From: Actinomycetota bacterium
Lineage (GTDB): Bacteria; Actinomycetota; Actinomycetes; Propionibacteriales; Nocardioidaceae
Direction of reading: 5' to 3'
Assembly (NCBI GenBank): GCA_049323155.1
Contig: JBMOMG010000164.1
Coordinates: forward strand, 28,358-92,357
DNA length: 64,000 nucleotides
How positions within the stretch are numbered: position 1 is the stretch's first letter; each line of letters starts with the position of its first letter. A program made the translations under genes and the position numbers. Below are positions 1-64,000 of this stretch, piece by piece. The notes beneath the pieces were generated by a model. The model saw nothing but the letters and a program-made list of their open reading frames with translations, was not told the DNA's origin and searched no databases.

Positions 1-393
1 GTAGGCGAGCGTCACCATCGCCAGGAACAGCCCACTGACGCGGAGGGTAGGGATCACCAGCACTCCTCCCACGACCACGAAGCCAACCGCGATGAGAGCG
101 AATACCGACCAGAGCGGCATGGACGTGTTGAGCACGAGCCAACCGGTGGCATAGGCCCCGGCCCCGAAGATGGCGCCATGACCCATCGAGACGCCTCCGG
201 ACAGACCGAACAGGAGGTTCAGCCCGGCCGCCGCGATCGTGTAGGCCATCACGACCGTCAGCAGGAAGATGACGTAGACGTCCGACCCGACGCCCCAGGC
301 GATGACCGCGCCCAGGAGCGCCAGACCGCCCAGGTGGCCGGCGACCAGGCTGCGACGGCCGCCCGTGGGCAGGCCGCTATGCGCCTCGCTCAT
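1..393 (-). CDS. livM: Branched-chain amino acid ABC transporter permease (LivM-like), N-terminal part; gene continues beyond window start
   Basis: Manual minus-strand translation from ATG at 393-391 gives MSEAHSGLPTGGRRSLVAGHLGG...TIAAAGLNLLFGLSGGVSMGHGAIFGAGAYATGW, a LivM-type signature. ATGA overlap with the stop of the upstream livH-like gene. Not in the ORF track because it is truncated by the window edge. Confidence 0.7.
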   Translation of the reverse strand, partial: MSEAHSGLPTGGRRSLVAGHLGGLALLGAVIAWGVGSDVYVIFLLTVVMAYTIAAAGLNLLFGLSGGVSMGHGAIFGAGAYATGWLVLNTSMPLWSVFALIAVGFVVVGGVLVIPTLRVSGLFLAMVTLAY

Positions 394-1259
394 GCGGCCC
401 GCACCACCTTTGCCCGCGCGAGGCCTGAGGGCCGGACGATCAGCAGGGCAAGCAGGACAATCAGCGGGACTGCGTCCTGCACGGCCGTGCCGAGGTAGTA
501 GGCCACGAAGCCCTCGATGCCTCCGAGCGCCAGAGCGCCGGTGAGCGCCAGCCCGGGACTCGCGAAGCCGCCGATCGCGGCGGCGGTGAAGCCCTTGATC
601 AGAACCCCCATGGCCATTTCAGGGCTCGGGCTGAGCAGGTGGCCGACGAGGAGACCGGAGATCGCCGCGAGCGCACCGGAAGCAATCCAGACCGAGAACG
701 CGATGACCCCGGGGCGAGAGCCCCCGAGCTGCGAAGCGACAGGGTTGTCCGCCGCACCGCGGATCCGCAGACCCAGTGAGGTGTAGCGCATCAGTGCCGC
801 GAACAACCCGGCCGCGGCCAGCGCGACCGCCACGACGATGACGTGCATCGTGTTCACGCGGGAGCCGGCAAACTCGAAGCTGTCGCTAGGGAGGAACTCG
901 TGGAAGACGGGCGCCCGCGGGCCCCATATAAGACGGATCGCTGCGGCACCAATCACCATCAGCGCGACCGTCGCCAAGACTGCGTTCAACTCGCCATGCT
1001 TCTCGGCACGCGCCACGACGAGCGCTTGCGCTCCCCCGGACACGAGCGCGATCAAAACGATCGTGATCGTCACGGCGAGGGCCACCGAGACGCCGGAGCC
1101 GTCGAGCGCCACGAACACGTAGACGGCCAGGGCTGCCAGGAGACCTTGGAAGAAGTTGATCACGCGAGTTGCCGTGTAGACCGCAACGAGTCCCACTGCG
1201 AGAAGCCCATAGACGGCTCCGGCCGAGAGACCTGGAAGCGCAACACTCCAGAAGTCCAC
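390..1259 (-). CDS. livH: Branched-chain amino acid ABC transporter permease (LivH-like)
   Basis: Part of ORF 390..1421. The polytopic membrane sequence from VDFWSVALPGLSAGAVYGLLAVGLVAVY onward resembles LivH N-termini. Start trimmed to the GTG at 1259 (289 aa); the upstream extension is Arg/Pro-rich and not protein-like. Confidence 0.8.
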   Translation of the reverse strand: MDFWSVALPGLSAGAVYGLLAVGLVAVYTATRVINFFQGLLAALAVYVFVALDGSGVSVALAVTITIVLIALVSGGAQALVVARAEKHGELNAVLATVALMVIGAAAIRLIWGPRAPVFHEFLPSDSFEFAGSRVNTMHVIVVAVALAAAGLFAALMRYTSLGLRIRGAADNPVASQLGGSRPGVIAFSVWIASGALAAISGLLVGHLLSPSPEMAMGVLIKGFTAAAIGGFASPGLALTGALALGGIEGFVAYYLGTAVQDAVPLIVLLALLIVRPSGLARAKVVRAA

Positions 1260-1567
1260 GCGCTCACCTCCGATCAGTTCGTAATACGAGATGACCGTAG
1301 TCCCATCTGATCGTATGGCGCAAGGGCCTGAGTGATTGTCATCACTTCGCCACCGCCCGGGGTAGGGCGTGCGACGCCAACCAGACGCGACGGCCGTCGG
1401 CCGGCTAGGCGTTCTGAGCACGGATATGGGTACGGCGTGCCTGCTGGACCATCACGAAGAACAAAGCCCTCCGTTTCGCCGGCGGGAGGAACCGGGCAGG
1501 CCTTCACGCCGCTCCCATCCACCGTCCACCCGCGAAAGGAGCACAGTCCGATGTCCCAGGTCTCTAA

Positions 1568-2084
1568 CGTGAAGGGCGGCGTCCCCAGGGGCGCGGCAGA
1601 AGATGGAGCGACTTCTCTCCCGCCGATGACTGCCGAAGGGGCACAAGATCCGCACCGTCCCGCTCGCCGACCGCGTCCTTGAGCTCATCAACCACCACGT
1701 CACGCGCTACCCGCCGCGCTCGGTGCCGCTGCCCTGGGACAAGAGCGACGGGGCGGAACGGACCTAGACCTGATCCTGTACTCGCGGGAGTCGCGGGCAC
1801 TCAACCGCAATCACTTCAACCCGAAGATCCGGCGTCCAGCGCTACGCGCGGCCGGCCTGGAGGCAAAGCGCGAGAACGGCTGCCACGCGCTGCGGCACCT
1901 CCACGCCAGTACGCTCTTGGACGCCGGCGAGTCGATCCTCGCGCTGAGCGAGTACCTTGGGCACGCGGACCCAGGCTTCACCCTCAGGACCTACACACAT
2001 CTGATGCCGTCGTCAACGGAGCGTGCGAATGCGACCATCGCCGCGATGCTGAGCGTACCGAGTGCACCCCATAAGGCGTCATAG
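1568..2084 (+). pseudogene. Decayed tyrosine recombinase (phage-type integrase) remnant, catalytic C-terminal half only, at least two frameshifts
   Basis: Manual three-frame reading gives RRWSDFSPADD (frame 2), then KGHKIRTVPLADRVLELINHH...PLPWDKSDGAERT* (frame 1). Frame 0 follows with DLILYSRESRALNRNHFNPKIRRPALRAAGLEAKRENGCHALRHLHASTLLDAGESILALSEYLGHADPGFTLRTYTHLMPS, ending at TAG 2082-2084. The HxLRH ... LGH ... Y pattern is the tyrosine recombinase catalytic region. No N-terminal domain is present. Confidence 0.6.
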
Positions 2085-2127
2085 GAGTTGTTTCCGCAGG
2101 CCAACGCCCTGAGGTACTCACTACTAC

Positions 2128-2190
2128 GACATCTGATCCGTGACGCTGGGGACTGCTGCAGGGATAGGTGACATCTGATCCGTAACGCTG
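2128..2190 (+). repeat. Two 21-bp direct repeats (20/21 identical), 42-bp period
   Basis: gacatctgatccgtgacgctg at 2128-2148 and gacatctgatccgtaacgctg at 2170-2190. They lie between the integrase remnant and the first ICE gene. Confidence 0.9.
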
Positions 2191-2208
2191 AGAAGGCGTC
2201 GCGGGGTA

Positions 2209-3054
2209 TCAGGCCGAACGCGGTACGGGGGCTCGGGCGGACTGCGTGTTGAGGTCGACGTCTGCTTCCTTCTCCCAACTTCGACACCAACGGCGTACGG
2301 TCGACTCGTCCTTGCTGACCTGCGCGGCCCGGAGGACCTCCTTCGCGTTGACCGGTTGACCGGCGTGAAGCTGGCTCCAAACCTCGAACGCACGTTGCCG
2401 CTCGGGGTTGCGCGGGTAGCGCGCCCCGCTCACCTCCACGGACGTCGGAACGGTGTCTTGCACGCTTGCGCGCTTGGGGGCCGAGGCGTCTGAGCGTTCG
2501 GCAGGCCGCGCAGTTCTTCGCTTCGAGCCGGGCGTTCGCACGGAGTCCCGTTCTCCCAGGTGGGCGAGCCCGAAGTGGATCTTGTCCGGGTCGTCGACGA
2601 GGACGTGCCGACTGACTCCGGAGTTCATCGCGCGGCCGTAGACGTGGATCCCGTAGGCCACGATGATCGGCGGCGCTGATCCGAACATGCCGGCGAGGAT
2701 GCGCGGGAAGTCTGGGTCCATCTTGTCGAGGGCGTGGGCAACGTTGCCGGCGATGGACAGCGCGAGTACGAAGAACAGTCCGAGCCACTCCGATGCGCGT
2801 GCGCTTAACCGCTCGCCGGCCCCTTGTGAGCGGATGATGCCAAGCGACGCGATGACTGCGAAGCCGTCGATGGCGAGCGGGAGCAGGGGCGCGGCCCAGT
2901 CCAGGCCCATTCGCAGGCCGGCGTCACGCAGTGCCTGGAAGGAGATGACCGCGGCGATCACCGCCACCGCCAGCTGCACGTACAGCGACCACCGCTCGAG
3001 CCGGAACGTGCGCTCCTCCTGCACGGTGAAGCTGCGGGCGGCTGCCCGAGTCAT
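2209..3054 (-). CDS. DUF2637-like membrane protein (common ICE/plasmid backbone gene in actinobacteria)
   Basis: ORF 2209..3804 trimmed to ATG at 3054. The N-terminus MTRAAARSFTVQEERTFRLERWSLYVQLAVAVIAAVISFQALRDAG is followed by 3-4 TM helices and a C-terminal HTH-like tail (STVRRWCRSWEKE). The upstream 250 codons are Arg/Pro-rich and not protein-like. Confidence 0.6.
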   Translation of the reverse strand: MTRAAARSFTVQEERTFRLERWSLYVQLAVAVIAAVISFQALRDAGLRMGLDWAAPLLPLAIDGFAVIASLGIIRSQGAGERLSARASEWLGLFFVLALSIAGNVAHALDKMDPDFPRILAGMFGSAPPIIVAYGIHVYGRAMNSGVSRHVLVDDPDKIHFGLAHLGERDSVRTPGSKRRTARPAERSDASAPKRASVQDTVPTSVEVSGARYPRNPERQRAFEVWSQLHAGQPVNAKEVLRAAQVSKDESTVRRWCRSWEKEADVDLNTQSARAPVPRSA

Positions 3055-3497
3055 GCGCGCTCCTCGACCGCGTAAATCCTCCGAACGCCCGTGCCGCACG
3101 GAGCGAGCGGGCGCGCGCGCAGACCACCAGACGACGTCGCGGCACCCCGAGCGATGGATGGGCCATGCGCGCCAAGCGCGCGGGCAAGCTTCGGGCACGG
3201 CCAGCACAGCCGTGTGGGCAGCCCACGTGCGCGTCGGCGGGTACGACAGGTAAGCGTCGAGGGTTCGGTCATCCGGCACCTTCTTCATCGTTGGATCAGC
3301 CTGCCCGGGCAACGGGGTCGAGACCGCGCACGATGCCGTTCCAACTGGAGCGCGCGTGGGCGGGCAGAGCAGGTACTGACAGACCGTGCCGCCGCCTGGA
3401 TCCGCGAGACAAGCGCACCGGCCCGGACCTCGGTTGCGGTCAGCAGGGCAACCGTCGTCATCTGGAACCCGGGCTGGTGCTCTGGTGTGGTCACGTC

Positions 3498-4472
3498 GTG
3501 GACCCCATAGACGCTTCCCCCGACCTGGTCGTCGAGGACCGGTTCGCGATCGTGCCCGAGTGGCTCCTGGACTCCGACATCGGCGATGCCGCAGTGCGTC
3601 TGTACGCGGTGCTGCTGCGCTACGGCCAGTCGTCGGGCTCCCGGATGCCGTCACGAGCCACGCTCGCCCGTCGGCTGCGGAAGAGGTCGACCGACTCGGT
3701 GGATCGGGCGATGAAGGAGCTCGTAGGGATCGGCGCGGTGCGGATCGAGCACAGGTACGACGGCGCACAACGACTGACGAATGCCTACCACCTTCGAACC
3801 TCACGGCCAGGTGGCAGCGAACCTCCCAGCCCGACCGATACGGGTAGCCGCAAATCTGCGGCTACCCCCGCCAGTCCACCCAGGGGTGGCCGCAAGGATG
3901 CGGGCAGAGTGGCCGCAGTTTCCGGGCATGACCCAGAGCACTTGACCCAGAACACCTCCCCCACCGAATCGCGACGATCCCCGAAGGGCGCAGCGGTTGT
4001 CGAGCAGGAGGTGGCCACCGAGTGCGGCATCGAGGACTGGGCGCAGTTCGTCGCCGAGGTCCAGGAGGTACGACGTCAGCTCGGCGCCCCGATCACCCGC
4101 TGGGCGGGCCCTTGTCTCGCCGCCGCACTGCAGCTGGCCACCCGGGGTCGCGGCTGGCCGCCAGAGCAGGCAGGACAGGCACTCCGCCGGGTCGCCGCTG
4201 ACCCGATGACGAGAAGCCCGATGCGAGTCGCCGAGGCCGGCCCCTGGTGGGACGAGGCACCACCCGAGGTCACCCGCGGCGACCTCGACCAGCTGCGGAC
4301 GATGGAGGCCGCTCTCCTGGAGTCCGGCGGGATCCGGATCGAGCTTCAGCGCCAGGCGCGCCGAGCACTCGAAGCAGCCGGGCTCCCGATCACCCGGGAT
4401 GCTGTCACGCGCGGCGCTTACCAGCTCCTCCTCGCACGCGGCGGAACCGATGACACCACCGGGGCCGCGTGA
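3498..4472 (+). CDS. Helix-turn-helix / replication-initiator-like protein upstream of the relaxase
   Basis: ORF 3165..4472 trimmed to GTG 3498. Winged-helix-like segment FAIVPEWLLDSDIGDAAVRLYAVLLRYGQSSGSRMPSRATLARRLRKRSTDSVDRAMKELVGIGAV. Its stop overlaps the relaxase start. Confidence 0.5.
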   Translation: MDPIDASPDLVVEDRFAIVPEWLLDSDIGDAAVRLYAVLLRYGQSSGSRMPSRATLARRLRKRSTDSVDRAMKELVGIGAVRIEHRYDGAQRLTNAYHLRTSRPGGSEPPSPTDTGSRKSAATPASPPRGGRKDAGRVAAVSGHDPEHLTQNTSPTESRRSPKGAAVVEQEVATECGIEDWAQFVAEVQEVRRQLGAPITRWAGPCLAAALQLATRGRGWPPEQAGQALRRVAADPMTRSPMRVAEAGPWWDEAPPEVTRGDLDQLRTMEAALLESGGIRIELQRQARRALEAAGLPITRDAVTRGAYQLLLARGGTDDTTGAA

Positions 4473-7400
4473 TGATGACCCTGCACAAGCTCCACGCCGG
4501 TGACGGGTACACCTACCTCACCCGTCAGGTCGCCGCCGGCGACGAAGGAAGATCGCCGGGTCAGGAGCTGGCCGACTACTACACCGCGTCCGGCAACCCG
4601 CCTGGCCGCTGGATGGGCGCCGGCGCGAAGGACCTCGCGGTCGAGGGGCGGGTTCGCGAGGATCAGATGCGGGCCCTGTTCGGCAAGGGCATGCACCCCG
4701 ACGCCGAGCAGATCATCACCCTCGAGGTCGCCGCCGGCCGCAACCGGTCCGAGGCAGCGCGTGCGGCGAAGCTCGGCCGGGCGTTCCCGGCGTACACTCC
4801 CCTGCTCCCTCGGGCCGATCGCGTCACCGGCCGCGTCACCGACTTCACGGCCGAGTACGGACGACCCCCGACGAGCCAGGAGCGCTCACGGATCGAGGCG
4901 GAAGAGGCACGGCGTGAGCGTCGCGCAGTCGCCGGCTACGACCTGGTGTTCACCCCGGTCAAGAGCGTCTCCCTGCTGTGGGCGCTCGGGTCGGCCGCGA
5001 CCCGCGAGCAGGTCGAGGCCGCCCACCATGACGCGGTCGCCGACACGCTGGTCTGGCTGGAGCGCGAGACCGCGTTCGCGCGGGTCGGCGACAAGGGCGA
5101 GGCGCAGATCGAGACCCGCGGGTTCCTCGCCGCGGCGTTCGACCACCGCGACTCCCGCGCCGGCGATCCCGACCTGCACACCCATCTGGCGATCTCCAAC
5201 AAGGTCCGCGCCCGCCACGACCATCCCGACGGGCGGCCGCGGTGGCTGTCGCTGGATGCCCGGGTGATCCACGCCGCCGCGGTGGCTGCCAGCGAGCGGT
5301 ACAACACCCGCCTCGAGGAGGCCCTCACCCGACGCTTGGGCGTTGAGTTCACCGAGCGCGCCGAGACGGTACGCCGGGACAAGCGGCCGGTCCGCGAGAT
5401 CGCCGGAATGCCCGTCGTACTCATCAAGCACTTCTCCAGGCGTCGAGCCGCGATCGAGGACCGCTACCGCGAGCTCGCCGCGGACTACCGGCGCAGCCAC
5501 GGCCACGAACCGCCACGGGAGGCGCAGCTCAAGCTCGCCCAGCAGGCGACCCTGGAGACCCGCGTGAGCAAGGCTGCGCCCACCTCCCTGGCCGAGAAGA
5601 TCGCAGGTTGGCGCGAGGAGGCAGCCACCGCCCTCGGCGCTGTCGGCCTCGCCGACCTCGAACACCACATGCTGCACCGCGACGTCGCGACCACCAAGGA
5701 TCTCCCGGTCGATGAGATCGCGGCCGCCGTGCTCGCGGTCGTGTCGGAGGAGAAGGCGACCTGGACGAAGTGGAACCTCATCGCCGAGACCGAACGGCAG
5801 CTGCGCGCACACCGCTTCCCCACCAGCGCAGACCGAGACGCCGCCACGAACGCGGTCGTTGCCCGCGCCACGGCTACCGACCTCTCGGTGCGGCTCACCC
5901 CAGACGTCGACCTCGACCTCACCGCCGAGCAGGAACAAGCAACCGGTACGTCGCTGCGCAGGTCCACCGGGGACAGCGTGTTCACCCAGCACGGCGCCGC
6001 CCGATACACCACCCGCGACATCCTTGCCGCCGAAAAGCGCCTCCTCGACACCGCAGTCCAACACACCCGCTACGGACTGACCCGGGAAATGGTCACCGAG
6101 CTCGTCGGCGCTTTCGAGCAGCGCTACCACCTGACCCTGGACGCCGGCCAACGTGCGCTGGTGCTCGCCTTCGCCGCCGACCCGCGCCGACTCGTCGTCG
6201 GCATCGGCCCCGCGGGTGCAGGGAAGACCACCGCTATGAAGGCCGTCTCCGAAGCCTGGCGCACGACGGGCCGCCGCGTCGTACCGCTGGCGCCCTCGGC
6301 CGCGGCCGCCGAGGTGCTGGCCACCGAGCTCGGCTGCCGCGCGGAGAACCTGCACAAGTTCCAGCACGCCCACACCGCCGAAGGCTCGGTCGATGACCCG
6401 TGGTTCACGCTCCACCCCGGCGACCTGGTCCTCGTCGACGAGGCCGGGATGGCCGGCACCCGCAGACTCGACTGGCTGGTGACCTACTCGCGCGAACGCG
6501 GCGCCGTCGTCCGGCTCCTCGGCGACCCCGCCCAGATGTCCGCGGTCGAAGCCGGCGGAGCGCTCCGGCTACTGGTCAATGACGTCGGAGCCGTCGAGCT
6601 CAACCACCTGCACCGGTTCACCGACCCCGACGAATCCGCCGCCACCCTCCAGCTGCGCGACGGCCGCCCCGAGGCCCTCGACTTCTACTTCGCCCGCGAC
6701 CGGGTCACCTCAGGCAGCAGCGAAGCCATGCTCGAGGACAGCTACGAGGCCTGGGCCGCCGACACCCGCCATGGCCTGACCAGCCTGCTGATCGCCTCCA
6801 CCGGCCGCGACGTCACCGCCCTCAACGCACGCGCCCGACTCGAACGCCTCCACAACGGCGACGTCTCCCCCGACGCGGTCAGACTGCACGACGGGAACCA
6901 GGCCGGTGTCGGCGACCGCATCGTCACCCGCACCAACCACCGCCAGCTGACCACCCAAGGCGGCCGGGACTTCGTCAAGAACGGCGACATCTGGACCGTC
7001 GAACAACACCACCGCGACGGCGACCTCACCGTCCGCCACCACCGCCACGGCGGCCGTGTGCGTCTCCCCGCCGAATACGTCGCAGCCTCCGTCGAGCTCG
7101 GCTACGCCACCACCACCGCCCGTGCACAGGGCATGACCGTCGACACCGCCCACGTCCTCGTCGACTCCAGCACCAGCCGCGAGTCGCTCTACGTCGCCGC
7201 CACCCGCGGCCGCCACGGGACACGGCTCTACGTCGCCACCGAGGAGCTATTCGGGATCGATGCCGAACGCCCACCCGCCCCCGCCCTCAGCGCACGAGAC
7301 ATCCTCACCGACACCCTGCACCGCGAGAGCGTCGAACGCTCGGCCACCGAAGTACGCCGCGACGCCACAACCCAAGCAGTCGAAGAACAACGAGCCGGTC

Positions 7401-7747
7401 GCAGATACCTCCACGACACCGTGCTACGCGATCGTCACATCGGGACCGTCACCCGAGCACTCGGAACAACCATCGCCAGGGACGTCATCAATGACCCCGC
7501 CTTCTCTACGCTCACCCAGACCCTCGCCGCCCTCGAGAAGACGGGACATGACCCCGTCCGGAGCCTGCGGCGGGCAGCACAGCGTCACGAGCTGCAATCC
7601 GCCGAATCGGTCGCCAAAGTCCTGAACCACCGACTGGAGCTGATCGCGCCGAGCGTCAAGGGCGTCACCGAGGGGGCGAGTCCCGTCGCCCCGACCGATC
7701 TGACGCTTCGGCGGACGCGGTCAGGGTCCGTTAGCCCCGGACTGTGA
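4469..7747 (+). CDS. MobF-family conjugative relaxase (TrwC-type relaxase domain plus P-loop helicase domain)
   Basis: N-terminus MTLHKLHAGDGYTYLTRQVAAGD. Histidine triad region DHRDSRAGDPDLHTHLAISNKV. Walker A GIGPAGAGKTTAMKAV, then LVLVDEAGMAGT. Length 1092 aa. Confidence 0.9.
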   Translation: MMMTLHKLHAGDGYTYLTRQVAAGDEGRSPGQELADYYTASGNPPGRWMGAGAKDLAVEGRVREDQMRALFGKGMHPDAEQIITLEVAAGRNRSEAARAAKLGRAFPAYTPLLPRADRVTGRVTDFTAEYGRPPTSQERSRIEAEEARRERRAVAGYDLVFTPVKSVSLLWALGSAATREQVEAAHHDAVADTLVWLERETAFARVGDKGEAQIETRGFLAAAFDHRDSRAGDPDLHTHLAISNKVRARHDHPDGRPRWLSLDARVIHAAAVAASERYNTRLEEALTRRLGVEFTERAETVRRDKRPVREIAGMPVVLIKHFSRRRAAIEDRYRELAADYRRSHGHEPPREAQLKLAQQATLETRVSKAAPTSLAEKIAGWREEAATALGAVGLADLEHHMLHRDVATTKDLPVDEIAAAVLAVVSEEKATWTKWNLIAETERQLRAHRFPTSADRDAATNAVVARATATDLSVRLTPDVDLDLTAEQEQATGTSLRRSTGDSVFTQHGAARYTTRDILAAEKRLLDTAVQHTRYGLTREMVTELVGAFEQRYHLTLDAGQRALVLAFAADPRRLVVGIGPAGAGKTTAMKAVSEAWRTTGRRVVPLAPSAAAAEVLATELGCRAENLHKFQHAHTAEGSVDDPWFTLHPGDLVLVDEAGMAGTRRLDWLVTYSRERGAVVRLLGDPAQMSAVEAGGALRLLVNDVGAVELNHLHRFTDPDESAATLQLRDGRPEALDFYFARDRVTSGSSEAMLEDSYEAWAADTRHGLTSLLIASTGRDVTALNARARLERLHNGDVSPDAVRLHDGNQAGVGDRIVTRTNHRQLTTQGGRDFVKNGDIWTVEQHHRDGDLTVRHHRHGGRVRLPAEYVAASVELGYATTTARAQGMTVDTAHVLVDSSTSRESLYVAATRGRHGTRLYVATEELFGIDAERPPAPALSARDILTDTLHRESVERSATEVRRDATTQAVEEQRAGRRYLHDTVLRDRHIGTVTRALGTTIARDVINDPAFSTLTQTLAALEKTGHDPVRSLRRAAQRHELQSAESVAKVLNHRLELIAPSVKGVTEGASPVAPTDLTLRRTRSGSVSPGL

Positions 7748-8010
7748 ACCCGCCGCCCACGCGGCTGCTAGACACCGGAGGCGGCGCGGCAGCATGCGGC
7801 CGGCGCACGCACAACCGGCACGTAGCGAAGACGGTCACTAGTCTCCGGGTCACCTCGGACGACCACTGACATGGCGCAACTTGCTCCGCTCGGCGGACCG
7901 CGCCGACCTAGTCCGACTTGCGGCGGTAAGGCGCTAATCATGCATCGACATCGACGCCCTCTTGTGCGACAGTCTAACCATCTGTCACATAATCGCCCAA
8001 GGAGTTTCAA

Positions 8011-8427
8011 ATGACGAGCTATGCCAACGCTCTGGCTGAGATCGCTACGACCAGCCAGGACGAGCTCCGAACCGACCTCGAGTCGCTCCGCGCTCAGTCC
8101 GAGAGACTTCACGCCGAGGCCGCATCCGCGGACCGACGAGTGGCGATGCTGGAAGGACTGCTCGATCTCGCGAAATCCTCGACGGAGGGCCCGCATGTCT
8201 TCACGAGCGTTGAGGCTCCGCGGACACTTCACGAGGCGATGGCCGAGGTGTTGCGGACTGCGCCCGAGCGAATGATGCGGGCTGGCGATCTGGCTGCCGC
8301 GATCGAGCGACGCGGGCTTTACAGAATGCGAGACGGCCGGCCGGTTGAAGCGCAACAAATCCACGCTCGGGTCGGCCACTACGGGAACCTGTTCACCAAA
8401 GAAGGGACGTTCATCAAGCTCCAGTGA
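8011..8427 (+). CDS. Hypothetical protein, coiled-coil N-terminus plus HARE-HTH-like winged helix C-terminus
   Basis: Strong RBS (aaggag 7 nt before the ATG). The C-terminal TLHEAMAEVLRTAPERMMRAGDLAAAIERRGLYRMRDGRPVEAQQIHARVGHYGNLFTKEGTFIKL resembles the HARE-HTH pattern. The antisense ORF 7768..8502 is rejected. Confidence 0.5.
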   Translation: MTSYANALAEIATTSQDELRTDLESLRAQSERLHAEAASADRRVAMLEGLLDLAKSSTEGPHVFTSVEAPRTLHEAMAEVLRTAPERMMRAGDLAAAIERRGLYRMRDGRPVEAQQIHARVGHYGNLFTKEGTFIKLQ

Positions 8428-8591
8428 GCCCAGCCCCTCGTCGTGGCCGTTGCGAGAGCAGGCCTGTTTTCGAACCGCGACGGATCCTGTCTGCTGTCGC
8501 ACCTGAACGCGGCGATAAGGCGCTGCCGTTGCGAAGACGGCACTATCCGTGACTGAATCCCTCCGCCCGTGGGCGACAAGTCCGACGATAA

Positions 8592-9200
8592 GTGGCCGGG
8601 AGGCGGCATGCTGAAGCCGTGGAAGAGTTCCTTAGGTATTTGGTCATCATCCTGGGATCGAGTGTTGGAGTGGCGCTGATCAACTGGGCTGCAACGGCAC
8701 GCAACGGCAGAGCTGACCGGGACGCGACAGCCGAACGTCAGACGCGGCAAGAGCGACACGAGGCCACCCTTCAAAGCCAGCGGGAAAACCACGAGGCCAA
8801 GTTGCGGCGCCAGGCAGACCACGACGAGGCGCGAAAGACCTTTCTACCACTAGCAGAGTCGCTAGCCCTCTACTTCACGAAAGAGGCCTTTGACCTCCAC
8901 TGGGCCGAGGTTGGCATTTTCGTCTTCCCATCCACGGAGCGGCCGATCCTCGACAAGAAGGCTGCAGTGGTCGACGCCGTTCGGAGCATCATGTGGGGTC
9001 ACCCCACGAGGGATGTCCGGGAGAAGGCCCAGTCCATCTACAGCGATCTCGTCTCATACTGGTTCGACACCGACCGGCAGCAGGCCAAGTTTTACAGTGA
9101 CGAGAGGATCGGTCTCAGTCAGGACGAGGCCAACAAACTGGAGGAGGCGGCCGAGGAGTTGATTCAGCTAATCCACGCGGACCCGCCTAGAGCAGGCTGA
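8592..9200 (+). CDS. Hypothetical protein with one N-terminal TM helix and a charged coiled-coil segment
   Basis: ORF track 202 aa. LVIILGSSVGVALINWAA is followed by a Q/E/R-rich helix. Start codon uncertain (GTG 8592 or downstream). Confidence 0.4.
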   Translation: MAGRRHAEAVEEFLRYLVIILGSSVGVALINWAATARNGRADRDATAERQTRQERHEATLQSQRENHEAKLRRQADHDEARKTFLPLAESLALYFTKEAFDLHWAEVGIFVFPSTERPILDKKAAVVDAVRSIMWGHPTRDVREKAQSIYSDLVSYWFDTDRQQAKFYSDERIGLSQDEANKLEEAAEELIQLIHADPPRAG

Positions 9201-9306
9201 CCCAGCAGTGCCCGTCCGGTAAACAAGCTCACGCGCAGATCCCCACGTTCGCTCGCGGCGGAAAGACGCAACCCGCCCTTCGGCAATCGGACGTAACTAG
9301 CTGACC

Positions 9307-10164
9307 TTAGCGACCAATCGGCACTAGATCAATGTCAAGCGTAGCGAAGACCTTGTTTCCCGCCGTGAGAACAGCAATGCGTTTGGTATCGAGTCTGGCG
9401 GCTGCCTCGGCATGCCGCGGTGAACTTGGATCCAATAGATCGCTGATTCGTCGCCGTAGGTGCCTGTCGAGAGCATCCAACGCCCGGAGCACGGGGGAGA
9501 CAAGGGCGACGTAGTCATCGCTGTAGTTCCGGAGCGGCAAGACGCCAACAACGAAGTGTCCGTCCCGCGTGTACAGATACCCGGTTCGGAGGAACGTGGA
9601 AGTGTCCTTGATGGCATCGAACTGATCAGCGAAATTGTGCTCGGTGTCTGCCGACCGCACCAACGCAGGCCGGTCCAGAGCCACACGAAGCGCATCCGCA
9701 TGCGCATGCTCGGCTTGCGTCGTTGCTCCTAAGAGGACGTGTTGCACGTAGGAGAGGCCCGCTGCGGCGTAGCGGTTTAGCCACCCGTTGATCTGGTCCC
9801 AGCTCCAGATCTCGACCGAAAATGACTCACTCGGTAGGGAACGCACCTGCTCTTGAAGCCGAGCATCGCTCCTGGCAGTCGTAGCCACGATGAATCGATC
9901 GAGAGGCGGCCTGTATGACCTTGCTTTCGCGATCTCCTCAGTTACCGTGGCAACCTTCAAGGCTTTTCCGGTGAGCTTGCACTGGATGCCCACTTGCGTG
10001 CCGTCGTAGAGAGAAGCGCTAACGTCGACCCCCTGCTGCGACTGCCCTTTGCGACCGTTCAGCTCGACGGTTCTGGCGTTGAGCACGGGGGTGGCCAACT
10101 CCTCCACGAGCCGCTCAAATGCCTGCTCGTCGCTCGGGGGAGGGAAGTTGAGGTGAGGTGCCAT
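9307..10164 (-). CDS. Mrr-like (PD-(D/E)xK) restriction endonuclease domain protein with unknown C-terminal domain
   Basis: ORF 9307..10446 trimmed to ATG 10164. AFERLVEELATPVLNARTVELNGRKGQSQQGVDVSASLYDGTQVGIQCKLTGKALKV...RFIVATTA matches the Mrr catalytic-domain layout (FE..l, G.D, QCK). Confidence 0.6.
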   Translation of the reverse strand: MAPHLNFPPPSDEQAFERLVEELATPVLNARTVELNGRKGQSQQGVDVSASLYDGTQVGIQCKLTGKALKVATVTEEIAKARSYRPPLDRFIVATTARSDARLQEQVRSLPSESFSVEIWSWDQINGWLNRYAAAGLSYVQHVLLGATTQAEHAHADALRVALDRPALVRSADTEHNFADQFDAIKDTSTFLRTGYLYTRDGHFVVGVLPLRNYSDDYVALVSPVLRALDALDRHLRRRISDLLDPSSPRHAEAAARLDTKRIAVLTAGNKVFATLDIDLVPIGR

Positions 10165-10274
10165 GATGTTCCTCCGTGCGAAAAGAGGGTGGCCGTCTCC
10201 AGGGATCATAGTGAGCCCGAAGAGCTGTTCTGTAGCGGCGGAAAGACTCACCTCGCGGAAGGCGCGGATCGCGG

Positions 10275-10544
10275 CTATGACAGGACGCGCTTCGCCGCGC
10301 GCGCTCGACGAGCGAACGCGTCTCCGTACGCCACACCACCCGCGAGCAACGCTCCGATAACCGCGAAGACCTCGTAGAGCCACAGCGGTGGATCGACGAC
10401 GTAGATGGGCATCCAAGCACGCATTCCGTTTTCCAGCGTGGTGCAACTCGGTGGGTCTGGGCGGCTCAGCCAGACGATGGTCGCGCCGACAACTCCACCC
10501 ATGACCGCCGCAGCGATCGTCGAGAGTTTGCGCCTGTCGTGCAT
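10275..10544 (-). CDS. Small two-TM membrane protein upstream of the Mrr-like nuclease gene
   Basis: ORF 10275..10814 trimmed to ATG 10544: MHDRRKLSTIAAAVMGGVVGATIVWL ... LWLYEVFAVIGALLAGGVAY. Same strand as the nuclease gene, 110 bp upstream of it. Confidence 0.4.
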   Translation of the reverse strand: MHDRRKLSTIAAAVMGGVVGATIVWLSRPDPPSCTTLENGMRAWMPIYVVDPPLWLYEVFAVIGALLAGGVAYGDAFARRARAAKRVLS

Positions 10545-10743
10545 GTTCGGAGCGTACTCAGGATGCCCGCGCATCGGCTGAGGGTGTTTCGACGTGCGCC
10601 GGCAGGCGGCGGAATGGAATGACGCACCTATCGCGCCAGGGTGCCAGCTAGCACCCGCTGAATGAGCGACGTCGTGGGGTCTGGCGCAAGTGCGTGCGGC
10701 GTGCACGCAGCGCCCACCAAAGACGCTTCGGAAAGTCAGGGAC

Positions 10744-11274
10744 TCAGCGGCCGAACTTCCCAGTGGTGCCCTTGGAGTACCAGCGGTCCAGCATCCGCAG
10801 CGCGTGACGGCCATAGCCGATCTCGGCCATGCACTGTTTCACGCGCTCCAGGCCGATTGACTCCTCGAGCTCGACTATGAACTTCGGCATGATCGCTTCG
10901 GTCTGGGAGTTGCGGGCCCAACCGTTGTTGCCGATGTAGTCGAGGAAATCGAGGTCTCCCCGCTGATCCTCGGTGAAGCCGAGCCACTGGAAGTTGGCAG
11001 GCTTGCGAGCCACGGCCTACATGCCCTCGCGGTATCCCGGGAAGGTGTGCGTCGGCGTACCTGTAACGGGGTTGATCCACGGATCCTTGCCATTCGCCTC
11101 GCGCAGGATCTTCTCGACATACGCGCGGTCGTTGGTGTCTTTTCGTACGAGCACCTTGAGCTCTGTCGGGCCGAGGACGGCCTGACGACTGCACCTGAAG
11201 CCTTTGTCGGTCAATGCCCTTTCGGCGCTTGGGCTGCCGTGACCTACGCCGATGTGAAGCCATTCCATGTCCAT
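10744..11274 (-). pseudogene. Hypothetical gene interrupted by a single in-frame TAG (two track ORFs are one reading frame)
   Basis: ORFs 11017..11340 and 10744..11013 are in the same frame. They are separated only by TAG (11019-11017) and one GCC codon: ...TFPGYREGM * A V ARKPANFQWLGF.... Likely start is MDMEW at 11274. Confidence 0.55.
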
Positions 11275-11590
11275 GCCGCGCACCCTACTTGTAGGGACCG
11301 ACACCGTGGCCGAGTTCTGTCCAGGCCCAGTCGGAACCAAGGAGCCCGGTGTCCTATTCCCAGCCTTTGTGCAAGGCCGAACGTGCTGACGTGCCAGAGG
11401 ACTGACCGACGCCCGACCATCGAGATGAGCGGATGTTCAGAGGTGCACCGACAGGCGGTATGACGCTGACGACAAATGCACGGGTGCTCTGTTGCCGGCC
11501 CAGCGCCCGGGCCAGGCGCGGCGATTCTGATGTCAACGGCGGCCGAAAACTGACCCCTTTCCGTCGGTTGAAAATTGACCCCCTCGGCTT

Positions 11591-12397
11591 CTAGTTCTCT
11601 TCGTTGACGGCCGCGGGGACGCGGCCGAGCTCTCGGTTCTTCAGCCGGTAGGAGTCGCCCTTCAGGGCGATGACCTCGGCGTGGTGGACGAGCCGGTCGA
11701 TCATGGCTGCCGCGACGGTGTCGTCGCCGAAGACCTCGCCCCAGCGGGCGAAGTTCTTGTTCGACGTCACGATCAGGCTGGCGCGTTCGTAGCGGGATGA
11801 GACGAGCTGGAAGAACAGGTTGGCTGCCTCGGGCTCGAAGGGGATGTAGCCGACCTCGTCGATGACCAGCACCGGGTAGCGCACCAGCTTGCGGAGCTCG
11901 TCTTGCAGCCGGCCGGCGTGGTGGGCCTCGGCGAGCCGGTCGACCCACTGGGACGCGGTGGCGAACTGGACCCGGTGCCCGGCCTGACAGGCCCGGATGG
12001 CCAGACCGGTGGCCAGGTGTGTCTTGCCCGTGCCGGGCGGGCCGAGGAGGACGACGTTCTCCTTGCCGGCGACGAAATCCAGGGTGCCCAGGTGCGCGAT
12101 GGTCTCCCGCTTCAGGCCGCGGGCGTGGTCGTAGTCGAAGTCCTCCAAGCTCTTCCGGGCGGGGAACCGTGCGGCGCGGATCCGTCCCTCGCCGCCGTGG
12201 GTCTCACGCGCAGCGACCTCGCGTTGCAGGCAGGCGGCCAGGAACTCCTCATGGGTCCAGGACTCCTCCCGGGCACGCGCGGCCAGCCGCTCGACCGACT
12301 CCCGCAGCGTGGGTGCCTTCAACGCCCGGGTCAGGTACTCCAGCTCGCTGGTGACGTCCCGCCCGGTCTTCGGCTTCGTTGTCGACCTGGCGGCCAT
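11591..12397 (-). CDS. istB: IS21-family helper ATPase IstB
   Basis: ORF 11591..12577 trimmed to ATG 12397. Walker A VVLLGPPGTGKTHLATGLA and Walker B PVLVIDEVGY. TGATG overlap with the istA stop. Confidence 0.9.
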   Translation of the reverse strand: MAARSTTKPKTGRDVTSELEYLTRALKAPTLRESVERLAARAREESWTHEEFLAACLQREVAARETHGGEGRIRAARFPARKSLEDFDYDHARGLKRETIAHLGTLDFVAGKENVVLLGPPGTGKTHLATGLAIRACQAGHRVQFATASQWVDRLAEAHHAGRLQDELRKLVRYPVLVIDEVGYIPFEPEAANLFFQLVSSRYERASLIVTSNKNFARWGEVFGDDTVAAAMIDRLVHHAEVIALKGDSYRLKNRELGRVPAAVNEEN

Positions 12398-13649
12398 CAC
12401 GACACCTCCTCGTCGATGAGCCCGAGCGCTTGGTCGTAGAAGCCGAGTGATCGGATCTCGACCTCCTCGCCGGTGGTGGCGTCCGCGACCGGGCGCAGCA
12501 GGTCCGCGCGGCCGTGGCGCAGGTGCTTGGCAGCGACGGTGTGCTCGAAGTCGGTGATGGTCTGGTGCCGGGCCCACACCCGTGGGTGGTCGGCGACGAT
12601 CACTCCCTCACAGGTCACCCACACCCGGTCCAGGTCGGCATGGACCTCAATCCGCCCACCCACGACGGTGGGGTGGACGGAGTAGTCGTTGGAATCCAGA
12701 CGGACGTAGTGGTCGCGCGGCAGCCGCAGCGACTGGCGCCAACCGACCTCCGGTGCGACCGGCGGCAACGGGAGCATCGCGGCCCGGTCAGCTGCCACCC
12801 GGTCGCCAGGCGTGCAGCCAAGGGCCCGCATCTTCCGGGCATTCGCCTTCACGAAGAACCCGGCCAACTGGGTGTTGAAGTCCTGCGGGGACTCGAAGGT
12901 CCGTCCGGGCAGGAAGGACCGCTCGAGGTAGTCGTGGAGCCGCTCGAGCATGCCCTTGGCTTCGGGGTCGGCCGGCTTGCAGATGACGACCTTCGCGCCC
13001 AGCACCCCCCGGAACGCCTGGCAGTCGACGGTGAGTTCGGGTTGCCGGGCCCGCCACCGGCCGACGCGGCTTCCCCGTCCCACACCAGCGTCTTCGGCAC
13101 ACCGAGCAGCTGCTCGGACACCAGCCGCCACCAGCCTGCGTACAGGTCCCGCGCGTCGCGCGATGGGATCAACAGCCCGCCTGACCAGCGTGAGTAGCCG
13201 GTCACCGTCGTCATCACCGGCAGCCGCTTGGCAGTGCGGGTCTGGCCGTAACCGACAGGGATCTCGATGTCGGGAAACCAGAAGTCGAACTGCGCCAAAT
13301 CCCCGGCCTCATAGGTCGTGCGGGATGCCGGGTCCGGCGGAAGGTAGGCCGGCCGCAGCTCGCGGACCCGCTCCTTGAAGACCGTCATCCCGCGGTCCCA
13401 GCCCACCCGCTCGGCGATCACCGTGGCTGGCATCGTCGGGAACGCCTGCAGTTGCTCCCGGATCCGGGACTCGAACGCATCCACCGCCGACCCCGTCGGC
13501 TTCCGCACGTACTTCGGCGGCCCCTCGGATGCCAGCGCGGAGCGCACGGTATTCCGCGAAACGCCCAACGTCCTGGCGATCATCTTGATCGGCAACCCCT
13601 CGGTCTTGTGCAGCCGACGGATCTCAGCCCAATCCTCCACTGACAACAC
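12397..13649 (-). pseudogene. istA: IS21-family transposase IstA, split by one frameshift near 13065
   Basis: The N-terminal frame (12849..13649) is MLSVEDWAEIRRLHKTEGLPIKMIARTLGVSRNTVR...TLVWDGEAA. It continues in another frame (12397..13131) as VGRWRARQPELTVDCQAFRGVLGAKVVICKPADPEAKGMLERL.... Both halves are IstA-like. Confidence 0.75.
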
Positions 13650-13888
13650 TCCTCGTCCCCTGCCTCACGACTGGTGAGGACAGGGTCTCGGAGGGGGTCA
13701 GTTTTCGACCGTCGATAGGGGGTCAGTTTTCAGGCGCCGCCGACATCTGACGCCGACTAGCCACCTGTCCACGGAGCCCAGCGACGAAGTACCTGAATCA
13801 CAAGATTCGCGACGACCCCGTCCGGTCACGCTGCACCACCGCGCTGTCGGTAGGGGCGGCTACTGTCTACGCCCTGGAGGTATTGACC

Positions 13889-14404
13889 ATGACGGTGTTG
13901 GCGCGGACGGTGCTATTCGTTTCATCGTATGCGCCACTGCTGTTCCTATTCGCGCTTCTCGAGTCCTTCGGTAGCGGCTGGGCGAGCCGGGCGTGCGCGC
14001 TCGTAGGGGCTGCCAGCATCGTGGCTCTAGGCGTGATTTGGTGGCTGCTCGGGTCGAGGCTCCAGCCTGAGCGCGATCTATTCGAAGGTGCACGCAGCAG
14101 GGACTCCGACGTGATGGCATATGTCGTGAGCTATGTCGTGCCATTCGCCGCGGTCACCGACCAGAACAACAACGCGACGCGCCTTGCGCTGGCCATCTTC
14201 GCCGGGCTGATTGCAGTCCTCTACATCCGTTCAGCGGTGTACTACGTACACCCGCTCTTGTTGTTGGTCGGCCTGCACGTCTACGAGGCGAGCCGTCAGG
14301 GTGTTCCTGTCGTCGTTCTGTCCCGACAGCGATATCTTCGCCAGGCCTGCACCCTGCGGGTCATCAACATCGGACCCAACGTCTACGTGGAGAAGCCTGC
14401 ATGA
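13889..14404 (+). CDS. kwaA: Four-TM membrane protein, KwaA-like (Kiwa defence system candidate)
   Basis: GGAGG lies 8 nt upstream of ATG 13889. Four predicted TM helices in 171 aa. ATGA overlap with the downstream KwaB-like gene. Confidence 0.5.
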   Translation: MTVLARTVLFVSSYAPLLFLFALLESFGSGWASRACALVGAASIVALGVIWWLLGSRLQPERDLFEGARSRDSDVMAYVVSYVVPFAAVTDQNNNATRLALAIFAGLIAVLYIRSAVYYVHPLLLLVGLHVYEASRQGVPVVVLSRQRYLRQACTLRVINIGPNVYVEKPA

Positions 14405-15402
14405 GCACTCCCCGCGCCTCCGCGACGCTGCCAACTCCATCAAGCCCAGAAGAGGCCATGCGGCTGCTCGTCGCAATGCCTCCCCTTGCTGAGCTTGACA
14501 TGACGTTCACGGCTATCGGGCCGGACCAGGACGGCGCCACTTCGGGGTTCCGGATAAAATTGACGGTTGATGCCAAGGCGGCAATCTCCGAGCTGGCGCA
14601 GGCGACGCGGGAGCGACTTGAAGATGCCGCCTTGGTGCGATACGGGCCGGCAGTCCTGATCCCGCCCCAGCATTGGATGCACGTGAATCAGCTCGAGGTC
14701 GCCACTCTTACGGCCATCGAGGACGTCGTCCGCAAGCAGGACCTCAAGCCCTTTGACGGTAAATCCGACTTCGCGTCCACCATTAAGATGGTGGCAGCTC
14801 AGTTCGTCGCTGCAGGACACGTTCCAGTGACCTTCTATCGGGTCGCCGACTCTCTCCTCCAACTCAGGAAGTCGAGGATGCTCGGTCTCGTGCAGGAGGG
14901 CGACGTCTTTGACCGACTCGAGCCGGCAGATGTGCTGCTGTTGCGACCTGAGTTCGAGGTGGTCGTCGTCGGCGGCTATGCATTCTTCGGCAAGAAGGCC
15001 ACGTTCGAGCGCGCCTTCGGTTTCCTCGAGGAACTTCGCAAGGAGAGCCTGACTACCTTCAACGCCGTGACTCGGAATCTGCGGGTGGTCGGCATGGAAG
15101 CCCTTCGCGCCGCCTGCACCAGCCAGCCCCAGATGATGGCAAAGATGGCGTCGATTAGGCGCAGCATGGAGGAAGATCCCGGCTACGCGAAGGCGATGAC
15201 GATGCCGAAACTCATCGCGTACATCGAGAAACATCCGCACGTCGATATCGAAATTATCGGGACTGGGAACGGCCGAGAACTCGTCTTCGACCCGAAGCCC
15301 ACGCGACGGTTCCAGATCGTCAAGTTGCTCGATGACGACTTCCTTCGGTCCGTCCTCACCGAGCGTGAGTACGAGGCGGGTTCAAAGATCCAGTCGATCT
15401 GA
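14401..15402 (+). CDS. kwaB: DUF4868/KwaB-like protein (Kiwa defence system candidate)
   Basis: 333 aa. Segments LRKSRMLGLV, VLLLRPEFEVVVVGGYAFFGKKATFE, LIAYIEKHPHV and FQIVKLLDDDFLRSVLTEREYEAGSK match my recollection of conserved KwaB blocks. Size and gene order fit Kiwa. Confidence 0.55.
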   Translation: MSTPRASATLPTPSSPEEAMRLLVAMPPLAELDMTFTAIGPDQDGATSGFRIKLTVDAKAAISELAQATRERLEDAALVRYGPAVLIPPQHWMHVNQLEVATLTAIEDVVRKQDLKPFDGKSDFASTIKMVAAQFVAAGHVPVTFYRVADSLLQLRKSRMLGLVQEGDVFDRLEPADVLLLRPEFEVVVVGGYAFFGKKATFERAFGFLEELRKESLTTFNAVTRNLRVVGMEALRAACTSQPQMMAKMASIRRSMEEDPGYAKAMTMPKLIAYIEKHPHVDIEIIGTGNGRELVFDPKPTRRFQIVKLLDDDFLRSVLTEREYEAGSKIQSI

Positions 15403-15505
15403 AACACATTCGCCGAACGACGGCACCCGTATGTGCTGTAGAGGCGGCGGAAATAGGCTGCGGAGATTCTCGGGATGCTTGCGCGCAGTGAGGGAGGATT
15501 ACCTT

Positions 15506-18500
15506 GTGAGCGGACTTCGACCCCAGGCTGAAGCCTTCATCCGATTCCGCATTCTCGAGATGACGGAGCGGAACGAGCACCATCGGTTCGAGGAACTCGC
15601 GACGCTCGTCGCGCAGAAGCGCGTCAGCTCGAACATCCTCATCGCCACGGGCCCGGTCAGCTCGAAGGGTGACCAGCAGCGCGACGCCGAGACTTTCAAG
15701 ACGCGCCTGCCCAACGAGCTGCCGCACGCAGCAGGCTTCGCGGCGGCAGCCTCGACGACACCGTGGGTGGTCGCATGCACCCTGCAGGAGGCCGGGCTCA
15801 AGCAGAAGGTTCTCGACGATCTGGCCGGTATCTGCGCAGCGGGTGCCGCCCCCGTTGAGCACGTCGCCTATTTCAGCGCCCACGCGGTCTCCGAGGGCAT
15901 CACCCACGAGCTCCAGAAGACCGCGCGCGAAACGCACGACGTCTCGTTGGACATCTTCTGCGCGTCGGACATCGCAAGGTTTCTCGCTCAGGACGACTTG
16001 ATTTGGGCTGCGCAGCACTATCTGGAACTTCCGTCGAACCTCGTGCCGCCGCCCGAGAGCGAGCCAGCACCAAAGTGGTACGCAGAGCTCTTGGACGGGC
16101 TACGGAAGAACAGGGGACCCGCGGCGCTGACACCTGCGGTGCAAGGTGGCGTGACCCAAGGCTTGCGGCACGCGACCTGGGACGAGGAAACTAACGCAGA
16201 TCTGCCTGAGTGGATCGACTTCATGGGGGCGTTCCTCGCGGACTCCGAGGACGGCGAAGACACCGAGCTCGTGTTCCGCGCCTGCTACGAGATGGCTGTC
16301 GCCACGTTCCGTGGCCTGGGAACTGCGGCCGCTATCGAGGACCTGGTGCGGCGAGCTGTGACGTACGCGTGCTCATGCGACCAGCCGAGCGTCCTCGACG
16401 ACACCGTCACCCTCGTCTCGTACTGGGGTGTCATGTGGTCCCAGGGTGTCGCGACGGCCGAGGCCACTGAGATCAGTGGTGCGCTCACGAACGTGCGTGA
16501 GCACGCCGCGGCTCTGATGGATGACACAGATGCCGACACCCACCCGGTTCGAGCAGCGAGCTTGACGGGCGTTCTCGCCTACTCGTACCTGATTCCGGAC
16601 TGGGCCGAGGCGGAGAAGAGCCGGGGTAAGCCTGAGGCGAAGGCGGTCGCGGGGAACGTGGGTGTCAAGCTGACCGAGCATGACGTCGACACCTCGCTCT
16701 TGGACGAGTCCGACTTCGAGGGGCTCGCAGACGCGATGGCATATCTATCGCAGCTTGTTGACCTGTTGCCGCGGGCGCGCCCATACTCGGTCAGCGAGCT
16801 GGCGCGGGTATTCGACATGTTCGCGCCGTTGGCTTCGGCGCATCCTGAATACTTGAAGGTCCGCGACGGACTCGACGCGGCGACTGCGGAGGTCGTCGGC
16901 GACGCTGCGGCCGCGGAACGGTGCCGGGACCGGGCTACCGCGTTCATGAGGGCTCACAAGCCGCTACATGCTCTCCGTGAGTTGCACGAAGCGAAGGTGA
17001 AGTGGTTCAACGGCGAGACGCTGTGCGGGTCGGTGCTGACCATGCGGTTCATCGCGAAGATCTACGCCGACCTTCGCCTGACCTACGCCGCCAAGATGTA
17101 CGCCTGCACCGCGGCTGCGGTGGCGCTGTCTGCCGGCGACGACGAGGTGAAGCCGCAGGCCGCGAAGGCGCTACTTGAGGCGGCTGGGTACGCGCAGCAG
17201 GCCGGGACGTGGGTTGATGCCGCTCGTTTGACCGAGATTGCGCTGTTGGCGCGAGCCCAACTGCTCCCGGAGCCGTTCGACTTGGACAAGCACTCCGACC
17301 TGGCCCACCACAACCAGAACGCTCTCATGGAGCTCACAGCCATCCGGACGTACTGGCCCGAACTCGTGACCCTGTTCGAGCGAGCGCATGACGTCACCAA
17401 CTGGTACGAGGACCTCGTCGAGGTCATCGACGTGATGGGCGGCGACGGGTTCAAGCTCACCGAGAAGGAGTTCTCTGCCCGGGCCGCCGAGCAGCTCACC
17501 GGTCCACTCCTCAGCGACGTCGGTCTGCGGCGCCTCGTCGAGTTCTCAGCCCTCGGCGTTCGCTGGTCGTTCGAGTTCGACAACGACCGAACCACGGTCC
17601 TAGGAGCTGAAGCGCTGTGCGCAACCCTGCAGGTCCTGCTCGCCGACATCGCACTTCACGAACCTGTACTCGTCAGCACCAGCGTCCGCGTTCAGGTCGC
17701 GATGACCGAGCAGACCGGGCGCGACGGTTACAACGTAGAGATCGACGACAGCAGCTGGCACATCACTGCGGAAGCAATCATCTCCTCCGACTTCTCAGAC
17801 CAGGACTCCCGTGCTCCCGGCGTGCTGTCCATATGCTTCCAGCTCCTTCACGCCGTCCACCTGCGGCCGCCGGCCGAACTTCAGGACCTCATCGAACCCT
17901 TGTTCAGGCGCGGCCTGACTCACAAGGTCGCGGTCGGTCGGCCCTATGAGGAAACCGCCGGGCTCCTCGACGACGACCACTACACCAGGCTGGCTGCGGC
18001 GACTCGCCCCGCCGGCGCGGATGACTACCAGCCAACACCGGCGGAACCTCTCAGGGCATCGACGGCCCCCGGCCCGGGATACGACCGCGACGAGGTAATC
18101 GAAGCTATCCGGGAGCGATACCGAGTCGCCCAGGAAAGCCTCCGGTTTACCCTGCCTGCCCTTCTTGCCGACACCGGCAAGCGAGCATCCCTTGAACGCC
18201 TCCGAGCCGACGGGTGGCTGGACTGGCAGATCGTCTCCATCCTGGCGAACATCGCGCTCAACTTCCGGATGCACCGCGATGGCCTGAAGCCGCAGTTTGC
18301 GACTCCGCAGCAAGCCATGGCGCTGATCCGGGAACAGGAGAGCGATGCCGCGCAGGCCGTCCCTCTGGACTGGTTCGACGCGGATGGGCTCGCGCTCAAC
18401 ACGTTTGCCGCGCCGGTAACGGCGGCCACAGGATTCGGTATGCGCCCATGGCAGGACGCACCAGGGGAGGAACGGCTGCGCGACCTCCTTATCCGCCGGT

Positions 18501-18604
18501 ATGGATACGGCTCCGACGACGTGCCACACACCGACCTGCTCGACAGCATCGACGAGCAGGGACGGCTCCGACCCTTCCTCGATCCGGACAACTCTGGCAA
18601 TTGA
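15506..18604 (+). CDS. Large (1032 aa) hypothetical protein: degenerate Mrr-like N-terminal domain plus long alpha-helical region, no NTPase motif seen
   Basis: ORF 15332..18604 trimmed to GTG 15506, with GGGAGG 8 nt upstream. N-terminus HHRFEELATLVAQKRVSSNILIATGPVSSKGDQQRDAE...PWVVACT parallels the nuclease domain at 9307..10164, but has ACT where QCK is expected. Confidence 0.7.
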   Translation: MSGLRPQAEAFIRFRILEMTERNEHHRFEELATLVAQKRVSSNILIATGPVSSKGDQQRDAETFKTRLPNELPHAAGFAAAASTTPWVVACTLQEAGLKQKVLDDLAGICAAGAAPVEHVAYFSAHAVSEGITHELQKTARETHDVSLDIFCASDIARFLAQDDLIWAAQHYLELPSNLVPPPESEPAPKWYAELLDGLRKNRGPAALTPAVQGGVTQGLRHATWDEETNADLPEWIDFMGAFLADSEDGEDTELVFRACYEMAVATFRGLGTAAAIEDLVRRAVTYACSCDQPSVLDDTVTLVSYWGVMWSQGVATAEATEISGALTNVREHAAALMDDTDADTHPVRAASLTGVLAYSYLIPDWAEAEKSRGKPEAKAVAGNVGVKLTEHDVDTSLLDESDFEGLADAMAYLSQLVDLLPRARPYSVSELARVFDMFAPLASAHPEYLKVRDGLDAATAEVVGDAAAAERCRDRATAFMRAHKPLHALRELHEAKVKWFNGETLCGSVLTMRFIAKIYADLRLTYAAKMYACTAAAVALSAGDDEVKPQAAKALLEAAGYAQQAGTWVDAARLTEIALLARAQLLPEPFDLDKHSDLAHHNQNALMELTAIRTYWPELVTLFERAHDVTNWYEDLVEVIDVMGGDGFKLTEKEFSARAAEQLTGPLLSDVGLRRLVEFSALGVRWSFEFDNDRTTVLGAEALCATLQVLLADIALHEPVLVSTSVRVQVAMTEQTGRDGYNVEIDDSSWHITAEAIISSDFSDQDSRAPGVLSICFQLLHAVHLRPPAELQDLIEPLFRRGLTHKVAVGRPYEETAGLLDDDHYTRLAAATRPAGADDYQPTPAEPLRASTAPGPGYDRDEVIEAIRERYRVAQESLRFTLPALLADTGKRASLERLRADGWLDWQIVSILANIALNFRMHRDGLKPQFATPQQAMALIREQESDAAQAVPLDWFDADGLALNTFAAPVTAATGFGMRPWQDAPGEERLRDLLIRRYGYGSDDVPHTDLLDSIDEQGRLRPFLDPDNSGN

Positions 18605-19026
18605 GGCCAGTAGCAAGCGGGCCCACACTCCGCGCACGGCATCGGGAGCTCGGGTGAGTACGCCCGAGACGCGACGCGCTTGAGGCCGTTTGTGCCAGCG
18701 GATCGGGTCACTGGGTGGTCAGCGGGTTCGTCGCCGTGGGCTGTAGGAGGCGTCCGCAGGTAGAGGCCGCCAGTGAGCAATGCGTAGGTCATTCTGGGCT
18801 ACTAGACGATTCCCGTAGGGCCGGTGTCTGGCCAGACTCGGTCCAGGTGCTCGGCGGGTTCGCTCTCTATTGGGCTGCCCACCCGTCTTGCGGGTGTGGC
18901 TCACTATCGGTCTGCAGCCCGCCGGGCGCCGCTGACCAGGCGTGGCTCAAGAAGGGACTGCCCTGCTCGTAGTAGCAATGCCCACCTCGCCGTCCACATC
19001 GGTACGAGTACAGGCGGGAGCAGCAC

Positions 19027-20238
19027 ATGGAGCAGGTCACCATCGGGGTCGATCCCCACAAGCTGTCGGCGACGATCGAGGTCGTCGACCAGCAGGAAGA
19101 GTTGCTTGGTTCTGGTCGGTTCACCACTGACCGAGCCGGCTACAAGGCCATGCGGACCTACGCGAAGGCATGGCCGAACCGGGTCTGGGCGGTTGAGGGC
19201 GCCAACGGTGTCGGACGACCGCTGGCGCAGCGGCTGCTCGAGGACGGCGAGCAGGTGGTCGACGTGCCAGCCAAGCTCGCCGCCCGGATCCGGCTCTTCG
19301 ACACCGGTCACAACCGCAAGACCGACGCCAGGGACGCCCACTCGATCGCGATCGTCGCAGTCCGAACCAAGACCCTGCGGGTGCTGCAGGTCGACGGCGA
19401 GCTCGAGGCGCTGCGTGTGCTCACCGACCGAAGAGAAGCACTCACCCGACGACGGGTCCAAACGGTCGACCGGCTGCAGGCTCTGTTGGCTGAACTCCTG
19501 CCAGGACAGGCCGAACGTGACATCACCACCGGCCAGGCCAAGGCCATGCTTGCGTCGGTCCGGCCGCGTGACGTTGCCGGGAAGACCCGTCGCCGCATCG
19601 CCGCCGACGAGCTCGCCGACCTGATCGCCGTCGAGGTGAAGATCAAGAAGGCGACCGCTGAGGTCAAGGCGATCGTGCTCGCCCGCGGCTCGACGCTGAT
19701 GGACATCCACGGCGTCGGGCCTGTGGTGGCCGCACGGATCCTGGCCGACGTCGGCGACGTTGCTCGCTTCGCCGACCGCAACCGGTTCGCCTCCTGGACC
19801 GGCACCGCGCCCCTCGATGCGTCCTCCGGGGAGCAGAACCGTCACCGGCTGTCGCGGGCGGGGAACCGCCGGATGAACCACATGATCCACATCGCCGCGG
19901 TCACCCAGCTGCGCCTCGACACCGACGGCCGGACCTACTACCGACGCAAACGGACGGAGGGCAAGAAGTCCCTGGAGGCACTGCGCTGTCTCAAGCGCAA
20001 GATCTCCGACGCCATCTATCGACAGCTCGTCGCAGACGCTCAGCGCCTCGCCGGCGCAGACTCTGAGACGGGTCCGGGAGGGCACTGCGGGGCGTCTCAA
20101 GAATCCAGCGCGGTCGACCTGCCCCCGCACATCGACACTTCGGATCAGCCACTTCCCGGACCCGCAGGTCCGACGCTACGCCCGCCATCGACGACCCGGA
20201 AGGCCCGCCGCGACAGAGACCTCGCAGCGACCGGTTGA
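19027..20238 (+). CDS. IS110-family transposase/recombinase (element ends not resolved)
   Basis: MEQVTIGVDPHKLSATIEVVD...VWAVEGANGVGRPLAQRLLEDGEQVVDVPAKLAAR...KTDARDAHSIA is a typical IS110 DEDD N-terminal domain. The C-terminal HGVGPVVAARILADVGDVARF segment is also typical. Confidence 0.9.
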   Translation: MEQVTIGVDPHKLSATIEVVDQQEELLGSGRFTTDRAGYKAMRTYAKAWPNRVWAVEGANGVGRPLAQRLLEDGEQVVDVPAKLAARIRLFDTGHNRKTDARDAHSIAIVAVRTKTLRVLQVDGELEALRVLTDRREALTRRRVQTVDRLQALLAELLPGQAERDITTGQAKAMLASVRPRDVAGKTRRRIAADELADLIAVEVKIKKATAEVKAIVLARGSTLMDIHGVGPVVAARILADVGDVARFADRNRFASWTGTAPLDASSGEQNRHRLSRAGNRRMNHMIHIAAVTQLRLDTDGRTYYRRKRTEGKKSLEALRCLKRKISDAIYRQLVADAQRLAGADSETGPGGHCGASQESSAVDLPPHIDTSDQPLPGPAGPTLRPPSTTRKARRDRDLAATG

Positions 20239-20309
20239 CAACAGAAGGGAGCCGATAGGACGCTGCTTTGGGGCCCGCGACAGATGACCAAGCCTGTCCA
20301 CGGTCGAGG

Positions 20310-21290
20310 CTACGGGTTCGGGAGTCCCGCCTTGATAAGACGCCGCTGCTGCGGCCAGAGGCTGTTCAACCGGGCGTAGGCCTCCGAGGTCACGTCGCCA
20401 GACACGTCGCGCGTCATTCCCTCGAGCACGTCCGCGGTGGACAGGACCGAGGCACGCACGGACTGTTGCAGTACTTCGCGCGACGCACGGACCGGGTCAC
20501 CAGCAACCGACGCGGGACCACGCGGCGAGACCAGGGAGTCGCAGACGGGCCCGGTCACTCCAACGCGCATGGCGCGCCAGGCGAGGGTGACCCTGTCGAT
20601 CGGCTTCTTCGCCTCGTGGAGTGCCGTCATCTCACCATAGAGCCCGGAGCATTCAGCGTCGCTGAAGTCGGTCGGTGAGAGCCAGCGCGAGACAACGCCA
20701 AGCGCGCTGGGCTGGTCGACCAGGGCATGGATGGCGTTTCGTTCAGCCGGCACGTCCTCCCGAGAGCCGCGACGCGGGAGTGAATTGAGGTCGGGAGCCA
20801 GTAGTGGCGTCGGGCTGCGGGAGCTTGTCGCCTGCGCTTCGCGCTGATGCAGTCGCTCGACGTTGCGGCGTGCCGAGTCCACCTGCGCGAACACCAGGTT
20901 CAGGTCGTGCGAGGTCACTGCCTTCTCGGCGCGTTGGCGTAGCCGCGTCCCATGGTCGACGACCCGTCGTCGGATCGACATCTCCAGGACCATCCGGCCG
21001 TACACCGGTGCTCGCGCCGGTGTCGGGCAGAGTTGCATGCAGCCGACGAGGTATGCGCCGTCGGCGAGGAGCGGCGCGGAGGTACGACGATCCCGGAGCT
21101 CGTGGTCGACCGCGGCTGCCGACAGCTCCTGTCCCCGCGCTCCCACAGCGCAGATCGCTTCGTAGGCCTGTCGCTCGGCCGTGCCGTGGAAGTCGCCGGG
21201 CTCCAGCCACTCTCGGACGTCGGCGAAGCGGTCCGGCTCGAGCAGCAGCGCTCCGATGACGGAGCGCTCGGCTGCACGGTCCGGTGTCAT
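20310..21290 (-). CDS. Protein with two tandem DnaB-helicase N-terminal-like domains, no ATPase domain
   Basis: AERSVIGALLLEPDRFADVREWLEPGDFHGTAERQAYEAI is followed by a second copy, AERNAIHALVDQPSALGVVSRWLSPTDFSDAECSGLYGEM. No Walker A. ATGA overlap with the upstream gene. Confidence 0.7.
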   Translation of the reverse strand: MTPDRAAERSVIGALLLEPDRFADVREWLEPGDFHGTAERQAYEAICAVGARGQELSAAAVDHELRDRRTSAPLLADGAYLVGCMQLCPTPARAPVYGRMVLEMSIRRRVVDHGTRLRQRAEKAVTSHDLNLVFAQVDSARRNVERLHQREAQATSSRSPTPLLAPDLNSLPRRGSREDVPAERNAIHALVDQPSALGVVSRWLSPTDFSDAECSGLYGEMTALHEAKKPIDRVTLAWRAMRVGVTGPVCDSLVSPRGPASVAGDPVRASREVLQQSVRASVLSTADVLEGMTRDVSGDVTSEAYARLNSLWPQQRRLIKAGLPNP

Positions 21291-22138
21291 CGCTCCTCGG
21301 TCCTTGCGACCGCTTCGTCGGCGAGTCGCATCCGTCGTTCAGCGTCGGCAAGGAACGAGACAGTCTCGCCGTCCTCGATGGCCACCCAGACCCCGTCGTC
21401 TCCGCGGACCCAGTAGGCCTCGGCGTAGGCAACCGGTGAGCCGGGGAGGTCTCCGAGCATGCGCGCCTCGCCCGACGCGAGCGCTGCCTGCAAGGTCATG
21501 TCATCCATGCCTGTTCTCTCCTTCTGTTGGTTGCGCTCCGCGGCCGCAGCCACGGCCGCTGGGTCAGCACCGAGAGGCTCAACGTGATCGTGGCCTACGA
21601 AGTCGACGAAGGCTGCCTCGTCGTCAACCCGGCGGTCGTCGTACAGGGTCTTGATGCGTTGTTTGTGCTCCCCCTCGCAGGCGATGTTCCAGCCGCCGGC
21701 CCCGACTCTGCGCAGGAACTCCGGCAGCCACCGGCCGTGCCAGTCCGCGGCCGCGGTCAACGGCGCCCCCTTCTCGGTGTAGGCCTCCCGCCAGGCCAGC
21801 CAGAGCGCCGTCAGCTCCTCGACGAGTTCGGGGTGCCGCCACCAGCACAGAGGGATCTGGCGCGCGAGCGGGTAGCGGCCACGGACCCAGCCGACCCAGT
21901 CCGCGAGGGCTTCCCACAGCTTCTCCGCGTCTTCCGGGGACAGCGTGTGCCATACGTACGGCCCGGCGGAACCCAAAGAGATCGAAGCGTCATCCTCCTC
22001 CTGGATCTGCGCCACGACGGCCGAGAGCTGGTAGATCTGCTCATCGTGCAGCGCTGCGACGGAGGCGAGCCCGGGCACCGAGTCGGTGTCCATCAGCTCC
22101 CCGGTCCTCGGGTCCACGATCTCGGGAATCTCGTTCAC
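21287..22138 (-). CDS. DUF4913-like conjugation-associated protein
   Basis: 283 aa, GTGA overlap with the coupling protein gene. Position and sequence type (PLCWWRHPELVEELTALWLAWREAY) match the gene usually found next to the T4CP in actinobacterial ICEs. Confidence 0.55.
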   Translation of the reverse strand: MNEIPEIVDPRTGELMDTDSVPGLASVAALHDEQIYQLSAVVAQIQEEDDASISLGSAGPYVWHTLSPEDAEKLWEALADWVGWVRGRYPLARQIPLCWWRHPELVEELTALWLAWREAYTEKGAPLTAAADWHGRWLPEFLRRVGAGGWNIACEGEHKQRIKTLYDDRRVDDEAAFVDFVGHDHVEPLGADPAAVAAAAERNQQKERTGMDDMTLQAALASGEARMLGDLPGSPVAYAEAYWVRGDDGVWVAIEDGETVSFLADAERRMRLADEAVARTEER

Positions 22139-23877
22139 GAGACCTCCCCGAGCCCGGTCCGCACGGAGGTGACAGGGGCCGGCCCTGCGGACAGCCGCTT
22201 CAGGTCACGGTCGGCGAACCACCGCCGCAGCCGGACTCGAGCCGGCGGAAGGTTCTGGTACAGCACCACGGCCTCGCCGTCGGGGAGCTGCTGGAGCAGG
22301 TGCAGCGGAGCGAGCGACTCGCGTTGCTCCGACGAGCTCTTCGAGCGTCGGCCGTCCGGACCGGTCTGCGACGACCCGAGCGAGACCCTGGTGTGTCCGA
22401 GCAGGTCGGAGAAGTACCGCAGCGTCTCCACGTCCCCAACCCCGGGCAGCAGCATCCGCATCTTCGCGTTGGACACGACCGTGCGGGCGACGTCGCGACC
22501 GCCGAAGAGATGCTCGATCTGAGCGATGTCGTGGTAGGCGAGCAGCAGCTGGACGCCGTTGCCGCGACCGGTCGTGAGCAGGTGCGGCAGCCTCGGGTAG
22601 CGGAACACGTTGCCGGCCTCGTCCAACGCGAGCAACAGACGGGGCCAGACGGGCCCACCCGACTCGGCGGCTTGCTGCTCAGCCTCGTGCACGATCGAGG
22701 AGATCAGGGCGGTGAAGTACGGCGTGAACCTGTCGACCTCGGACTGCGGTGTCACCATCAGCAGCGTTGCGGGCCGCTCCCCGAAGAGGTCCGCTGCCGT
22801 GAAGTCACTGTGTCGACATGACTCGAGGACCGTTGGGCGGTTGTAGGTGTCGGCGAGACCGAAGGCTGTGAACATCACCGAGCCCTTGCCCTCCTCGTGG
22901 ATCCGCCACGTGCTGCGGTACTCGCGCAGGACCTCGACGTAGCCGTGCTCGGCGAGGATCTGCTCCACCTGGTCGCGGGCCAGCTCTCCGTCGTACGCCC
23001 ACTCCACGAATCCCTCGATCCCCCGGCCCGACAAGGCCGCGGCGAGGAGGAGTCCCTTGAGGTACTTCCGCGCCTGGGCATTCCACGGGCGCGACCTCGG
23101 ATCGCCGGTCATTCCGGAGGAGTCGACCAGCCACGCGGCCATCCGGTCCGCGGCGTCCGCGTCGGTGGCGTAGTCGACCGGGGACCACGCCGATTGCTCG
23201 ATGCCCGGTGCCCCACCTGGGGCGATCACCCACACCGGGCCCAGCGCGGAGCGTGCCGCCATCACTGGCAGGAGGTCTTGTGGCTTGGCGGTTGTCATCA
23301 CGACGCTGCCCTGCCACTCGAGCACGTTGGGGATGATCAGCCCGACGGTCTTGCCCGCGCCGTTGGGACCGAACACGACCGAGGAGACGCAGTCTTCTCC
23401 TGCGAGGCAGCGGCCGGTGGACTTGCTGCGGCCGGCGACGAGCCGGTGCGGCCGCGCGGTGGGGTCGTCGGGCACCACCATGGGCCGTTCGTCGCGGCCG
23501 GTGGCCCAGTGTGCGTCGTTGTCCTTCTTCGTACGACGGGCGAGCATCTTCCGCGCTCCGAACACGAGGACACCTACCGACGCAATGAGGAGGCCGACCA
23601 CGGCCCAGAACAGCCACACCGGCGCGAACGGGACCGACCCGCCGGAGGCCGCGGCCCACGCCGTGGATGGGGAGGCTCCGTCGAGCAGTTCGGCCAGGAA
23701 CGTGCTCGCTCCCCCGGTGCCACTGCCGTGCCAGCCACCGCCGGCGACGGACACCGCGACCAGCGCGCTTACCCAGAGCACGGCACCGGAGCTGACGAGC
23801 GCCCCGAGGACGAGGAAGCCCAGCCACAGCCAGGGCTCCTCGTCGATGGAGAAGGCGCGCGACGATGGCTGGCTCAT
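22135..23877 (-). CDS. Type IV coupling protein (VirD4/TraG-like)
   Basis: N-terminal TM helices. Walker A VVFGPNGAGKTVGLIIPN, Walker B-like LLLALDEAGN. Length 580 aa. Confidence 0.85.
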   Translation of the reverse strand: MSQPSSRAFSIDEEPWLWLGFLVLGALVSSGAVLWVSALVAVSVAGGGWHGSGTGGASTFLAELLDGASPSTAWAAASGGSVPFAPVWLFWAVVGLLIASVGVLVFGARKMLARRTKKDNDAHWATGRDERPMVVPDDPTARPHRLVAGRSKSTGRCLAGEDCVSSVVFGPNGAGKTVGLIIPNVLEWQGSVVMTTAKPQDLLPVMAARSALGPVWVIAPGGAPGIEQSAWSPVDYATDADAADRMAAWLVDSSGMTGDPRSRPWNAQARKYLKGLLLAAALSGRGIEGFVEWAYDGELARDQVEQILAEHGYVEVLREYRSTWRIHEEGKGSVMFTAFGLADTYNRPTVLESCRHSDFTAADLFGERPATLLMVTPQSEVDRFTPYFTALISSIVHEAEQQAAESGGPVWPRLLLALDEAGNVFRYPRLPHLLTTGRGNGVQLLLAYHDIAQIEHLFGGRDVARTVVSNAKMRMLLPGVGDVETLRYFSDLLGHTRVSLGSSQTGPDGRRSKSSSEQRESLAPLHLLQQLPDGEAVVLYQNLPPARVRLRRWFADRDLKRLSAGPAPVTSVRTGLGEVS

Positions 23878-25382
23878 CGCATCCTCAGGTCGGTGTCGAT
23901 GATTGACTGCTCAGTGCCGGACAGGACGTGGTCGACGACGAAGGACCGGCGGCCGATCTTCCACAGCCCACGGCCGACCGGCAGCCCCGGCAGCAGGCCG
24001 GCCTCGACGTCGGTGAGACCGAGTGCTGAGGCGGTTGCGGAGACCTGGTCGGTTTCCTGGCCGTAGATGATCCGGGTGGAACAGTCCGCGAGGAGCCCCC
24101 GCGCGAGCGCCACTGCCTCGCTGCCGGCGTCCCCGACGGCGCCGAGGTCGCTGAGCCGGTGCACGACGGCAAGGTTGGAGATCCCCCAGGCCCGGGAAAG
24201 CTTCCAGTGCGCCTGCATCCGGCGCACCAGGGCGGGGACGCGCATCATCCGCCAGGCCTCGTCGTACACCACCAGGCGACGCCCGGAGCCCGGGTCGCTG
24301 ATCGCTGACTCCATCCAAGCCGAAGCGCATGACATCAACAGGGCGATGGCGGTGTCGTCGCCGGCCAGCCGAGAGGTGTCGACAACCTGGATCGGGGCGT
24401 CGAAGTCCAGCGGATGGGTGGTGGGCCCGTCGAAGAGGCCCGCGAGGTCGCCGACGACGAGTCGACGCAGCTCGAGCGTCGCGTCGCGTGAGACCGCAGC
24501 GAGCTCGTCGCCGCCTCGCATGCCGATGGTGTGTGCCATCTCGTCGGTGGGTCGCATCAGGACATCGACGACCTGTGGCAGCACCGGGACGGCCTGCCGG
24601 GTCGCGCTCGCGTCGGCTCGTGAGACCTCGTCGAGCGCGAGATAGAGCGCGTTGCGTTCCACCGGCGTGAGCCTGCGACCGAGCCCGGTCTCCGTGAGTG
24701 CCTGCAACAAGGTGATCCGGCGCGAACGGATCTCGCTGTGCCAGGCGCCGTCGTCGATGTCGTCCGGTCTGCAACCGGCGTCGAGCGGGTTGATGCGGGT
24801 GGGCAGGCCGCGGCCGAGCTGCAAGGGCTCTACGCCGAGCGCTCGTGCGACAACGCCCCACTCCCCCTTGGGGTCGCCGGGGACATAGGTCCGTACGCCG
24901 AACGCTGCAAGCCGGTAGGCCAGAGTCTTCGCCAATGCCGACTTGCCTCGACCGAGCACACCGGCGAGGAGGATATTGGCGTTCGTGATGACCTGCTGCT
25001 GGTAGAGATGCCACGGGTCGTAGACGAACGATGCGCCCGATCCGGCCTCCCGGCCGATGTAGACACCGTCGGAGCCCAGGCCGGTCTCGACGATGAACGG
25101 GTAGATCGCCTGCAGGTTCGCTGTCGTCGCGCGGTGGACCGGCAGCCGCATCGGGAGGAGCACCCGACCGGAGTGCTTGCGGCGGTCGCCACGGGCTGGA
25201 CTGTAGTCGGCTCGCTCGGCCTCTCGACGCTCGCGGGCGAGTTCGCGTCGGCGGGTACGACGGGCACGGCCGGTCAGCGCCCGCTTACCTGAGCTCGTCG
25301 GACGGTTGCCCAGCTCCCACGGCAGTGGGTCGTCGGTGATCCTGCTGGGCCGGGCAGTGACGTTCGGAGGCTCGCCGCTCAT
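23874..25382 (-). CDS. VirB4-like conjugative transfer ATPase
   Basis: Walker A LLAGVLGRGKSALAKTL and Walker B RLVVYDEAWRMM. ATGA overlaps on both sides. Confidence 0.8.
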   Translation of the reverse strand: MSGEPPNVTARPSRITDDPLPWELGNRPTSSGKRALTGRARRTRRRELARERREAERADYSPARGDRRKHSGRVLLPMRLPVHRATTANLQAIYPFIVETGLGSDGVYIGREAGSGASFVYDPWHLYQQQVITNANILLAGVLGRGKSALAKTLAYRLAAFGVRTYVPGDPKGEWGVVARALGVEPLQLGRGLPTRINPLDAGCRPDDIDDGAWHSEIRSRRITLLQALTETGLGRRLTPVERNALYLALDEVSRADASATRQAVPVLPQVVDVLMRPTDEMAHTIGMRGGDELAAVSRDATLELRRLVVGDLAGLFDGPTTHPLDFDAPIQVVDTSRLAGDDTAIALLMSCASAWMESAISDPGSGRRLVVYDEAWRMMRVPALVRRMQAHWKLSRAWGISNLAVVHRLSDLGAVGDAGSEAVALARGLLADCSTRIIYGQETDQVSATASALGLTDVEAGLLPGLPVGRGLWKIGRRSFVVDHVLSGTEQSIIDTDLRMR

Positions 25383-26869
25383 CGGACACCCCGCGCCAGG
25401 GGGAGAGCGCCGGCGATGAACGCCTGGTCCTGTTCGCCGTACACCCGTCGCACCTCGAGCACGCTGCGTACCGCGGCTTGTTCGACCTGGGCGCAGGCGT
25501 CCTCGAGCTCGGCCTCGGTCTCTGCAGTGACAGTGACGTAGCCGGTGAACCGGTACTCAACGTGTCCGTGGACCAGCTCGCGCTCTCGCCGCAGCAGGGC
25601 GGCATGCTCCTCGTCATCGAGGGCGGTCTCGATCTGGCCGAGCTTCTCGCGCTGCGCCTCTTCAGTGAGCTTCTGCACCTTGGCGCTGCGCACCTCACGG
25701 AACGACTGCGACGGCGCGATCGGCTCCGCAGTGACCGAGATGGTCCGGCGTACACCGCCGAGGACCAGCAGCGGGTAGAGCCAAGCAGCCTGAACCTGCA
25801 TCCGTGGCCAGGCCGCGACCCAGTAGACAGCGTGGAAGCCGCTATCCGTCCGGTAGTGCGTGAAGGTCGACCTCGCGGCCATCGGGCCCGCGGCTTGAAG
25901 CTGGACCCCGCGGCCAAGACCGGTCTCCGCCCGCTTGTCGATGCCGTCGGCCGCCGCCGGGTCGAACTGGGTCCTGACCAGCCGCCCGAGATCGCGGGGA
26001 CCGAGCCAGCCCACCACGGTGACGTCGCAACGCCGCAGACCTGCCTCGACCCAGGTGAGCTCGTCGATCAGCACCTTCGCCGTGCCGTCTGGGCCTCCGC
26101 CGGCTGCGCGGATCGCGCGGCGGCAGCGTCGCTCGTCGATGGAGACGACGACGTAGGTCTCGTGCCGGGTGGCCGCAGGGCCGGCCTCGGCGATGAGCTG
26201 CTCGTAGTCGGCCGCGCTCGCTGCGCCACGATGCCCCTTGGCCCGCCACCAGTCGTCGAGCCCGCGGCCGGAGTCCGGGATAGTGCGCTCGAGCCACTGG
26301 ATCGCAGCCAGCCTGGTGCCCTCCTGTCCCAGCTGGGCGAGCAGGGAGCCCCAAGCGGATACGCGCTCCTGCTGGGTGGACCGGTCCGCGAGCGGGTACG
26401 CCGGCGCGACCACCTCGAGCACGGCGGTCCACCGCGGCCCCTGTCTCATCACGGCGACCTCGCGATGCCTGGTGTCGAAGGACCGGATCCGGACCCGGCC
26501 GCCGCTGCCAGGAAGCCTGAGGTCGCGCGGTCCGGACTGTGGGGTGTGCATCGCCCATGGTCCGCCCAGATACGTGCCCTGGTCAGTGATCCGCCCATGG
26601 ACGTAGTTGGCGATCGGTCGTACCCAGTCGACGACCGGTCTGCCCTGGACGGGGAACAGTGCGACGAACGCGAGCGCCATGCAGACGATCGCACCCACGA
26701 GTACCCCGTACGCGGCCGAGCTGAGCAAGCCGAGCAGGAGTGCGGTGACACCCGCTCCGAGCAGCAGGAGCTGCGGCAGTCGCAGGCCTAGCAGGAGTGC
26801 TCGGCGGTCACGCGGACCGAAGGAGTAGGTCGGTTCGGATTCGGCGACAGTGGTCATGGCACCTCTCAT
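25379..26869 (-). CDS. SCO6880-family-like conjugation membrane protein
   Basis: 496 aa with two N-terminal TM helices. Conserved position between the VirB4-like and polytopic membrane genes. Confidence 0.55.
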   Translation of the reverse strand: MRGAMTTVAESEPTYSFGPRDRRALLLGLRLPQLLLLGAGVTALLLGLLSSAAYGVLVGAIVCMALAFVALFPVQGRPVVDWVRPIANYVHGRITDQGTYLGGPWAMHTPQSGPRDLRLPGSGGRVRIRSFDTRHREVAVMRQGPRWTAVLEVVAPAYPLADRSTQQERVSAWGSLLAQLGQEGTRLAAIQWLERTIPDSGRGLDDWWRAKGHRGAASAADYEQLIAEAGPAATRHETYVVVSIDERRCRRAIRAAGGGPDGTAKVLIDELTWVEAGLRRCDVTVVGWLGPRDLGRLVRTQFDPAAADGIDKRAETGLGRGVQLQAAGPMAARSTFTHYRTDSGFHAVYWVAAWPRMQVQAAWLYPLLVLGGVRRTISVTAEPIAPSQSFREVRSAKVQKLTEEAQREKLGQIETALDDEEHAALLRRERELVHGHVEYRFTGYVTVTAETEAELEDACAQVEQAAVRSVLEVRRVYGEQDQAFIAGALPLARGVR

Positions 26870-28230
26870 CTCTGGTCGTCAGCGGTGGGTCCGGGTGATG
26901 TCGGCGGCCTAGACGGTTCGCCTCTGGACTCCGCGACCCCGGCCATGGAATGGCCGGCTCGTTGCCCGGCCTGCTTGCCCGCACGTGCGGCAGCGGTGGC
27001 TGCCGTGGCACCGGCTGCAAGGGCGACTCCGACTGGGCCCGCCGCGGCGGCAGTCGTGGTCCCTCCGGCGGCCGCCCCGGCACCCGCGCCGCCGGCACCG
27101 GCACCTCCGGCCGCGCCTGCCCCGGAGCCGGCGACAGCCGACCCGCCCCCGGCTTGTGGTCCCACCGCCTTCGGCGAGGAGACCGCTTCGGCGCCGCGAG
27201 CCGACGATGCCTTCTGGCCAGCGGCGTACTCCTTGGCCATGTGTCCACGACTGGCGCCAGGCGCATGGACCTGTCTGACCTTGTCGAGCGTTGGCTGCGC
27301 TCCGGCGCGAAGAGTGCCGACCATCTCGCCCGCGAGCTGTGAGTCGGCTGCGAAGTGGACGAGCCTCAGGGTGACCAGTGGCGCGAAGCAGGCACCAGCG
27401 AGCAGCACGACCACACCGACGAAGTCCGAGAGGGACTGGTTGTCGCGCAGCAACAGGCTCATCCCGATGCCGAAGATCACGTAGATCACGGACTTGCAGA
27501 AGACCAGTGCGATGAGCACCTCGGTGGCCTTGCGGGACCAGGACCTGGTGGGGGTCCACAACCAGCCGGCGATGAGCAAGGGTGCGAGCGCCACGACGAC
27601 GAGAATCGCCATCTTGCGCAGCAGGAGCACGACCCACAAGATCACGCCGGCGATCAGGGCGAAGAGCATCAGGATGAGCATCAGGAAGTCCGCGGCGAGG
27701 CCACCGGCCCCACCACCCATGGCCTCGAACTTCAGAGCCATGTCAGTCATCTGGGCCTGGAAGTCTGCTCCGGTCACGGCCACGACTGCGTGTGCGAGCC
27801 AGTCGTCGAGTGCGATGAGCACCTGGGCGAACACGACGTACACGACACCGCCGATGGCGGCGACGGCGACACCAACGGTCGCCCGGGTGAGTGCACGAGG
27901 GTCGCGGCGGAGACCGGCGCTGATCAGGGCGAGGAAGTAGACGAGCACGATGACCGGCACCGCGAGGCCGACGAAGCCGTAGTAGGTGTCGCGGTAGGTC
28001 TCGTCGGCGATCGGGACCCGGGTCGACTCGTCGACGATCTTGGTGATCTGCCCGAACAGCGATGCCAGCCCGTTGACCATGCTCTGGGTCAGCGCGCTCA
28101 GGCTGCTGTCTGCGACCTGCTGGCCGCCGTGACAGACCAAGTTCCACCAGGCGCAGTCAGCGCCCTCCGCGACCGGCTGCGCCGGCAACGGAGTCGACGT
28201 CCACGCTCCCTGGTCGCGGAGGTATGTCAT
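26866..28230 (-). CDS. Polytopic membrane protein (VirB6/TrbL-like role) with Gly/Ala-rich C-terminal tail
   Basis: 454 aa with at least 6 TM helices. The C-terminal low-complexity region is GGSAVAGSGAGAAGGAGAGGAGAGAAAGGTTTAAAAG. Confidence 0.6.
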   Translation of the reverse strand: MTYLRDQGAWTSTPLPAQPVAEGADCAWWNLVCHGGQQVADSSLSALTQSMVNGLASLFGQITKIVDESTRVPIADETYRDTYYGFVGLAVPVIVLVYFLALISAGLRRDPRALTRATVGVAVAAIGGVVYVVFAQVLIALDDWLAHAVVAVTGADFQAQMTDMALKFEAMGGGAGGLAADFLMLILMLFALIAGVILWVVLLLRKMAILVVVALAPLLIAGWLWTPTRSWSRKATEVLIALVFCKSVIYVIFGIGMSLLLRDNQSLSDFVGVVVLLAGACFAPLVTLRLVHFAADSQLAGEMVGTLRAGAQPTLDKVRQVHAPGASRGHMAKEYAAGQKASSARGAEAVSSPKAVGPQAGGGSAVAGSGAGAAGGAGAGGAGAGAAAGGTTTAAAAGPVGVALAAGATAATAAARAGKQAGQRAGHSMAGVAESRGEPSRPPTSPGPTADDQR

Positions 28231-28233
28231 CGA

Positions 28234-28518
28234 TCAGACCTTTGTGCCCAAGTCGTTGAAGAAGTTGACCAGCGCTGGCGCGGCGCCGACGAGCAATGCC
28301 GTGATCGCCGCGACGAGGACGCCGGTCTTGCCCTTGTTAGCGGCGTGGTAGTTGCCGCCGTTGGCGCCGAGGGCCCAGACGATCGCGCTGATCAACAGGG
28401 CCGCGAGCGATCCGAACAGTGCCCAGCCGGCAAGTCCGTCGAGGAGCTGCTGGATGACGTTCCCGCCGGGCAGCTCGCTGGGGTCGGGGGTCACGTTGAC
28501 TCGCTGGACGATCTTCAT
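28234..28518 (-). CDS. Small two-TM membrane protein (pilin-like / DUF6112-like position)
   Basis: 94 aa: LLDGLAGWALFGSLAALLISAIVWALG ... GVLVAAITALLVGAAPALV. It sits between the hydrolase and the membrane protein. Confidence 0.55.
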   Translation of the reverse strand: MKIVQRVNVTPDPSELPGGNVIQQLLDGLAGWALFGSLAALLISAIVWALGANGGNYHAANKGKTGVLVAAITALLVGAAPALVNFFNDLGTKV

Positions 28519-29510
28519 AGTGCGTTCTCCTTCGTAGTGGTGGATGCGGCGTCACCCGACACAGAGATGTGCAGGTGGTCCATGTGGAGCGCGGTGGGAT
28601 CCGTGCGACCGTCGGGGTGGCTGTAGCTGCGCCAGGTCGGGTTCGCTGTCGACCAAATGCGGTCGCGCCAGATGAGGTAGGTGATGCCGAACGCGTCGGC
28701 GTTCTCGACGTAGTACGCCGCGACGCGGTCGCCGAACTGCGCACCGGCGGAGGTGTGCCAGTCGTCGATCATGAGGTCCACACCGCGGCCGGTGTAGTGG
28801 TCGGAACCCGCCACGTGCCCGCTCGTGGACAGGCCGCCGATGTTCTTGATGTCGAAGTGGGCCAGGGCGCAGCGCACCACGAGCACGGCGTCATGGGCCA
28901 ACCCCGACTCGACAGCCAGGCCTGATGGCGGGCACCCGCCTGCGACAGTCGAGACACACTCGAAGGCCTCCCCCGTCAGGGTCCTCACCAGGGCCGTCGC
29001 GTCATTGGCCCATCGGCCATAGGCGTCGGGGTACGCACTGCGCTCGACGGCCTGCGCTGCCTCGGCAACGGTCATCAGCTCCCAGCCGTCCACGTCCAGC
29101 AGACCGGGGTTGTCAGGAGGCACATCCGGTCCGCCGTAGAAGGCTGTCGCGGCGTACCTTGTATCGGTGACCTGGGCCAGGCTCCCCCATCCCATCGAGG
29201 GCCGCATCTGGAACAGGCCGGCGCTGTCGCGGTCGCCGTACGGCAGGTTGCGAAGCGAGGACTCCTGCAGTGCCGCGGCGAGTCCAACGACCCAGCCGCG
29301 GGGAGGGACGTTGCGCGCTCTGCCCACCTCGATGATGGTGGCGGCGTTGGTGAGTTGATCCTCGTCGAAGCGCGTGGACGTCTCGCCAGCGGCGTCCGGC
29401 AGACAGAAGGAGCTTGGCCCCGCCACGGACGGGCTGCCCATGAGGACGACCGAGCCGAAGAGGCACCCGGCCAGAGCCGCCGGAAGTCCAAGGAATGCAA
29501 GCCACTTCAT
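28515..29510 (-). CDS. Secreted cell-wall hydrolase (lytic-transglycosylase-like N-domain plus metallopeptidase-like C-domain)
   Basis: Signal peptide MKWLAFLGLPAALAGCLF. LQESSLRNLPYGDRDSAGLFQMRPSMGWG. C-terminal GHVAGSDHYTGRGVDLMIDDW...HMDHLHISV. Confidence 0.7.
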   Translation of the reverse strand: MKWLAFLGLPAALAGCLFGSVVLMGSPSVAGPSSFCLPDAAGETSTRFDEDQLTNAATIIEVGRARNVPPRGWVVGLAAALQESSLRNLPYGDRDSAGLFQMRPSMGWGSLAQVTDTRYAATAFYGGPDVPPDNPGLLDVDGWELMTVAEAAQAVERSAYPDAYGRWANDATALVRTLTGEAFECVSTVAGGCPPSGLAVESGLAHDAVLVVRCALAHFDIKNIGGLSTSGHVAGSDHYTGRGVDLMIDDWHTSAGAQFGDRVAAYYVENADAFGITYLIWRDRIWSTANPTWRSYSHPDGRTDPTALHMDHLHISVSGDAASTTTKENAL

Positions 29511-29825
29511 GGCCGGTCCTCGCGCTGCTTTCCCGAGATCAACTGTCTTCCCGTCATCCCTGATCGGTTCTCCGATCTAGACCCTGTCGCGATTCGGGCG
29601 ACTTCGGGAGCCCCAACCTGCGACCTGTGGATAACCCCGCCCGCCCCTCTCTCTGGTCGGGTCTGGACGGGTGTCGGGCGGGCGAGGTCATCCGCTACCA
29701 GCCAAGAGGGCAGGCAGGGGTTCTAGAAGATGACGGCGGTTGCGCAGGGACAGCACAACAGAGCGGTCGCGCGCAGACGGACCGCGTAGCCCAGCGGCTC
29801 TGGGAAGGTCCGGAGGGTCGGCTCG

Positions 29826-30140
29826 TCAGGAGCCGAAGACGACCACTGGGAGCGTGAGCAGGAGGCAGATGACTGCGAGAGCGAGGATGGCGACCTTGAG
29901 GGGCGGGGCAATCCCGCGGCGACGCCGAAGCTTGAACTGGACCGGGGTCGCCTGTGCCTGGGCGTCTCGCTGGCCGGCGGAGTAGCCGTCGGCGAAGGCC
30001 TGCCGCCGGGTCTCCTCCACGACGCGGTCGTGCTCCTCCTGCCAGACGAACCGACCCTCGATCTCTGTCATCGGGTCGTCGGCGTCCAGGATGATGACGC
30101 GCTCAGGACGTCGTCGAATCTCGTCATCCGATCGAGCCAT
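29826..30140 (-). CDS. Small C-terminally membrane-anchored protein, first gene of the transfer operon
   Basis: 104 aa with a C-terminal TM helix (LKVAILALAVICLLLTLPVVVF). Confidence 0.4.
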   Translation of the reverse strand: MARSDDEIRRRPERVIILDADDPMTEIEGRFVWQEEHDRVVEETRRQAFADGYSAGQRDAQAQATPVQFKLRRRRGIAPPLKVAILALAVICLLLTLPVVVFGS

Positions 30141-30709
30141 GAGGACACCTCCTGCACCTCAGCGAACCACAAGCCGCAGAGAGCGGGAAGACCCTGAGCG
30201 TTTGGCAACCACTTCTGTGCGGATCCCTAAAGAGACCCACACACCTCTTGCAGATGCTCTGACTCGGCAACACCCCCGCACGAGTGAGCCGACCAACAAG
30301 CCGAACAAGAACAGACCCGGCTGGCCCATGTTCTGCCGAAGGTGCACCGTGAGTCACGACTCTTGTCCCTGAGCGTCCCCACTTGCCATGTCGCAGAATT
30401 CGTCGGGTGGGTGGACGATCCTGGCAACGGTGCGGTCGTCGAGGAATCTCACTTGGTCATTGAGACGGCCGAGAGCCATGGGGTCGGTCAAGGGATGCCC
30501 TAGCCGTGTGAGGGGCCTGCCGGGAGGGGGCGCCAGACACCTCCGCAGCGAACGGCGGCGAGGGATGCCGGCAGGTCCGTTCTTCGATCGCTGTTGACCG
30601 CACTCCGGGTGGTCCAAAGACTCGCAGGGCTCGGCTCAGTCAGTACTTCGAATAACTGCCGGTCTCGGAACGCCTGCCAAACGAGGCGAGACCTGCCACC
30701 CTGGAGCTC

Positions 30710-31612
30710 GTGGTCGACCTGTCCGTCGAGCTCTCGAAACGCGAAGCATTGATGCACGCACTCGCGACGGAGTTCGCCCAGAACGCGGTGCTGACGAGCA
30801 AGTGGCTCGAGTGTGTCGACTTCGGCTTCGGACCTGAGCGGGTCAAGGACGTCGGCAAGGGGATCTGGAACCCATCCTCTTACGCCGGCACTCTCACGAT
30901 CGTGAGCGATCCCCGCAGCGAGTACGATGACGGCGATCATGGTGACTCGCTCTATCGATACTCATACGAGAAGCGACCAGCCGGCCAGGACCCGCGAGGC
31001 GGGTCGAACAGCAAGCTCCGCGAAGCGATGCGTCTTGGCCTCCCGCTCGTCATGCTTCGCAAGATTTCCAATGGTCAGTTCGTGCCGGTCATGCCTGTCT
31101 ATGTCGTGAAAGAGGAGCCCGAACATCGGCGCTTCCTCCTCGCGCTTGACGAGAGCCTCCGTTTCCTCCCAGATCCCGCTCATCTCACCGAAGATCAGCG
31201 CCGCTACGTCGAGCGGGTCGTCCGCCAGCGCATGCATCAACCAGAGTTCCGCGCACGGGTGCTCGGAGCTTACGAGCTCAAGTGTGCAGTTTGCGACCTC
31301 AAGAAGACGCCGCTCCTCGACGCCGCACATATCACGGCAGACACTGCACCTAAGGGGGTGCCCGTGGTTACCAACGGACTCGCACTATGCAAGATTCATC
31401 ACGCCGCGTACGACGAGAACATCCTTGGCATCTCACCGGACTATGTCGTGCACATCAACGAAGACGTGCTCACTGAAGTCGATGGCCCGATGCTGAAGTA
31501 CGGCCTGCAACAGATGGACCGGCGGGCGCTCTGGGTACCGCGCCGGGCAGCGCAGCGACCCGCAAAGGATCGTCTCGCGGAGCGGTTCGAAGTGTTCAAA
31601 CACGCCGGCTGA
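30710..31612 (+). CDS. HNH nuclease with SRA/YDG-like N-terminal domain (candidate modification-dependent Type IV restriction enzyme)
   Basis: HNH block: CAVCDLKKTPLLDAAHITADTAPKGVPVVTNGLALCKIHHAAYDENILGISPDY. The N-terminal GIWNPSSYAGTLTIVSDPRSEYDDGDHGDSLYRYSYEKR...LPLVMLRK...VPVMPVYV resembles the SRA pattern. GTG start. Confidence 0.65.
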   Translation: MVDLSVELSKREALMHALATEFAQNAVLTSKWLECVDFGFGPERVKDVGKGIWNPSSYAGTLTIVSDPRSEYDDGDHGDSLYRYSYEKRPAGQDPRGGSNSKLREAMRLGLPLVMLRKISNGQFVPVMPVYVVKEEPEHRRFLLALDESLRFLPDPAHLTEDQRRYVERVVRQRMHQPEFRARVLGAYELKCAVCDLKKTPLLDAAHITADTAPKGVPVVTNGLALCKIHHAAYDENILGISPDYVVHINEDVLTEVDGPMLKYGLQQMDRRALWVPRRAAQRPAKDRLAERFEVFKHAG

Positions 31613-32078
31613 GGGCATCGGAGCGTCGGGCTCTGACAGCATTGATTACGCGCTGAGCGACCTCGTCCGCCGGCTCGTGCTCCCAAGCCCGGAGGACCAA
31701 CCAGCCGCCGCTCTCAAGTACCTGATCTGTGTGGCAATCCCGCTCTCGATTCCGTGCAACCTTCGCGGCCCAGTAATCCGCGTTGGACCTGGCCACCGTG
31801 TGGTGCTCCGGACACCCGTGCCAGAAGCACCCGTCGATGAAGACTGCGATCTTCAGACGCGGAAAGACCATGTCGGCGCGTCGGTTCAGTGATGTCAATG
31901 GCCTGAAGTCGACTCGGTAGCGAAGTCCGGCCGCGTGCACCAGCCGCCGCACGGCAACCTCCGGCTTGGTGTCCCGCCCTCGGTTACCTTGCATCGAGCG
32001 ACGGACCGCGGGAGTCGATGCCCACGATTGAGCAGCCGGAGATCCCACGTCGCCCTTAGGTCCGGGCGACCCTGACAC
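31596..32078 (-). CDS. vsr: Very short patch repair endonuclease
   Basis: RGRDTKPEVAVRRLVHAAGLRYRV...ADMVFPRLKIAVFIDGCFWHGCPEH...NADYWAAKVARNRERD. Start set to GTG 32078, which overlaps the end of the upstream small ORF. Confidence 0.9.
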   Translation of the reverse strand: MSGSPGPKGDVGSPAAQSWASTPAVRRSMQGNRGRDTKPEVAVRRLVHAAGLRYRVDFRPLTSLNRRADMVFPRLKIAVFIDGCFWHGCPEHHTVARSNADYWAAKVARNRERDCHTDQVLESGGWLVLRAWEHEPADEVAQRVINAVRARRSDALSRRV

Positions 32079-32283
32079 CTGGCACTGCGGCGACGATATC
32101 GTCGAGACTGGCAAGCATCCAGAGACCGTCTTCGAACTGGATCTCGAACAAGTCTCGTTCGGCGGGAGGCTTGGACGTCTCCTCAAGCCGGTTGATTGCG
32201 ATGTACTGCCATCCATCGCGCTTCAGTGCCTCAGCGTCGTTCGTTGTGCGTGCGTGGAACGTGCCGATCGGGGCGCTTACCAT
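32056..32283 (-). CDS. Small hypothetical protein (75 aa) translationally coupled to vsr
   Basis: ATG 32283 with GGAGG 10 nt upstream: MVSAPIGTFHARTTNDAEALKRDGWQYIAINRLEE.... Overlaps the vsr start. Confidence 0.45.
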   Translation of the reverse strand: MVSAPIGTFHARTTNDAEALKRDGWQYIAINRLEETSKPPAERDLFEIQFEDGLWMLASLDDIVAAVPGVRVART

Positions 32284-32526
32284 CCTGTCGCCGCCTCCTT
32301 GACGTGCTGGCAAAACCGCTCCGGAGGTCGCCCGGCACACGGAAGGTGCGCCTGCAGCCGTGTGGGAGCCGTGTGCCGCTCATATGACAACCCTACGCGA
32401 TCGTGTTTTGGCTAGAGCGGCCGACGTGACCGGCCGGCGAAACCTCCACGCGAGCCCGGAGATGGTCTATGTCACTGACCAACTCCTCGCGGAACAAACG
32501 TGAGCTCGAAGTTGAGGGGTCATAGG

Positions 32527-35500
32527 TCACGATCCGTCGTAGGCGACCTGGATGCGAACGGTCCCCTCCGCCGTGTGCAGCAGAGCGTCTCCCTGGCCGG
32601 ACAACGACTCGGCACCGGTTTCGTCCAGAACGATTCGGCTATCCGTCGCAGTCTTTACCCGCAGCGCGAGCTGCGCTGGGAAGTTGGACCTGATCGTCGT
32701 GGAGATGACGTCTGCACTCGGACGCTGCGTTGCCGCGATCACGTGAATGCCGGCAGCACGGGCCTTTTGGGTGAGCCGTCGAAGCAGATCCTCGATCGAT
32801 CGCTTGTCCTCTGGATCGCTCGTCAGGTCGGCGTATTCGTCCAGCACGATGACGATCCATGGCTTCTTGTCGGGCGCCTCGACCTTCGCGTTGAATTCGA
32901 CGAGCTTTCGCGCCCGCACGGCCTTCATCGCGCGATAGCGGTCCTCCATCTCGAGGACCGCGGCCTGAAGGATATGGATCGCGTCGTCAGCGTCCATCCC
33001 GATGCTGCCATCGACATGCGGGTCGTCCTCGAAGTCGACAAGTTCAGTGCCCTTGGGGTCCACGAGTTGCAAGCGCACAGAGGCTGGGTCGTAACGGATC
33101 AGTCCCTTGAGGATCGTGTCGAGAGCAACAGACTTACCAGAGCCGGTCGTACCGGCAACCAGGAGGTGCGGCGAATCCGGTGACGAGAATCGGATCACAA
33201 CCGGCTTCCCGGTGATGTCGGCGCCGACTGGCGCCAAGAGGTCGCTCGCGTCGACCGGGCACGACGCCCACAGCGCGGCCGCTGATACGCCGTACTTCTC
33301 GTCCTCGATCTTCGGGATCTCGAACACGACAGCGCCACGGTCATTCCTAGTTCGGATGCTGTACCCCGCCGGCAACCCAAGGGCGAGAAAGACCTCATCG
33401 CGCCGGTTCACCACCTTGTCAACGGTGACACCCGGCCGGGGCACGAAGCGGAGCACGTAGAACCCGGGACCCTCCCGCCACGATTCCCCCGTGTCGGGCG
33501 GGCCGACCTGCACGTTGTGCAGTCCGAAGACGTCGAGGACCTTGTTATAACGACGACGGAGCTCGTCATCGCCAAGGCCTCCGACGCGCAGGACGGGGAG
33601 TTCGCGCTCTTCCTCCCTATCGACAAACACTTCACCGACGTCCGGATGGTACGGGCCAGCCTGGGTTGCGGCCTCGTCAGTCTCGGCTGAAGGGCTACTT
33701 GAGGCGGACTCCTCCTGAGCGTCTGCCACTAACGGCGCAGGGTCGACCTCGAAGCCCTGGAGGGCCACGACATGCTCAGAAGCAGGGTCCGTCTGTGCGC
33801 GGAGCAAGCCGATCACTTCCTGAAGCTCAGGACGGTTCAGGCGAATGAGCGTATGTCTCCCGAGAGCACGCGCAACCGGTGCCGACTCTTCCTGCGCGGC
33901 GGCGGTCGCGACGGCAACACCGTCGACCCGATTGAGGGTCACGTTGCCGGCTCGCAACGCCTCGATCACGCGCGCCTCAAGATCGAGAAGTGCGGGTCCG
34001 ACTCGCCTTCGCGAGGGAAGCTCAGAACCACGGAGTTCCTCGCTGCTGGTTTGCTCGATCGCCGAAGCGAGCTCCTCAAGCCAGAACCTACGGTCATCCG
34101 TCGCCTCTTCGCCGGAGGCGAAAGCCGATCGACAGAGATCGGTTGTGCGGTTCAGTTGCTCCTCCGCAGACCCGTGGTCGTACTCCTGCCTGAACTTCGA
34201 CTCAACAACGAGTACGTCAAGCGAGACCTCCCCACCCTCCTTGAGCGTGAGCAGAAATCGGCCGAGATCCGCTCGTGTCTTTGCGCCCCGACCGAACCAT
34301 CTCTGTTGCTCGTCGAAGCTCAGCCACACGACGAGGGCGCTCGCGTCGTCGGGGACCGGGAAACGCTGCGCGATCACGAAACGCGTTGCGACGAGACCGA
34401 CGATCTCGTTGATGGTGGTGCCGATACCCAGCGACCTCAACACCGCTCCTGGCACCACGTTGCGGCCGACTGAGTACAACCTGGAAGCCGTCGCCTCGGC
34501 CTCGTCTCTCGCTACAACGCCGATATCGGTCAGTCGTCGACGGAGGCGCTTCACGACGAGGTGTCTTCCGGTCTGTGAACTCACGATCAGCGTGTACGCC
34601 TCGTTCTTGCCGACGCCCGGCTTGACGAGAATGACGTCTGGACGATCGTTGAGGTTGTCGATCTGGTCACGACCGATGAAGGAGTCGAGGGTCACGACCC
34701 AGTGCGCGACCTTGTGGAGCGCCAGGAATAGCTGTTGGTGATGGTCGAACTGAACCTGCATCTCAAAATAGTCGGTGTTGCTCTCCTTCTCGCGGGCGAC
34801 AGCCGAGCGTCGGTCGTAGCGGACGCAAAGCGTGGACCAAGTCTCAAGAAGCGCGTCCGGCGAACTCGGAAGGAGTTCGCGGACGACGTTCTCGCTCGAC
34901 TCGGTGAGATCGTGGGCCGCGGCGTGCGTCCATGGGTCGTACCGGCCAGCCAGCGTTGCTGCCGGGTCCCTCGTGCTCGCGTTGAGACTCGTCTGGGTAC
35001 CGAAGAGCGCGGGCGCAAGAGCGATGTCGATCGAGTCCTCCATGCCGCTGAGGTCTGCATCGCTATCAGCGTTCCAAGGCTTCAAAACGAGCTGGACGTC
35101 TGGGAGGAACCGCTCCTCGGTAACGTCAGAGTCGGCGAACTCGGTGTCGAACGCCTGGATGATCCCGTGGTGTGTCTCTCGCGGCGCGAGAACCACCAGG
35201 TCCAAGCGAAGCTTCGGGTTCTTGGCACGTACGCGCTTCGCTACACGCACAGGCAGTACCGAGTCGCCGTTCCTATCGAGCAAGAGGACGGACAGTCCGT
35301 CAAGCTTGTGTGGATAGGTGGACAGGTAGTCGGAAATGACGCGCACCATCTCGTCGATGGCAGTCTCGTCGACCGCGTCGAGCCAGTCACGCGACTCGCT
35401 GCCGCCTCGCCGCACAGGCGCGTATTCCTCGTGCCCGGCCGACTCGCGCACCGGAATCGCGGCCGTCTGGTTTGGTCCCACCACTACTGCCGGCGTGCCG

Positions 35501-37515
35501 TGCGGTGAAACGCGCTCAATTGCGTCGAAGAAGAGATCGCTGTTCTCAGGATTGAGCTTCAACCCATCGGTCAACGCCTTCGAGATCAGGTTCGTGAGCT
35601 GCGCGTAGTGACGAGCCAGCCATCGCAGACGCAATGGGTGCGTTGCGAGCATGGCCAGACGGTGCTCCGTGAGGCGGACGACGTCACTGAGCACGACGTT
35701 GGAAAGGTCAACATCCGGCGCGTTGGCGGGTACGAGCTGCGTTCGGGCGCGGCTCATCACCTGAGCCCACTCATCCACGTACGAATCGATCAGTTCGGCG
35801 TCGACGCCATCGACGATCTCTTCGAAGTGTTTGCGGCGGAGGTGGAACAGTTCGGCCGCAAGCTGCCCTGCGGGAGCATCCACAGAGCGCCCCTGCCAAT
35901 CGCGGGGGTCACTGAACTGATCGAGGAAGGCATCAAAGCTCCCTTCGTAAACCTCCCCTGGCGACGTCTCGAACCCGTTGAGCAACGCCGCAACCGCGAT
36001 TTGACCAGGCGTGGCGAACGGATCCCAGCGGAACCGTCGCTGGGCCCCGCCCTGCATCTCGACGACGATCCGAATCGGCGCCCACGCCTCGGCAGAGTCG
36101 AACGGCTCCTCGTCCGGAGGCAATACCGGAGGCTTGCAGTCCAAGAGGCACGCTTCGACTTCCAGGCCGAGCCTGAGACCGACCGACGCCTGCACGAGCC
36201 TGAGACTCTTCCCGTAAAGGAAAGCGAAGAGCCATCGCGTCCAAGCGCCAGATTCCAGGCTTCCCTCGACTCTGACAGTGACGGTGCCCTCTTCTTCCTC
36301 ATCGAAGTAGGTGAGCTCCCGTAGCAGCGCACGCAGCGGGTCAGGCACGACAAGCGAGTCGGGGAATGCGATCTTCTCTACCCGCCGCCGAAGCGGCTTG
36401 GGCAGCAGGTCAGCGAGTGTTTCCGCATCGCCCGGTGGCTCGGCGGACAAGAACCGCTCCGCTGCATCCTGATCGCTTCGGTCTAGGTTCTCCTCGACGA
36501 GGAGGGCATCGAACTCGTCGAGCCGCCCGCCATCTGCACGCTCGATCGCTTCCCGAATCAGACGTCCGAGTCCGACCTTCGCCGAGCGCTTCTCGAACAG
36601 CTCAAGCCACAGAGGGAGGTCAAGCGCCCGGCGGGAGTCCTCCGTCGACCCGAGCGACATAACCAGGCTTCGCATGTGGGTCTTGGCGTCTTCCAGTGGA
36701 AGGTTCACGCGCTCAAGCCGCGGCGCGGTGAGTTCGGCGGCGTCGATCCGACCAAGAAGATCCTCGTCGGTCAGCAGAGCCCCACTAGGTTGCCGCAGAC
36801 TGCTGACGCGCACGTTCTTCCTGACACGGGCCTCAAGCGCACTCTCTGAAATGAACAGGTCGCTGTCCGGGAACAAGCCAAGGCTGGGAAGCGCGCTGGC
36901 CACAGCCGTCTGGATCACATCGGTCGTGTGCACGGCTGAACGCGCAACGACCGCAGCTGACTCCACGAGATAACGGGCTAGCCGGCGCAGTGAGCGACCT
37001 TCTTCTTCGGTCTCCGAAACCGTGCGCCATATGCGTGTCTGGTAGGCCTCGAGGAGCGCGGGCACCCTGCCTTCACCACCGACTTCGACCCAGGCCTCCT
37101 GCGCAAAGGTCTCAAACCGTCGATCTTGGTCGGAGCCACTCAACAAGAGCGAGCCATCCAGCCGATTTACCGCGGTGAGGCCTTGAGTGTCCGGAGGCAC
37201 TCCCCAGTCGAAGAGCAGGACGGAGGCGCCTTCGCCGGTGACGTTTCGCCAGGCCGTCAACTGCGCCCCAACTTCAAGGAGGTAATCGGCGGGAACGCCT
37301 TCGATTGGCTGGGACGTACCCACCTTCACGATCAAGTGCGGTGCCGTGCCGGTGGCCAGCCGTTCCGCGACTTCCGTCAGGGCGGACTGGACGATGGGCT
37401 TCTCGAATCCGGCGACTCGTAGCGCGGCCCGCGTGCCGTCGGAGCCCTTGGTCACCGAGTTCAGCGCCACCAGAGCAACAAGACGGCCGAGTGTCTTGTC
37501 TGCTGCGTCGATCAT
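32527..37515 (-). CDS. dptH: DptH-like giant protein (1662 aa) with C-terminal FtsK/HerA-type motor ATPase
   Basis: C-terminus has Walker A LLVAGTTGSGKSVALDT, Walker B PWIVIVLDEYADL, and the FtsK-type block HVIAATQRPSADVISTTIRSNFPAQLALRV. ATGA overlap with the DptG-like gene. Size and order fit dptFGH. Confidence 0.7.
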   Translation of the reverse strand: MIDAADKTLGRLVALVALNSVTKGSDGTRAALRVAGFEKPIVQSALTEVAERLATGTAPHLIVKVGTSQPIEGVPADYLLEVGAQLTAWRNVTGEGASVLLFDWGVPPDTQGLTAVNRLDGSLLLSGSDQDRRFETFAQEAWVEVGGEGRVPALLEAYQTRIWRTVSETEEEGRSLRRLARYLVESAAVVARSAVHTTDVIQTAVASALPSLGLFPDSDLFISESALEARVRKNVRVSSLRQPSGALLTDEDLLGRIDAAELTAPRLERVNLPLEDAKTHMRSLVMSLGSTEDSRRALDLPLWLELFEKRSAKVGLGRLIREAIERADGGRLDEFDALLVEENLDRSDQDAAERFLSAEPPGDAETLADLLPKPLRRRVEKIAFPDSLVVPDPLRALLRELTYFDEEEEGTVTVRVEGSLESGAWTRWLFAFLYGKSLRLVQASVGLRLGLEVEACLLDCKPPVLPPDEEPFDSAEAWAPIRIVVEMQGGAQRRFRWDPFATPGQIAVAALLNGFETSPGEVYEGSFDAFLDQFSDPRDWQGRSVDAPAGQLAAELFHLRRKHFEEIVDGVDAELIDSYVDEWAQVMSRARTQLVPANAPDVDLSNVVLSDVVRLTEHRLAMLATHPLRLRWLARHYAQLTNLISKALTDGLKLNPENSDLFFDAIERVSPHGTPAVVVGPNQTAAIPVRESAGHEEYAPVRRGGSESRDWLDAVDETAIDEMVRVISDYLSTYPHKLDGLSVLLLDRNGDSVLPVRVAKRVRAKNPKLRLDLVVLAPRETHHGIIQAFDTEFADSDVTEERFLPDVQLVLKPWNADSDADLSGMEDSIDIALAPALFGTQTSLNASTRDPAATLAGRYDPWTHAAAHDLTESSENVVRELLPSSPDALLETWSTLCVRYDRRSAVAREKESNTDYFEMQVQFDHHQQLFLALHKVAHWVVTLDSFIGRDQIDNLNDRPDVILVKPGVGKNEAYTLIVSSQTGRHLVVKRLRRRLTDIGVVARDEAEATASRLYSVGRNVVPGAVLRSLGIGTTINEIVGLVATRFVIAQRFPVPDDASALVVWLSFDEQQRWFGRGAKTRADLGRFLLTLKEGGEVSLDVLVVESKFRQEYDHGSAEEQLNRTTDLCRSAFASGEEATDDRRFWLEELASAIEQTSSEELRGSELPSRRRVGPALLDLEARVIEALRAGNVTLNRVDGVAVATAAAQEESAPVARALGRHTLIRLNRPELQEVIGLLRAQTDPASEHVVALQGFEVDPAPLVADAQEESASSSPSAETDEAATQAGPYHPDVGEVFVDREEERELPVLRVGGLGDDELRRRYNKVLDVFGLHNVQVGPPDTGESWREGPGFYVLRFVPRPGVTVDKVVNRRDEVFLALGLPAGYSIRTRNDRGAVVFEIPKIEDEKYGVSAAALWASCPVDASDLLAPVGADITGKPVVIRFSSPDSPHLLVAGTTGSGKSVALDTILKGLIRYDPASVRLQLVDPKGTELVDFEDDPHVDGSIGMDADDAIHILQAAVLEMEDRYRAMKAVRARKLVEFNAKVEAPDKKPWIVIVLDEYADLTSDPEDKRSIEDLLRRLTQKARAAGIHVIAATQRPSADVISTTIRSNFPAQLALRVKTATDSRIVLDETGAESLSGQGDALLHTAEGTVRIQVAYDGS

Positions 37516-38882
37516 CGAGGCTCCCCGTGGACGATATTAGTGGCGTCTGAGTAGTGCGTCAGCAGCCCCGTCGCAGCCAGGCGAGATCGGAATGCATCGG
37601 AGTTCCGGGAAAGGACTGACGCATCGACGTCGACCGTCAGGTCGTGCTCGCCGGCGGTTCGGTCGTCGATGATGATCTGGTACTCGTCGTAGAGTCGCGA
37701 GCAGAAGCTGTACAACTCTTCCTCTGTGCCCGGTGCCAGGCTCGCTGAGACGAGCGCTTCAAGCATCGGAGGCTTCATCGTGAAGTGCCGTCGCCCGGTC
37801 GTCGCGTTCAGCGCCCCGACTGCCGCCAGCGTCTCCGAGAAGAAGGAGCGCGGTGAACCCGTTCCCGTGGCACTCGGTGACATGTGGCGGACGTAGCGCT
37901 TCGCCAACGTCTCATTTCCCTCGCTCCGAGCTCTGTCGTGCAGGGACGTCGCGCGCGCGATGATCGCGTTCACGATGTCCTTCCGGAACTCCTCGAGCGC
38001 GTTCTGAGACAGTCGTCGAAGCGGGGTCGCGTCCTTCACGAAGTCGGCAAACACGGTCTCCGGCGGCTTCTCCAACGACCTCCGAGCAAGGTGTAATTGA
38101 TGGCGAGCAAGGCAGTAGGGGGCCCAGTGCATGAGGCTTTCGGTTCGCTTGGAGCGCGGGACGTTGGTGCGCCTGACGATGAAGTGCACGCCGCGTCTTA
38201 AGTGCTCCGGCCATGGGCTGAGGTCCTCGAAGGTCTGGATCTCCGATTCAGACCGGTCCTCGTAAGGCTCGTCATCCTTCGCGTGGTCGTGGCTCCGGAG
38301 CGAGTGCGCGATTTCGCCAAGAGGCGACCCGCTATCCCGCACCAGTTCCAGCAAGCCCTCTTGGGTTCCGGCGCGACGGGGGCCGTCCGCATCTGTTCGA
38401 AGGACCCGATAGGCCCAGGTTCCGCCATCGCGAAATACGTACCGCTCGATGTGCGGCATCTTCGTGCCGCGAGGAAGCCCGGCCTGCCACCGCTCCGCAG
38501 CGTCGTAGTGGATCAACTCGCCCACGAACGGATACAGGTGAGTGTTGTACCAGCTGGGCGACTTTCGGCGGCCAGGAATCTGGACGAGCAGTGATGATGC
38601 CAGGGCCTGGAGAGTGGCCCGGGTGTCCTCGCCGTCGACCGCTGCTTTTTGCGTCTCTTCATCGATCCCGGCGTTGACTGCAACACGGCGCGCAAAGTCG
38701 TGGGACGCCCGAAGGTAGGCCAAAACGGCGGCATCCCCCTTGAGGAGTGCAGATGGGTCGACCTCGTAGACGCCTCGAGCGATGGCGAGTAGCTCTAGCG
38801 AGACGTAGAAGCCGCGACCTTGCTGCTCCAGATTCACGCCAAACAGGTCGTGGACGACCTCGGCTTTCGACCGATCCGCCAT
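37512..38882 (-). CDS. dptG: DptG-like protein (456 aa)
   Basis: Middle gene of an overlapping three-gene operon, of the size expected for DptG. No enzymatic motif recognised. The assignment rests mainly on context. Confidence 0.55.
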   Translation of the reverse strand: MADRSKAEVVHDLFGVNLEQQGRGFYVSLELLAIARGVYEVDPSALLKGDAAVLAYLRASHDFARRVAVNAGIDEETQKAAVDGEDTRATLQALASSLLVQIPGRRKSPSWYNTHLYPFVGELIHYDAAERWQAGLPRGTKMPHIERYVFRDGGTWAYRVLRTDADGPRRAGTQEGLLELVRDSGSPLGEIAHSLRSHDHAKDDEPYEDRSESEIQTFEDLSPWPEHLRRGVHFIVRRTNVPRSKRTESLMHWAPYCLARHQLHLARRSLEKPPETVFADFVKDATPLRRLSQNALEEFRKDIVNAIIARATSLHDRARSEGNETLAKRYVRHMSPSATGTGSPRSFFSETLAAVGALNATTGRRHFTMKPPMLEALVSASLAPGTEEELYSFCSRLYDEYQIIIDDRTAGEHDLTVDVDASVLSRNSDAFRSRLAATGLLTHYSDATNIVHGEPR

Positions 38883-40672
38883 CAGGCATGCACCGATCTG
38901 ATCTGGTCACCGACGTCGATCAGGAGTTTGCGGGGAACCGCGCCAACGAGAACCTGGATGACCTCATGTTCGCTAGCCGCATCCGCGAGAGCAGCCAGAG
39001 TGCTTGTGAGGCCTCTGATCTCCGCTTCGTGTTGCGTCCCGCTCCGCAAACCTGCGGCCCAGCGGTTGAGCAGCTCGAACCGCAGAAGGTCAACCTCGAC
39101 GGCGACCGGAGGACGGCCGAGCGGACCAGGGATTCGTACAAAGATCGCCCGATTCAGCCACTCCACTGCCCGATGGAGCACGGGCTCGGGTTCTCCGGGC
39201 ACCATCTCGCTCATCCAGTGGCTTACCTGATCGACCACTTGCACGTGGCGGTTCGTCACGCTGCGCGAGACGACAGCGGCCCTCGTGCGGTGCGAAAAGA
39301 ACGCCGGATCCAGCACAAGGAAGTCAGGATTGCTCCCTACGCGATGGATGCCCTGTACCGCTTCGAGCCCCTTCAGGACGACGTCCCGGATGTCGGTCTT
39401 GCGCGCGTCAGGCGTGTTCGGCCTGACCTTGACGAAGGCGTCACCCGCACTCAGTCCGAGCCGGGCGAAGCGGTCCGACGCGTCGCTGTTGAAGAGGTCG
39501 GCGCGCCGGAGGAAGACGTAGAGGTCCCGCAAGGCCCCGGCCTCCCGCTGTGCATCTTGGGCCGTCCTGATAGGGCGGCCATCGTTGCCGGGCGTCGGCG
39601 GAAGGAATGCGACCATCGCGGCCTCAGGCTCCAGTACGTCATCGACCTGCCGGCGGGAGACTTTCCCAGGATCCAGTCGACGCAGCGCCAGAATGGCGGG
39701 CACCTGTTGGCGTTGCTGTGGCGACAGGCGATCGCCGAAGAGTGCCTGGTGATACTGGTAAGGGTGCTGCCACGACCTGTCCGCACGCGCGTTCCTATAG
39801 CGGCGGTGGACGTCGTCGCAGGTGAGTCCGCCGGTGATCGCGTGCGCGAGGGTCGACAGGGCTTGCCGGGCGGTGATCACAGATCCGGTGCGCTCGGCCG
39901 CGCTGAACAAATCACGGATCGCGCGACGGCGAGACGGACCGCTAGAGGCGTCGGATAGCGCTTCATGATTGGCCAAGATCGGACAAACGTCGCGGGCGTC
40001 GCAGCGCTTGCAGATCTGCCATGAACGCTTGTCGACAGCCCAGTTCCGAGTCGCCCAGTCGACGAGACCGTCGCCATCTCGGTCTGGAGCGACAGACTGG
40101 TAGTTGAGGTTGATCACCACGACGGCGCCGTCGCTGCTGGCGACTGCCCCCTGGGCAATCCCCGCCCCGAGTGTGTCGACCACCACCTGGGCACGCTCGG
40201 AACTGGCTGCCGACACGCACTCGCGCAACTGCCCTTCGTTCGCGCAGATGATGGCGACACCACCCTCGGGCGGCTCCATGAGGTCGATCAGGCGCTGGGC
40301 CCCAACGCTTGGGGAGAAGTCGCTCAGGTCCTTGATCATGAAGATCGGTCGTCCGGCCCCCGTGTGACCGGCCGGCTCTCTGCCTTCCTTGCCTGCCCGC
40401 TCGACTTGTGCGGCCGCTTCCAGCTTCGTCGCGCCGAGGTCTTCAAGCAGGCTCGCACAAAGGCTCGTTTTTCCGTGCCCCGCGTCGCCCGTCAGCACCA
40501 CCGTCCGGGTTGCTGATTGCTCGACCACCGCGAGCAGGAAATCGCGAGTAACGACGCGGAACGTCGGCTGGTTGTGGTCGGTCTGACGCTCGAACACCAG
40601 GTCAGCGCTGTCGGCATCGAAGGGCTGGTATCGGTGCAATCGCGCGATGTGACTGTTCACCTCGAGCGCCAT
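38882..40672 (-). CDS. dptF: DptF-like P-loop ATPase (596 aa)
   Basis: Walker A VVLTGDAGHGKTSLCASLL and a Cys cluster WQICKRCDARDVCP. First gene of the operon, with a 1-nt overlap to the next gene. Confidence 0.6.
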   Translation of the reverse strand: MALEVNSHIARLHRYQPFDADSADLVFERQTDHNQPTFRVVTRDFLLAVVEQSATRTVVLTGDAGHGKTSLCASLLEDLGATKLEAAAQVERAGKEGREPAGHTGAGRPIFMIKDLSDFSPSVGAQRLIDLMEPPEGGVAIICANEGQLRECVSAASSERAQVVVDTLGAGIAQGAVASSDGAVVVINLNYQSVAPDRDGDGLVDWATRNWAVDKRSWQICKRCDARDVCPILANHEALSDASSGPSRRRAIRDLFSAAERTGSVITARQALSTLAHAITGGLTCDDVHRRYRNARADRSWQHPYQYHQALFGDRLSPQQRQQVPAILALRRLDPGKVSRRQVDDVLEPEAAMVAFLPPTPGNDGRPIRTAQDAQREAGALRDLYVFLRRADLFNSDASDRFARLGLSAGDAFVKVRPNTPDARKTDIRDVVLKGLEAVQGIHRVGSNPDFLVLDPAFFSHRTRAAVVSRSVTNRHVQVVDQVSHWMSEMVPGEPEPVLHRAVEWLNRAIFVRIPGPLGRPPVAVEVDLLRFELLNRWAAGLRSGTQHEAEIRGLTSTLAALADAASEHEVIQVLVGAVPRKLLIDVGDQIRSVHA

Positions 40673-40764
40673 GAACCTGGATCTTCCTCCGTCGTCGAAC
40701 TACGTCGTGGCGATCGTAACGCCGCATGTGGGAGGTTTGTGTGGAGAAGCCTGGAACACAGCCG

Positions 40765-40797
40765 ATCGGGCACCGCAGGTGCCGCTCGGTGCCCGAT
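40765..40797. promoter_or_regulatory. Perfect 11-bp inverted repeat with 11-nt spacer in the divergent dptF/dcm intergenic region
   Basis: ATCGGGCACCG (40765-40775), caggtgccgct, CGGTGCCCGAT (40787-40797). A 12-bp palindrome CGACACGTGTCG lies at 40818-40829. Confidence 0.5.
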
Positions 40798-40935
40798 GGC
40801 GGTGGCGACGGGCACCACGACACGTGTCGTCGGAGGTGCGTCACAACACGCTACGGGTAGCCAGGACGCGGCCGCGTCCCGAGTAGGCTGACACCTCGGC
40901 CGGCGCACTAGGAGCGCCTGAACGGAGGGACCGGG

Positions 40936-42069
40936 ATGGCAAGCACACACCCCCTTCGAGAAGGTCGGCGCCCCGACTTCGAACTCGGAGAACGTCACCT
41001 CGTCGTCGTCGATCTCTTCGCTGGCTGCGGAGGGCTGACGCTCGGCGCAGCACAGGCCGCGCAAGCTCACGGGCTTGCAATTGACGTCCCGCTGGCCGTG
41101 GACTTCGAGCAGGCTCCCTCGGACGTCTTCAAGACAAACTTCCCAAAGGCCGTCGTTCAGGTCGCTGCGGTCGAGAGCTACTTCGACGGTGCCCTTGGCG
41201 CCGAACCGACGAAGACGGAACTCAATGTGATCGAACAGGTCGGCGCGGTCGACCTGCTCATCGGCGGGCCTCCCTGCCAAGGGCACTCCAACCTCAACAA
41301 CCACACCCGCAGAGACGACCCAAAGAACAGGTTGTACCTGCGGATGGCGCGTGCTACCGAGGTGCTGCGGCCCCGCGTCGTGGTGATCGAGAACGTGCCT
41401 GCAGTCGTGCACGACTCGCAGCAGGTGGTCACGCGAACGAGGGAACACCTGGAGGGAGTGGGGTACCACGTCGCCGCGACCCGGGTTGAGCTACTTCAGC
41501 TCGGAATCCCTCAAACGCGGCGACGTCACATCCTCCTAGCGGTGCGTTCAGACGTGCTGACCTCGGGCGTGTCAGTCGAAGACCTCCTTGAGTTCGCACC
41601 CCAGCCCACCCGCGACCTCCGATGGGCGATAGGCGACTTGGAGCACGTAAGCCCAGACCGCTGGATCGATGCGCCGTCGAAGATGAGCGCTGAGAACAAG
41701 AAGCGCATTCAATGGCTCATCGACAACGACGAGGTGAACCTGCCCAACGACCGGCGCCCCGTGTGCCACCAGGGTGACCACTCGTACGTCTCGATGTACG
41801 GCCGCCTGAACTGGAGGCAGCCCGCCCAGACCATCACGAGCGGATTCGGGAGCATGGGCCAAGGGCGATATGGCCACCCCTCACAGCCCCGCACGCTGAC
41901 ACCGCACGAAGCCGCCCGCATCCAGGGATTTCCCGACTACTTCCGTTTCGACGCTGCGGTGACCCGTACCCAACTGTCGGTCATCATCGGAAACGCCGTA
42001 CCGCCCGCCCTGACTCGCGTTCTGACGTCCCGTTTGATCGAACTCGGAATCCTCGACAACGACTCCTGA
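40936..42069 (+). CDS. dcm: DNA (cytosine-5)-methyltransferase
   Basis: All canonical motifs are present: DLFAGCGGLTLG (I), GGPPCQGHS (IV), VIENVPAV (VI), QTRRRHILLA (VIII), RTLTPHEAARIQGFPDYF (IX), IGNAVPPAL (X). Confidence 0.95.
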   Translation: MASTHPLREGRRPDFELGERHLVVVDLFAGCGGLTLGAAQAAQAHGLAIDVPLAVDFEQAPSDVFKTNFPKAVVQVAAVESYFDGALGAEPTKTELNVIEQVGAVDLLIGGPPCQGHSNLNNHTRRDDPKNRLYLRMARATEVLRPRVVVIENVPAVVHDSQQVVTRTREHLEGVGYHVAATRVELLQLGIPQTRRRHILLAVRSDVLTSGVSVEDLLEFAPQPTRDLRWAIGDLEHVSPDRWIDAPSKMSAENKKRIQWLIDNDEVNLPNDRRPVCHQGDHSYVSMYGRLNWRQPAQTITSGFGSMGQGRYGHPSQPRTLTPHEAARIQGFPDYFRFDAAVTRTQLSVIIGNAVPPALTRVLTSRLIELGILDNDS

Positions 42070-42208
42070 GTTCGCACATCTGACTTAGTGCTTGTCGCAA
42101 AGACCCGCCGAATCTTCGTCCCCATGGTGTGCGGAGCCTGAGGTGCTGCACCATGCCGTCCGCCCCGGAGGGTGATCGGATGTCGAATCCGATGCTCGGG
42201 TTCCGACC

Positions 42209-43573
42209 TCACAGCCGCCGGCTCGGGCGTCGGTTCGGCGTCAGTGGACGACAGCCGTACGGCTGGCGGTCGAGGCTCGCGCGTAGGGTCTGCCTGGATC
42301 GGTTCGCCGATACGGCCACTCCCCCAAGCTCGCGCTCCGTCTCCGCGTTGGCTATGCGCCGCGCCACGAAGTCAATGTCGCCTGACGCCGACCTCGCAGC
42401 GGGCGGCTGCGCCATCTTCCCGACTACGCGAGATACCTCCGGCCGTTCCCCTGGCTCCGCGCGGCGCCAGCGCAGAGCCACGTCGCCGTCATCGACGACA
42501 AGCAGTCTCCCTGAGGCGAGCGCCCTGCTGACGTTCCCTGCCAGGCTGGTCGCGAGGCTGGGATGCTCGGCATCGAAGTCCGCTAGCACTCCGGGCTTGA
42601 TCCGCGCTCCGGCTCGTCGTGCCTCGAGGAGCACGCGCCCGATGTCCTGGGTCTGCGCGAGCAGCGGTCGGCCCGAGGAGGGTCCGATGCTGGCGAGACG
42701 GACAGTAGCGCCGGCCAGCTCACGAAACCGTTCGTCCCTGCGACGGAACGACTCACGAAGCCGAGACAGACCGAGCGAGTCAGCGAGTTCTGCGCACGTG
42801 TTCGCGATGTCGGACTGCATGAGCGCGAAACTTCGTAGCTCCGGGACTGAGAGTTCGCTTCGGCGCAGCAGGTCATCAGCCGCTCTGACCCCGAAGACCA
42901 GGTCTTCGGACCGATGCAGCTGCACCGGACGACCTCGCACCTCGCGCCTCACGATGGTGTCGGTTGCCGGATCCAGTTCACCGGCGCGGGCGACGTACCC
43001 GATGTGCCGGGCCACGAGCCGAAGTTCCGCACTGGGCACCCGCACGGCTGTCTCCCAATCGGGGACGGCTTCCCGCACCGAGGGTTCTAACGCGCGGTCG
43101 ACCACGGTCAGGGTCTCGGCCGCGTCGGCGATGTCGGCCATGATGGTCCAGGCCTGACCTGGGTCCTGAGTCCACGCCGGCGATGAGACCGCCGTCTCGG
43201 TGGCTAGGACCGCGTGCTTGGCCGCGGCAACCCATGCCTGGCTGTACGGACTCAGGGTGTCGTCCTGCAGCACGTCGGTGAAGCGTGCGGTGTGCGTCTC
43301 GAAGGCCGGGTATTCGTCCAAGAGCTGGCTCAGCGCCACTGCTCCGCCTTGGGCGACACCGGCGAGATCCCGCGCATCCTTGCGGTCCTTGAACAGGGCT
43401 GAATGGACGTTCGCCCCGTGGGTTGCGCGTCGGCATCTCTCGCGGTGGGCGGCTAACAGCGCCGCACGGCAGGTCAGCACCACATGAAGCTCTGCCGCAG
43501 ACACGTGTACGGGATGGGTCACGAGCCAGACGAGGGCGTCGGACGACCTGGCGTGATGGTGTCCGTAGCTCAT
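42209..43573 (-). CDS. Hypothetical helical protein (454 aa)
   Basis: ORF 42209..43858 trimmed to ATG 43573 (MSYGHHHARSS...), which forms an ATGA overlap with the upstream 114-aa ORF. No recognisable motif. Confidence 0.5.
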   Translation of the reverse strand: MSYGHHHARSSDALVWLVTHPVHVSAAELHVVLTCRAALLAAHRERCRRATHGANVHSALFKDRKDARDLAGVAQGGAVALSQLLDEYPAFETHTARFTDVLQDDTLSPYSQAWVAAAKHAVLATETAVSSPAWTQDPGQAWTIMADIADAAETLTVVDRALEPSVREAVPDWETAVRVPSAELRLVARHIGYVARAGELDPATDTIVRREVRGRPVQLHRSEDLVFGVRAADDLLRRSELSVPELRSFALMQSDIANTCAELADSLGLSRLRESFRRRDERFRELAGATVRLASIGPSSGRPLLAQTQDIGRVLLEARRAGARIKPGVLADFDAEHPSLATSLAGNVSRALASGRLLVVDDGDVALRWRRAEPGERPEVSRVVGKMAQPPAARSASGDIDFVARRIANAETERELGGVAVSANRSRQTLRASLDRQPYGCRPLTPNRRPSRRL

Positions 43574-43914
43574 GAGGTTCTCGTGAGCGCCGCGGCGACG
43601 TGATCCCGGGCGAGTGCCACGCGTACCGGGTCTACGTCGTGGGCCGACAGATCGGCGAGGATCGCCGTGAGTGCGTCCTGGGTCTCGGCCAAGGCCCGCG
43701 GGACGTCGGTGATGTTGCGAGCAGCATCGGGCGGTGGCCAGAAGCCCCTCGCGGACGATTCGAGGTTGTCGAGCGCGAGGAGTACGTCGAGGTGGCGGTC
43801 TCGACTCAGAACCGTGTGGCCGATCTCGGCGAGTTCGGCCAGCACGCTGCGGGCGCACTGGACCTCAGGGGTCAGGGGCGCGTCATATGAAGTCATGGGT
43901 CTCAGGCTGCTCAC
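43570..43914 (-). CDS. Hypothetical small protein (108-114 aa), first gene of a two-gene operon
   Basis: ORF track. Start is either GTG 43914 or ATG 43896. Coupled to the 454-aa gene. Confidence 0.4.
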   Translation of the reverse strand: MSSLRPMTSYDAPLTPEVQCARSVLAELAEIGHTVLSRDRHLDVLLALDNLESSARGFWPPPDAARNITDVPRALAETQDALTAILADLSAHDVDPVRVALARDHVAAALTRTS

Positions 43915-44018
43915 TCGGTCATCGGTGGAGAAGTGGTCGACTGATGCCCCCGCATGAGCAACGGGTGCGCAACCTTTGTGGTCCTCGGTGCATGACCTAG
44001 AGCGAGTACGTTCAGACC

Positions 44019-44588
44019 ATGACGTCCGAGGATCATCGCGAACGAGCTCGAGCGGAGTGGATCGCGTACGGCGAGCGCTCGATCTACGCCAGCCGCTGGG
44101 TCGACGTACGCCTCGTTGACGTGGAGGCCCCAGATGGCCAGCGCTTCGAGCACCACGTTCTGCGGATGCAGCGAGTCGCGGTCGCAGCTGTGCTCGATTC
44201 CTCCGGCACCAAGTTGCTGATGCTTCGACGTCATCGCTTCATCGATGACTCCTGGGGCTGGGAGGTCCCGGTCGGCATTGTCGAGCCGGAAGAGGACGCG
44301 CTCGCCACCGCGAGACGCGAGGTCGAGGAGGAGACCGGCTGGCGACCTGGCGAGCTTCGGCGGGTGGTCGAGTTCCAGCCGGCGATCGGGATAGCCGACA
44401 CGCCGCATGAGGTCTATCTCGGAGTCGGCGCCGACGAGATCGGGGAACCGACGGACATCACCGAAGCAGACGAAGTGGCCTGGGTACCGGTCGAGGATTT
44501 GCTCGGCATGGTGAACGACGGGCGCATCCGCGACGGCGCAACCCTCGTCGCCGTACTCCATCTGCTGGCCTCACGAAGCCGTACGTAG
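44019..44588 (+). CDS. Nudix hydrolase
   Basis: Nudix box GWEVPVGIVEPEEDALATARREVEEETGW. Confidence 0.85.
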   Translation: MTSEDHRERARAEWIAYGERSIYASRWVDVRLVDVEAPDGQRFEHHVLRMQRVAVAAVLDSSGTKLLMLRRHRFIDDSWGWEVPVGIVEPEEDALATARREVEEETGWRPGELRRVVEFQPAIGIADTPHEVYLGVGADEIGEPTDITEADEVAWVPVEDLLGMVNDGRIRDGATLVAVLHLLASRSRT

Positions 44589-45689
44589 GCGTTGCGCACG
44601 CGCGAGCTGCCGCCTCGATCCGACCCTGCGAGCCAGAAGCTCCGCCTGCGCGATCCGCTCATTTGCCTCCTCCTGCTCACCCCGTCGAAGCAGCGACGTC
44701 GCGAGGTCAAGACCCAGTGACGCCGACGCACGAGTGAACGAGGCGTCCATCTCTGCCTCCGCCTGGCGAAGGCGCTGCTCGGCGGCCGAGTCACCAAGGA
44801 GCGCGAGAGTGTGTCCTACCCAGCGATCAAGGTGGGTGGCGTTGAAGACCAGGTACGGCGGGCGCTCCCCCTGCAGTGCTTCGACCTGGGACTCGGCTGA
44901 GTGCAACATGGCCACTGACGACAACGAATCCCCGCCGACAGCGAGCATCTCCGCAGTCGCCGCGGCCAACCAACAGCGCATCGACGGTTGCACGCGGACC
45001 CCGGCCTGGTCCCAGACGGACTGAGCCAGCTGGGCAGCCGCAACCGACTTCGTCAGCTCCTGGAGGACGTGCGCCTGCTCCATGCGCGCGAACGCGAACA
45101 GGGCGACATCATCGGCTTGTTGCGCGGCCGCCGATGCTGCCTCGAAGAAGCGCCAGGCCTGGTCGAGAGCGCCGAGGTCAAGGGCCTGCCAGCCAGCAAG
45201 CGCCGCGGCGTCCGCAAGCTGCCAGGCCAACGGTTTGCGGGAGGTCTCGAACACAGCGTGCTTGAGGTGCCGCTCGATGTTGGCGACATGAGCTCGCATC
45301 TGCTCGAGGAGGGCGCCCGCGCCGTACTGACGATCCTGCAGACGGATCGCCTCCGTCTGCGCCCGTAGTGCACCCAGCAACGTGCCGTCTGGGGTCGGAG
45401 ATGAATTCAGTGCCGCGACCAGCTCGTCGACCGCCGGGACCACAGCGCTGTCGCTGTCGGGCTCAAAACCCAGCTCCCGGTCGTCGAGGCCGAGAGCCTC
45501 CCGTAAGAGCTGCCGGTAGAAGTCATCCGGCTTCGCGTGGTTGTTCTCCCAACGAGAAACCCGAGACTTCAACGTCTCGCGACTCGGGAGGGTGACCCCC
45601 CGCCGAGCAGCGACGCGTTCGAGCTCCCCTATCAGTCGGGTCTGTGACCAGTCCCGCTCCTGACGAGCTGCCTTGATCCGGCTGGCCAT
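44571..45689 (-). CDS. XRE-family HTH transcriptional regulator with long helical (TPR-like) C-terminal domain
   Basis: MASRIKAARQERDWSQTRLIGELERVAARRGVTLPSRETLKSRVSRWENNHAKP. The 3' end overlaps the Nudix gene by 18 nt (convergent). Confidence 0.8.
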   Translation of the reverse strand: MASRIKAARQERDWSQTRLIGELERVAARRGVTLPSRETLKSRVSRWENNHAKPDDFYRQLLREALGLDDRELGFEPDSDSAVVPAVDELVAALNSSPTPDGTLLGALRAQTEAIRLQDRQYGAGALLEQMRAHVANIERHLKHAVFETSRKPLAWQLADAAALAGWQALDLGALDQAWRFFEAASAAAQQADDVALFAFARMEQAHVLQELTKSVAAAQLAQSVWDQAGVRVQPSMRCWLAAATAEMLAVGGDSLSSVAMLHSAESQVEALQGERPPYLVFNATHLDRWVGHTLALLGDSAAEQRLRQAEAEMDASFTRASASLGLDLATSLLRRGEQEEANERIAQAELLARRVGSRRQLARAQRLRTAS

Positions 45690-45874
45690 GGCTCACCCCG
45701 TTCCAGATGTGTGGCTACAGATTGCCGCCGCACACCGACGGATTGCGGGGTTGCGGCAACTGATGACAATCCGAGCCCACTGCCGCGCTGGGCTCAACCC
45801 TGATGGGCTCTCCTGTGGACAACCGAAGGCGGACAACGACGTCCGTGCTTGAGAATCGACCGTCTGGAGGACTC

Positions 45875-46246
45875 ATGTTCACGAAGTTCGGAGACAAGTC
45901 GCAGCCGTACGAGATCGGCCAAGGAGACGTTGCGCATCCGTGCCTGTACGAGGAGTGCTCGGGGATCGCCGACATCGTCGTGCGCGGACCCAAGCGCAGC
46001 GAGCTTCCCATCTGCCAACAGCACTGGGAGTACCTCAACCGGCGTACCCGAGGCGGCCTCATCGAGATCGTGCGAACGCTTGACCGGCCCGCGTGCTTCC
46101 GACCCGACTGCCACGACGAGGCCATTGCCGTCATGGAGGGCCCGGAGGGTCCGGCACGACCTGTTTGCCAGCAGCACCTGGACGACCTCAGCTGGATCGA
46201 CGTACCGGAGGCGGCGCTGGTGCGTCGACCGTCCTGGCTGGCTTGA
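45875..46246 (+). CDS. Small protein with two tandem Cys/His zinc-ribbon-like repeats
   Basis: GGAGG before ATG 45875. HPCLYEECSGIADIVVRGPKRSELPICQQHWEYL and PACFRPDCHDEAIAVMEGPEGPARPVCQQHLDDL are two copies of C-x4-C ... C-x2-H. Confidence 0.5.
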   Translation: MFTKFGDKSQPYEIGQGDVAHPCLYEECSGIADIVVRGPKRSELPICQQHWEYLNRRTRGGLIEIVRTLDRPACFRPDCHDEAIAVMEGPEGPARPVCQQHLDDLSWIDVPEAALVRRPSWLA

Positions 46247-46465
46247 GTGATGGCGATGACGACGAGTATCCCCGCGGCTCCCGGGAGTCGGGTCCACCTC
46301 ACCATCGCCGACGTCTGCGCAGAGCTCGGCATCGCACGATCGACGTTCTACGACTGGCGGGCAGCCAAGAAGGCGCCCCGCTGCATCAAGCTCCCCAACG
46401 GTGACGTGCGCATCCGGCGCACCGACCTGGAGCGGTGGCTGAAGAGTCTCGAGGATGTCGCGTGA
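46247..46465 (+). CDS. xis: Excisionase / MerR-like HTH DNA-binding protein
   Basis: LTIADVCAELGIARSTFYDWRAAKKAPRCIKLPNGDVRIRRTDLERWL. Directly precedes and overlaps the integrase. Confidence 0.8.
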   Translation: MMAMTTSIPAAPGSRVHLTIADVCAELGIARSTFYDWRAAKKAPRCIKLPNGDVRIRRTDLERWLKSLEDVA

Positions 46466-47856
46466 CGCGGCCAGTCAGCAGCCATGAGGTCCGGATCCGC
46501 GGAATTCGCAAGTACAAAGGCGTTCGAGGCACTACGTACACCGTGCGCTGGCGCGTCGCGGGCCGGGACTTCCAGCGGACCTTCGCAACCGCGAAGCTCG
46601 CCGACACGTTCCGATCGGAACTGCTCGTCACAGCACGTGAAGGACGTGGGTTCGATCCTCGCCACGGCCTACCAACCGCCTTGGTGAATGACCTGCAAAG
46701 ACGCACGTGGTACGAGCACGCGATGGAGTTCATGGAGACCAAGTGGCCCCACGCCGCTCCGCGACACCGCAAGGGGCTCGCTGAAGCGCTCGTCACCCTG
46801 ACCGTTGCCCTCACAACGCCAACCAGCGACACACCGCCTTCTGACGACGTACGACGAGCGCTGTTTCGGTGGGCTTTCAACGTGGGAGCACGAGAGTCAG
46901 ATCCGCCGGACGAGTTCTGGCAGGCCCTTGCCTGGGTCGAGCGCCAGTCGCTGCCGCTCTCCGAAGTCCAGCTCGCCCCCAACCTGCGCAAGGCACTCGA
47001 TGCCATCTCGTTGAAGCTAGATGGCACTGCTGCGGCATCATCAACGGTCAGGCGTAAGCGATCGGCGTTCTACAGCGCACTGCAGTATGCCGTGGAGCTG
47101 GAACTGATCGACTCCAATCCTCTCGACCGGATCTCGTGGAAAGCTCCTGTTGCCAGCGAGATGGTCGACCGACGCGTCGTCGTCAACCCAGTCCAGGCTC
47201 GGGCACTGCTCGCTGCGGTACGCGACCTCAGCCCAGCGGTCGAGGGCTTCTTCGCATGCCTGTACTACGCCGGCCTTCGCCCGTCAGAAGCCGTCAATCT
47301 CCGAGACAAGGACTGCCTGCTCCCTGAGTCGGGATGGGGCGAACTGGTCCTCATCGGTAGCCACCAAACGACCGGCCGCGCCTGGACAGACTCCGGGGAC
47401 GCCGGCGAGGAACGCGGTCTGAAACACCGGTCCCGTCAGGACACCCGCCACGTGCCCGCCCACCCTGAACTCGTCGCCATCCTGCGACGCCATGTCGACC
47501 AGTTCCCGCTCGGCCCTGACGGCCGGCTATTCGTCTCGCGTACCGGCAAGCGCGGTGTCCCGCTGCCACCGCCGTACTCGAATCCGCTCTCGATGGGGAC
47601 CGCATATCGGATCTGGCACAGGGCCAGAGCGGCCGCTCTCACTCCAGGGCAGGCCGCGTCACCGCTAGCACGGCGCCCCTACGATCTCCGCCACGCCTGC
47701 CTGTCTACCTGGCTCAATGCCGGCGTCCCTGCCACCCAGGTCGCGGAGTGGGCCGGCCACAGCGTCAACGTGCTCCTCAAGGTCTACGCCAAGTGCCTCG
47801 ACGGCCAGGACGAAGCCGCCAAGAGACGGATCGAACACGCATTGGCGCTCAACTGA
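46462..47856 (+). CDS. int: Tyrosine recombinase / ICE integrase
   Basis: Start set to GTG 46462 (GTGA overlap with xis). Core residues: YYAGLRPSEAVNL (Arg), HVPAHPELV, PYDLRHACLSTWL (HxxR), AGHSVNVLLKVYAKC (His ... Tyr). Confidence 0.9.
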   Translation: MTRPVSSHEVRIRGIRKYKGVRGTTYTVRWRVAGRDFQRTFATAKLADTFRSELLVTAREGRGFDPRHGLPTALVNDLQRRTWYEHAMEFMETKWPHAAPRHRKGLAEALVTLTVALTTPTSDTPPSDDVRRALFRWAFNVGARESDPPDEFWQALAWVERQSLPLSEVQLAPNLRKALDAISLKLDGTAAASSTVRRKRSAFYSALQYAVELELIDSNPLDRISWKAPVASEMVDRRVVVNPVQARALLAAVRDLSPAVEGFFACLYYAGLRPSEAVNLRDKDCLLPESGWGELVLIGSHQTTGRAWTDSGDAGEERGLKHRSRQDTRHVPAHPELVAILRRHVDQFPLGPDGRLFVSRTGKRGVPLPPPYSNPLSMGTAYRIWHRARAAALTPGQAASPLARRPYDLRHACLSTWLNAGVPATQVAEWAGHSVNVLLKVYAKCLDGQDEAAKRRIEHALALN

Positions 47857-48230
47857 ATCGGAAGGCTTCGCCGCCCGTTTCGGGCTGCATTCGGCAGGCC
47901 GGCGCCTTGCCCCACAGGGCTAGGTCCAACCGGCTCAGCGTTTCTCCGACGTGTCGGTGCCCTACGCAGGTGGCCATGAGCGCACCCTAGGTACACCCGC
48001 CGACAGAGCCCCAGCGCCCCTCATGACCATGTCCGGTGAACGAACGCAGGCGGTCCAGTTGCGGCCGCGACTGGGACACGGCCAATAGGCCCCCGTACTC
48101 TGCATGCAGGAGGAGGGTCGGCCACCCCGTCGGGCGCCTCGACGTACGCGCCGTACTCGTGGCTGCGACAAGCGTGTTCCAAGCTGGCCGGCTTCTCTCT
48201 CGGAATGCCTCGACCTCGATGAACGGGCAG

Positions 48231-49013
48231 TTAGTCGGCCGTCGCTACGAGCTTGTTCCTCCAGAAGCGGTCGATGCCCTCGCTGACTACTCCCGCATCA
48301 AACGCTTCCTTCGCTGCCACGTTTTCGCGTTGAATGGCGGCGTGGATCTCCTCCGGCGTCGGCCGCAGAAGGGCGAGGTGCATGGCTGTGGCGGAGCCTG
48401 GTCGGTTCCACCGGTGGATGAGGTCGATGCAGTGGTCGACAAGTCTTTCGGCGTCGACGATCTCATCCAGCAGGCCGAGGTCGAGGGCCTCGCTCGCGTT
48501 CATGCGCTTGGCCTCGAGCACAATCCGAGTCGCGGCGTTCCCTACCAGGCGGCGGAGGAGGATGCTGGATGCGTTGGAGATAGTGAGGCCGATGTGGTTC
48601 TCGGGCATGAAGTACTCGCTGTTGGAGGTGCCGACCCGGGCATCGCAACACATCGTTACCTCAGATGCGCCTCCTACGGCGAGTCCGTTGACGGCGGCGA
48701 TCACTGGCACGCTGGTCTCTAGAACAGCACGGGTGATGTCGTGAAAGCTTTCGACCGCTTCGAGGACATCTCCGCTTGCACCGGCTGGCGTGGCCTTGAG
48801 GTCTTCTCCTGCGGAGAAGGCGCGCCCCGCACCGGTCAAGACGATCCCGCGAGCGTGAGTGCCGTCGCCGTAGTGGCGGATGGCTGCGGCGACGTCGCGC
48901 CGCATCTCCTGGGTCATGGCGTTGAGCTTCTCGGGGCGGTCGAAGGTGATGACTGCGCACTCGCGCACCGTCTTCACGTTCAGGTCCTCGGTTTCGCTGG
49001 TCCAGTCAGTCAT
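48231..49013 (-). CDS. Enoyl-CoA hydratase/isomerase family protein
   Basis: VITFDRPEKLNAM...VLTGAGRAFSAGEDLK...PVIAAVNGLAVGGASEV. ATGA overlap with the upstream ABC ATPase gene. Confidence 0.85.
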   Translation of the reverse strand: MTDWTSETEDLNVKTVRECAVITFDRPEKLNAMTQEMRRDVAAAIRHYGDGTHARGIVLTGAGRAFSAGEDLKATPAGASGDVLEAVESFHDITRAVLETSVPVIAAVNGLAVGGASEVTMCCDARVGTSNSEYFMPENHIGLTISNASSILLRRLVGNAATRIVLEAKRMNASEALDLGLLDEIVDAERLVDHCIDLIHRWNRPGSATAMHLALLRPTPEEIHAAIQRENVAAKEAFDAGVVSEGIDRFWRNKLVATAD

Positions 49014-49810
49014 CTGCTCTCCTGGTGTGAAGGGGTGTGTGTGCGGCGCCATCGGTTGCCACCGAGCGTGGGAACCGACCGCAGGAGCTGTTGGGTGTAC
49101 TCCATGCGGGGTTGATCGAAGATCTGCTCGACAGGCCCCTGCTCCACGATCTCGCCGTGTCGCATGACGTAGACGTGGTCGCTCACGTAGCGGATCACTG
49201 ACAGATCGTGAGAGATGTAGAGCATGGCGAAGCCGAGGTCGTTCTGCAGTCGACGGAGCAAGTTGAGGATCCGGGCTTGCACAGACACATCGAGTGATGC
49301 AGTGACCTCATCCAGCAGAAGGATTCGTGGCTGCACCGCCAGCGCACGGGCGATAGCGATTCTCTGCAACTGTCCACCGGACATCTGGTGGGGGTATCGC
49401 GCCAGATGTCCGGAGTTCAGGCCGACCATCTCGAGGAGCTCGTGAACCCGCGGAGTGACAGCAGCGCGGCGCCGTTCCTTGAGCGATACAGCTTCGCTTA
49501 GGGTTTCACCGAGACTCATTCGCGGGTTCAGAGAGGCGTGCGGGTCCTGGAACACGAGCTGGACTCCGTGATCAGCCACCGACCTGATGCCACGGCCCGG
49601 ACCGACGATTCGTCGCTCGTCGAGGAGCACCTCTCCGCTTTCGACAGGGCTAAGGCCGACCATGGCGCGAGCCAGAGTGGACTTCCCCGAGCCGGACTCC
49701 CCCACCAGGCCCACGGTGTCCCCGCTGCCGATGTGGAGGTCCACGGCTTTCACCGCGACGAAACGAGGCGGCCCCTGATAGGCAACGGTCACACCGCGTG
49801 CTTCAAGCAT
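49010..49810 (-). CDS. Peptide ABC transporter ATP-binding protein (DppF/OppF-like)
   Basis: Walker A GESGSGKST, signature MSGGQLQRIAIARAL, Walker B ILLLDEVTASLD. Confidence 0.9.
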   Translation of the reverse strand: MLEARGVTVAYQGPPRFVAVKAVDLHIGSGDTVGLVGESGSGKSTLARAMVGLSPVESGEVLLDERRIVGPGRGIRSVADHGVQLVFQDPHASLNPRMSLGETLSEAVSLKERRRAAVTPRVHELLEMVGLNSGHLARYPHQMSGGQLQRIAIARALAVQPRILLLDEVTASLDVSVQARILNLLRRLQNDLGFAMLYISHDLSVIRYVSDHVYVMRHGEIVEQGPVEQIFDQPRMEYTQQLLRSVPTLGGNRWRRTHTPSHQESR

Positions 49811-50651
49811 GAGCGGTCCCTTCCGGTTCCGGTGCGAAGTCCGGTACGTCGACCAGCTCACGGGAGCGGTCGGTCGCGAGGTCGGGCACGGCCCCGATGA
49901 GGGCCCGGGTGTAGGGGTGCCGGTCCGGAGCGGCGAGCTGGTCGACGGGCGCGTCGTCGACGAGGTGGCCGCGGTACATCACCAGCACCCGGTCACAGAT
50001 CTCCGAGAGCAATGCGATGTTGTGGGAAACGAGCAGGATGGCGGTGCCGTGGACGTTGTTGAGCTCGCGCAACAAAGTCATCACCTGCGCCTGCACAGTC
50101 ACGTCGAGGGCTGTCGTTGGTTCATCAGCGATCAACAGAGTTGGTTGGCTCATCAAGCCCATCGCGATCATGACGCGTTGGCGCATGCCCCCAGAAAGCT
50201 CATGCGGATACTGGCGCAGCCTGCGCTCTGCGTCTGGGATGTGCACGTCCCGCAGGCTGCGCAGGGCGGCTTCACGAGCTTGCTGTCGAGAGTATCCAAG
50301 GTGGACCCGCGTTGCCTCCGTCATCTGCGGGCCGATGCGCATTGCCGGGTTGAGCGAGGACATCGGATCTTGGAACACCATCGCCATGCGAGTGCCCAGC
50401 AGAGCCCGGGTCTTGCGCCCGCTGGGGCCGGTGAGGTCCTCACCGTGAAACTCGAGCCGGTCCGCGGTGCTTGACAAGCCGCTGGGGAGCAGTCGAGCAG
50501 CAGCCAATGTGGACAGAGTCTTGCCGCTGCCGGACTCGCCGACGAGACCGACTATCTCGCCGGCGTTGATTGCGAACGAGACCCCGTGGACGAGGCGGGC
50601 ACCTGGAGAGCTGATCTGCAGGTTCTCCACAGCTAGGACTGTCTCGCTCAC
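49803..50651 (-). CDS. Peptide ABC transporter ATP-binding protein (DppD/OppD-like)
   Basis: GESGSGKTLS, LSGGMRQRVMIAMGL, LLIADEPTTALD. Confidence 0.9.
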   Translation of the reverse strand: MSETVLAVENLQISSPGARLVHGVSFAINAGEIVGLVGESGSGKTLSTLAAARLLPSGLSSTADRLEFHGEDLTGPSGRKTRALLGTRMAMVFQDPMSSLNPAMRIGPQMTEATRVHLGYSRQQAREAALRSLRDVHIPDAERRLRQYPHELSGGMRQRVMIAMGLMSQPTLLIADEPTTALDVTVQAQVMTLLRELNNVHGTAILLVSHNIALLSEICDRVLVMYRGHLVDDAPVDQLAAPDRHPYTRALIGAVPDLATDRSRELVDVPDFAPEPEGTAHA

Positions 50652-51529
50652 GACTTCACCTCTACGGGTGCTTGCGGTGTCGGGGCGTTGACGATGGGGT
50701 TCATCGCGCGGGCGAGGGCGTCACCGAACATGGACAGTGCCAGCCCGGTGAGCCCGATCATCACCGCGGGCGCGACCGCCGCCCAGGGGTTGAGGTAGAA
50801 GTTGCGGACGCCATCGGTGAGCATCTGCCCCCAGTCGAAGTCCGGCTCCTGGACACCGAGGCCGAGGAAGCTGAGCGAGGAGAGGGCGATGATCCCTTCA
50901 CCAACCGCGCTGAAGACGGTCACAGCCAGGCTGTCGGAGACGTTTCGGAAGACGTACCGGGAGAGGAAGGAGCGCCGCCGCACCCCGATCACCCGAGCCG
51001 CGGCCACGTAGTCGCGGACGACGACCGAGGAGACCAGGCTGAATGCGAAGCGAGCGAAGATCGGTGTGAAGGCCACCCCGATCGCGATGACTGCGCTTCT
51101 GGCGCCCAACCCGAGGATGGTCACGATGACCACGCCCAGCAGGATGTCGCCGAAGCTGAGGAGCGTGTCGATCACGGTGGCCCCGAGATTCCTGACTCGC
51201 CGGCCCGACACCGCCAACAGACCGCCCAGTAGACAGCCCGCGACCGCTGCGATAGCCACCGCAGACGCGCCCAGCATCAAGGAGAGGCGCGTCGCGGCCA
51301 AGGTGCGCAGCAGGATGTCGCGACCGAGACCGTCAGTGCCCAGGAGGTGTTCGCCGTCGGGTGCCTGACTGGCGCTCACCATGTCGACGGTTGTCGCAGT
51401 TGGGCCGAACCCCTGCGGGCCCAGAAAGGCGAGGGCGACCAGTCCGGTCAGTACAACCGCGGACAGGAGACCGGTCGGGGTGTTGAGAAAGGATCCGGCC
51501 GCGCGTCTGAAAGAGCTCAGCTGTGTCAT
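50648..51529 (-). CDS. ABC transporter permease (DppC-like)
   Basis: 293-aa polytopic membrane protein with a binding-protein-dependent transport permease layout, in the operon. Confidence 0.8.
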   Translation of the reverse strand: MTQLSSFRRAAGSFLNTPTGLLSAVVLTGLVALAFLGPQGFGPTATTVDMVSASQAPDGEHLLGTDGLGRDILLRTLAATRLSLMLGASAVAIAAVAGCLLGGLLAVSGRRVRNLGATVIDTLLSFGDILLGVVIVTILGLGARSAVIAIGVAFTPIFARFAFSLVSSVVVRDYVAAARVIGVRRRSFLSRYVFRNVSDSLAVTVFSAVGEGIIALSSLSFLGLGVQEPDFDWGQMLTDGVRNFYLNPWAAVAPAVMIGLTGLALSMFGDALARAMNPIVNAPTPQAPVEVKS

Positions 51530-52461
51530 GACTCCACCGTCTTGGGGTCGAGGATGCCCAGGAGCAGGTCCACGGCAAGGTTCACCGTCACTACTGTGGC
51601 GCCGAGGACGAGGGTGATTCCTTGGACCACGGGATAGTCCCCGGCGATGACGGAGCGCACCAGTTCGGTTCCCAGGCCGGCCCGTCCGAAGACCAGTTCC
51701 ACCACGACAGCGCCGCCGATGAGGCTGGCGAACAGCACGCCACCCAACGCCAGCGCCGCGGTCACTGCGTTGGGGAGCACGTGCCGCAAATACAGTCGAG
51801 TTGGGCTGATCCGCTTCGACCTCGCGGTCCTGATGTATGGCTGTTCGACAACTTCCAGGGTGCGGATGCGCACCACCCGCGCCACCATCATGGCCGGACG
51901 CAGCGCCACGGCCGCGGCTGGCAGGATGAGGGCGGTTACTCCGGCCGAGCCGGCCACGGGAAACAGCGTCCAGGTGACAGCGAACAGGAACACCAGGAAG
52001 GTGGCGGTGAGGTAGTGCGGCATGGCGGCGAGCCCGCCGGTGACCGCACTGAAGATTGCTTCGAACGCGTGGCCGCGTCGTTGCGATGCGATGCCGGCCA
52101 GCAGTCCGATCGTCAGTCCGACGAGGGCGATCATCACCAAGGCAGCGATGGCCAAGGAATAGGTCGGCCCCGCCCGGCCGGCGATAATGTCGGTGACAGG
52201 TTGCCTGGTCTTGAATGAGTCGCCGAGGTCCCCCTGGAAAAGCCCCGCGACATAGGACGCGAACTGCTCGGGCAGCGGTCGGTCGAGACCGAAGTCCTTC
52301 CGAGCAATGTCAACGGCGGCCTCGTCGGCCTGGGCTCCGGCTATCGCACGTGCTGGGTCTCCTGGAGTCAGGTGGACCATGCCGAAGGTCAGGACCACCA
52401 CGGACGCCAGCACGACGCCAAGCCGGATGAGCCGCTGGACGAAGAACCGTGCGCGCTTCAT
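51526..52461 (-). CDS. ABC transporter permease (DppB-like)
   Basis: 311 aa. N-terminus MKRARFFVQRLIRLGVVLASVVVLTFGMVHLTPGDP is typical of DppB/OppB. Confidence 0.85.
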   Translation of the reverse strand: MKRARFFVQRLIRLGVVLASVVVLTFGMVHLTPGDPARAIAGAQADEAAVDIARKDFGLDRPLPEQFASYVAGLFQGDLGDSFKTRQPVTDIIAGRAGPTYSLAIAALVMIALVGLTIGLLAGIASQRRGHAFEAIFSAVTGGLAAMPHYLTATFLVFLFAVTWTLFPVAGSAGVTALILPAAAVALRPAMMVARVVRIRTLEVVEQPYIRTARSKRISPTRLYLRHVLPNAVTAALALGGVLFASLIGGAVVVELVFGRAGLGTELVRSVIAGDYPVVQGITLVLGATVVTVNLAVDLLLGILDPKTVES

Positions 52462-52523
52462 CTGTGTCTCTCACTCCTTCTGGTGTCGTGCTGGGTCCGG
52501 GCTGCGGGTGCAGCAGATCTGGC

Positions 52524-54092
52524 TTAGTTGTTCGCCCGGATGCTGCGGGTATCGATGTTGAAGTAGTTCGCGTCGAACTCAAGCCCGTTGGTGAACCAGG
52601 CCGCGTTGGACCACACAAGCGGCTTGACGTCGACGTTCTCCAGCAGAGCTGCCTCGGCCTCGGCCCACAGCTCACACTGCTGACCACCCTCGGTGGCGGC
52701 AGCCTCGGCCACCTTCTGGTCGTAGACGTCATTGGCGACACTGCCCACGTTGAGGGTGGCGCCGAGCTCGCCGCTGATCTGGTTGACCAGCGTGGAGGGG
52801 ACCGGGGTGGGGACCGGGTAGGGGTAGACCAGGACGTCCCAGTCGCCGGTTCCGAACAGCACTCCAAGGGCCTGTTCCAGGGTGCCCTTGTTCAGGTTGA
52901 CCTCGACACCGAGCTGGCGCAGTGAGTCGGCCATGAGTTCGGGGCCTGAGTTCTGCGTGTCGAGGCCGAGCAGGTTGATGGTGAGCTTCTTGCCGCCTTC
53001 GCCGTATCCGGCGTCACTGAGGACAGCCTTGGCCTTGTCGAGGTCATAACCGGTCACGAGGGCGGCATTGTCCTCGGTATAGCAGTCCATGTTCGGCGTG
53101 TACATGGTGTCGATCGGGGAGCCGAGGTCGAAGGTGGCCGCCTTGGCGTAGGCCGCATTGTCCACAGCCAGCGAGAGTGCCTCACGCACCGCCTTATCCG
53201 CCGTCACGCGGCCATCGGCCTGGTTGAACAGCATCGCGTCAGACAGGAACGCCTTCCCGTCGATGGGCTTGGTCTTCTGCTGCAGTCGGGTGGCGTCGCG
53301 ACCGAGGATTGAGGCGATGTCGACCTCGCCGGTGTCCACGAGGTTGGCCCGCGTTGTGTCGTCACCGATCACCCGCATGTCGATCGTCGCGGGAATCTGG
53401 TCGGCCTCCACCACGGGGGTCTCCCGCCGCTGCAGGGTGTAGCCCACGCCGCGCTTGAGCTCGGTAACTTCGTACGGTCCTGTCTCGGCTGGGTCCGTGG
53501 CGAGCGTCTCGACGTCGTCGAGCGCTCCAGGACAGACGACGTAGCCCTGCGAGAGTCCCTCCAAGAGGTAGGTGTAGGGACTGTTGAGCTGGATCGTGAC
53601 GGTCCCAGCCTCGTCGTCGGCTGTGATCTCCCTAGCCCCATCGGGGCCGAACACGCGGCTGGCGTAGAGCGCACCGGTCTCGGGGTCAGCGAGGTGCTGA
53701 AGGGATTGCGCGACGCCGCTGGGCTTGAGCTCTGTGCCGTCAGCGCAGGTGAGACCGTCGTGGAGGGTGAACGTCGCGGCGTCCGGCTTGATGTCCCAAC
53801 TCTGGGCCAGGGAACCGGTCACCTCGACGTCGGCACCGGTGGAGCTCACCCGGACCAGGGTGTCGTAGATGGCATCGAACATCTGCTTGGCGCCGGATTC
53901 GGCGGCGCTCTTGAACGGGTCGAAACTGTCGACGTCGTTGCGTAGCACGAGACTCACCGAGTCGGGTGCTTCTCCACTGGCTTGGGAACTGGTCTCTGCG
54001 GCGCTGTCGCACGCGGCCAGCATGGGCATCAATACGAGCGGTCCCGCCGCCGCGGCGACGAGCCGCGCCTTCCGGGAAAGGAACACTGACAT
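52524..54092 (-). CDS. ABC transporter substrate-binding lipoprotein (family 5, peptide/nickel type)
   Basis: Lipoprotein signal LVLMPMLAAC. 522 aa. First gene of the transporter operon. Confidence 0.8.
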   Translation of the reverse strand: MSVFLSRKARLVAAAAGPLVLMPMLAACDSAAETSSQASGEAPDSVSLVLRNDVDSFDPFKSAAESGAKQMFDAIYDTLVRVSSTGADVEVTGSLAQSWDIKPDAATFTLHDGLTCADGTELKPSGVAQSLQHLADPETGALYASRVFGPDGAREITADDEAGTVTIQLNSPYTYLLEGLSQGYVVCPGALDDVETLATDPAETGPYEVTELKRGVGYTLQRRETPVVEADQIPATIDMRVIGDDTTRANLVDTGEVDIASILGRDATRLQQKTKPIDGKAFLSDAMLFNQADGRVTADKAVREALSLAVDNAAYAKAATFDLGSPIDTMYTPNMDCYTEDNAALVTGYDLDKAKAVLSDAGYGEGGKKLTINLLGLDTQNSGPELMADSLRQLGVEVNLNKGTLEQALGVLFGTGDWDVLVYPYPVPTPVPSTLVNQISGELGATLNVGSVANDVYDQKVAEAAATEGGQQCELWAEAEAALLENVDVKPLVWSNAAWFTNGLEFDANYFNIDTRSIRANN

Positions 54093-54125
54093 CTCTGGAT
54101 GGACCTTTCTGGTGTGGTGGTGCGG

Positions 54126-55697
54126 TTACCGAGAGCTGTTGAAGTCGAAGTTGGGCCCTGGCTGCTGCGCGGAAAGGGCCACCAAGGTGGGTTTGGCGAT
54201 ACGTTCTGACGGCGTCATTGGGAACTCGGCGACGAACTCCACGAACCGTGGGACCTTGAACCTCGCCAGGCGGTCGCGGGCATGTTCGAGGATGCGTTTG
54301 GCGGTCGCGCGGTCGGGCTGGACACCTGGCTGGAGGCGGATGAACACCTTCACCTCTTCGCCGAACAGGTCGTCGGGGACCCCGACGACGGCCGCGGAGT
54401 GAACGTCGGGGTGCTGACCGATGACACCTTCGACCTCAGCCGATGCGATGTTCTCCCCGCCTCGGCGAACCATGTCCTTGAGCCTGCCGACCAGCCGGTA
54501 CCGTCCCGCCTTGTCACGGACCGCGACGTCGCCGGTGTGGAGCCATCCGTTGACTATCGTCTTGGCGGTGACCTCCGGCAGGTTCCAGTAGCCGAGCATC
54601 ATCGGCCTCCCGTGGACGATGAGCTCCCCGGGTTCACCGTCGGGCACCTCGTTGCCCAGTTCGTCGACAATGCGGATCTGTTTGGTCGGCACCGGGATGC
54701 CCATGGTGCCGCTACCCACGGCGTTGAGATCCTCTACCGGGGAGACCAGGTCCGCGCCGGACTCGGTCATCCCGTATGCCTCGCGCCATGGGGCACCCCA
54801 GCGCTGCTCGAGTTCCTTGTGGAGGTCGGGCACGATGCCCGAGCACAGCACCAGCCGAACGTCGTTGTCCCGATCCTGTGGCGAGGGCGGCTGCTTGAGC
54901 AGCAGCATCGGCATTGTGCCGAGGACATAGAAGATCGTCGCTCGATGCCTTCGGACGTCGGGCCAGAAGCCCGAGGCCGAGAACCGCGGCAGCACGACCA
55001 GCGGGATCCGCGCGGTCAGGCACATGGCGGTGTTCCACTGCGGGTCGATGTAGGAGTACGGCTGCGCGGTGAGCGCCACGTCGTCCTCAGTCAGCCCCGC
55101 CAGGCCGGCGGTCAGCCACCCCATCCGCACCCAGTAGTCATGGGTGAGCATGCAGGCCTTGGGAAACCCCGTGGTGCCAGAGGTGTACTGCAGGTTCGCC
55201 AAAGAATCCGGGCCGATCGCCACATCGGGGGGCGAATAGCCGGCACAGGCCGACAGGGTCTCGTCGATGTCGAGAACATGGTCCAGGTCAACTCTCGCCG
55301 CCTCGATCGTGGCGCGGAACTGCGGCAGGCTGAGCACAACTCGAGCACCGGAGTCCCGCAGCACGTGTTCGAGGTCGGCGGCGCGGTAGGCGGCGTTGAT
55401 CGGTACAGCGATTGCGCCAGCACGCAGAATCGAGAGCCATCCCAGCGGCCAGCCGATGACGTTCGGCAGCATGATGGCCACCCGTTCACCCGGTCGGACC
55501 CCCAGCGCCGCGAGGTAACCGGCTAGCTCGGCGGTCTTGCGCTCGACTTCACCGAAGGTCATGGATCGATCTTCGAAGCGCAAGAACTCACGGTCCGGGT
55601 CCGCTTCCGCTGCCGCGATGACCAGGGCAGGCAGTGTCGCTACGGGTGGGTCCTGCGACAGCAAGCCCGGATCAACGAGCGGCTGTTCGACGCTCAT
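54126..55697 (-). CDS. AMP-dependent acyl-CoA synthetase/ligase
   Basis: ORF trimmed to ATG 55697 (ATGA overlap with the TetR stop). AMP-binding motif LQYTSGTTGFPKACMLTH, then YGMTE and GWLHTGD. Confidence 0.9.
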   Translation of the reverse strand: MSVEQPLVDPGLLSQDPPVATLPALVIAAAEADPDREFLRFEDRSMTFGEVERKTAELAGYLAALGVRPGERVAIMLPNVIGWPLGWLSILRAGAIAVPINAAYRAADLEHVLRDSGARVVLSLPQFRATIEAARVDLDHVLDIDETLSACAGYSPPDVAIGPDSLANLQYTSGTTGFPKACMLTHDYWVRMGWLTAGLAGLTEDDVALTAQPYSYIDPQWNTAMCLTARIPLVVLPRFSASGFWPDVRRHRATIFYVLGTMPMLLLKQPPSPQDRDNDVRLVLCSGIVPDLHKELEQRWGAPWREAYGMTESGADLVSPVEDLNAVGSGTMGIPVPTKQIRIVDELGNEVPDGEPGELIVHGRPMMLGYWNLPEVTAKTIVNGWLHTGDVAVRDKAGRYRLVGRLKDMVRRGGENIASAEVEGVIGQHPDVHSAAVVGVPDDLFGEEVKVFIRLQPGVQPDRATAKRILEHARDRLARFKVPRFVEFVAEFPMTPSERIAKPTLVALSAQQPGPNFDFNSSR

Positions 55698-56425
55698 GAG
55701 CGACTCCCTTCTCGGAGCGTGGTCCTGACCCGGGGCTCCCAAGGCAGGCGCGGAAGTTGGCCGGGGTCCACGACGGGGACATCGTCTGCGGTCACGGGAC
55801 GTCGCCCGCGACGCGCGCGAACACTCGCCAGACCAATGCCGACGAACTCTCGGATGATGGTGTTCAGATCTGCCGATCCTGCGGGGTCGTACCACTCGCT
55901 GACGCCGGTGCACATGTTCAGCAGCGCCAGCCGGGCCATGCTCTGGTCAGAGATTTGGAAGATGCCTTCCTCAGCGCCGTCACGGAGGACCTGGCGCCAC
56001 AACGCCTCGTAGGTGTCGCGCATCGCGACGATCTCGTCGTGTGCGTCACTGTTCGGCGCAAGCGCCCGGATCTCACCATCAGTGACAAGACTGATCATGC
56101 GATTCACCAGGTGCGCGCCGACCAGCCCGCTGATAAGCAGCGCCAGGCGGTCCTCTGGACGTTGAACGTCCACGAGGCTCGCCTCCGCGGCTTCGCTCAG
56201 GGACCGCTGCCCCTCTCGCATCAGGTCCAGCAGCAGGGCTTCCTTGTTGGCCACGAAGTGGTACACCCCGGCGTTGGTGATCCCAACCTCTCGGGCGATG
56301 TCGCGAATGCTTGCGGCGGCGTAACCCCTGGTCGCAAACAGGTAGACCGCGGCTGCTCGGACGCGGGTGGAGGTGTCTCGCGTCTCATCCAGGTCGAGGT
56401 CGTGAACCCTCACCGCGTTTCCCAT
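55694..56425 (-). CDS. TetR-family transcriptional regulator
   Basis: RVRAAAVYLFATRGYAAASIRDIAREVGITNAGVYHFVANKEALL. Confidence 0.9.
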   Translation of the reverse strand: MGNAVRVHDLDLDETRDTSTRVRAAAVYLFATRGYAAASIRDIAREVGITNAGVYHFVANKEALLLDLMREGQRSLSEAAEASLVDVQRPEDRLALLISGLVGAHLVNRMISLVTDGEIRALAPNSDAHDEIVAMRDTYEALWRQVLRDGAEEGIFQISDQSMARLALLNMCTGVSEWYDPAGSADLNTIIREFVGIGLASVRARRGRRPVTADDVPVVDPGQLPRLPWEPRVRTTLREGSRS

Positions 56426-56520
56426 GAACAACCCTTTCCGGTGTGTGCTGCGTCATGTTACCGAACGACCGGTAAGTAGCAAGTAGGATCCGTGGAAGTT
56501 CCGCAACGAAAGGACACACC

Positions 56521-57492
56521 GTGCGCGCAGCCATGATCACCACCCTTGAGGGCCCCTCCAGCGTCCAAGTGCATGAGGTGGCGTCTCCCGTCCCTGACGC
56601 TGGCGAGGTGCTCATCGAGGTACACGCCGCAGGCGTTGCCTTTCCCGAAGTCCTGCAGAGCCGCGGCCTCTACCAGCTCAAGCCCGACCTGCCGTTCATC
56701 CCCGGCGCAGAGGTAGCTGGAATCGTTCGAGCATGCCCCGACGGCTCCGGCCTGGAGGTCGGGGACCGGGTGGCCGCCCTTCCGCTGCTGGGGGGGTTCG
56801 CCGAGCAGGTCTGCGTTCGCAACGACTTGGTCTTCCCGCTCCCGGACTCAGTGAGTTTCGAGCAGGGCGCGGCGATGATCTTCAACTATGGGACGGCCTA
56901 CTTCGCCCTCCTCGAGCGTGGTGGTCTGGTTGCGGGCGAGTCGGTCCTCGTGCACGGTGCTGCCGGCGGGATCGGAACCGCGTCCATTCAGGTGGCTAAA
57001 GCCTTCGGCGCGTCACGGGTCATTGCCGTGACCTCCACGGATGAGAAGGGGAAGGTCGCCGTCGAGGCTGGAGCTGACGAGTACGTACTGGCGGACGGGT
57101 TCAAGGACGCGGTCGCCAGAGCCGGCGGCGTCGACATCGTGGTGGACCCGGTGGGTGGTGACCGGTTCACTGATTCCCTCCGTTGTTTGAAGGAGGACGG
57201 CCGAGTGCTGGTCATCGGTTTCACGGCGGGAGAGATCCCGCAGGTTCGGGTGAACCGACTCCTTCTGAACAACATCTCAGTCGTGGGGGTGGGCTGGGGT
57301 GCATACGTCCTGCCCAAGCCCGGCCATGTCGCCTGGGAATGGGAGCAGATGCTGCCTCACCTAGAGAACGGCGCACTCGCGCCGGTCGTCGGCACATCTC
57401 TACCGCTGGAGGCAGTCACCGACGCCCTCCATCTGATTGACACCCGGCGGGCGCAAGGGAAGGTGGTCCTGAACCTTCGCGGCAAGCGCTGA
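56521..57492 (+). CDS. NADPH:quinone oxidoreductase / zinc-type alcohol dehydrogenase family
   Basis: MRAAMITTLEGPSSVQVHEVASPVPDAGEVLIEVHAAGV...VLVHGAAGGIGTASIQVAKAFGA. Confidence 0.9.
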   Translation: MRAAMITTLEGPSSVQVHEVASPVPDAGEVLIEVHAAGVAFPEVLQSRGLYQLKPDLPFIPGAEVAGIVRACPDGSGLEVGDRVAALPLLGGFAEQVCVRNDLVFPLPDSVSFEQGAAMIFNYGTAYFALLERGGLVAGESVLVHGAAGGIGTASIQVAKAFGASRVIAVTSTDEKGKVAVEAGADEYVLADGFKDAVARAGGVDIVVDPVGGDRFTDSLRCLKEDGRVLVIGFTAGEIPQVRVNRLLLNNISVVGVGWGAYVLPKPGHVAWEWEQMLPHLENGALAPVVGTSLPLEAVTDALHLIDTRRAQGKVVLNLRGKR

Positions 57493-57924
57493 TGCGCATT
57501 CTGACGATCCCCTTGTGTCGACAGCCCACAGGCACGAGGGAAGAAGCGACACGACGTCCACAATCGGCCCTTGCCCTCTTCGGCCGAACCGTCAACAGAT
57601 CCGCTGACCGCGGTCCGGTCAAACGACCCGAGGCATGTCCCCGGGTTTGCGACAGCCTCCAAGGGCCCTCGTAGCGTGGACGGGCGCTGGGTGCACCCAG
57701 CCCCTGCGTGCCCGGCGCAGTTCCCCGCCTGACGCGTCATGATCGGCACGCTGGGCGCGACCTCTGAGCCAGTGTCGAGACGCTGAAGCGTCAGGCACAG
57801 AGCAATGCCGCTCCCCACGCGCGGACGCATCCGCCTCGTGCCTACCTATGCGCGTCGGAATGCGGTAGAAAGTCCGAAATACTCGCCTACGGTCGATGAC
57901 GCCACGAGGCCACAGGGGGAAGTC

Positions 57925-59046
57925 ATGAACACACACGGGTATGACCCACTGACCAGCGTCATCCCCGCACTTCTCGACCAAGCGGGCATCGGGCTGGCAG
58001 TGATGGATGCCAACGGACACCTCATCGTGCTCAACGACGCCCTCGGCGACATGCTGGGCCACCCCTACGAACCAGTCGCCCACGACGAGCTGCCCACGCT
58101 CTACCCGCTCTACACCGAGACCGGACTCCGAGAACTCGAAGCCGAGGAGTTCCCCCTCGTCCGCGCCTGGTACGGCGAGAGGATCTCGAACGCACACGTC
58201 CTCGTCAAACGCCCAGGGCACACCCCTCGACACCTCCGAGCCAACGCCATCCCCCTCCCCAGCGTCGACGGCACCCGCCGAGGTGCGCTCGTCCTCGTCG
58301 AAGACGTTACCCACGCCCGCGAGGGCGGCACTGCGTTCGCCGAACTTCGCGACGTCCTCATCACCAGCCTCAACCACGAACTCCGAACACCACTGAGCAC
58401 TATCCTCGGACACACCGAGCTCCTCGAGGACGTCGACGACCTACCCAAACCGCTGGCCACCTCGATGAACGCCATCCAACGAGCCGCTCGACGCCTCGCC
58501 GCGGTCGCAGACGACGTCAGCACCCTCGTCGAGCGACAGGCCGGCAAGAGCAGCAGCGTCAACGTCCGCACCATCGACCTACCCAGCCGCGACGAAGATG
58601 GCCCGACCTATCGGTCCACCCGGTACACCGTCTTCCCATCTGGGTGGGAGCGGATCTCCGACGACCAACGCCGGGACTGGCGCGTCACAGTCGAGGACGC
58701 AGGCGATGGATGGGCGGTCCGGTGGCGCAGCCGCTGCCTGAACTACCGCTACGAGTGGGAGTTCGAACCTCGCGCCGGCAGCCGCACTGACGACTTCCTC
58801 AAGCGCTGCCGGTTCAGCGAGCGCGCGGCCATCAATCGCGCGAAGCGCGCTGTGGACGAGCTCGTGATCGACGGCATGACGTTCGAGGAGTTCGTCGCCC
58901 ACGTCCGAGAAGAAGCGGCCGCTCGGGCCCGCGCAGCACTCGACGAGGGTGTATCCAGCTCTCCCGGTGATCCTCATCCCACTCGTCCGGTCCTCCCTCT
59001 GCAACGGCGCCTTCGCAAGAGGCGACCCCAACGCCCTCCGGGCTAG
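57925..59046 (+). CDS. PAS plus HisKA (phosphoacceptor) domain protein lacking a recognisable HATPase_c domain
   Basis: Trimmed to ATG 57925. PAS-like LLDQAGIGLAVMDANGHLIVLNDALGDMLG. H-box LITSLNHELRTPLSTILGHTELL. The C-terminal 180 aa show no N/G1/G2 box. Confidence 0.6.
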   Translation: MNTHGYDPLTSVIPALLDQAGIGLAVMDANGHLIVLNDALGDMLGHPYEPVAHDELPTLYPLYTETGLRELEAEEFPLVRAWYGERISNAHVLVKRPGHTPRHLRANAIPLPSVDGTRRGALVLVEDVTHAREGGTAFAELRDVLITSLNHELRTPLSTILGHTELLEDVDDLPKPLATSMNAIQRAARRLAAVADDVSTLVERQAGKSSSVNVRTIDLPSRDEDGPTYRSTRYTVFPSGWERISDDQRRDWRVTVEDAGDGWAVRWRSRCLNYRYEWEFEPRAGSRTDDFLKRCRFSERAAINRAKRAVDELVIDGMTFEEFVAHVREEAAARARAALDEGVSSSPGDPHPTRPVLPLQRRLRKRRPQRPPG

Positions 59047-59402
59047 TGCCGAGGCCATCACGGGCCAGACGCGACTGGCAGTTGACAGAACGATCTAGCT
59101 TTCAACGCCGGAGTGATATAGGCACTCTCTCTGCGCGCCGGCGAGAGGATTCACTGAACCATCAATGCCTGGAGTTCGGGATTCGGTCACTTCCTCGCCG
59201 GCGGGCGGTGTTGCCAGGCCGCATCGTGCAGGGTCCCCCTCTTCGGTTGCGTGTCTTCGCACCCGTCGCCGCTGCAACGGTCAGCCATCTTTCAATCCCT
59301 TACGACTTCGCATACGCGCCGGGAAGGCTGAACCATCTCGCGTCACACACCCCGCCGGGGCCATCCGCACGGTTCACGCGGCGGCGAAGTAGCCGCTCAC
59401 TC

Positions 59403-59624
59403 TCACCCGGGGATGTTCCGCGGGTCGTTGCCGTAGCTGTTGCGCTCAGCGATCTTGCCGTCGAGGTTCTTGATGATGTGCTCGACTTTGAGATCCTGCG
59501 CCATGGCGCGCCCCTCGGCGACCGCCTGCTCCTTGGTGTCGAACCCTTCGCTGACCTGGTCGGTCCCCTCGACGACGTTGTACCACTTGCCGTCCTTGTG
59601 CAGGGTCTCGATGTCTCCGCGCAT
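59403..59624 (-). CDS. DUF2188-like small protein
   Basis: AGGAGG 7 nt upstream of ATG 59624: MRGDIETLHKDGKWYNVVEGTDQVSEGFDTKEQAVAEGRAMAQ. Confidence 0.6.
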   Translation of the reverse strand: MRGDIETLHKDGKWYNVVEGTDQVSEGFDTKEQAVAEGRAMAQDLKVEHIIKNLDGKIAERNSYGNDPRNIPG

Positions 59625-60369
59625 GCCAAGGCCTCCTTGCGTCTGGCTAACGTGGCCGTGGAGTTACCCGGCTGTGAGGTCCCGAAACGGGCAAGCGAAG
59701 GAGCGCACACTGAGGTTCGGCGCAGGCATCGTGTGGTGCGGTGGGGCGGAGCCGCCTTCCTCGCAGCACCAACACTAGGGGCTTCGTTGTGCAGTCACCG
59801 TCCCAGGGTGTGGGGCGGCGGGGCGCTGATCCCGACGGATTAGTCGCCGGCATCGCAGCGCGGAGAGCCGACGATCGAGTGATCCGCACGACACCGCCTG
59901 CACACCGCCGCTGGCTCCCCTAGCCTTGCCCGGGCACGCACCCAGACCCCGTGTTGTGCCAGTCGTGGCCCCCGGCACCGCTATCGCCGGAGGGGTGCGA
60001 CGGATCCAGGATCAACCAACGCTCTCGCTTGGGCACAGCGCTGTCGCGCAGCGAGACTGGGTCTCCAATCACGGCACCCAGGCGACCGGGCGCGCGAGCC
60101 GCTGCCAGGTAGCGGTCATTCGGTAGAACCACTGGGACTCCGCGCGGTCCGAGCCCGCTCAGCGTGGCGACCCAGCGGCACAGCGTGTAACTCGAGCTCG
60201 GTCTCGGCCGCCAGCCTGAGGCCCGCGCGGCAGGCCTGCGCCCCGCAGCGTTACGTCTCCCCAGCACCACAGATGCGGTCGCCCGTTCCGTCCCAGCTAG
60301 GAAGAAAAGCCGGCCGGCTCCTCTCCATCCGGTCCCGCCTGACTCGAACGTGTGTGCGAGTGACGTGCG

Positions 60370-60660
60370 ATGCTGGTGGGTGTGGCGGGAGGAATGCAGA
60401 GCAAGCGGGGAAGCGGACTGCCCATGTCCGAGCGGGTGCGACTCGGCTCCTCCGACGCGATGGCGTGTCCCGCCCGGCACTGCTGGGTAACGGCGGCTGC
60501 GGACGGAGGGGCACGACGACCGGGCCTTCTGCTGGAGTGGCGGCAGGCCTCTGGCGGAGACCGCTGGCAGGGACGGGTGGTCTACGCGGCACAACTGCGG
60601 GCCGGCGAGTGGGCGCTGGTCGAGGAGTGGGTCGACGCGACGCTGCTCGCCCCGGCGTAG
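60370..60660 (+). CDS. Hypothetical small protein (start uncertain)
   Basis: ORF track only. A hairpin plus T-tract lies about 135 nt downstream. Weak support. Confidence 0.25.
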   Translation: MLVGVAGGMQSKRGSGLPMSERVRLGSSDAMACPARHCWVTAAADGGARRPGLLLEWRQASGGDRWQGRVVYAAQLRAGEWALVEEWVDATLLAPA

Positions 60661-60795
60661 GATCCGCCTGCTCACTCAAGGCCGGCTGGCCCCCGGGCTA
60701 CTTCTCGGCCGGGCCACCCACTCAAACTTCCCCACGTATTCCCCACGGACAGCCGCAAACCACCGGATCTGGCCGGATGCAGCCGGACAACGACG

Positions 60796-60838
60796 AGGGC
60801 CTCCGACGGGGCAAACGCCCTGGTCAGAGGCCCTTTTC
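60796..60838 (+). terminator. Rho-independent-type hairpin followed by TTTT, adjacent to the tRNA 3' end
   Basis: AGGGCCTC (60796-60803) pairs with GAGGCCCT (60827-60834). There is an inner GGGC/GCCC stem, then TTTT at 60834-60837. Confidence 0.45.
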
Positions 60839-60843
60839 GGTGT

Positions 60844-60926
60844 GTGGCAGGTGCAGGATTCGAACCTGCGTAGGCATACGCCGACGGATTTACAGTCCGC
60901 TTCCATTGGCCGCTCGGACAACCTGC
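60844..60926 (-). tRNA. tRNA-Tyr (anticodon GTA), long variable arm, CCA not encoded
   Basis: Minus strand reads GGCAGGTTGTCCGAGCGGCCAATGGAAGCGGACTGTAAATCCGTCGGCGTATGCCTACGCAGGTTCGAATCCTGCACCTGCCA. Acceptor GGCAGGT/ACCTGCC, anticodon loop CTGTAAA, T-loop GGTTCGAATCC. Confidence 0.9.
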
Positions 60927-61032
60927 CATGCCAGGCCCCGGTTAGCCTGGGGACTCAGCGACACGAAAGAATACAGCAGCCCCACTCGATGACTAAATCG
61001 GGCAGCTTCTGCCCCGGGAGGATCCGCACACC

Positions 61033-61524
61033 ATGGCCGACTCGTCGTTCGACATCGTCAGCAAGCTCGACCTGCAGGAGATCGACAACGCGATCAACCA
61101 GGCCCAGCGCGAGATCAGCCAGCGCTTCGACTTCAAGAACACCGGCGCCACGATCGAGCGCTCCGGCGACCACGCCGTCGAGATCTCCGCGAACGCCGAC
61201 GACCGGGCGACCGCCGTGCTCGACGTGTTCAAGGACAAGCTCATCAAGCGCAACCAGTCGCTGAAGATCCTCGACGCCGGCGAACCGCGCCAGTCCGGCA
61301 AGGAGTCGAAGATCACCGTCGCGCTCAAGGAGGGCATCTCCCAGGAGAACGCCAAGAAGATCGGCAAGCTGATCCGCGACGAGGGCCCCAAGGGCGTCAA
61401 GGTCCAGGTCCAGGGCGACGAGCTGCGGGTCTCGGGCAAGAAGCGCGACGACCTTCAGGAGGTCATCGCGCTGGTCAAGGCGCAGGACTACGACTTCGCG
61501 GTGCAGTTCACCAACTACCGCTGA
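61033..61524 (+). CDS. yajQ: YajQ-family nucleotide-binding protein (UPF0234)
   Basis: [37 protein letters not shown]...[27 protein letters not shown]. Confidence 0.9.
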
Positions 61525-61535
61525 CGCTTCGTTGA

Positions 61536-61561
61536 GTACGACGGTCACGTGACCGTCGTAC
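61536..61561. repeat. Perfect 26-bp palindrome between yajQ and the permease gene
   Basis: GTACGACGGTCAC|GTGACCGTCGTAC, beginning 12 nt after the yajQ stop. Confidence 0.9.
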
Positions 61562-61657
61562 CGCGGTGACGCCCGCCCCGGCATCTCGCTAGCATGCATC
61601 GGCTGCCCTCTCGCACGGCGCAGCCCCCTGCACACGTGACGATGACGGGAGCTGCAC

Positions 61658-63136
61658 ATGTCCTTCGGCTGGAAGGTCGTCCACGGCGGGAAGACCCCGC
61701 CTCCGGGTGAGGCCGTCGCACCGGAGGAGCGACTGTCGTGGGGCCGGACCGCCGGGCTCGGCGCGCAGCACGTCGTCGCGATGTTCGGCGCGACCTTCGT
61801 GTTCCCGATCCTGATGGGGCTCAACCCGCAGCTGGCGATCATGATGAGCGGGATCGCGACGATCCTGTTCCTGCTGATCGTGCAGGGCAAGGTGCCCAGC
61901 TACCTCGGCACCAGCGCGTCGTTCGTCGGCGGTTCGGCGGCGATCTACGCGCAGGGCGGTGACCCTGCCGACGTGACGGGCGCGGTGCTGGTCGCGGGTC
62001 TCGTGCTCGCGCTCGTCGGCGTGCTGATCCACGTCTCCGGCACCGCCGTGCTGCACCGGCTGCTGCCTCCGGTGGTGACCGGCGCGGTCGTCATGCTGAT
62101 CGGCTTCAACCTCGCGCCGGTGGTCTCCTCGGTGTACTGGCCCCAGGACCAGTGGGTCGCGCTGCTGACGATGACCGCCGTGATCCTGATGGCCGTCGGG
62201 CTGCGCGGCTTCCTCGGGCGGATCGCGATCTTCCTCGGCCTCGTCTTCGGCTACGCCCTGTCGTGGGTCTTCGATCGGTTCGGCAAGGTCACCTCGGTGC
62301 TGCCCGGTCAGAACCTGCTCGGCCCCGACGGGCAGCCGTGCGATTCGGAGGGCCCCTACTGCGTGGCGACCGCGTTCGCGCACGACCGGGTCGACTGGAG
62401 CCGGGTCAAGGAGGCCGACTGGTTCGGCCTGCCCCCGGTCAGCGACTTCGCCAACGGCGTCGTCGGCTTCCACACCCCCACCTTCAGCCTCGCGTTCGTG
62501 CTGCTGATGCTGCCGGCGGTGATCGCGCTCGTCGCCGAGAACACCGGGCACGTGAAGGCGGTCGCCGAGATGACCGAGCGCGACCTCGACCCGGTGATGG
62601 GCCGGGCGATCGCTGCCGACGGTGCCGCGACGGTCCTCGCCTCGGCGGTCGGCGGCGGCCCCACCACGACGTACGCCGAGAACATCGGCGTCATGGCGGC
62701 CACCCGGGTGTACTCCACCGCGGCGTACTACGTGGCGGCGCTGACCGCGATCCTGTTCGGCCTCAGCCCGAAGTTCGGCGAGGTCATCTCCGCGACACCC
62801 GGCGGCGTGCTCGGCGGGATCACCGTGGTGCTCTACGGGATGATCGGCCTGCTCGGCGCGAAGATCTGGGCCGAGAACGGCGTGGACTTCGCCAAGCCGG
62901 TCAACCTGGTCCCGATCGCCGCCGGCATCATCATCGCGATCGGCGACACGACCCTGCGGATCACCGACGACTTCGTGCTGTCCGGCATCGCGCTCGGCAC
63001 GATCGTCGCGCTGGTCGCCTACCACCTGGCGCGAGTCGTGGCGCCGGCGGAGATGCGCGACGACGGTGCTGTCCTCGTGGTCGGCGGGCCCGGTGCGCAG
63101 CACGAGGACGAGATCCCCGGCCGCAAGCACGACTGA
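61658..63136 (+). CDS. NCS2-family nucleobase (uracil/xanthine-type) permease
   Basis: GLGAQHVVAMFGATFVFPILMG...LGTSASFVGG...TTTYAENIGVMAATRVYS. 492 aa, polytopic. Confidence 0.85.
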   Translation: MSFGWKVVHGGKTPPPGEAVAPEERLSWGRTAGLGAQHVVAMFGATFVFPILMGLNPQLAIMMSGIATILFLLIVQGKVPSYLGTSASFVGGSAAIYAQGGDPADVTGAVLVAGLVLALVGVLIHVSGTAVLHRLLPPVVTGAVVMLIGFNLAPVVSSVYWPQDQWVALLTMTAVILMAVGLRGFLGRIAIFLGLVFGYALSWVFDRFGKVTSVLPGQNLLGPDGQPCDSEGPYCVATAFAHDRVDWSRVKEADWFGLPPVSDFANGVVGFHTPTFSLAFVLLMLPAVIALVAENTGHVKAVAEMTERDLDPVMGRAIAADGAATVLASAVGGGPTTTYAENIGVMAATRVYSTAAYYVAALTAILFGLSPKFGEVISATPGGVLGGITVVLYGMIGLLGAKIWAENGVDFAKPVNLVPIAAGIIIAIGDTTLRITDDFVLSGIALGTIVALVAYHLARVVAPAEMRDDGAVLVVGGPGAQHEDEIPGRKHD

Positions 63137-63205
63137 CTCGGCCGCCGTACCCGGCCCCTCGCCCACGCGTGGGTAGTTCGTGAGCAAGACGCGCTGCGCT
63201 GGTTC

Positions 63206-64000
63206 TCAACCGCCGGCGGAGAACGACCGGACCTGGGCGCGGACGCCGGGCCGGGCATCGGGCTGGTGGGCCCACCCGGCCACCGCGTCGCCGCCACCCA
63301 GGATGGCCGCCGTGGGTCCGAAGGCGTCCCCGCGCAGCGGTGACAGGGCCGTCGCGGGCGTCCACCGCGAGGACCGCGGCCGGAAGGCCACCTGGGCCGG
63401 GTGGTCGCGGTCCCGTTGGCCGTAGGCCTGCCAGGTCAGGACCGCGTCACCGCGCCGGTTCACGGCCAGGTCGACGCCGTAGTACGCCGTCCTTGCCGGT
63501 GCTACGCGTTGCTGCTGCCACGCGCCGCCTGGGGGCAGGGTTGCCGCCCGGATCGCGCCGGCGCCGTTGGCCCACCCGACGGTCACCGCACCGTCCCCGG
63601 CCAGCCCGACGTCGCACCACCACACATCCGCCTTCAGCGCGAGCGTGTCCCCGGTCAGGTTCCAGCCGCGGCCGCGCTCCCAGCGCGCGAGCTCGATGCC
63701 GACCTCCTCCAGGGCCCAGACCACGGCGACGTCACCGGCGGCGGTGGCCGCGATCTCCGGGCTGCCGGGTTGGGCCGTTCCGGTGCTGAGCGCGCGTGTT
63801 CGAGTCCACCCGGACGCCGGCTGCCGCGAGGCGGTCCTCACCAGCCAGCGGTGACCGTTCGACTCGTTCCACACGACCGTGACTCTGCCGGCCCGGTCGA
63901 CGGTGACCGCAGGAGATCCAGCCGGCCGGTCCAGGTCGGACAGGGCCCGGGTGCGGCTCCACCGCTCCCCCTTGCCGACGACGGCTTGGATCCGGTTCGC
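63206..64000 (-). CDS. Hypothetical repeat protein (beta-rich, recurring G-D/R-x-xVVW units); open to the window end
   Basis: The frame of ORF 63206..63874 stays open to 64000 (manual check, no stops). Recurring units are WSRTRALS...GRVTVVW, WTRTRALS...GDVAVVW, GDAVLTW and GDAVAGW. Confidence 0.45.
   Translation of the reverse strand, partial: ANRIQAVVGKGERWSRTRALSDLDRPAGSPAVTVDRAGRVTVVWNESNGHRWLVRTASRQPASGWTRTRALSTGTAQPGSPEIAATAAGDVAVVWALEEVGIELARWERGRGWNLTGDTLALKADVWWCDVGLAGDGAVTVGWANGAGAIRAATLPPGGAWQQQRVAPARTAYYGVDLAVNRRGDAVLTWQAYGQRDRDHPAQVAFRPRSSRWTPATALSPLRGDAFGPTAAILGGGDAVAGWAHQPDARPGVRAQVRSFSAGG

Follow-up and report, generated by a model that had tools for sequence, protein, structure and literature searches.

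An NTPase-free candidate sensor-effector protein with a remodelled PD-(D/E)xK-fold head, encoded beside Kiwa but independent of it

In Upx, found widely among bacteria and archaea, a PD-(D/E)xK nuclease and a large sensor are united in one protein that lacks a STAND NTPase (Gao 2020; PMC13601566). Upx is reported to become toxic once a phage protein has activated it (Evans et al. 2026, PMC13601566). Dsr1 shares its sensor with Avs7, i.e. one and the same sensor module is found in STAND and non-STAND proteins (PMC13581612). The protein described here is encoded by a complete ORF (15506..18604, + strand; GTG start, 1032 aa plus stop) in an ICE-like element, i.e. the window, the whole stretch of 64 000 nucleotides that was analysed, and belongs to an unnamed family of proteins of around 1000 aa. 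By analogy with Upx, Dsr1 and the Avs proteins, it may best be read as an NTPase-independent sensor-effector defence protein.

Like Upx, it is a single large protein without an NTPase that joins a nuclease-fold domain to a large body. The order of the parts is reversed, however, as Upx carries its nuclease, with an intact ExK, at the C-terminus and its sensor at the N-terminus; furthermore, the sensor of Upx is said to be rich in beta structure and to work by beta-augmentation, while the body of our protein is mostly helical. None of the PADLOC families, a set expected to include Upx, matched any of 30 family members at E<=1. With Dsr1 and Dsr2 the protein has in common the size of around 1000 aa, the lack of an NTPase and the layout of a small N-terminal head, enzymatic in Dsr1 and Dsr2 and putatively so here, ahead of a long stretch of helical repeats in the place of the sensor, while their head is a SIR2 NADase instead of a restriction endonuclease (REase) fold. 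The comparison with the Dsr1/Avs7 sensor is by description only, the protein showing neither a PADLOC Dsr match nor a PDB sequence match. Avs/bNACHT-type STAND NTPases (e.g. Avs2 and Avs4, with Mrr-like or Cap4 nuclease heads) likewise consist of an N-terminal PD-(D/E)xK-fold effector and a long TPR-type region, their genes likewise lie in defence islands, and the head finds one of its best structural matches in the Avs4 nuclease. In contrast to these proteins, ours has no STAND NTPase, no Walker A and no PADLOC Avs match, and its body contains an extra alpha/beta domain as well as a conserved C-terminal domain that is not of the TPR type. In the structural model, the TPR-type region matches the sensor feature of Avs proteins, and its role in sensing is putative.

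Searches of the 1032-aa protein against Pfam, NCBIfam, PADLOC and PDB sequences returned no match, in agreement with the original prediction that it fits no nameable defence family. Pfam also recognised none of 53 N-domains of the family, even at E<=5, and database searches with 53 C-terminal regions gave nothing usable. All 123 homologues are full-length, with full-length matching persisting down to 26% identity, and every one of them is annotated as 'hypothetical', none with a Pfam domain. A profile search for distant members extended the family to at least 815 protein clusters, with at least 172 relatives in GTDB genomes, and a profile of the N-domain alone found 531 representatives at E<=1e-30, besides some 840 weaker matches with E between 1e-30 and 1e-3. 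Occurrence is patchy across bacteria and archaea, the hosts being Actinomycetota, Chloroflexota, Acidobacteriota, alphaproteobacterial plasmids and Archaea. A megablast of the locus against a plasmid collection gave no match, and literature searches by accession and by architecture found no description of the family.

The start of the gene is conserved as well. An RBS (GGGAGG, 15491-15496) lies 9 nt 5' of the GTG, within a conserved leader (15450..15505, + strand) that possibly provides a promoter region of its own, and three relatives (L078, L079 and L082) keep this RBS and the GTG together with a CTRCGGAG motif. The position given in the original prediction, i.e. on the kwaB strand, 103 bp downstream and behind a good RBS, was confirmed.

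Structure prediction and Foldseek, the check proposed at the outset, yielded a PD-(D/E)xK-fold head with a TPR-like solenoid; the full-length model (pLDDT 88, pTM 0.85) consists of four parts, all encoded on the + strand. The head (aa 1-185, 15506..16060) is followed by a TPR-like alpha-solenoid (aa 186-665, 16061..17500), which is based on the predicted structure and on Foldseek matches to the TPR domains of LGN/Pins and to the TPR subunits of the APC/C (E 1e-5 to 1e-3, probability 1.0). Next comes a predicted alpha/beta domain with six strands (aa 666-790, 17501..17875) and no PDB sequence match, in which D671, G673, R676, W687, E702 and Q709 are conserved both in this family and in the sister family described below. 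The protein ends in a predicted helical domain (aa 791-1032, 17876..18601) that features K807, Y859, GWLDWQ (18212-18229) and RRYxxxxDDVPHxD. The earlier description of the last 850 aa as helical repeats therefore holds for the TPR-like residues 186-665 and, as far as helices are concerned, for 791-1032, but not for the alpha/beta domain. With the full-length model, Foldseek searches of the PDB and a viral library returned TPR or Sel1 repeat matches only. The protein has no Pfam match to an NTPase domain and no P-loop, and the absence of Walker motifs noted from the single sequence extends to the family, 109 of 110 members lacking the Walker A pattern. Considering the many invariant polar residues, which are unusual for a pure sensor surface, residues 666-1032 could carry an activity of their own.

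The head, a putative effector domain, was modelled with a pLDDT of 91.6 and shows the element order alpha-alpha-beta1-beta2-beta3-alpha-beta4-alpha-beta5-alpha, including the alpha-beta-beta-beta-alpha-beta core of REase-like folds. Its best Foldseek matches in the PDB were MspJI, the Avs4 N-terminal nuclease, Nt.BspD6I, VC1899, Mus81, Card1 and FokI; the top matches were all of the REase fold, with probabilities of up to 0.99 and E-values of at least 5e-3. In predicted fold and element order the head resembles the Mrr/MspJI type IV nucleases (Pfam Mrr_cat); further points in common are a GDxxxD-like motif in front of beta2, the hydrophobic nature of beta3 and a tail similar to 'FS..A...A...v.Ldi.dg..ia.lLa'. 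It differs from them by the lack of a Pfam match, by A-C-T in the place of QxK, and by additional invariant residues, i.e. HHxFE, E62, Q94, K101xxxD105 and H134. The original prediction had also described a layout shared with the Mrr-like nuclease at 9307-10164 of the window. Statistically this found no support, as hhalign against the ORF at 9307-10446 gave a probability of 0.2%, with no significant sequence similarity; the PD-(D/E)xK assignment comes from the fold search.

Within the protein, conservation is highest in the head, where 17 residues are invariant across bacteria and archaea. In helix 2, the HHRFE motif (15578..15592) contains the invariant H25, H26 and E29, with E29 at the position of the alpha1 acidic residue of REase-like folds. 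The GPVSSKGDQQRDAE motif (15650..15691) comprises the invariant G49, P50, V51, G55, D56, Q57, R59, D60 and E62. Judged by strand position in the model, D60, at the start of beta2, is probably the counterpart of the 'PD' aspartate in the GDgGiD motif of Mrr-type nucleases. Predicted beta3 carries A90-C91-T92 (15773..15781) at the canonical (Q/E)xK place, as had been recognised from the single sequence, where ACT was seen in the position of the catalytic QCK triplet. These three residues are near-invariant, i.e. a canonical (D/E/Q)xK on beta3 is absent across the family and A-C-T is found in nearly all members; the subsequent Q94 (15785-15787) is conserved in at least 92%. K101 and D105 (K101-x-x-x-D105, 15806..15820) are both invariant and belong to the opening turns of the helix that follows beta3; they may be a catalytic lysine and acid that have changed place. 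H134 (15905-15907) is likewise invariant. Conserved more strongly than any other part of the protein despite the A-C-T, the head is remodelled and not decayed. The term 'degenerate', used for it originally, is correct insofar as the canonical QxK is missing, but does not fit a domain under the strongest constraint in the protein that also serves as the N-terminal effector of STAND NTPases. A head of this kind may act as a nuclease without the canonical (Q/E)xK. The spacing K101xxxD105 resembles the ERKxxxD of XPF/Mus81, and Mus81-Eme1 was a weak Foldseek match; with K101 nine residues past beta3 and a non-acidic residue at position 99, we keep this parallel as an idea only.

Both head and body are modular and have been exchanged between architectures. 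The same head, with 40-44% identity and all motifs kept, is also found at the N-terminal end of TPR-repeat proteins of the NB-ARC, NACHT and nSTAND types, as exemplified by P0359 (nSTAND5/AAA_16 plus TPR), P0374 (NB-ARC plus TPR) and P0394 (NACHT); one STAND protein with this head adjoins a type I R-M system. Conversely, a homologous body is found under a different head in a sister family from Bacteroidota (at least 147 clusters), annotated as 'dsDNA nuclease domain-containing protein' (e.g. Hymenobacter WP_139926185, 1249 aa) and also uncharacterised, which carries the Pfam domain Cap4_nuclease (PF14130). The homology covers around 800 residues (hhalign probability 100%, E 4.7e-42, residues 187 to ~1000 of our protein), with the junction exactly at residue 187. 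In the body, 28 residues are conserved in both families, the polar ones including H494, K497, K530, D671, R676, E702, Q709, K807, D906 and D1004. The sister family resembles ours in having a nuclease-fold head at the N-terminus, and it occurs on plasmids, next to TA systems and T4CP genes. The heads themselves, however, show no sequence relation by hhalign, and PF14130 was not found in our protein.

This exchange bears on the alternative that the head is catalytically dead and that the protein serves as a sensor, scaffold or nucleic-acid-binding factor, acting via a partner or via a C-terminal activity. The family-wide replacement of the (Q/E)xK on beta3, the weak fold support by Foldseek E-value and the many invariant polar body residues common to the sister family would be in line with such a role. 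Nevertheless, an invariant cluster of acidic and basic residues (E29, D56, D60, E62, K101, D105 and H134) in the most conserved region, the use of the same domain at the effector position of STAND NTPases, its replacement by a bona fide Cap4 nuclease domain in the sister family and the lack of a conserved partner gene all argue against it, and we regard a dead head as unlikely.

The genes around it are typically of the defence or mobile kind, namely Wadjet, Avs2, AbiE, R-M systems, KAP NTPases, integrases and genes for conjugation, and the directly adjacent (+/-1) genes include Avs2, PDC-S06, MADS mad2/mad3, AriA-like and Abi_2 genes as well as KAP and NACHT NTPases, NaeI, integrases and transposases, all of these being raw occurrences. 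The Leifsonia copy, for example, has Wadjet JetABCD on one side and an integrase, an MmeI R-M system and SNF2/PLD on the other. At six loci, where the gene caller had mis-called the gene, tblastn coordinates were used instead. No recurrent neighbour family emerged, since clustering of the +/-5 neighbours and phmmer on overlapping neighbours gave clade-local pairs only, such as the 332-aa gene downstream in four to five close relatives. A neighbourhood survey had been proposed together with the original prediction. It found defence and mobile settings, but kwaAB next to the gene in only 2 of 78 loci, and the copies of Methanobacterium lie in a housekeeping context. The idea of a stand-alone sensor-effector, in contrast, gains support from a self-contained mobile module with no conserved neighbour in defence and mobile surroundings, and further from the exchange of head and body with other sensor and effector partners.

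The same surroundings could also be explained by a non-immune gene that serves the mobile element itself, e.g. in maintenance, entry exclusion or addiction, or that has an unrelated cellular role. Consistent with this, the gene occurs repeatedly on conjugative elements, where a T4CP gene often adjoins it, and on plasmids, while the Methanobacterium copies are placed between polD, nrdD and redox genes. Furthermore, no family member was found among IMG/VR and GenBank phages, which is neutral for defence, though it leaves one supporting line fewer. However, many copies are chromosomal and located in defence islands without conjugation genes, occurrence in bacteria and archaea is patchy, and the modular combination of effector and sensor is typical of immune receptors, which renders a non-immune function rather improbable.

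Instead, our data slightly favour, with a probability of around 55%, a candidate anti-phage or anti-MGE system that consists of this one autonomous gene, spreads horizontally and travels as cargo of a conjugative element. We infer a defence function that would involve protein sensing and oligomerisation in the following way. The body of around 850 residues, i.e. the TPR-like solenoid, the alpha/beta domain and the helical tail, would keep the PD-(D/E)xK-fold head inactive and recognise a sign of infection, for which a phage protein is the likeliest candidate. Binding of it would then release or oligomerise the heads with no NTPase switch involved, and the heads would cleave nucleic acid, thereby halting the infection, probably with the loss of the cell. 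More tentatively, it is tempting to speculate that the protein is the founding member of a widespread NTPase-free superfamily of bacterial and archaeal immune receptors, a possible but somewhat doubtful extension, in which a conserved body of around 830 residues senses infection and directly licenses interchangeable nuclease heads, one of them with a rebuilt active site. That head would be a hitherto undescribed form of the PD-(D/E)xK fold in which the (Q/E)xK of beta3 is lost and E62, Q94, K101, D105 and H134 make up the active site; STAND NTPase receptors use it too. If so, the same effector would be driven either with or without an NTP switch.

Should the family prove to be a working defence, it would add a large group that Pfam, NCBIfam and PADLOC v2 miss entirely, with at least 815 clusters of its own and no fewer than 147 more in the Cap4-headed sister family. 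It would be most relevant to Actinomycetota (Streptomyces, Mycobacterium plasmids, Nocardia) and Archaea, in which few systems have been tested. It would also offer a natural experiment on the control of nuclease effectors, with one head used with or without a STAND NTPase and one body joined to two unrelated nuclease heads, and the head would allow the relocation of an active site within the PD-(D/E)xK fold to be tested.

As the gene follows kwaB in the window, the original prediction had alternatively suggested an accessory third gene of a Kiwa variant, e.g. an effector downstream of KwaB that works with KwaA and KwaB. Both KwaA (13883-14404) and KwaB (14401-15402) are genuine, the three genes are on the same strand, and the 103 bp between the kwaB stop at 15402 and the ORF contain no terminator-like site on the + strand, so that read-through from kwaB is possible. 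This explanation is very improbable and already largely refuted by the locus survey, as kwaAB adjoins the gene in only 2 of 78 loci and the three closest relatives (91, 81 and 78% identity) all lack Kiwa. Moreover, the two loci show opposite gene orders, with kwaAB upstream in the window and kwaAB-like genes directly downstream in the second (L068), and their KwaB proteins are only 46% identical over 94 aa. The DNA shared with the closest relatives is limited to 15450-18799, i.e. the gene and its short leader; with L078, the 91% identical one, it begins at 15450, 56 bp 5' of the start codon, and thus does not cross the junction with kwaB. We read the adjacency as the clustering common among defence genes and not as a functional unit. 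The independence of the gene from Kiwa also corrects a tempting mis-annotation, Kiwa being here an ordinary two-gene system. Finally, IS21 and IS110 bracket kwaAB and the 1032-aa gene of the window, which suggests that this part of the element was assembled piecemeal.

The large gene downstream of kwaB (15506–18604, + strand) encodes 1032 aa from a GTG start located 9 nt past GGGAGG, in a window with a high GC content (0.66). The original prediction of a gene with its own ribosome-binding site 103 bp past the kwaB stop codon holds, i.e. the ORF is real and both the RBS and the GTG are kept in relatives with 78–81 % identity to the target. A longer in-frame start, the ATG at 15332, overlaps kwaB and is unused in the homologues, whose N-termini line up with the GTG. 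The protein had no match in Pfam, PADLOC or the PDB sequences, and nothing beyond one sub-threshold chance match in NCBIfam. A search for a Walker A motif was also negative, in agreement with the earlier reading, which found no Walker motifs in the protein.

The family is large, real and without a name, and a literature search found no paper describing it. The first homologue search returned 123 full-length proteins of around 1000–1060 aa, all named ‘hypothetical’ and without a Pfam domain. A GTDB scan gave 172 relatives matching the target end to end with identity down to 26 %, mostly from Actinomycetota (many from Streptomyces, where the gene is scattered over species), as well as from Methanosarcina, Bathyarchaeia, Blastocatellia and Anaerolineae. 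A profile built from distant members enlarged the family to at least 815 clusters (90 % identity), with representatives in Methanobacterium, Chloroflexia, Dehalococcoidia and Pyrinomonadaceae. Copies are found on plasmids of Streptomyces, Mycobacterium gordonae, Bradyrhizobium, Agrobacterium, Ensifer and Blastomonas; none were found in viral and phage collections. In four loci (L029, L040, L054 and L073), in-frame stop codons lie inside the tblastn match and the copies are probably pseudogenised, as is common among costly defence genes.

The full-length AlphaFold2 model (110 sequences; pLDDT 88.1, pTM 0.85) consists of an alpha/beta head (residues 1–185), a helical solenoid (186–665), an alpha/beta domain with six strands and two long helices (666–790) and a helical tail (791–1032). 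Full-length Foldseek retrieved TPR proteins only, e.g. LGN/Pins and APC/C subunits (E 1e-5 to 1e-3), and matches in a viral library were limited to TPR or Sel1, which points to a TPR-like structure for residues 186–665 of the model; residues 666–1032 had no fold match in either search. The view that the 850 aa behind the head are helical repeats is thus correct for the modelled solenoid and wrong for the alpha/beta domain.

Residues 46–83, the most conserved stretch, were modelled with low confidence in the full-length protein; the isolated head, modelled from a deeper alignment (121 sequences), reached a pLDDT of 91.6, with the order alpha-alpha-beta(44–46)-beta(61–63)-beta(87–92)-alpha-beta(119–124)-alpha-beta(147–151)-alpha. 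The best Foldseek matches in the PDB were MspJI (E 5e-3, probability 0.98) and the Avs4 N-terminal nuclease (probability 0.98–0.99, TM 0.49), besides Nt.BspD6I, VC1899, Mus81-Eme1, Card1, FokI, EcoO109I and SgrAI, a list uniformly of the restriction-endonuclease fold, yet with weak E-values throughout. Judged by its strand position in the model, D60 would correspond to the ‘PD’ aspartate. The original prediction was right that ACT replaces QCK: beta3 reads W-V-V-A90-C91-T92 at the QxK site of Mrr-type enzymes, and a low-confidence hhalign alignment with the Mrr-like ORF of the window places VVACT opposite IQCK. The head is not degenerate, as had been supposed, but the best-conserved part of the protein, with 17 residues invariant in 64 bacterial and archaeal sequences, i.e. 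H25, H26, E29, N43, A47, G49, P50, V51, G55, D56, Q57, R59, D60, E62, K101, D105 and H134. From this alignment, the site seems to have been reshaped under strong selection, with K101 as a putative relocated lysine and E62, Q94 and D105 as putative extra acid or amide residues. That the head is instead inactive and has an output of another kind is conceivable, if unlikely.

Searching a head-only profile against 1.84 billion representatives gave 1371 proteins at E≤1e-3, 531 of them at E≤1e-30. Among the best 150 of the 1371 matches, three longer proteins carry the same head (40–44 % identity, every motif retained) on a STAND NTPase with repeats, i.e. P0359 (head, nSTAND5/AAA_16 and TPR_12), P0374 (head, NB-ARC and five TPR_12), whose gene adjoins a type I R-M system, and P0394 (head and NACHT). 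Since it occurs on such NTPases, the head is predicted to be an effector module of the kind found at the N-terminus of Avs-/NLR-like receptors. The body, in turn, occurs with another head. On Hymenobacter and Fibrella plasmids, the tblastn match was confined to target residues ~400–1010. The head of the Hymenobacter protein, which is 1249 aa long and annotated as ‘dsDNA nuclease domain-containing protein’, matches Pfam Cap4_nuclease above the cut-off (E 4.9e-8); the body of this protein aligns with the family profile over target residues 187 to ~1000 (hhalign probability 100 %, E 4.7e-42). In Bacteroidota, this sister family numbers at least 147 clusters, PF14130 being present in many of them, and it shares 28 conserved body residues with the target family, including H494, K497, K530, D671, R676, W687, E702, Q709, K807, G903, D906, W907 and D1004. 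As the family head and the Cap4 head have no sequence similarity, the heads were swapped exactly at the domain boundary. On the Hymenobacter plasmids, a conserved 416-aa hypothetical gene (L088, 3363–4613; L089, 3063–4313) abuts or overlaps the Cap4-headed gene upstream, and an HTH-HipA toxin–antitoxin pair lies downstream; on these plasmids, the sister family may form a two-gene system.

PD-(D/E)xK heads of Avs proteins need oligomerisation. We give a probability of roughly 55 % to the target being a stand-alone sensor-effector immune protein, in which the body would hold the head in an inactive state. Once the body binds an infection cue, the heads would associate and cut nucleic acid, all without an NTP-driven switch. 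This mechanism is modelled on these Avs heads and on the NTPase-less precedents Upx and Dsr1 (PMC13601566, PMC13581612). The analysis shows the family, its autonomy, context and architecture, the lack of an NTPase and the modular exchange; the defence role, the catalysis, the kind of trigger and the oligomerisation are inferred. While likened to all three in mode of action, the target belongs to none: it lacks the STAND NTPase of Avs, its domain order is opposite to that of Upx, and its head, unlike that of Dsr1, is not SIR2. PADLOC models did not match any of 30 family members, even at E≤1. Pending experiments, we predict a single-protein nuclease-sensor immune receptor from a family not described in the literature found.

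On the question of whether homologues sit in defence islands, the raw counts for the 115 immediate neighbours of family loci include Avs2 (2), PDC-S06 (3), MADS mad2 and mad3 (3 and 4), AriA/AAA_21-type ATPases (4), Abi_2 (2), KAP NTPases (2), NACHT (3) and NaeI (1), as well as methyltransferases, integrases and DDE transposases. In Leifsonia soli, the gene is flanked by Wadjet JetABCD and by an integrase, MmeI-type R-M and SNF2/PLD; in Streptomyces europaeiscabiei, it shares a chromosome arm with transposases, UvrD and a Cap4-CTD7 protein; in Chloroflexia, it adjoins an integrase and conjugation genes, and in Nocardia, it follows transposase fragments. Methanobacterium is the exception, with copies amid housekeeping genes (L083/L084, 9154–12943, between polD/nrdD and redox genes, with an unannotated 256-aa gene 77 bp 5'), the sole family context without an island appearance. 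That the gene serves the mobile element and not immunity appears improbable.

A family member lies beside and convergent with a T4CP gene in actinomycetotal conjugative elements (L079–L081; L079, 8001–11156), as does a Cap4-headed sister gene on a Fibrella plasmid (L090, 3564–6941); this site in unrelated elements may be a cargo hotspot. A ~332-aa gene without a Pfam or PADLOC match follows 136–139 bp downstream on the same strand in L001, L002, L003 and L020 (+1 gene, ~13260–14255) and L092 (13271–14269), all close relatives, and three loci of this clade have an 824–856-aa gene upstream; the ~332-aa gene reflects clade-local synteny and is not a family-wide partner. In L048 (5316–17946), the family member stands between two same-strand ORFs of 1513 and 1634 aa (gaps of 65 and 29 bp), and relatives of the 1634-aa protein occur near the family gene in L017 and L025.

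The window's KwaA (13883–14404; PADLOC 4e-20) and KwaB (14401–15402; Pfam KwaB 1e-12, PADLOC 7e-20) are genuine. Used as tblastn queries, they matched only one of 77 related loci, L068, where the Kiwa genes lie 3' of the large gene, the reverse of the window order (KwaB 46 % identity over 94 aa). The closest relatives are flanked by other genes: P0001 (91 % identity) adjoins a KAP NTPase, P0002 (81 %) lies within a conjugative element, convergent with a T4CP gene, and P0003 (78 %, Nocardioides panzhihuensis) adjoins an integrase, a DUF4365 protein and a YobI-type ATPase. DNA homology between the window and these loci spans at most 15450–18799, i.e. the ORF with a 56 bp leader and a 195 bp trailer. 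When the ±5 neighbours at every locus were clustered, no partner recurred at any position. The target gene is autonomous and not part of Kiwa, and the suggestion of an accessory third gene, kwaAB being adjacent only in the window and L068 and in opposite orders, can hardly be maintained. In L068 (10001–14703), KwaA- and KwaB-like genes directly follow the large gene, which the ORF caller split, possibly at a frameshift.

In the window, kwaAB and the target gene sit between an IS21-type pair (11591–13649; IstB intact, the IstA-like ORF showing weak rve and HTH matches and, at just 266 aa, perhaps truncated) and an IS110-family transposase (19027–20238), suggesting that IS elements put the block together or mobilised it. 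The region 3000–48000 resembles an actinobacterial ICE or conjugative element, with a TrwC relaxase (4469–7747), a T4CP (22135–23877), VirB4-like (23874–25382) and TrbL/VirB6-like (26866–28230) genes, a 1662-aa FtsK/SpoIIIE-family protein (32527–37515) and a tyrosine integrase (46435–47856), and the defence genes lie in its cargo region. The element also has a C5 cytosine DNA methylase (40936–42069), followed by a 342-aa ORF without a Pfam match (region 40936–43157), which might represent an orphan methylase or, with that ORF, an R-M pair. Besides an HNH_2 ORF (30710–31612), there is a HARE-HTH ORF (8011–8427) near the 379-aa Mrr-like ORF (9307–10446, − strand), whose PADLOC matches to the Avs2 N-terminus and LmuA are all weak (E ~1e-4). 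This, too, may be a small defence gene of the nuclease type; in the related element L079, a similar place is taken by a 335-aa gene labelled ‘Mrr_cat (weak)’.

What the first reader, a model, noticed from the sequence alone, without database searches (positions are those of the whole stretch)
31596..42069. DptFGH-like restriction trio bracketed by dcm and vsr, with no phosphorothioation genes in 64 kb
Three overlapping minus-strand genes of 596, 456 and 1662 aa match the order and sizes of dptF-dptG-dptH. The first has a P-loop (GDAGHGKTS) and the last has a C-terminal FtsK-type motor (GTTGSGKS, VLDEYADL, ATQRPS). In the described Dnd system, DndFGH activity is held in check by DndABCDE-made phosphorothioate marks. 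No DndA-E or SspA-D type genes (PAPS-reductase-like, SMC-like, cysteine desulfurase) are visible anywhere in this window. Instead the operon is divergently paired with a complete C5 cytosine methyltransferase 264 bp away. It is followed on the same strand by a 75-aa ORF and vsr, the repair enzyme that normally accompanies Dcm. This suggests a DndFGH-like motor/nickase complex whose self-mark could be 5-methylcytosine rather than phosphorothioate, carried as ICE cargo. I do not know of such a coupling having been characterised.
Basis: partly seen in the sequence, partly recalled or inferred. Interest (0 to 1): 0.85.

Follow-up and report, generated by a model that had tools for sequence, protein, structure and literature searches.

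The report
Cytosine-methylation-linked SspFGH-like restriction module
The window carries an uncharacterised five-gene defence cassette: a cytosine-5 DNA methyltransferase and its Vsr repair partner sit next to a three-protein ATPase, nuclease and DNA-motor module that is a distant relative of the phosphorothioate-dependent SspFGH restriction system. The same pairing recurs in many bacterial phyla, which suggests 5-methylcytosine has replaced phosphorothioate as the "self" mark.

Summary
Three translationally coupled minus-strand genes (596, 456 and 1662 aa) lie between a complete C5 methyltransferase 263 bp upstream (divergent) and vsr downstream. The window has no phosphorothioation genes.

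The label needs correcting. No NCBIfam DptF/G/H model hits. The trio is a remote homologue of SspFGH, scoring 120/43/333 bits against PADLOC models versus 817/727/2300 for canonical SspFGH. It shares the architecture: Walker A plus a Cys cluster in F, and a PD-(D/E)xK-like motif plus an FtsK motor in H.

The central idea is strongly supported by comparative genomics. In 75 complete homologous trios from Actinomycetota, Pseudomonadota, Planctomycetota, Verrucomicrobiota and Acidobacteriota, at least 66 have a C5 methyltransferase within 3 kb and at least 48 have vsr. None has sspA-D. No other neighbouring gene family is conserved.

More distant relatives of F (about 25% identity) sit beside sspABCD instead. 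Some loci are single M-Vsr-F-G-H operons. One F carries a DUF3427 domain, a known reader of modified cytosine.

Function is untested, and I found no description in the searchable literature. Verdict: a new 5mC-coupled variant of Ssp/Dnd-type restriction, carried here as cargo of an actinobacterial conjugative element.

The parts
40936..42069 (+). C5 cytosine DNA methyltransferase (377 aa), the proposed self-marking enzyme
   Evidence: PF00145 1.4e-45 and TIGR00675 126 bits against a cut-off of 100.65. All catalytic motifs are present. PDB relatives are DNMT1, M.HhaI and M.HaeIII. A C5 methyltransferase lies within 3 kb of at least 66 of 75 homologous trios.
40673..40935 (.). 263-bp divergent intergenic region between the methyltransferase and F; presumed promoter region
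   Evidence: Coordinates, sequence. The sigma-70 consensus scan found nothing, but that scan is not informative for Actinomycetota.
38882..40672 (-). F: P-loop NTPase (596 aa) with Walker A TGDAGHGKT (61-69) and a conserved Cys cluster (C221, C224, C230, C285); remote SspF homologue
   Evidence: PADLOC SspF PDLC02795 3.5e-35, N-terminal half only. Walker A and the Cys cluster are >=95% conserved in 78 homologues and present in canonical SspF. One family member carries an N-terminal DUF3427 domain.
37512..38882 (-). G: mostly helical protein (456 aa); its C-terminal ~90 aa are shared with SspG and MAD7
   Evidence: PADLOC SspG 9e-12 over residues 362-451, and NCBIfam MAD7 at 8e-4. Some orthologues carry a precomputed Pfam PF26611 MAD7 hit. 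AF2 model pLDDT 80, pTM 0.84. The best PDB fold match is DndG 7exx, but it is weak (E 0.23, TM 0.37).
32527..37515 (-). H: 1662-aa multidomain protein. It has an uncharacterised N-terminal body, a PD-(D/E)xK-like motif (D1068, D1083, E1105-x-K1107) and a C-terminal FtsK alpha domain plus motor (Walker A 1455-1462, Walker B 1557-1563). No gamma domain is present.
   Evidence: PF01580 3e-35; PADLOC SspH PDLC02806 1.3e-99; FtsK PDB 7e-47. Motif residues are invariant in 36-75 homologues and in canonical SspH. In the AF2 model of residues 1-1200 (pLDDT 83.6) the motif lies on a strand-helix-strand-strand-helix unit. FtsK_alpha hits in 12 of 15 homologues.
32056..32283 (-). 75-aa ORF between H and vsr, with a strong Shine-Dalgarno sequence; membership doubtful
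   Evidence: Sequence read; GC3 0.72. No homologue in 80 related loci. Absent from the closest H-Vsr locus, L086.
31596..32048 (-). vsr: very-short-patch repair endonuclease, about 150 aa from a GTG near 32048 (the ORF is open to 32216)
   Evidence: TIGR00632 7.9e-35 above its cut-off; PF03852. Start inferred from alignment with the 141-aa L086 orthologue. vsr lies near at least 48 of 75 trios.
30710..31612 (+). HNH_2 endonuclease ORF (300 aa) converging on vsr; a possible accessory or independent defence gene
   Evidence: PF13391 3.8e-6; PADLOC HNH 3.5e-16. Homologues sit beside the cassette in only two other loci, L001 and L029. No PDB relative.

Best explanation
This is a restriction-modification-like defence cassette. 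The C5 methyltransferase marks host DNA with 5-methylcytosine. The F-G-H complex is the restriction arm. F is a P-loop ATPase and possibly the sensor. G is a DndG/SspG/MAD7-like adaptor. H combines a PD-(D/E)xK-type nuclease with an FtsK-type dsDNA translocase. The complex loads on DNA, translocates using ATP, and nicks or damages DNA that lacks the mark, as shown for SspFGH and DndFGH with phosphorothioate. Vsr repairs the T:G mismatches produced by 5mC deamination.

Shown here: gene content, domain architecture, remote homology to SspFGH, conserved linkage to C5 methyltransferase and Vsr, and absence of phosphorothioation genes.

Inferred: that 5mC protects, that H is the nuclease, that F, G and H form a complex, and that the system defends against phages or plasmids.

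FGH proteins that are 81-87% identical sit beside methyltransferases that are only 27-32% identical, and no FGH segment co-varies with methyltransferase type. Recognition is therefore probably not encoded as a fixed sequence specificity in FGH. Either 5mC is read generically, or the methyltransferase itself supplies target recognition.
For: - **Linkage.** Of 75 complete trios from at least 5 phyla, at least 66 have a C5 methyltransferase within 3 kb and at least 48 have vsr. No other neighbouring family occurs in more than 10 loci. Linkage persists although position and orientation vary: upstream divergent, upstream co-directional, or downstream convergent.
- **Single operons.** L091 is one M-Vsr-F-G-H operon with overlapping or 19-nt-spaced genes. 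L092-L094 and L083-L087 also carry the methyltransferase.
- **No phosphorothioation genes.** There are 0 hits to SspA-D in the window or the 80 loci.
- **Contrast with distant relatives.** F relatives at about 25% identity sit beside cysteine desulfurase, DUF4007, SspC and PAPS reductase.
- **Shared catalytic architecture with canonical SspFGH**.
- **Properties of canonical SspFGH.** It is toxic without its mark and damages unmodified DNA (PMC8092258).
- **Reader-domain fusion.** One F is fused to DUF3427, the 5mC/5hmC-associated target-recognition domain of SauUSI.
- **Translational coupling** of F, G and H.
Against: - There is no experiment, and linkage is not function.
- Five intact trios with adequate flanks lack a nearby methyltransferase: L009, L015, L022 and L045 (all Nocardia) and L049. 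Either FGH is tolerated without an adjacent methyltransferase or the partner lies elsewhere.
- No FGH region co-varies with methyltransferase type. This is unexpected for a classical sequence-specific restriction enzyme, and canonical SspFGH does discriminate the sequence context of its mark.
- The nuclease assignment rests on a motif and predicted secondary structure only. Pfam and Foldseek did not confirm it.
- Whole genomes could not be scanned for distant dnd or ssp clusters.
Confidence: 0.65

Rival explanations
1. The methyltransferase is the DNA-recognition subunit of the complex, as in Type III R-M or BREX PglX. FGH is recruited or licensed at unmethylated target sites through the methyltransferase and does not read 5mC itself. 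This is a mechanistic variant of the best explanation.
For: Methyltransferases are exchanged (27-32% identity) beside 81-87% identical FGH, with no co-varying FGH segment. M and F are tightly coupled in L091.
Against: Methyltransferase position and orientation vary, and the gene is often divergently transcribed. Very different methyltransferase scaffolds (318-577 aa) would all need to dock on the same FGH. One F carries its own putative modified-cytosine reader domain.
Confidence: 0.15
2. FGH is a defence or DNA-processing module that does not depend on modification. The methyltransferase-Vsr pair is an independent orphan module that merely co-travels with it in defence islands.
For: Five intact trios lack an adjacent methyltransferase. 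There is no FGH/methyltransferase covariation. Other defence genes cluster nearby: Kiwa, HNH, AspBHI-like and Hhe-like genes.
Against: About 88% of trios have a C5 methyltransferase within 3 kb, across phyla and despite rearrangement, and no other neighbour is conserved. Operon fusion with overlapping genes occurs in L091. The PT-linked sister clade shows that this chassis is normally paired with a modification module.
Confidence: 0.12
3. The trio is a genuine phosphorothioate-dependent SspFGH or DptFGH, and its modification genes lie elsewhere in the genome. The dcm-vsr adjacency is coincidental.
For: PADLOC names the proteins SspF/G/H. Whole genomes could not be searched.
Against: Scores are far below those of canonical members: 120/43/333 versus 817/727/2300 bits. 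No Dpt model hit. There are 0 SspA-D hits in 80 loci, whereas canonical sspFGH genes sit directly beside sspABCD. The methyltransferase linkage is far too consistent to be chance.
Confidence: 0.04
4. FGH is a Type IV-like, modification-dependent system that attacks foreign 5mC or 5hmC DNA. The adjacent methyltransferase has a different role.
For: There is a DUF3427 fusion in one F. AspBHI-like Type IV genes occur in two loci.
Against: A resident C5 methyltransferase would make host DNA a target. The fusion is a single lineage. The canonical relatives attack unmodified DNA.
Confidence: 0.04

Closest known systems
SspABCD-SspFGH (phosphorothioate-based defence; Wang et al. 2021, PMC8092258)
   Same: It has the same three-gene order and similar sizes (about 600, 450-510 and 1660-1800 aa). 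F shares the Walker A and four-Cys cluster. G shares its C-terminal domain. H shares the PD-(D/E)xK-like motif and the C-terminal FtsK motor. It is likewise paired with an adjacent DNA-modification module.
   Different: Sequence identity is only about 25% and PADLOC scores are 5-15 times lower than for canonical members. The partner is a C5 methyltransferase plus Vsr instead of SspA-D. The proposed mark is a base methylation rather than a backbone sulfur.
DndFGH / DptFGH (phosphorothioate-dependent restriction)
   Same: It is an analogous trio of a P-loop protein, an adaptor, and a large translocase/nickase. The only PDB fold that resembles G at all is DndG (7exx), and the match is weak.
   Different: There is no detectable sequence similarity: no NCBIfam Dpt model hit. 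The mBio paper states that SspFGH shares no sequence homology with DndFGH. No dndBCDE genes are present.
MADS (methylation-associated defence system; Maestri et al. 2024; primary paper not readable here)
   Same: It is a methylation-coupled system with related parts. The G C-terminus matches MAD7 (NCBIfam 8e-4, and Pfam PF26611 on orthologues). The H motor matches PADLOC mad8 at 3.6e-27.
   Different: MADS has eight genes. All hits here fall far below the family cut-offs (18.6 versus 410 bits; 19.4 versus 175 bits). The gene set and methyltransferase type differ here.
Classical Type II dcm-vsr pairs; DISARM (DrmMII) and Druantia type II (DruM) C5-methyltransferase-containing systems
   Same: A C5 methyltransferase provides the presumed self mark, and Vsr accompanies the methyltransferase. 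The window methyltransferase matches the PADLOC DruM model PDLC00033 at 8.5e-111.
   Different: F, G and H match no DruF/G/E or DrmA/B/C/E models. The restriction arm has an entirely different architecture.

Membership tests
DptFGH / DndFGH | Match to the NCBIfam DptF, DptG and DptH models (TIGR03238/03236/03237; that these models are in the library is from my own knowledge) | tested here: not met
   No such hit at E<=0.01 for any of the three proteins.
DptFGH / DndFGH | Adjacent dndBCDE modification genes | tested here: not met
   Pfam scans of the window ORFs show no PAPS reductase, DndB/E or SMC-like DndD. No such conserved neighbour appears in 80 loci.
DptFGH / DndFGH | DndG-like fold of the middle protein | tested here: inconclusive
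   The top Foldseek PDB hit of the G model is 7exx DndG, but with E 0.23, probability 0.75 and TM 0.37.
SspFGH | Family-level match to the PADLOC SspF/G/H models | tested here: not met
   The window proteins score 120, 43 and 333 bits with partial coverage. Canonical Agrobacterium SspF/G/H score 817, 727 and 2300 bits at full length. This is remote homology only.
SspFGH | Architecture: F with Walker A and Cys cluster, G, and H with a nuclease-like motif and C-terminal FtsK motor, in F-G-H order | tested here: met
   The motifs align with canonical SspF and SspH.
SspFGH | Genetic linkage to sspBCD (with sspA or iscS) | tested here: not met
   There are 0 tblastn hits to SspA-D in the window or the 80 loci. 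Canonical loci have these genes adjacent.
SspFGH | Restriction of DNA lacking the mark; toxicity without the modification module | not testable with these tools
   This needs genetics or biochemistry.
C5 cytosine DNA methyltransferase (Dcm type) | PF00145/TIGR00675 above cut-off, with catalytic motifs I, IV (PCQ), VI (ENV), VIII, IX and X | tested here: met
Vsr endonuclease | TIGR00632/PF03852 above cut-off | tested here: met
   119.7 bits against 97.85; 65.7 bits against 27.
MADS | Matches to the MAD1-8 equivalog models above cut-off | tested here: not met
   MAD7 scores 18.6 bits against a cut-off of 410, and MAD8 scores 19.4 against 175.
Druantia type II | DruM together with DruF, DruG and DruE | tested here: not met
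   Only the methyltransferase matches a Dru model. F, G and H give no Dru hits.
Integrative conjugative element (context) | Relaxase, coupling protein, VirB4-like ATPase, integrase, and flanking att repeats | tested here: inconclusive
   TrwC relaxase, T4SS-DNA_transf coupling protein, a TrbL-like protein and a tyrosine integrase are present. No direct repeat of 14 bp or longer was found between the candidate ends.

The most novel reading that the evidence does not exclude
This is a widespread, unnamed defence family of about 100 protein clusters at 50% identity, found in at least five phyla. In it, an SspFGH-like ATPase/nuclease/FtsK-translocase complex treats 5-methylcytosine as a generic self mark, independent of sequence context. 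That would let the methyltransferase be swapped freely without re-tuning the restriction arm. It would also show that the Ssp/Dnd/MADS chassis is a general 'modification-scanning motor' that evolution has re-plugged onto chemically unrelated marks: backbone sulfur, 6mA and 5mC.
Probability: 0.3. Interest if true: 0.85.

Novelty: new variant of a known kind. Interest (0 to 1): 0.72.

Why it matters
How SspFGH and DndFGH tell marked from unmarked DNA is still poorly understood, particularly because only 10-15% of sites are modified. A natural sister family uses the same chassis with a simple, well-understood and easily manipulated mark, 5mC, which can be installed in vitro by many methyltransferases and mapped genome-wide. 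That makes the sensing mechanism directly testable.

The finding also adds a common cassette, currently annotated as 'hypothetical protein' or 'FtsK/SpoIIIE domain protein', to the list of methylation-based defence systems. The cassette occurs in Streptomyces, Nocardia, Mycobacterium, Pseudomonas and many environmental lineages. This is relevant to barriers against transformation and phage in industrial actinomycetes.

Many C5 methyltransferases now scored as 'orphan' may in fact have a non-canonical restriction partner.

Tried and rejected
- **PDB sequence searches** for F (profile) and G found nothing. For H they found only FtsK, EccC and TraB motors.
- **Pfam on 15 diverse H N-terminal regions** at E<=1 gave only FtsK_alpha, so the nuclease call stays motif-based.
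- **Foldseek of the H 1-1200 model** gave Rossmann/class I methyltransferase-like hits only at E 0.008-0.05. I treat these as non-significant, and no nuclease fold surfaced.
- **Fused methyltransferase hypothesis.** I tested whether the 830-970-aa long forms of F are methyltransferase-F fusions. This is rejected: the extensions have no methyltransferase domain. One extension is DUF3427.
- **Specificity segment.** I looked for a segment of F, G or H that co-varies with methyltransferase type, in 60-aa windows. None was found.
- **ICE att repeats.** Nothing longer than 13 bp was found.
- **PADLOC 'DrmD' hit in the window** is only the IS21 IstB ATPase.
- **PADLOC scan through a pseudo-alignment** of all window ORFs lists only 25 of 100 families. 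It is therefore not a complete negative. The negative for phosphorothioation genes rests.
- **Literature.** The library is open-access only, and the primary MADS paper could not be read.


Full report
**Observation.** The three minus-strand ORFs are exactly as reported: 38882-40672 (596 aa), 37512-38882 (456 aa) and 32527-37515 (1662 aa). Their stop and start codons overlap, TGATG at F/G and ATGA at G/H, which points to a translationally coupled operon. The quoted motifs are present. The H C-terminus is a bona fide FtsK/SpoIIIE motor (PF01580 3e-35; FtsK structures 7e-47).

The divergent gene 263 bp upstream (40936-42069) is a complete C5 methyltransferase with motifs I, IV, VI, VIII, IX and X. 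Downstream on the same strand is vsr (TIGR00632 above cut-off). Its real start is probably a GTG near 32048, because a close orthologue is 141 aa. The 75-aa ORF (32056-32283) has a good Shine-Dalgarno sequence but no homologue in related loci.

**Identity of the trio.** No NCBIfam DptF/G/H model hits, so the 'dptFGH' label is not supported. PADLOC SspF, SspG and SspH models do hit, but weakly and partially:
- F scores 120 bits over its N-terminal half.
- G scores 43 bits over its last ~90 residues.
- H scores 333 bits.

As a positive control I recovered canonical sspABCD-sspFGH loci from plasmids. Those proteins score 817, 727 and 2300 bits at full length against the same models. A Pseudomonas orthologue of the window trio scores 149, 47 and 277 bits. 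The window trio therefore belongs to a distinct sister family of SspFGH.

The architecture is shared, however. Aligned with canonical SspF and SspH, the following are all conserved:
- the Walker A motif;
- a four-Cys cluster (C221, C224, C230, C285);
- the motif D1068...D1083...E1105-x-K1107;
- the FtsK Walker A and B motifs.

The D...ExK motif sits on a strand-helix-strand-strand-helix unit in a confident AF2 model of H 1-1200 (pLDDT 83.6). This fits a PD-(D/E)xK nuclease, but neither Pfam nor Foldseek confirmed it.

G models well (pLDDT 80). Its only suggestive PDB match is DndG (7exx), and that match is weak: E 0.23, TM 0.37. The G C-terminus also resembles MAD7, and the H motor resembles mad8 of the methylation-associated MADS system. 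All these matches are far below the family cut-offs.

**Absence of phosphorothioation genes.** Six-frame tblastn with SspA, B, C and D from two canonical loci finds nothing in the 64-kb window or in 80 related loci. Pfam scans of the window ORFs show conjugation genes, IS21 and IS110, Kiwa, an integrase and housekeeping genes. They show no PAPS reductase, DUF4007, DndB/E or cysteine desulfurase.

**Comparative genomics.** A scan of one genome per species returned 80 loci with an F homologue at 29-80% identity. These came from Actinomycetota, Pseudomonadota, Planctomycetota, Verrucomicrobiota, Acidobacteriota, Fibrobacterota and Chloroflexota. F, G and H co-occur in all complete loci.

All-against-all clustering of the flanking ORFs found only two conserved neighbours: a C5 methyltransferase and Vsr. 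No other family occurs in more than 10 loci. Counted strictly, 65 of 75 complete trios have a C5 methyltransferase within 3 kb (66 with L002, which was missed because of an over-long ORF call). At least 46-48 have vsr.

Of the nine loci without a methyltransferase:
- three have truncated flanks (L020, L052, L074);
- one is degraded (L048);
- five are intact with adequate flanks: four Nocardia loci (L009, L015, L022, L045) and L049.

The methyltransferase's position and orientation differ between lineages, yet the linkage persists. Metagenomic relatives repeat the pattern:
- L083-L087 all carry M-F-G-H, with Vsr called only in L086. L086 lies outside any conjugative element.
- L091 is a single M-Vsr-F-G-H operon with overlapping genes.
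- L092-L094 carry the same genes.

In contrast, F relatives at about 25% identity lie directly beside cysteine desulfurase, DUF4007, SspC and PAPS reductase. A profile search of 1.84 billion representatives finds 113 clusters at E<=1e-30 and 479 at E<=1e-10. The switch from methyltransferase-linked to ssp-linked context falls near E of about 1e-35 to 1e-40.

**Mechanistic hints.** Pairs of loci whose H proteins are 81-87% identical carry methyltransferases that are only 27-32% identical. No 60-residue segment of F, G or H diverges more between methyltransferase types than within one type. FGH therefore does not seem to carry a specificity module matched to the methyltransferase.

One F homologue (P0339) has an N-terminal DUF3427 domain (29.7 bits against a gathering score of 27.7). 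It sits in an M-Vsr-F-G locus. DUF3427 is the target-recognition domain of the 5mC/5hmC-dependent enzyme SauUSI, and it is associated with binding of modified cytosine (PMC6765204). This points to F as the subunit that reads the mark, at least in that lineage.

Canonical SspFGH is toxic in cells lacking its mark. It causes DNA damage and blocks phage DNA replication (PMC8092258). By homology the same logic is the best model here, with 5mC as the mark.

**Context.** The cassette lies between conjugation genes and a tyrosine integrase at 46435-47856. The conjugation genes are a TrwC relaxase at 4469-7747, a coupling protein at 22135-23877, a VirB4-like ATPase and a TrbL-like protein. ICE cargo is therefore plausible. 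I found no att repeats.

**Novelty.** All database names for the proteins are 'hypothetical' or 'FtsK/SpoIIIE domain-containing'.

Caveats: the library is open-access only, and the MADS paper could not be read. From my own knowledge, tools such as PADLOC may lump such loci into a generic 'DNA modification system' class.

I rate this a new variant of a known kind. The chassis (Ssp/Dnd/MADS-like) and the logic (modification as self mark) are known. The pairing with 5mC, the breadth of the family and the apparent independence from methyltransferase identity are new.

**Verdict.** Confidence in the restriction-modification-like model is about 0.65, and interest is 0.72.

Noticed in passing
window 13883-15402 (+), and 15332-18604 (+): A Kiwa defence pair, KwaA (173 aa) and KwaB (333 aa), sits in the same element (PADLOC and Pfam hits). 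It is followed by a 1090-aa ORF with no Pfam or PADLOC match.
   Followed up: partly
window 11591-13649 (-): An IS21-family insertion. IstB is intact, and IstA appears split into two overlapping ORFs (12849-13649 and 12397-13131). The PADLOC model named 'DrmD' (PDLC02630) hits IstB at 7e-58, so that name is misleading.
   Followed up: partly
window 30710-31612 (+): A 300-aa HNH_2 endonuclease ORF converges on vsr. Its N-terminal ~160 aa have no match. Homologues lie beside the cassette in L001 (Agromyces) and L029 (Georgenia) only. It could be a modification-dependent nuclease.
   Followed up: partly
L053 18220-19380; L077 18477-19658; L054 18784-20058; L069 8395-9867: In some proteobacterial and mycobacterial loci an extra gene sits between H and the methyltransferase or next to Vsr. 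It is either an AspBHI_N+Mrr_cat (Type IV-like, 5mC-reading) endonuclease or a HATPase_c_3 (MutL-like) protein.
   Followed up: no
P0346, P0361, P0367, P0375, P0377, P0379, P0380, P0383, P0387, P0391, P0392, P0394 (e.g. L091 10001-12646): At least twelve 50%-identity clusters of F homologues are 830-970 aa long. They share a ~290-aa N-terminal extension with no Pfam hit. The three looked up (P0346, P0379, P0391; loci L094, L091, L093) lie in M-Vsr-F-G-H loci. The extension may be a further sensor domain.
   Followed up: partly
L094 11968-17742; L096 5991-9641; L093 12320-17308: Variants of H: one has a fused protein-kinase domain (1924 aa), one is 1216 aa with no FtsK hit, and one is split into two genes.
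   Followed up: no
L009 5499-9572 (-): In a Nocardia locus lacking the methyltransferase, the gene next to F is a 1357-aa DUF4011-AAA_11/12 helicase fused to an MTES_1575 (Vsr-fold) nuclease. This is an Hhe-like defence protein.
   Followed up: no
window H residues ~670-900 (window ~34800-35500): The AF2 model of H 1-1200 gives its best PDB fold matches to class I Rossmann methyltransferases (E 0.008-0.05, probability up to 1.0). The region lacks an obvious GxGxG motif. It may be a degenerate methyltransferase-like domain.
   Followed up: partly
window 42100-43900: Beyond the methyltransferase, two long overlapping ORFs (42209-43858 on the minus strand, 549 aa; 42129-43157 on the plus strand, 342 aa) have ambiguous codon-position GC. 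The minus-strand ORF had no Pfam or PADLOC hit; the plus-strand ORF was only covered by the truncated PADLOC scan. The coding status is unclear.
   Followed up: partly
L088 2-2176; L089 19715-21724: Canonical ssp loci on plasmids often also carry a gene annotated 'DNA phosphorothioation-associated putative methyltransferase', so methyltransferases of another kind accompany the PT-linked clade too.
   Followed up: no
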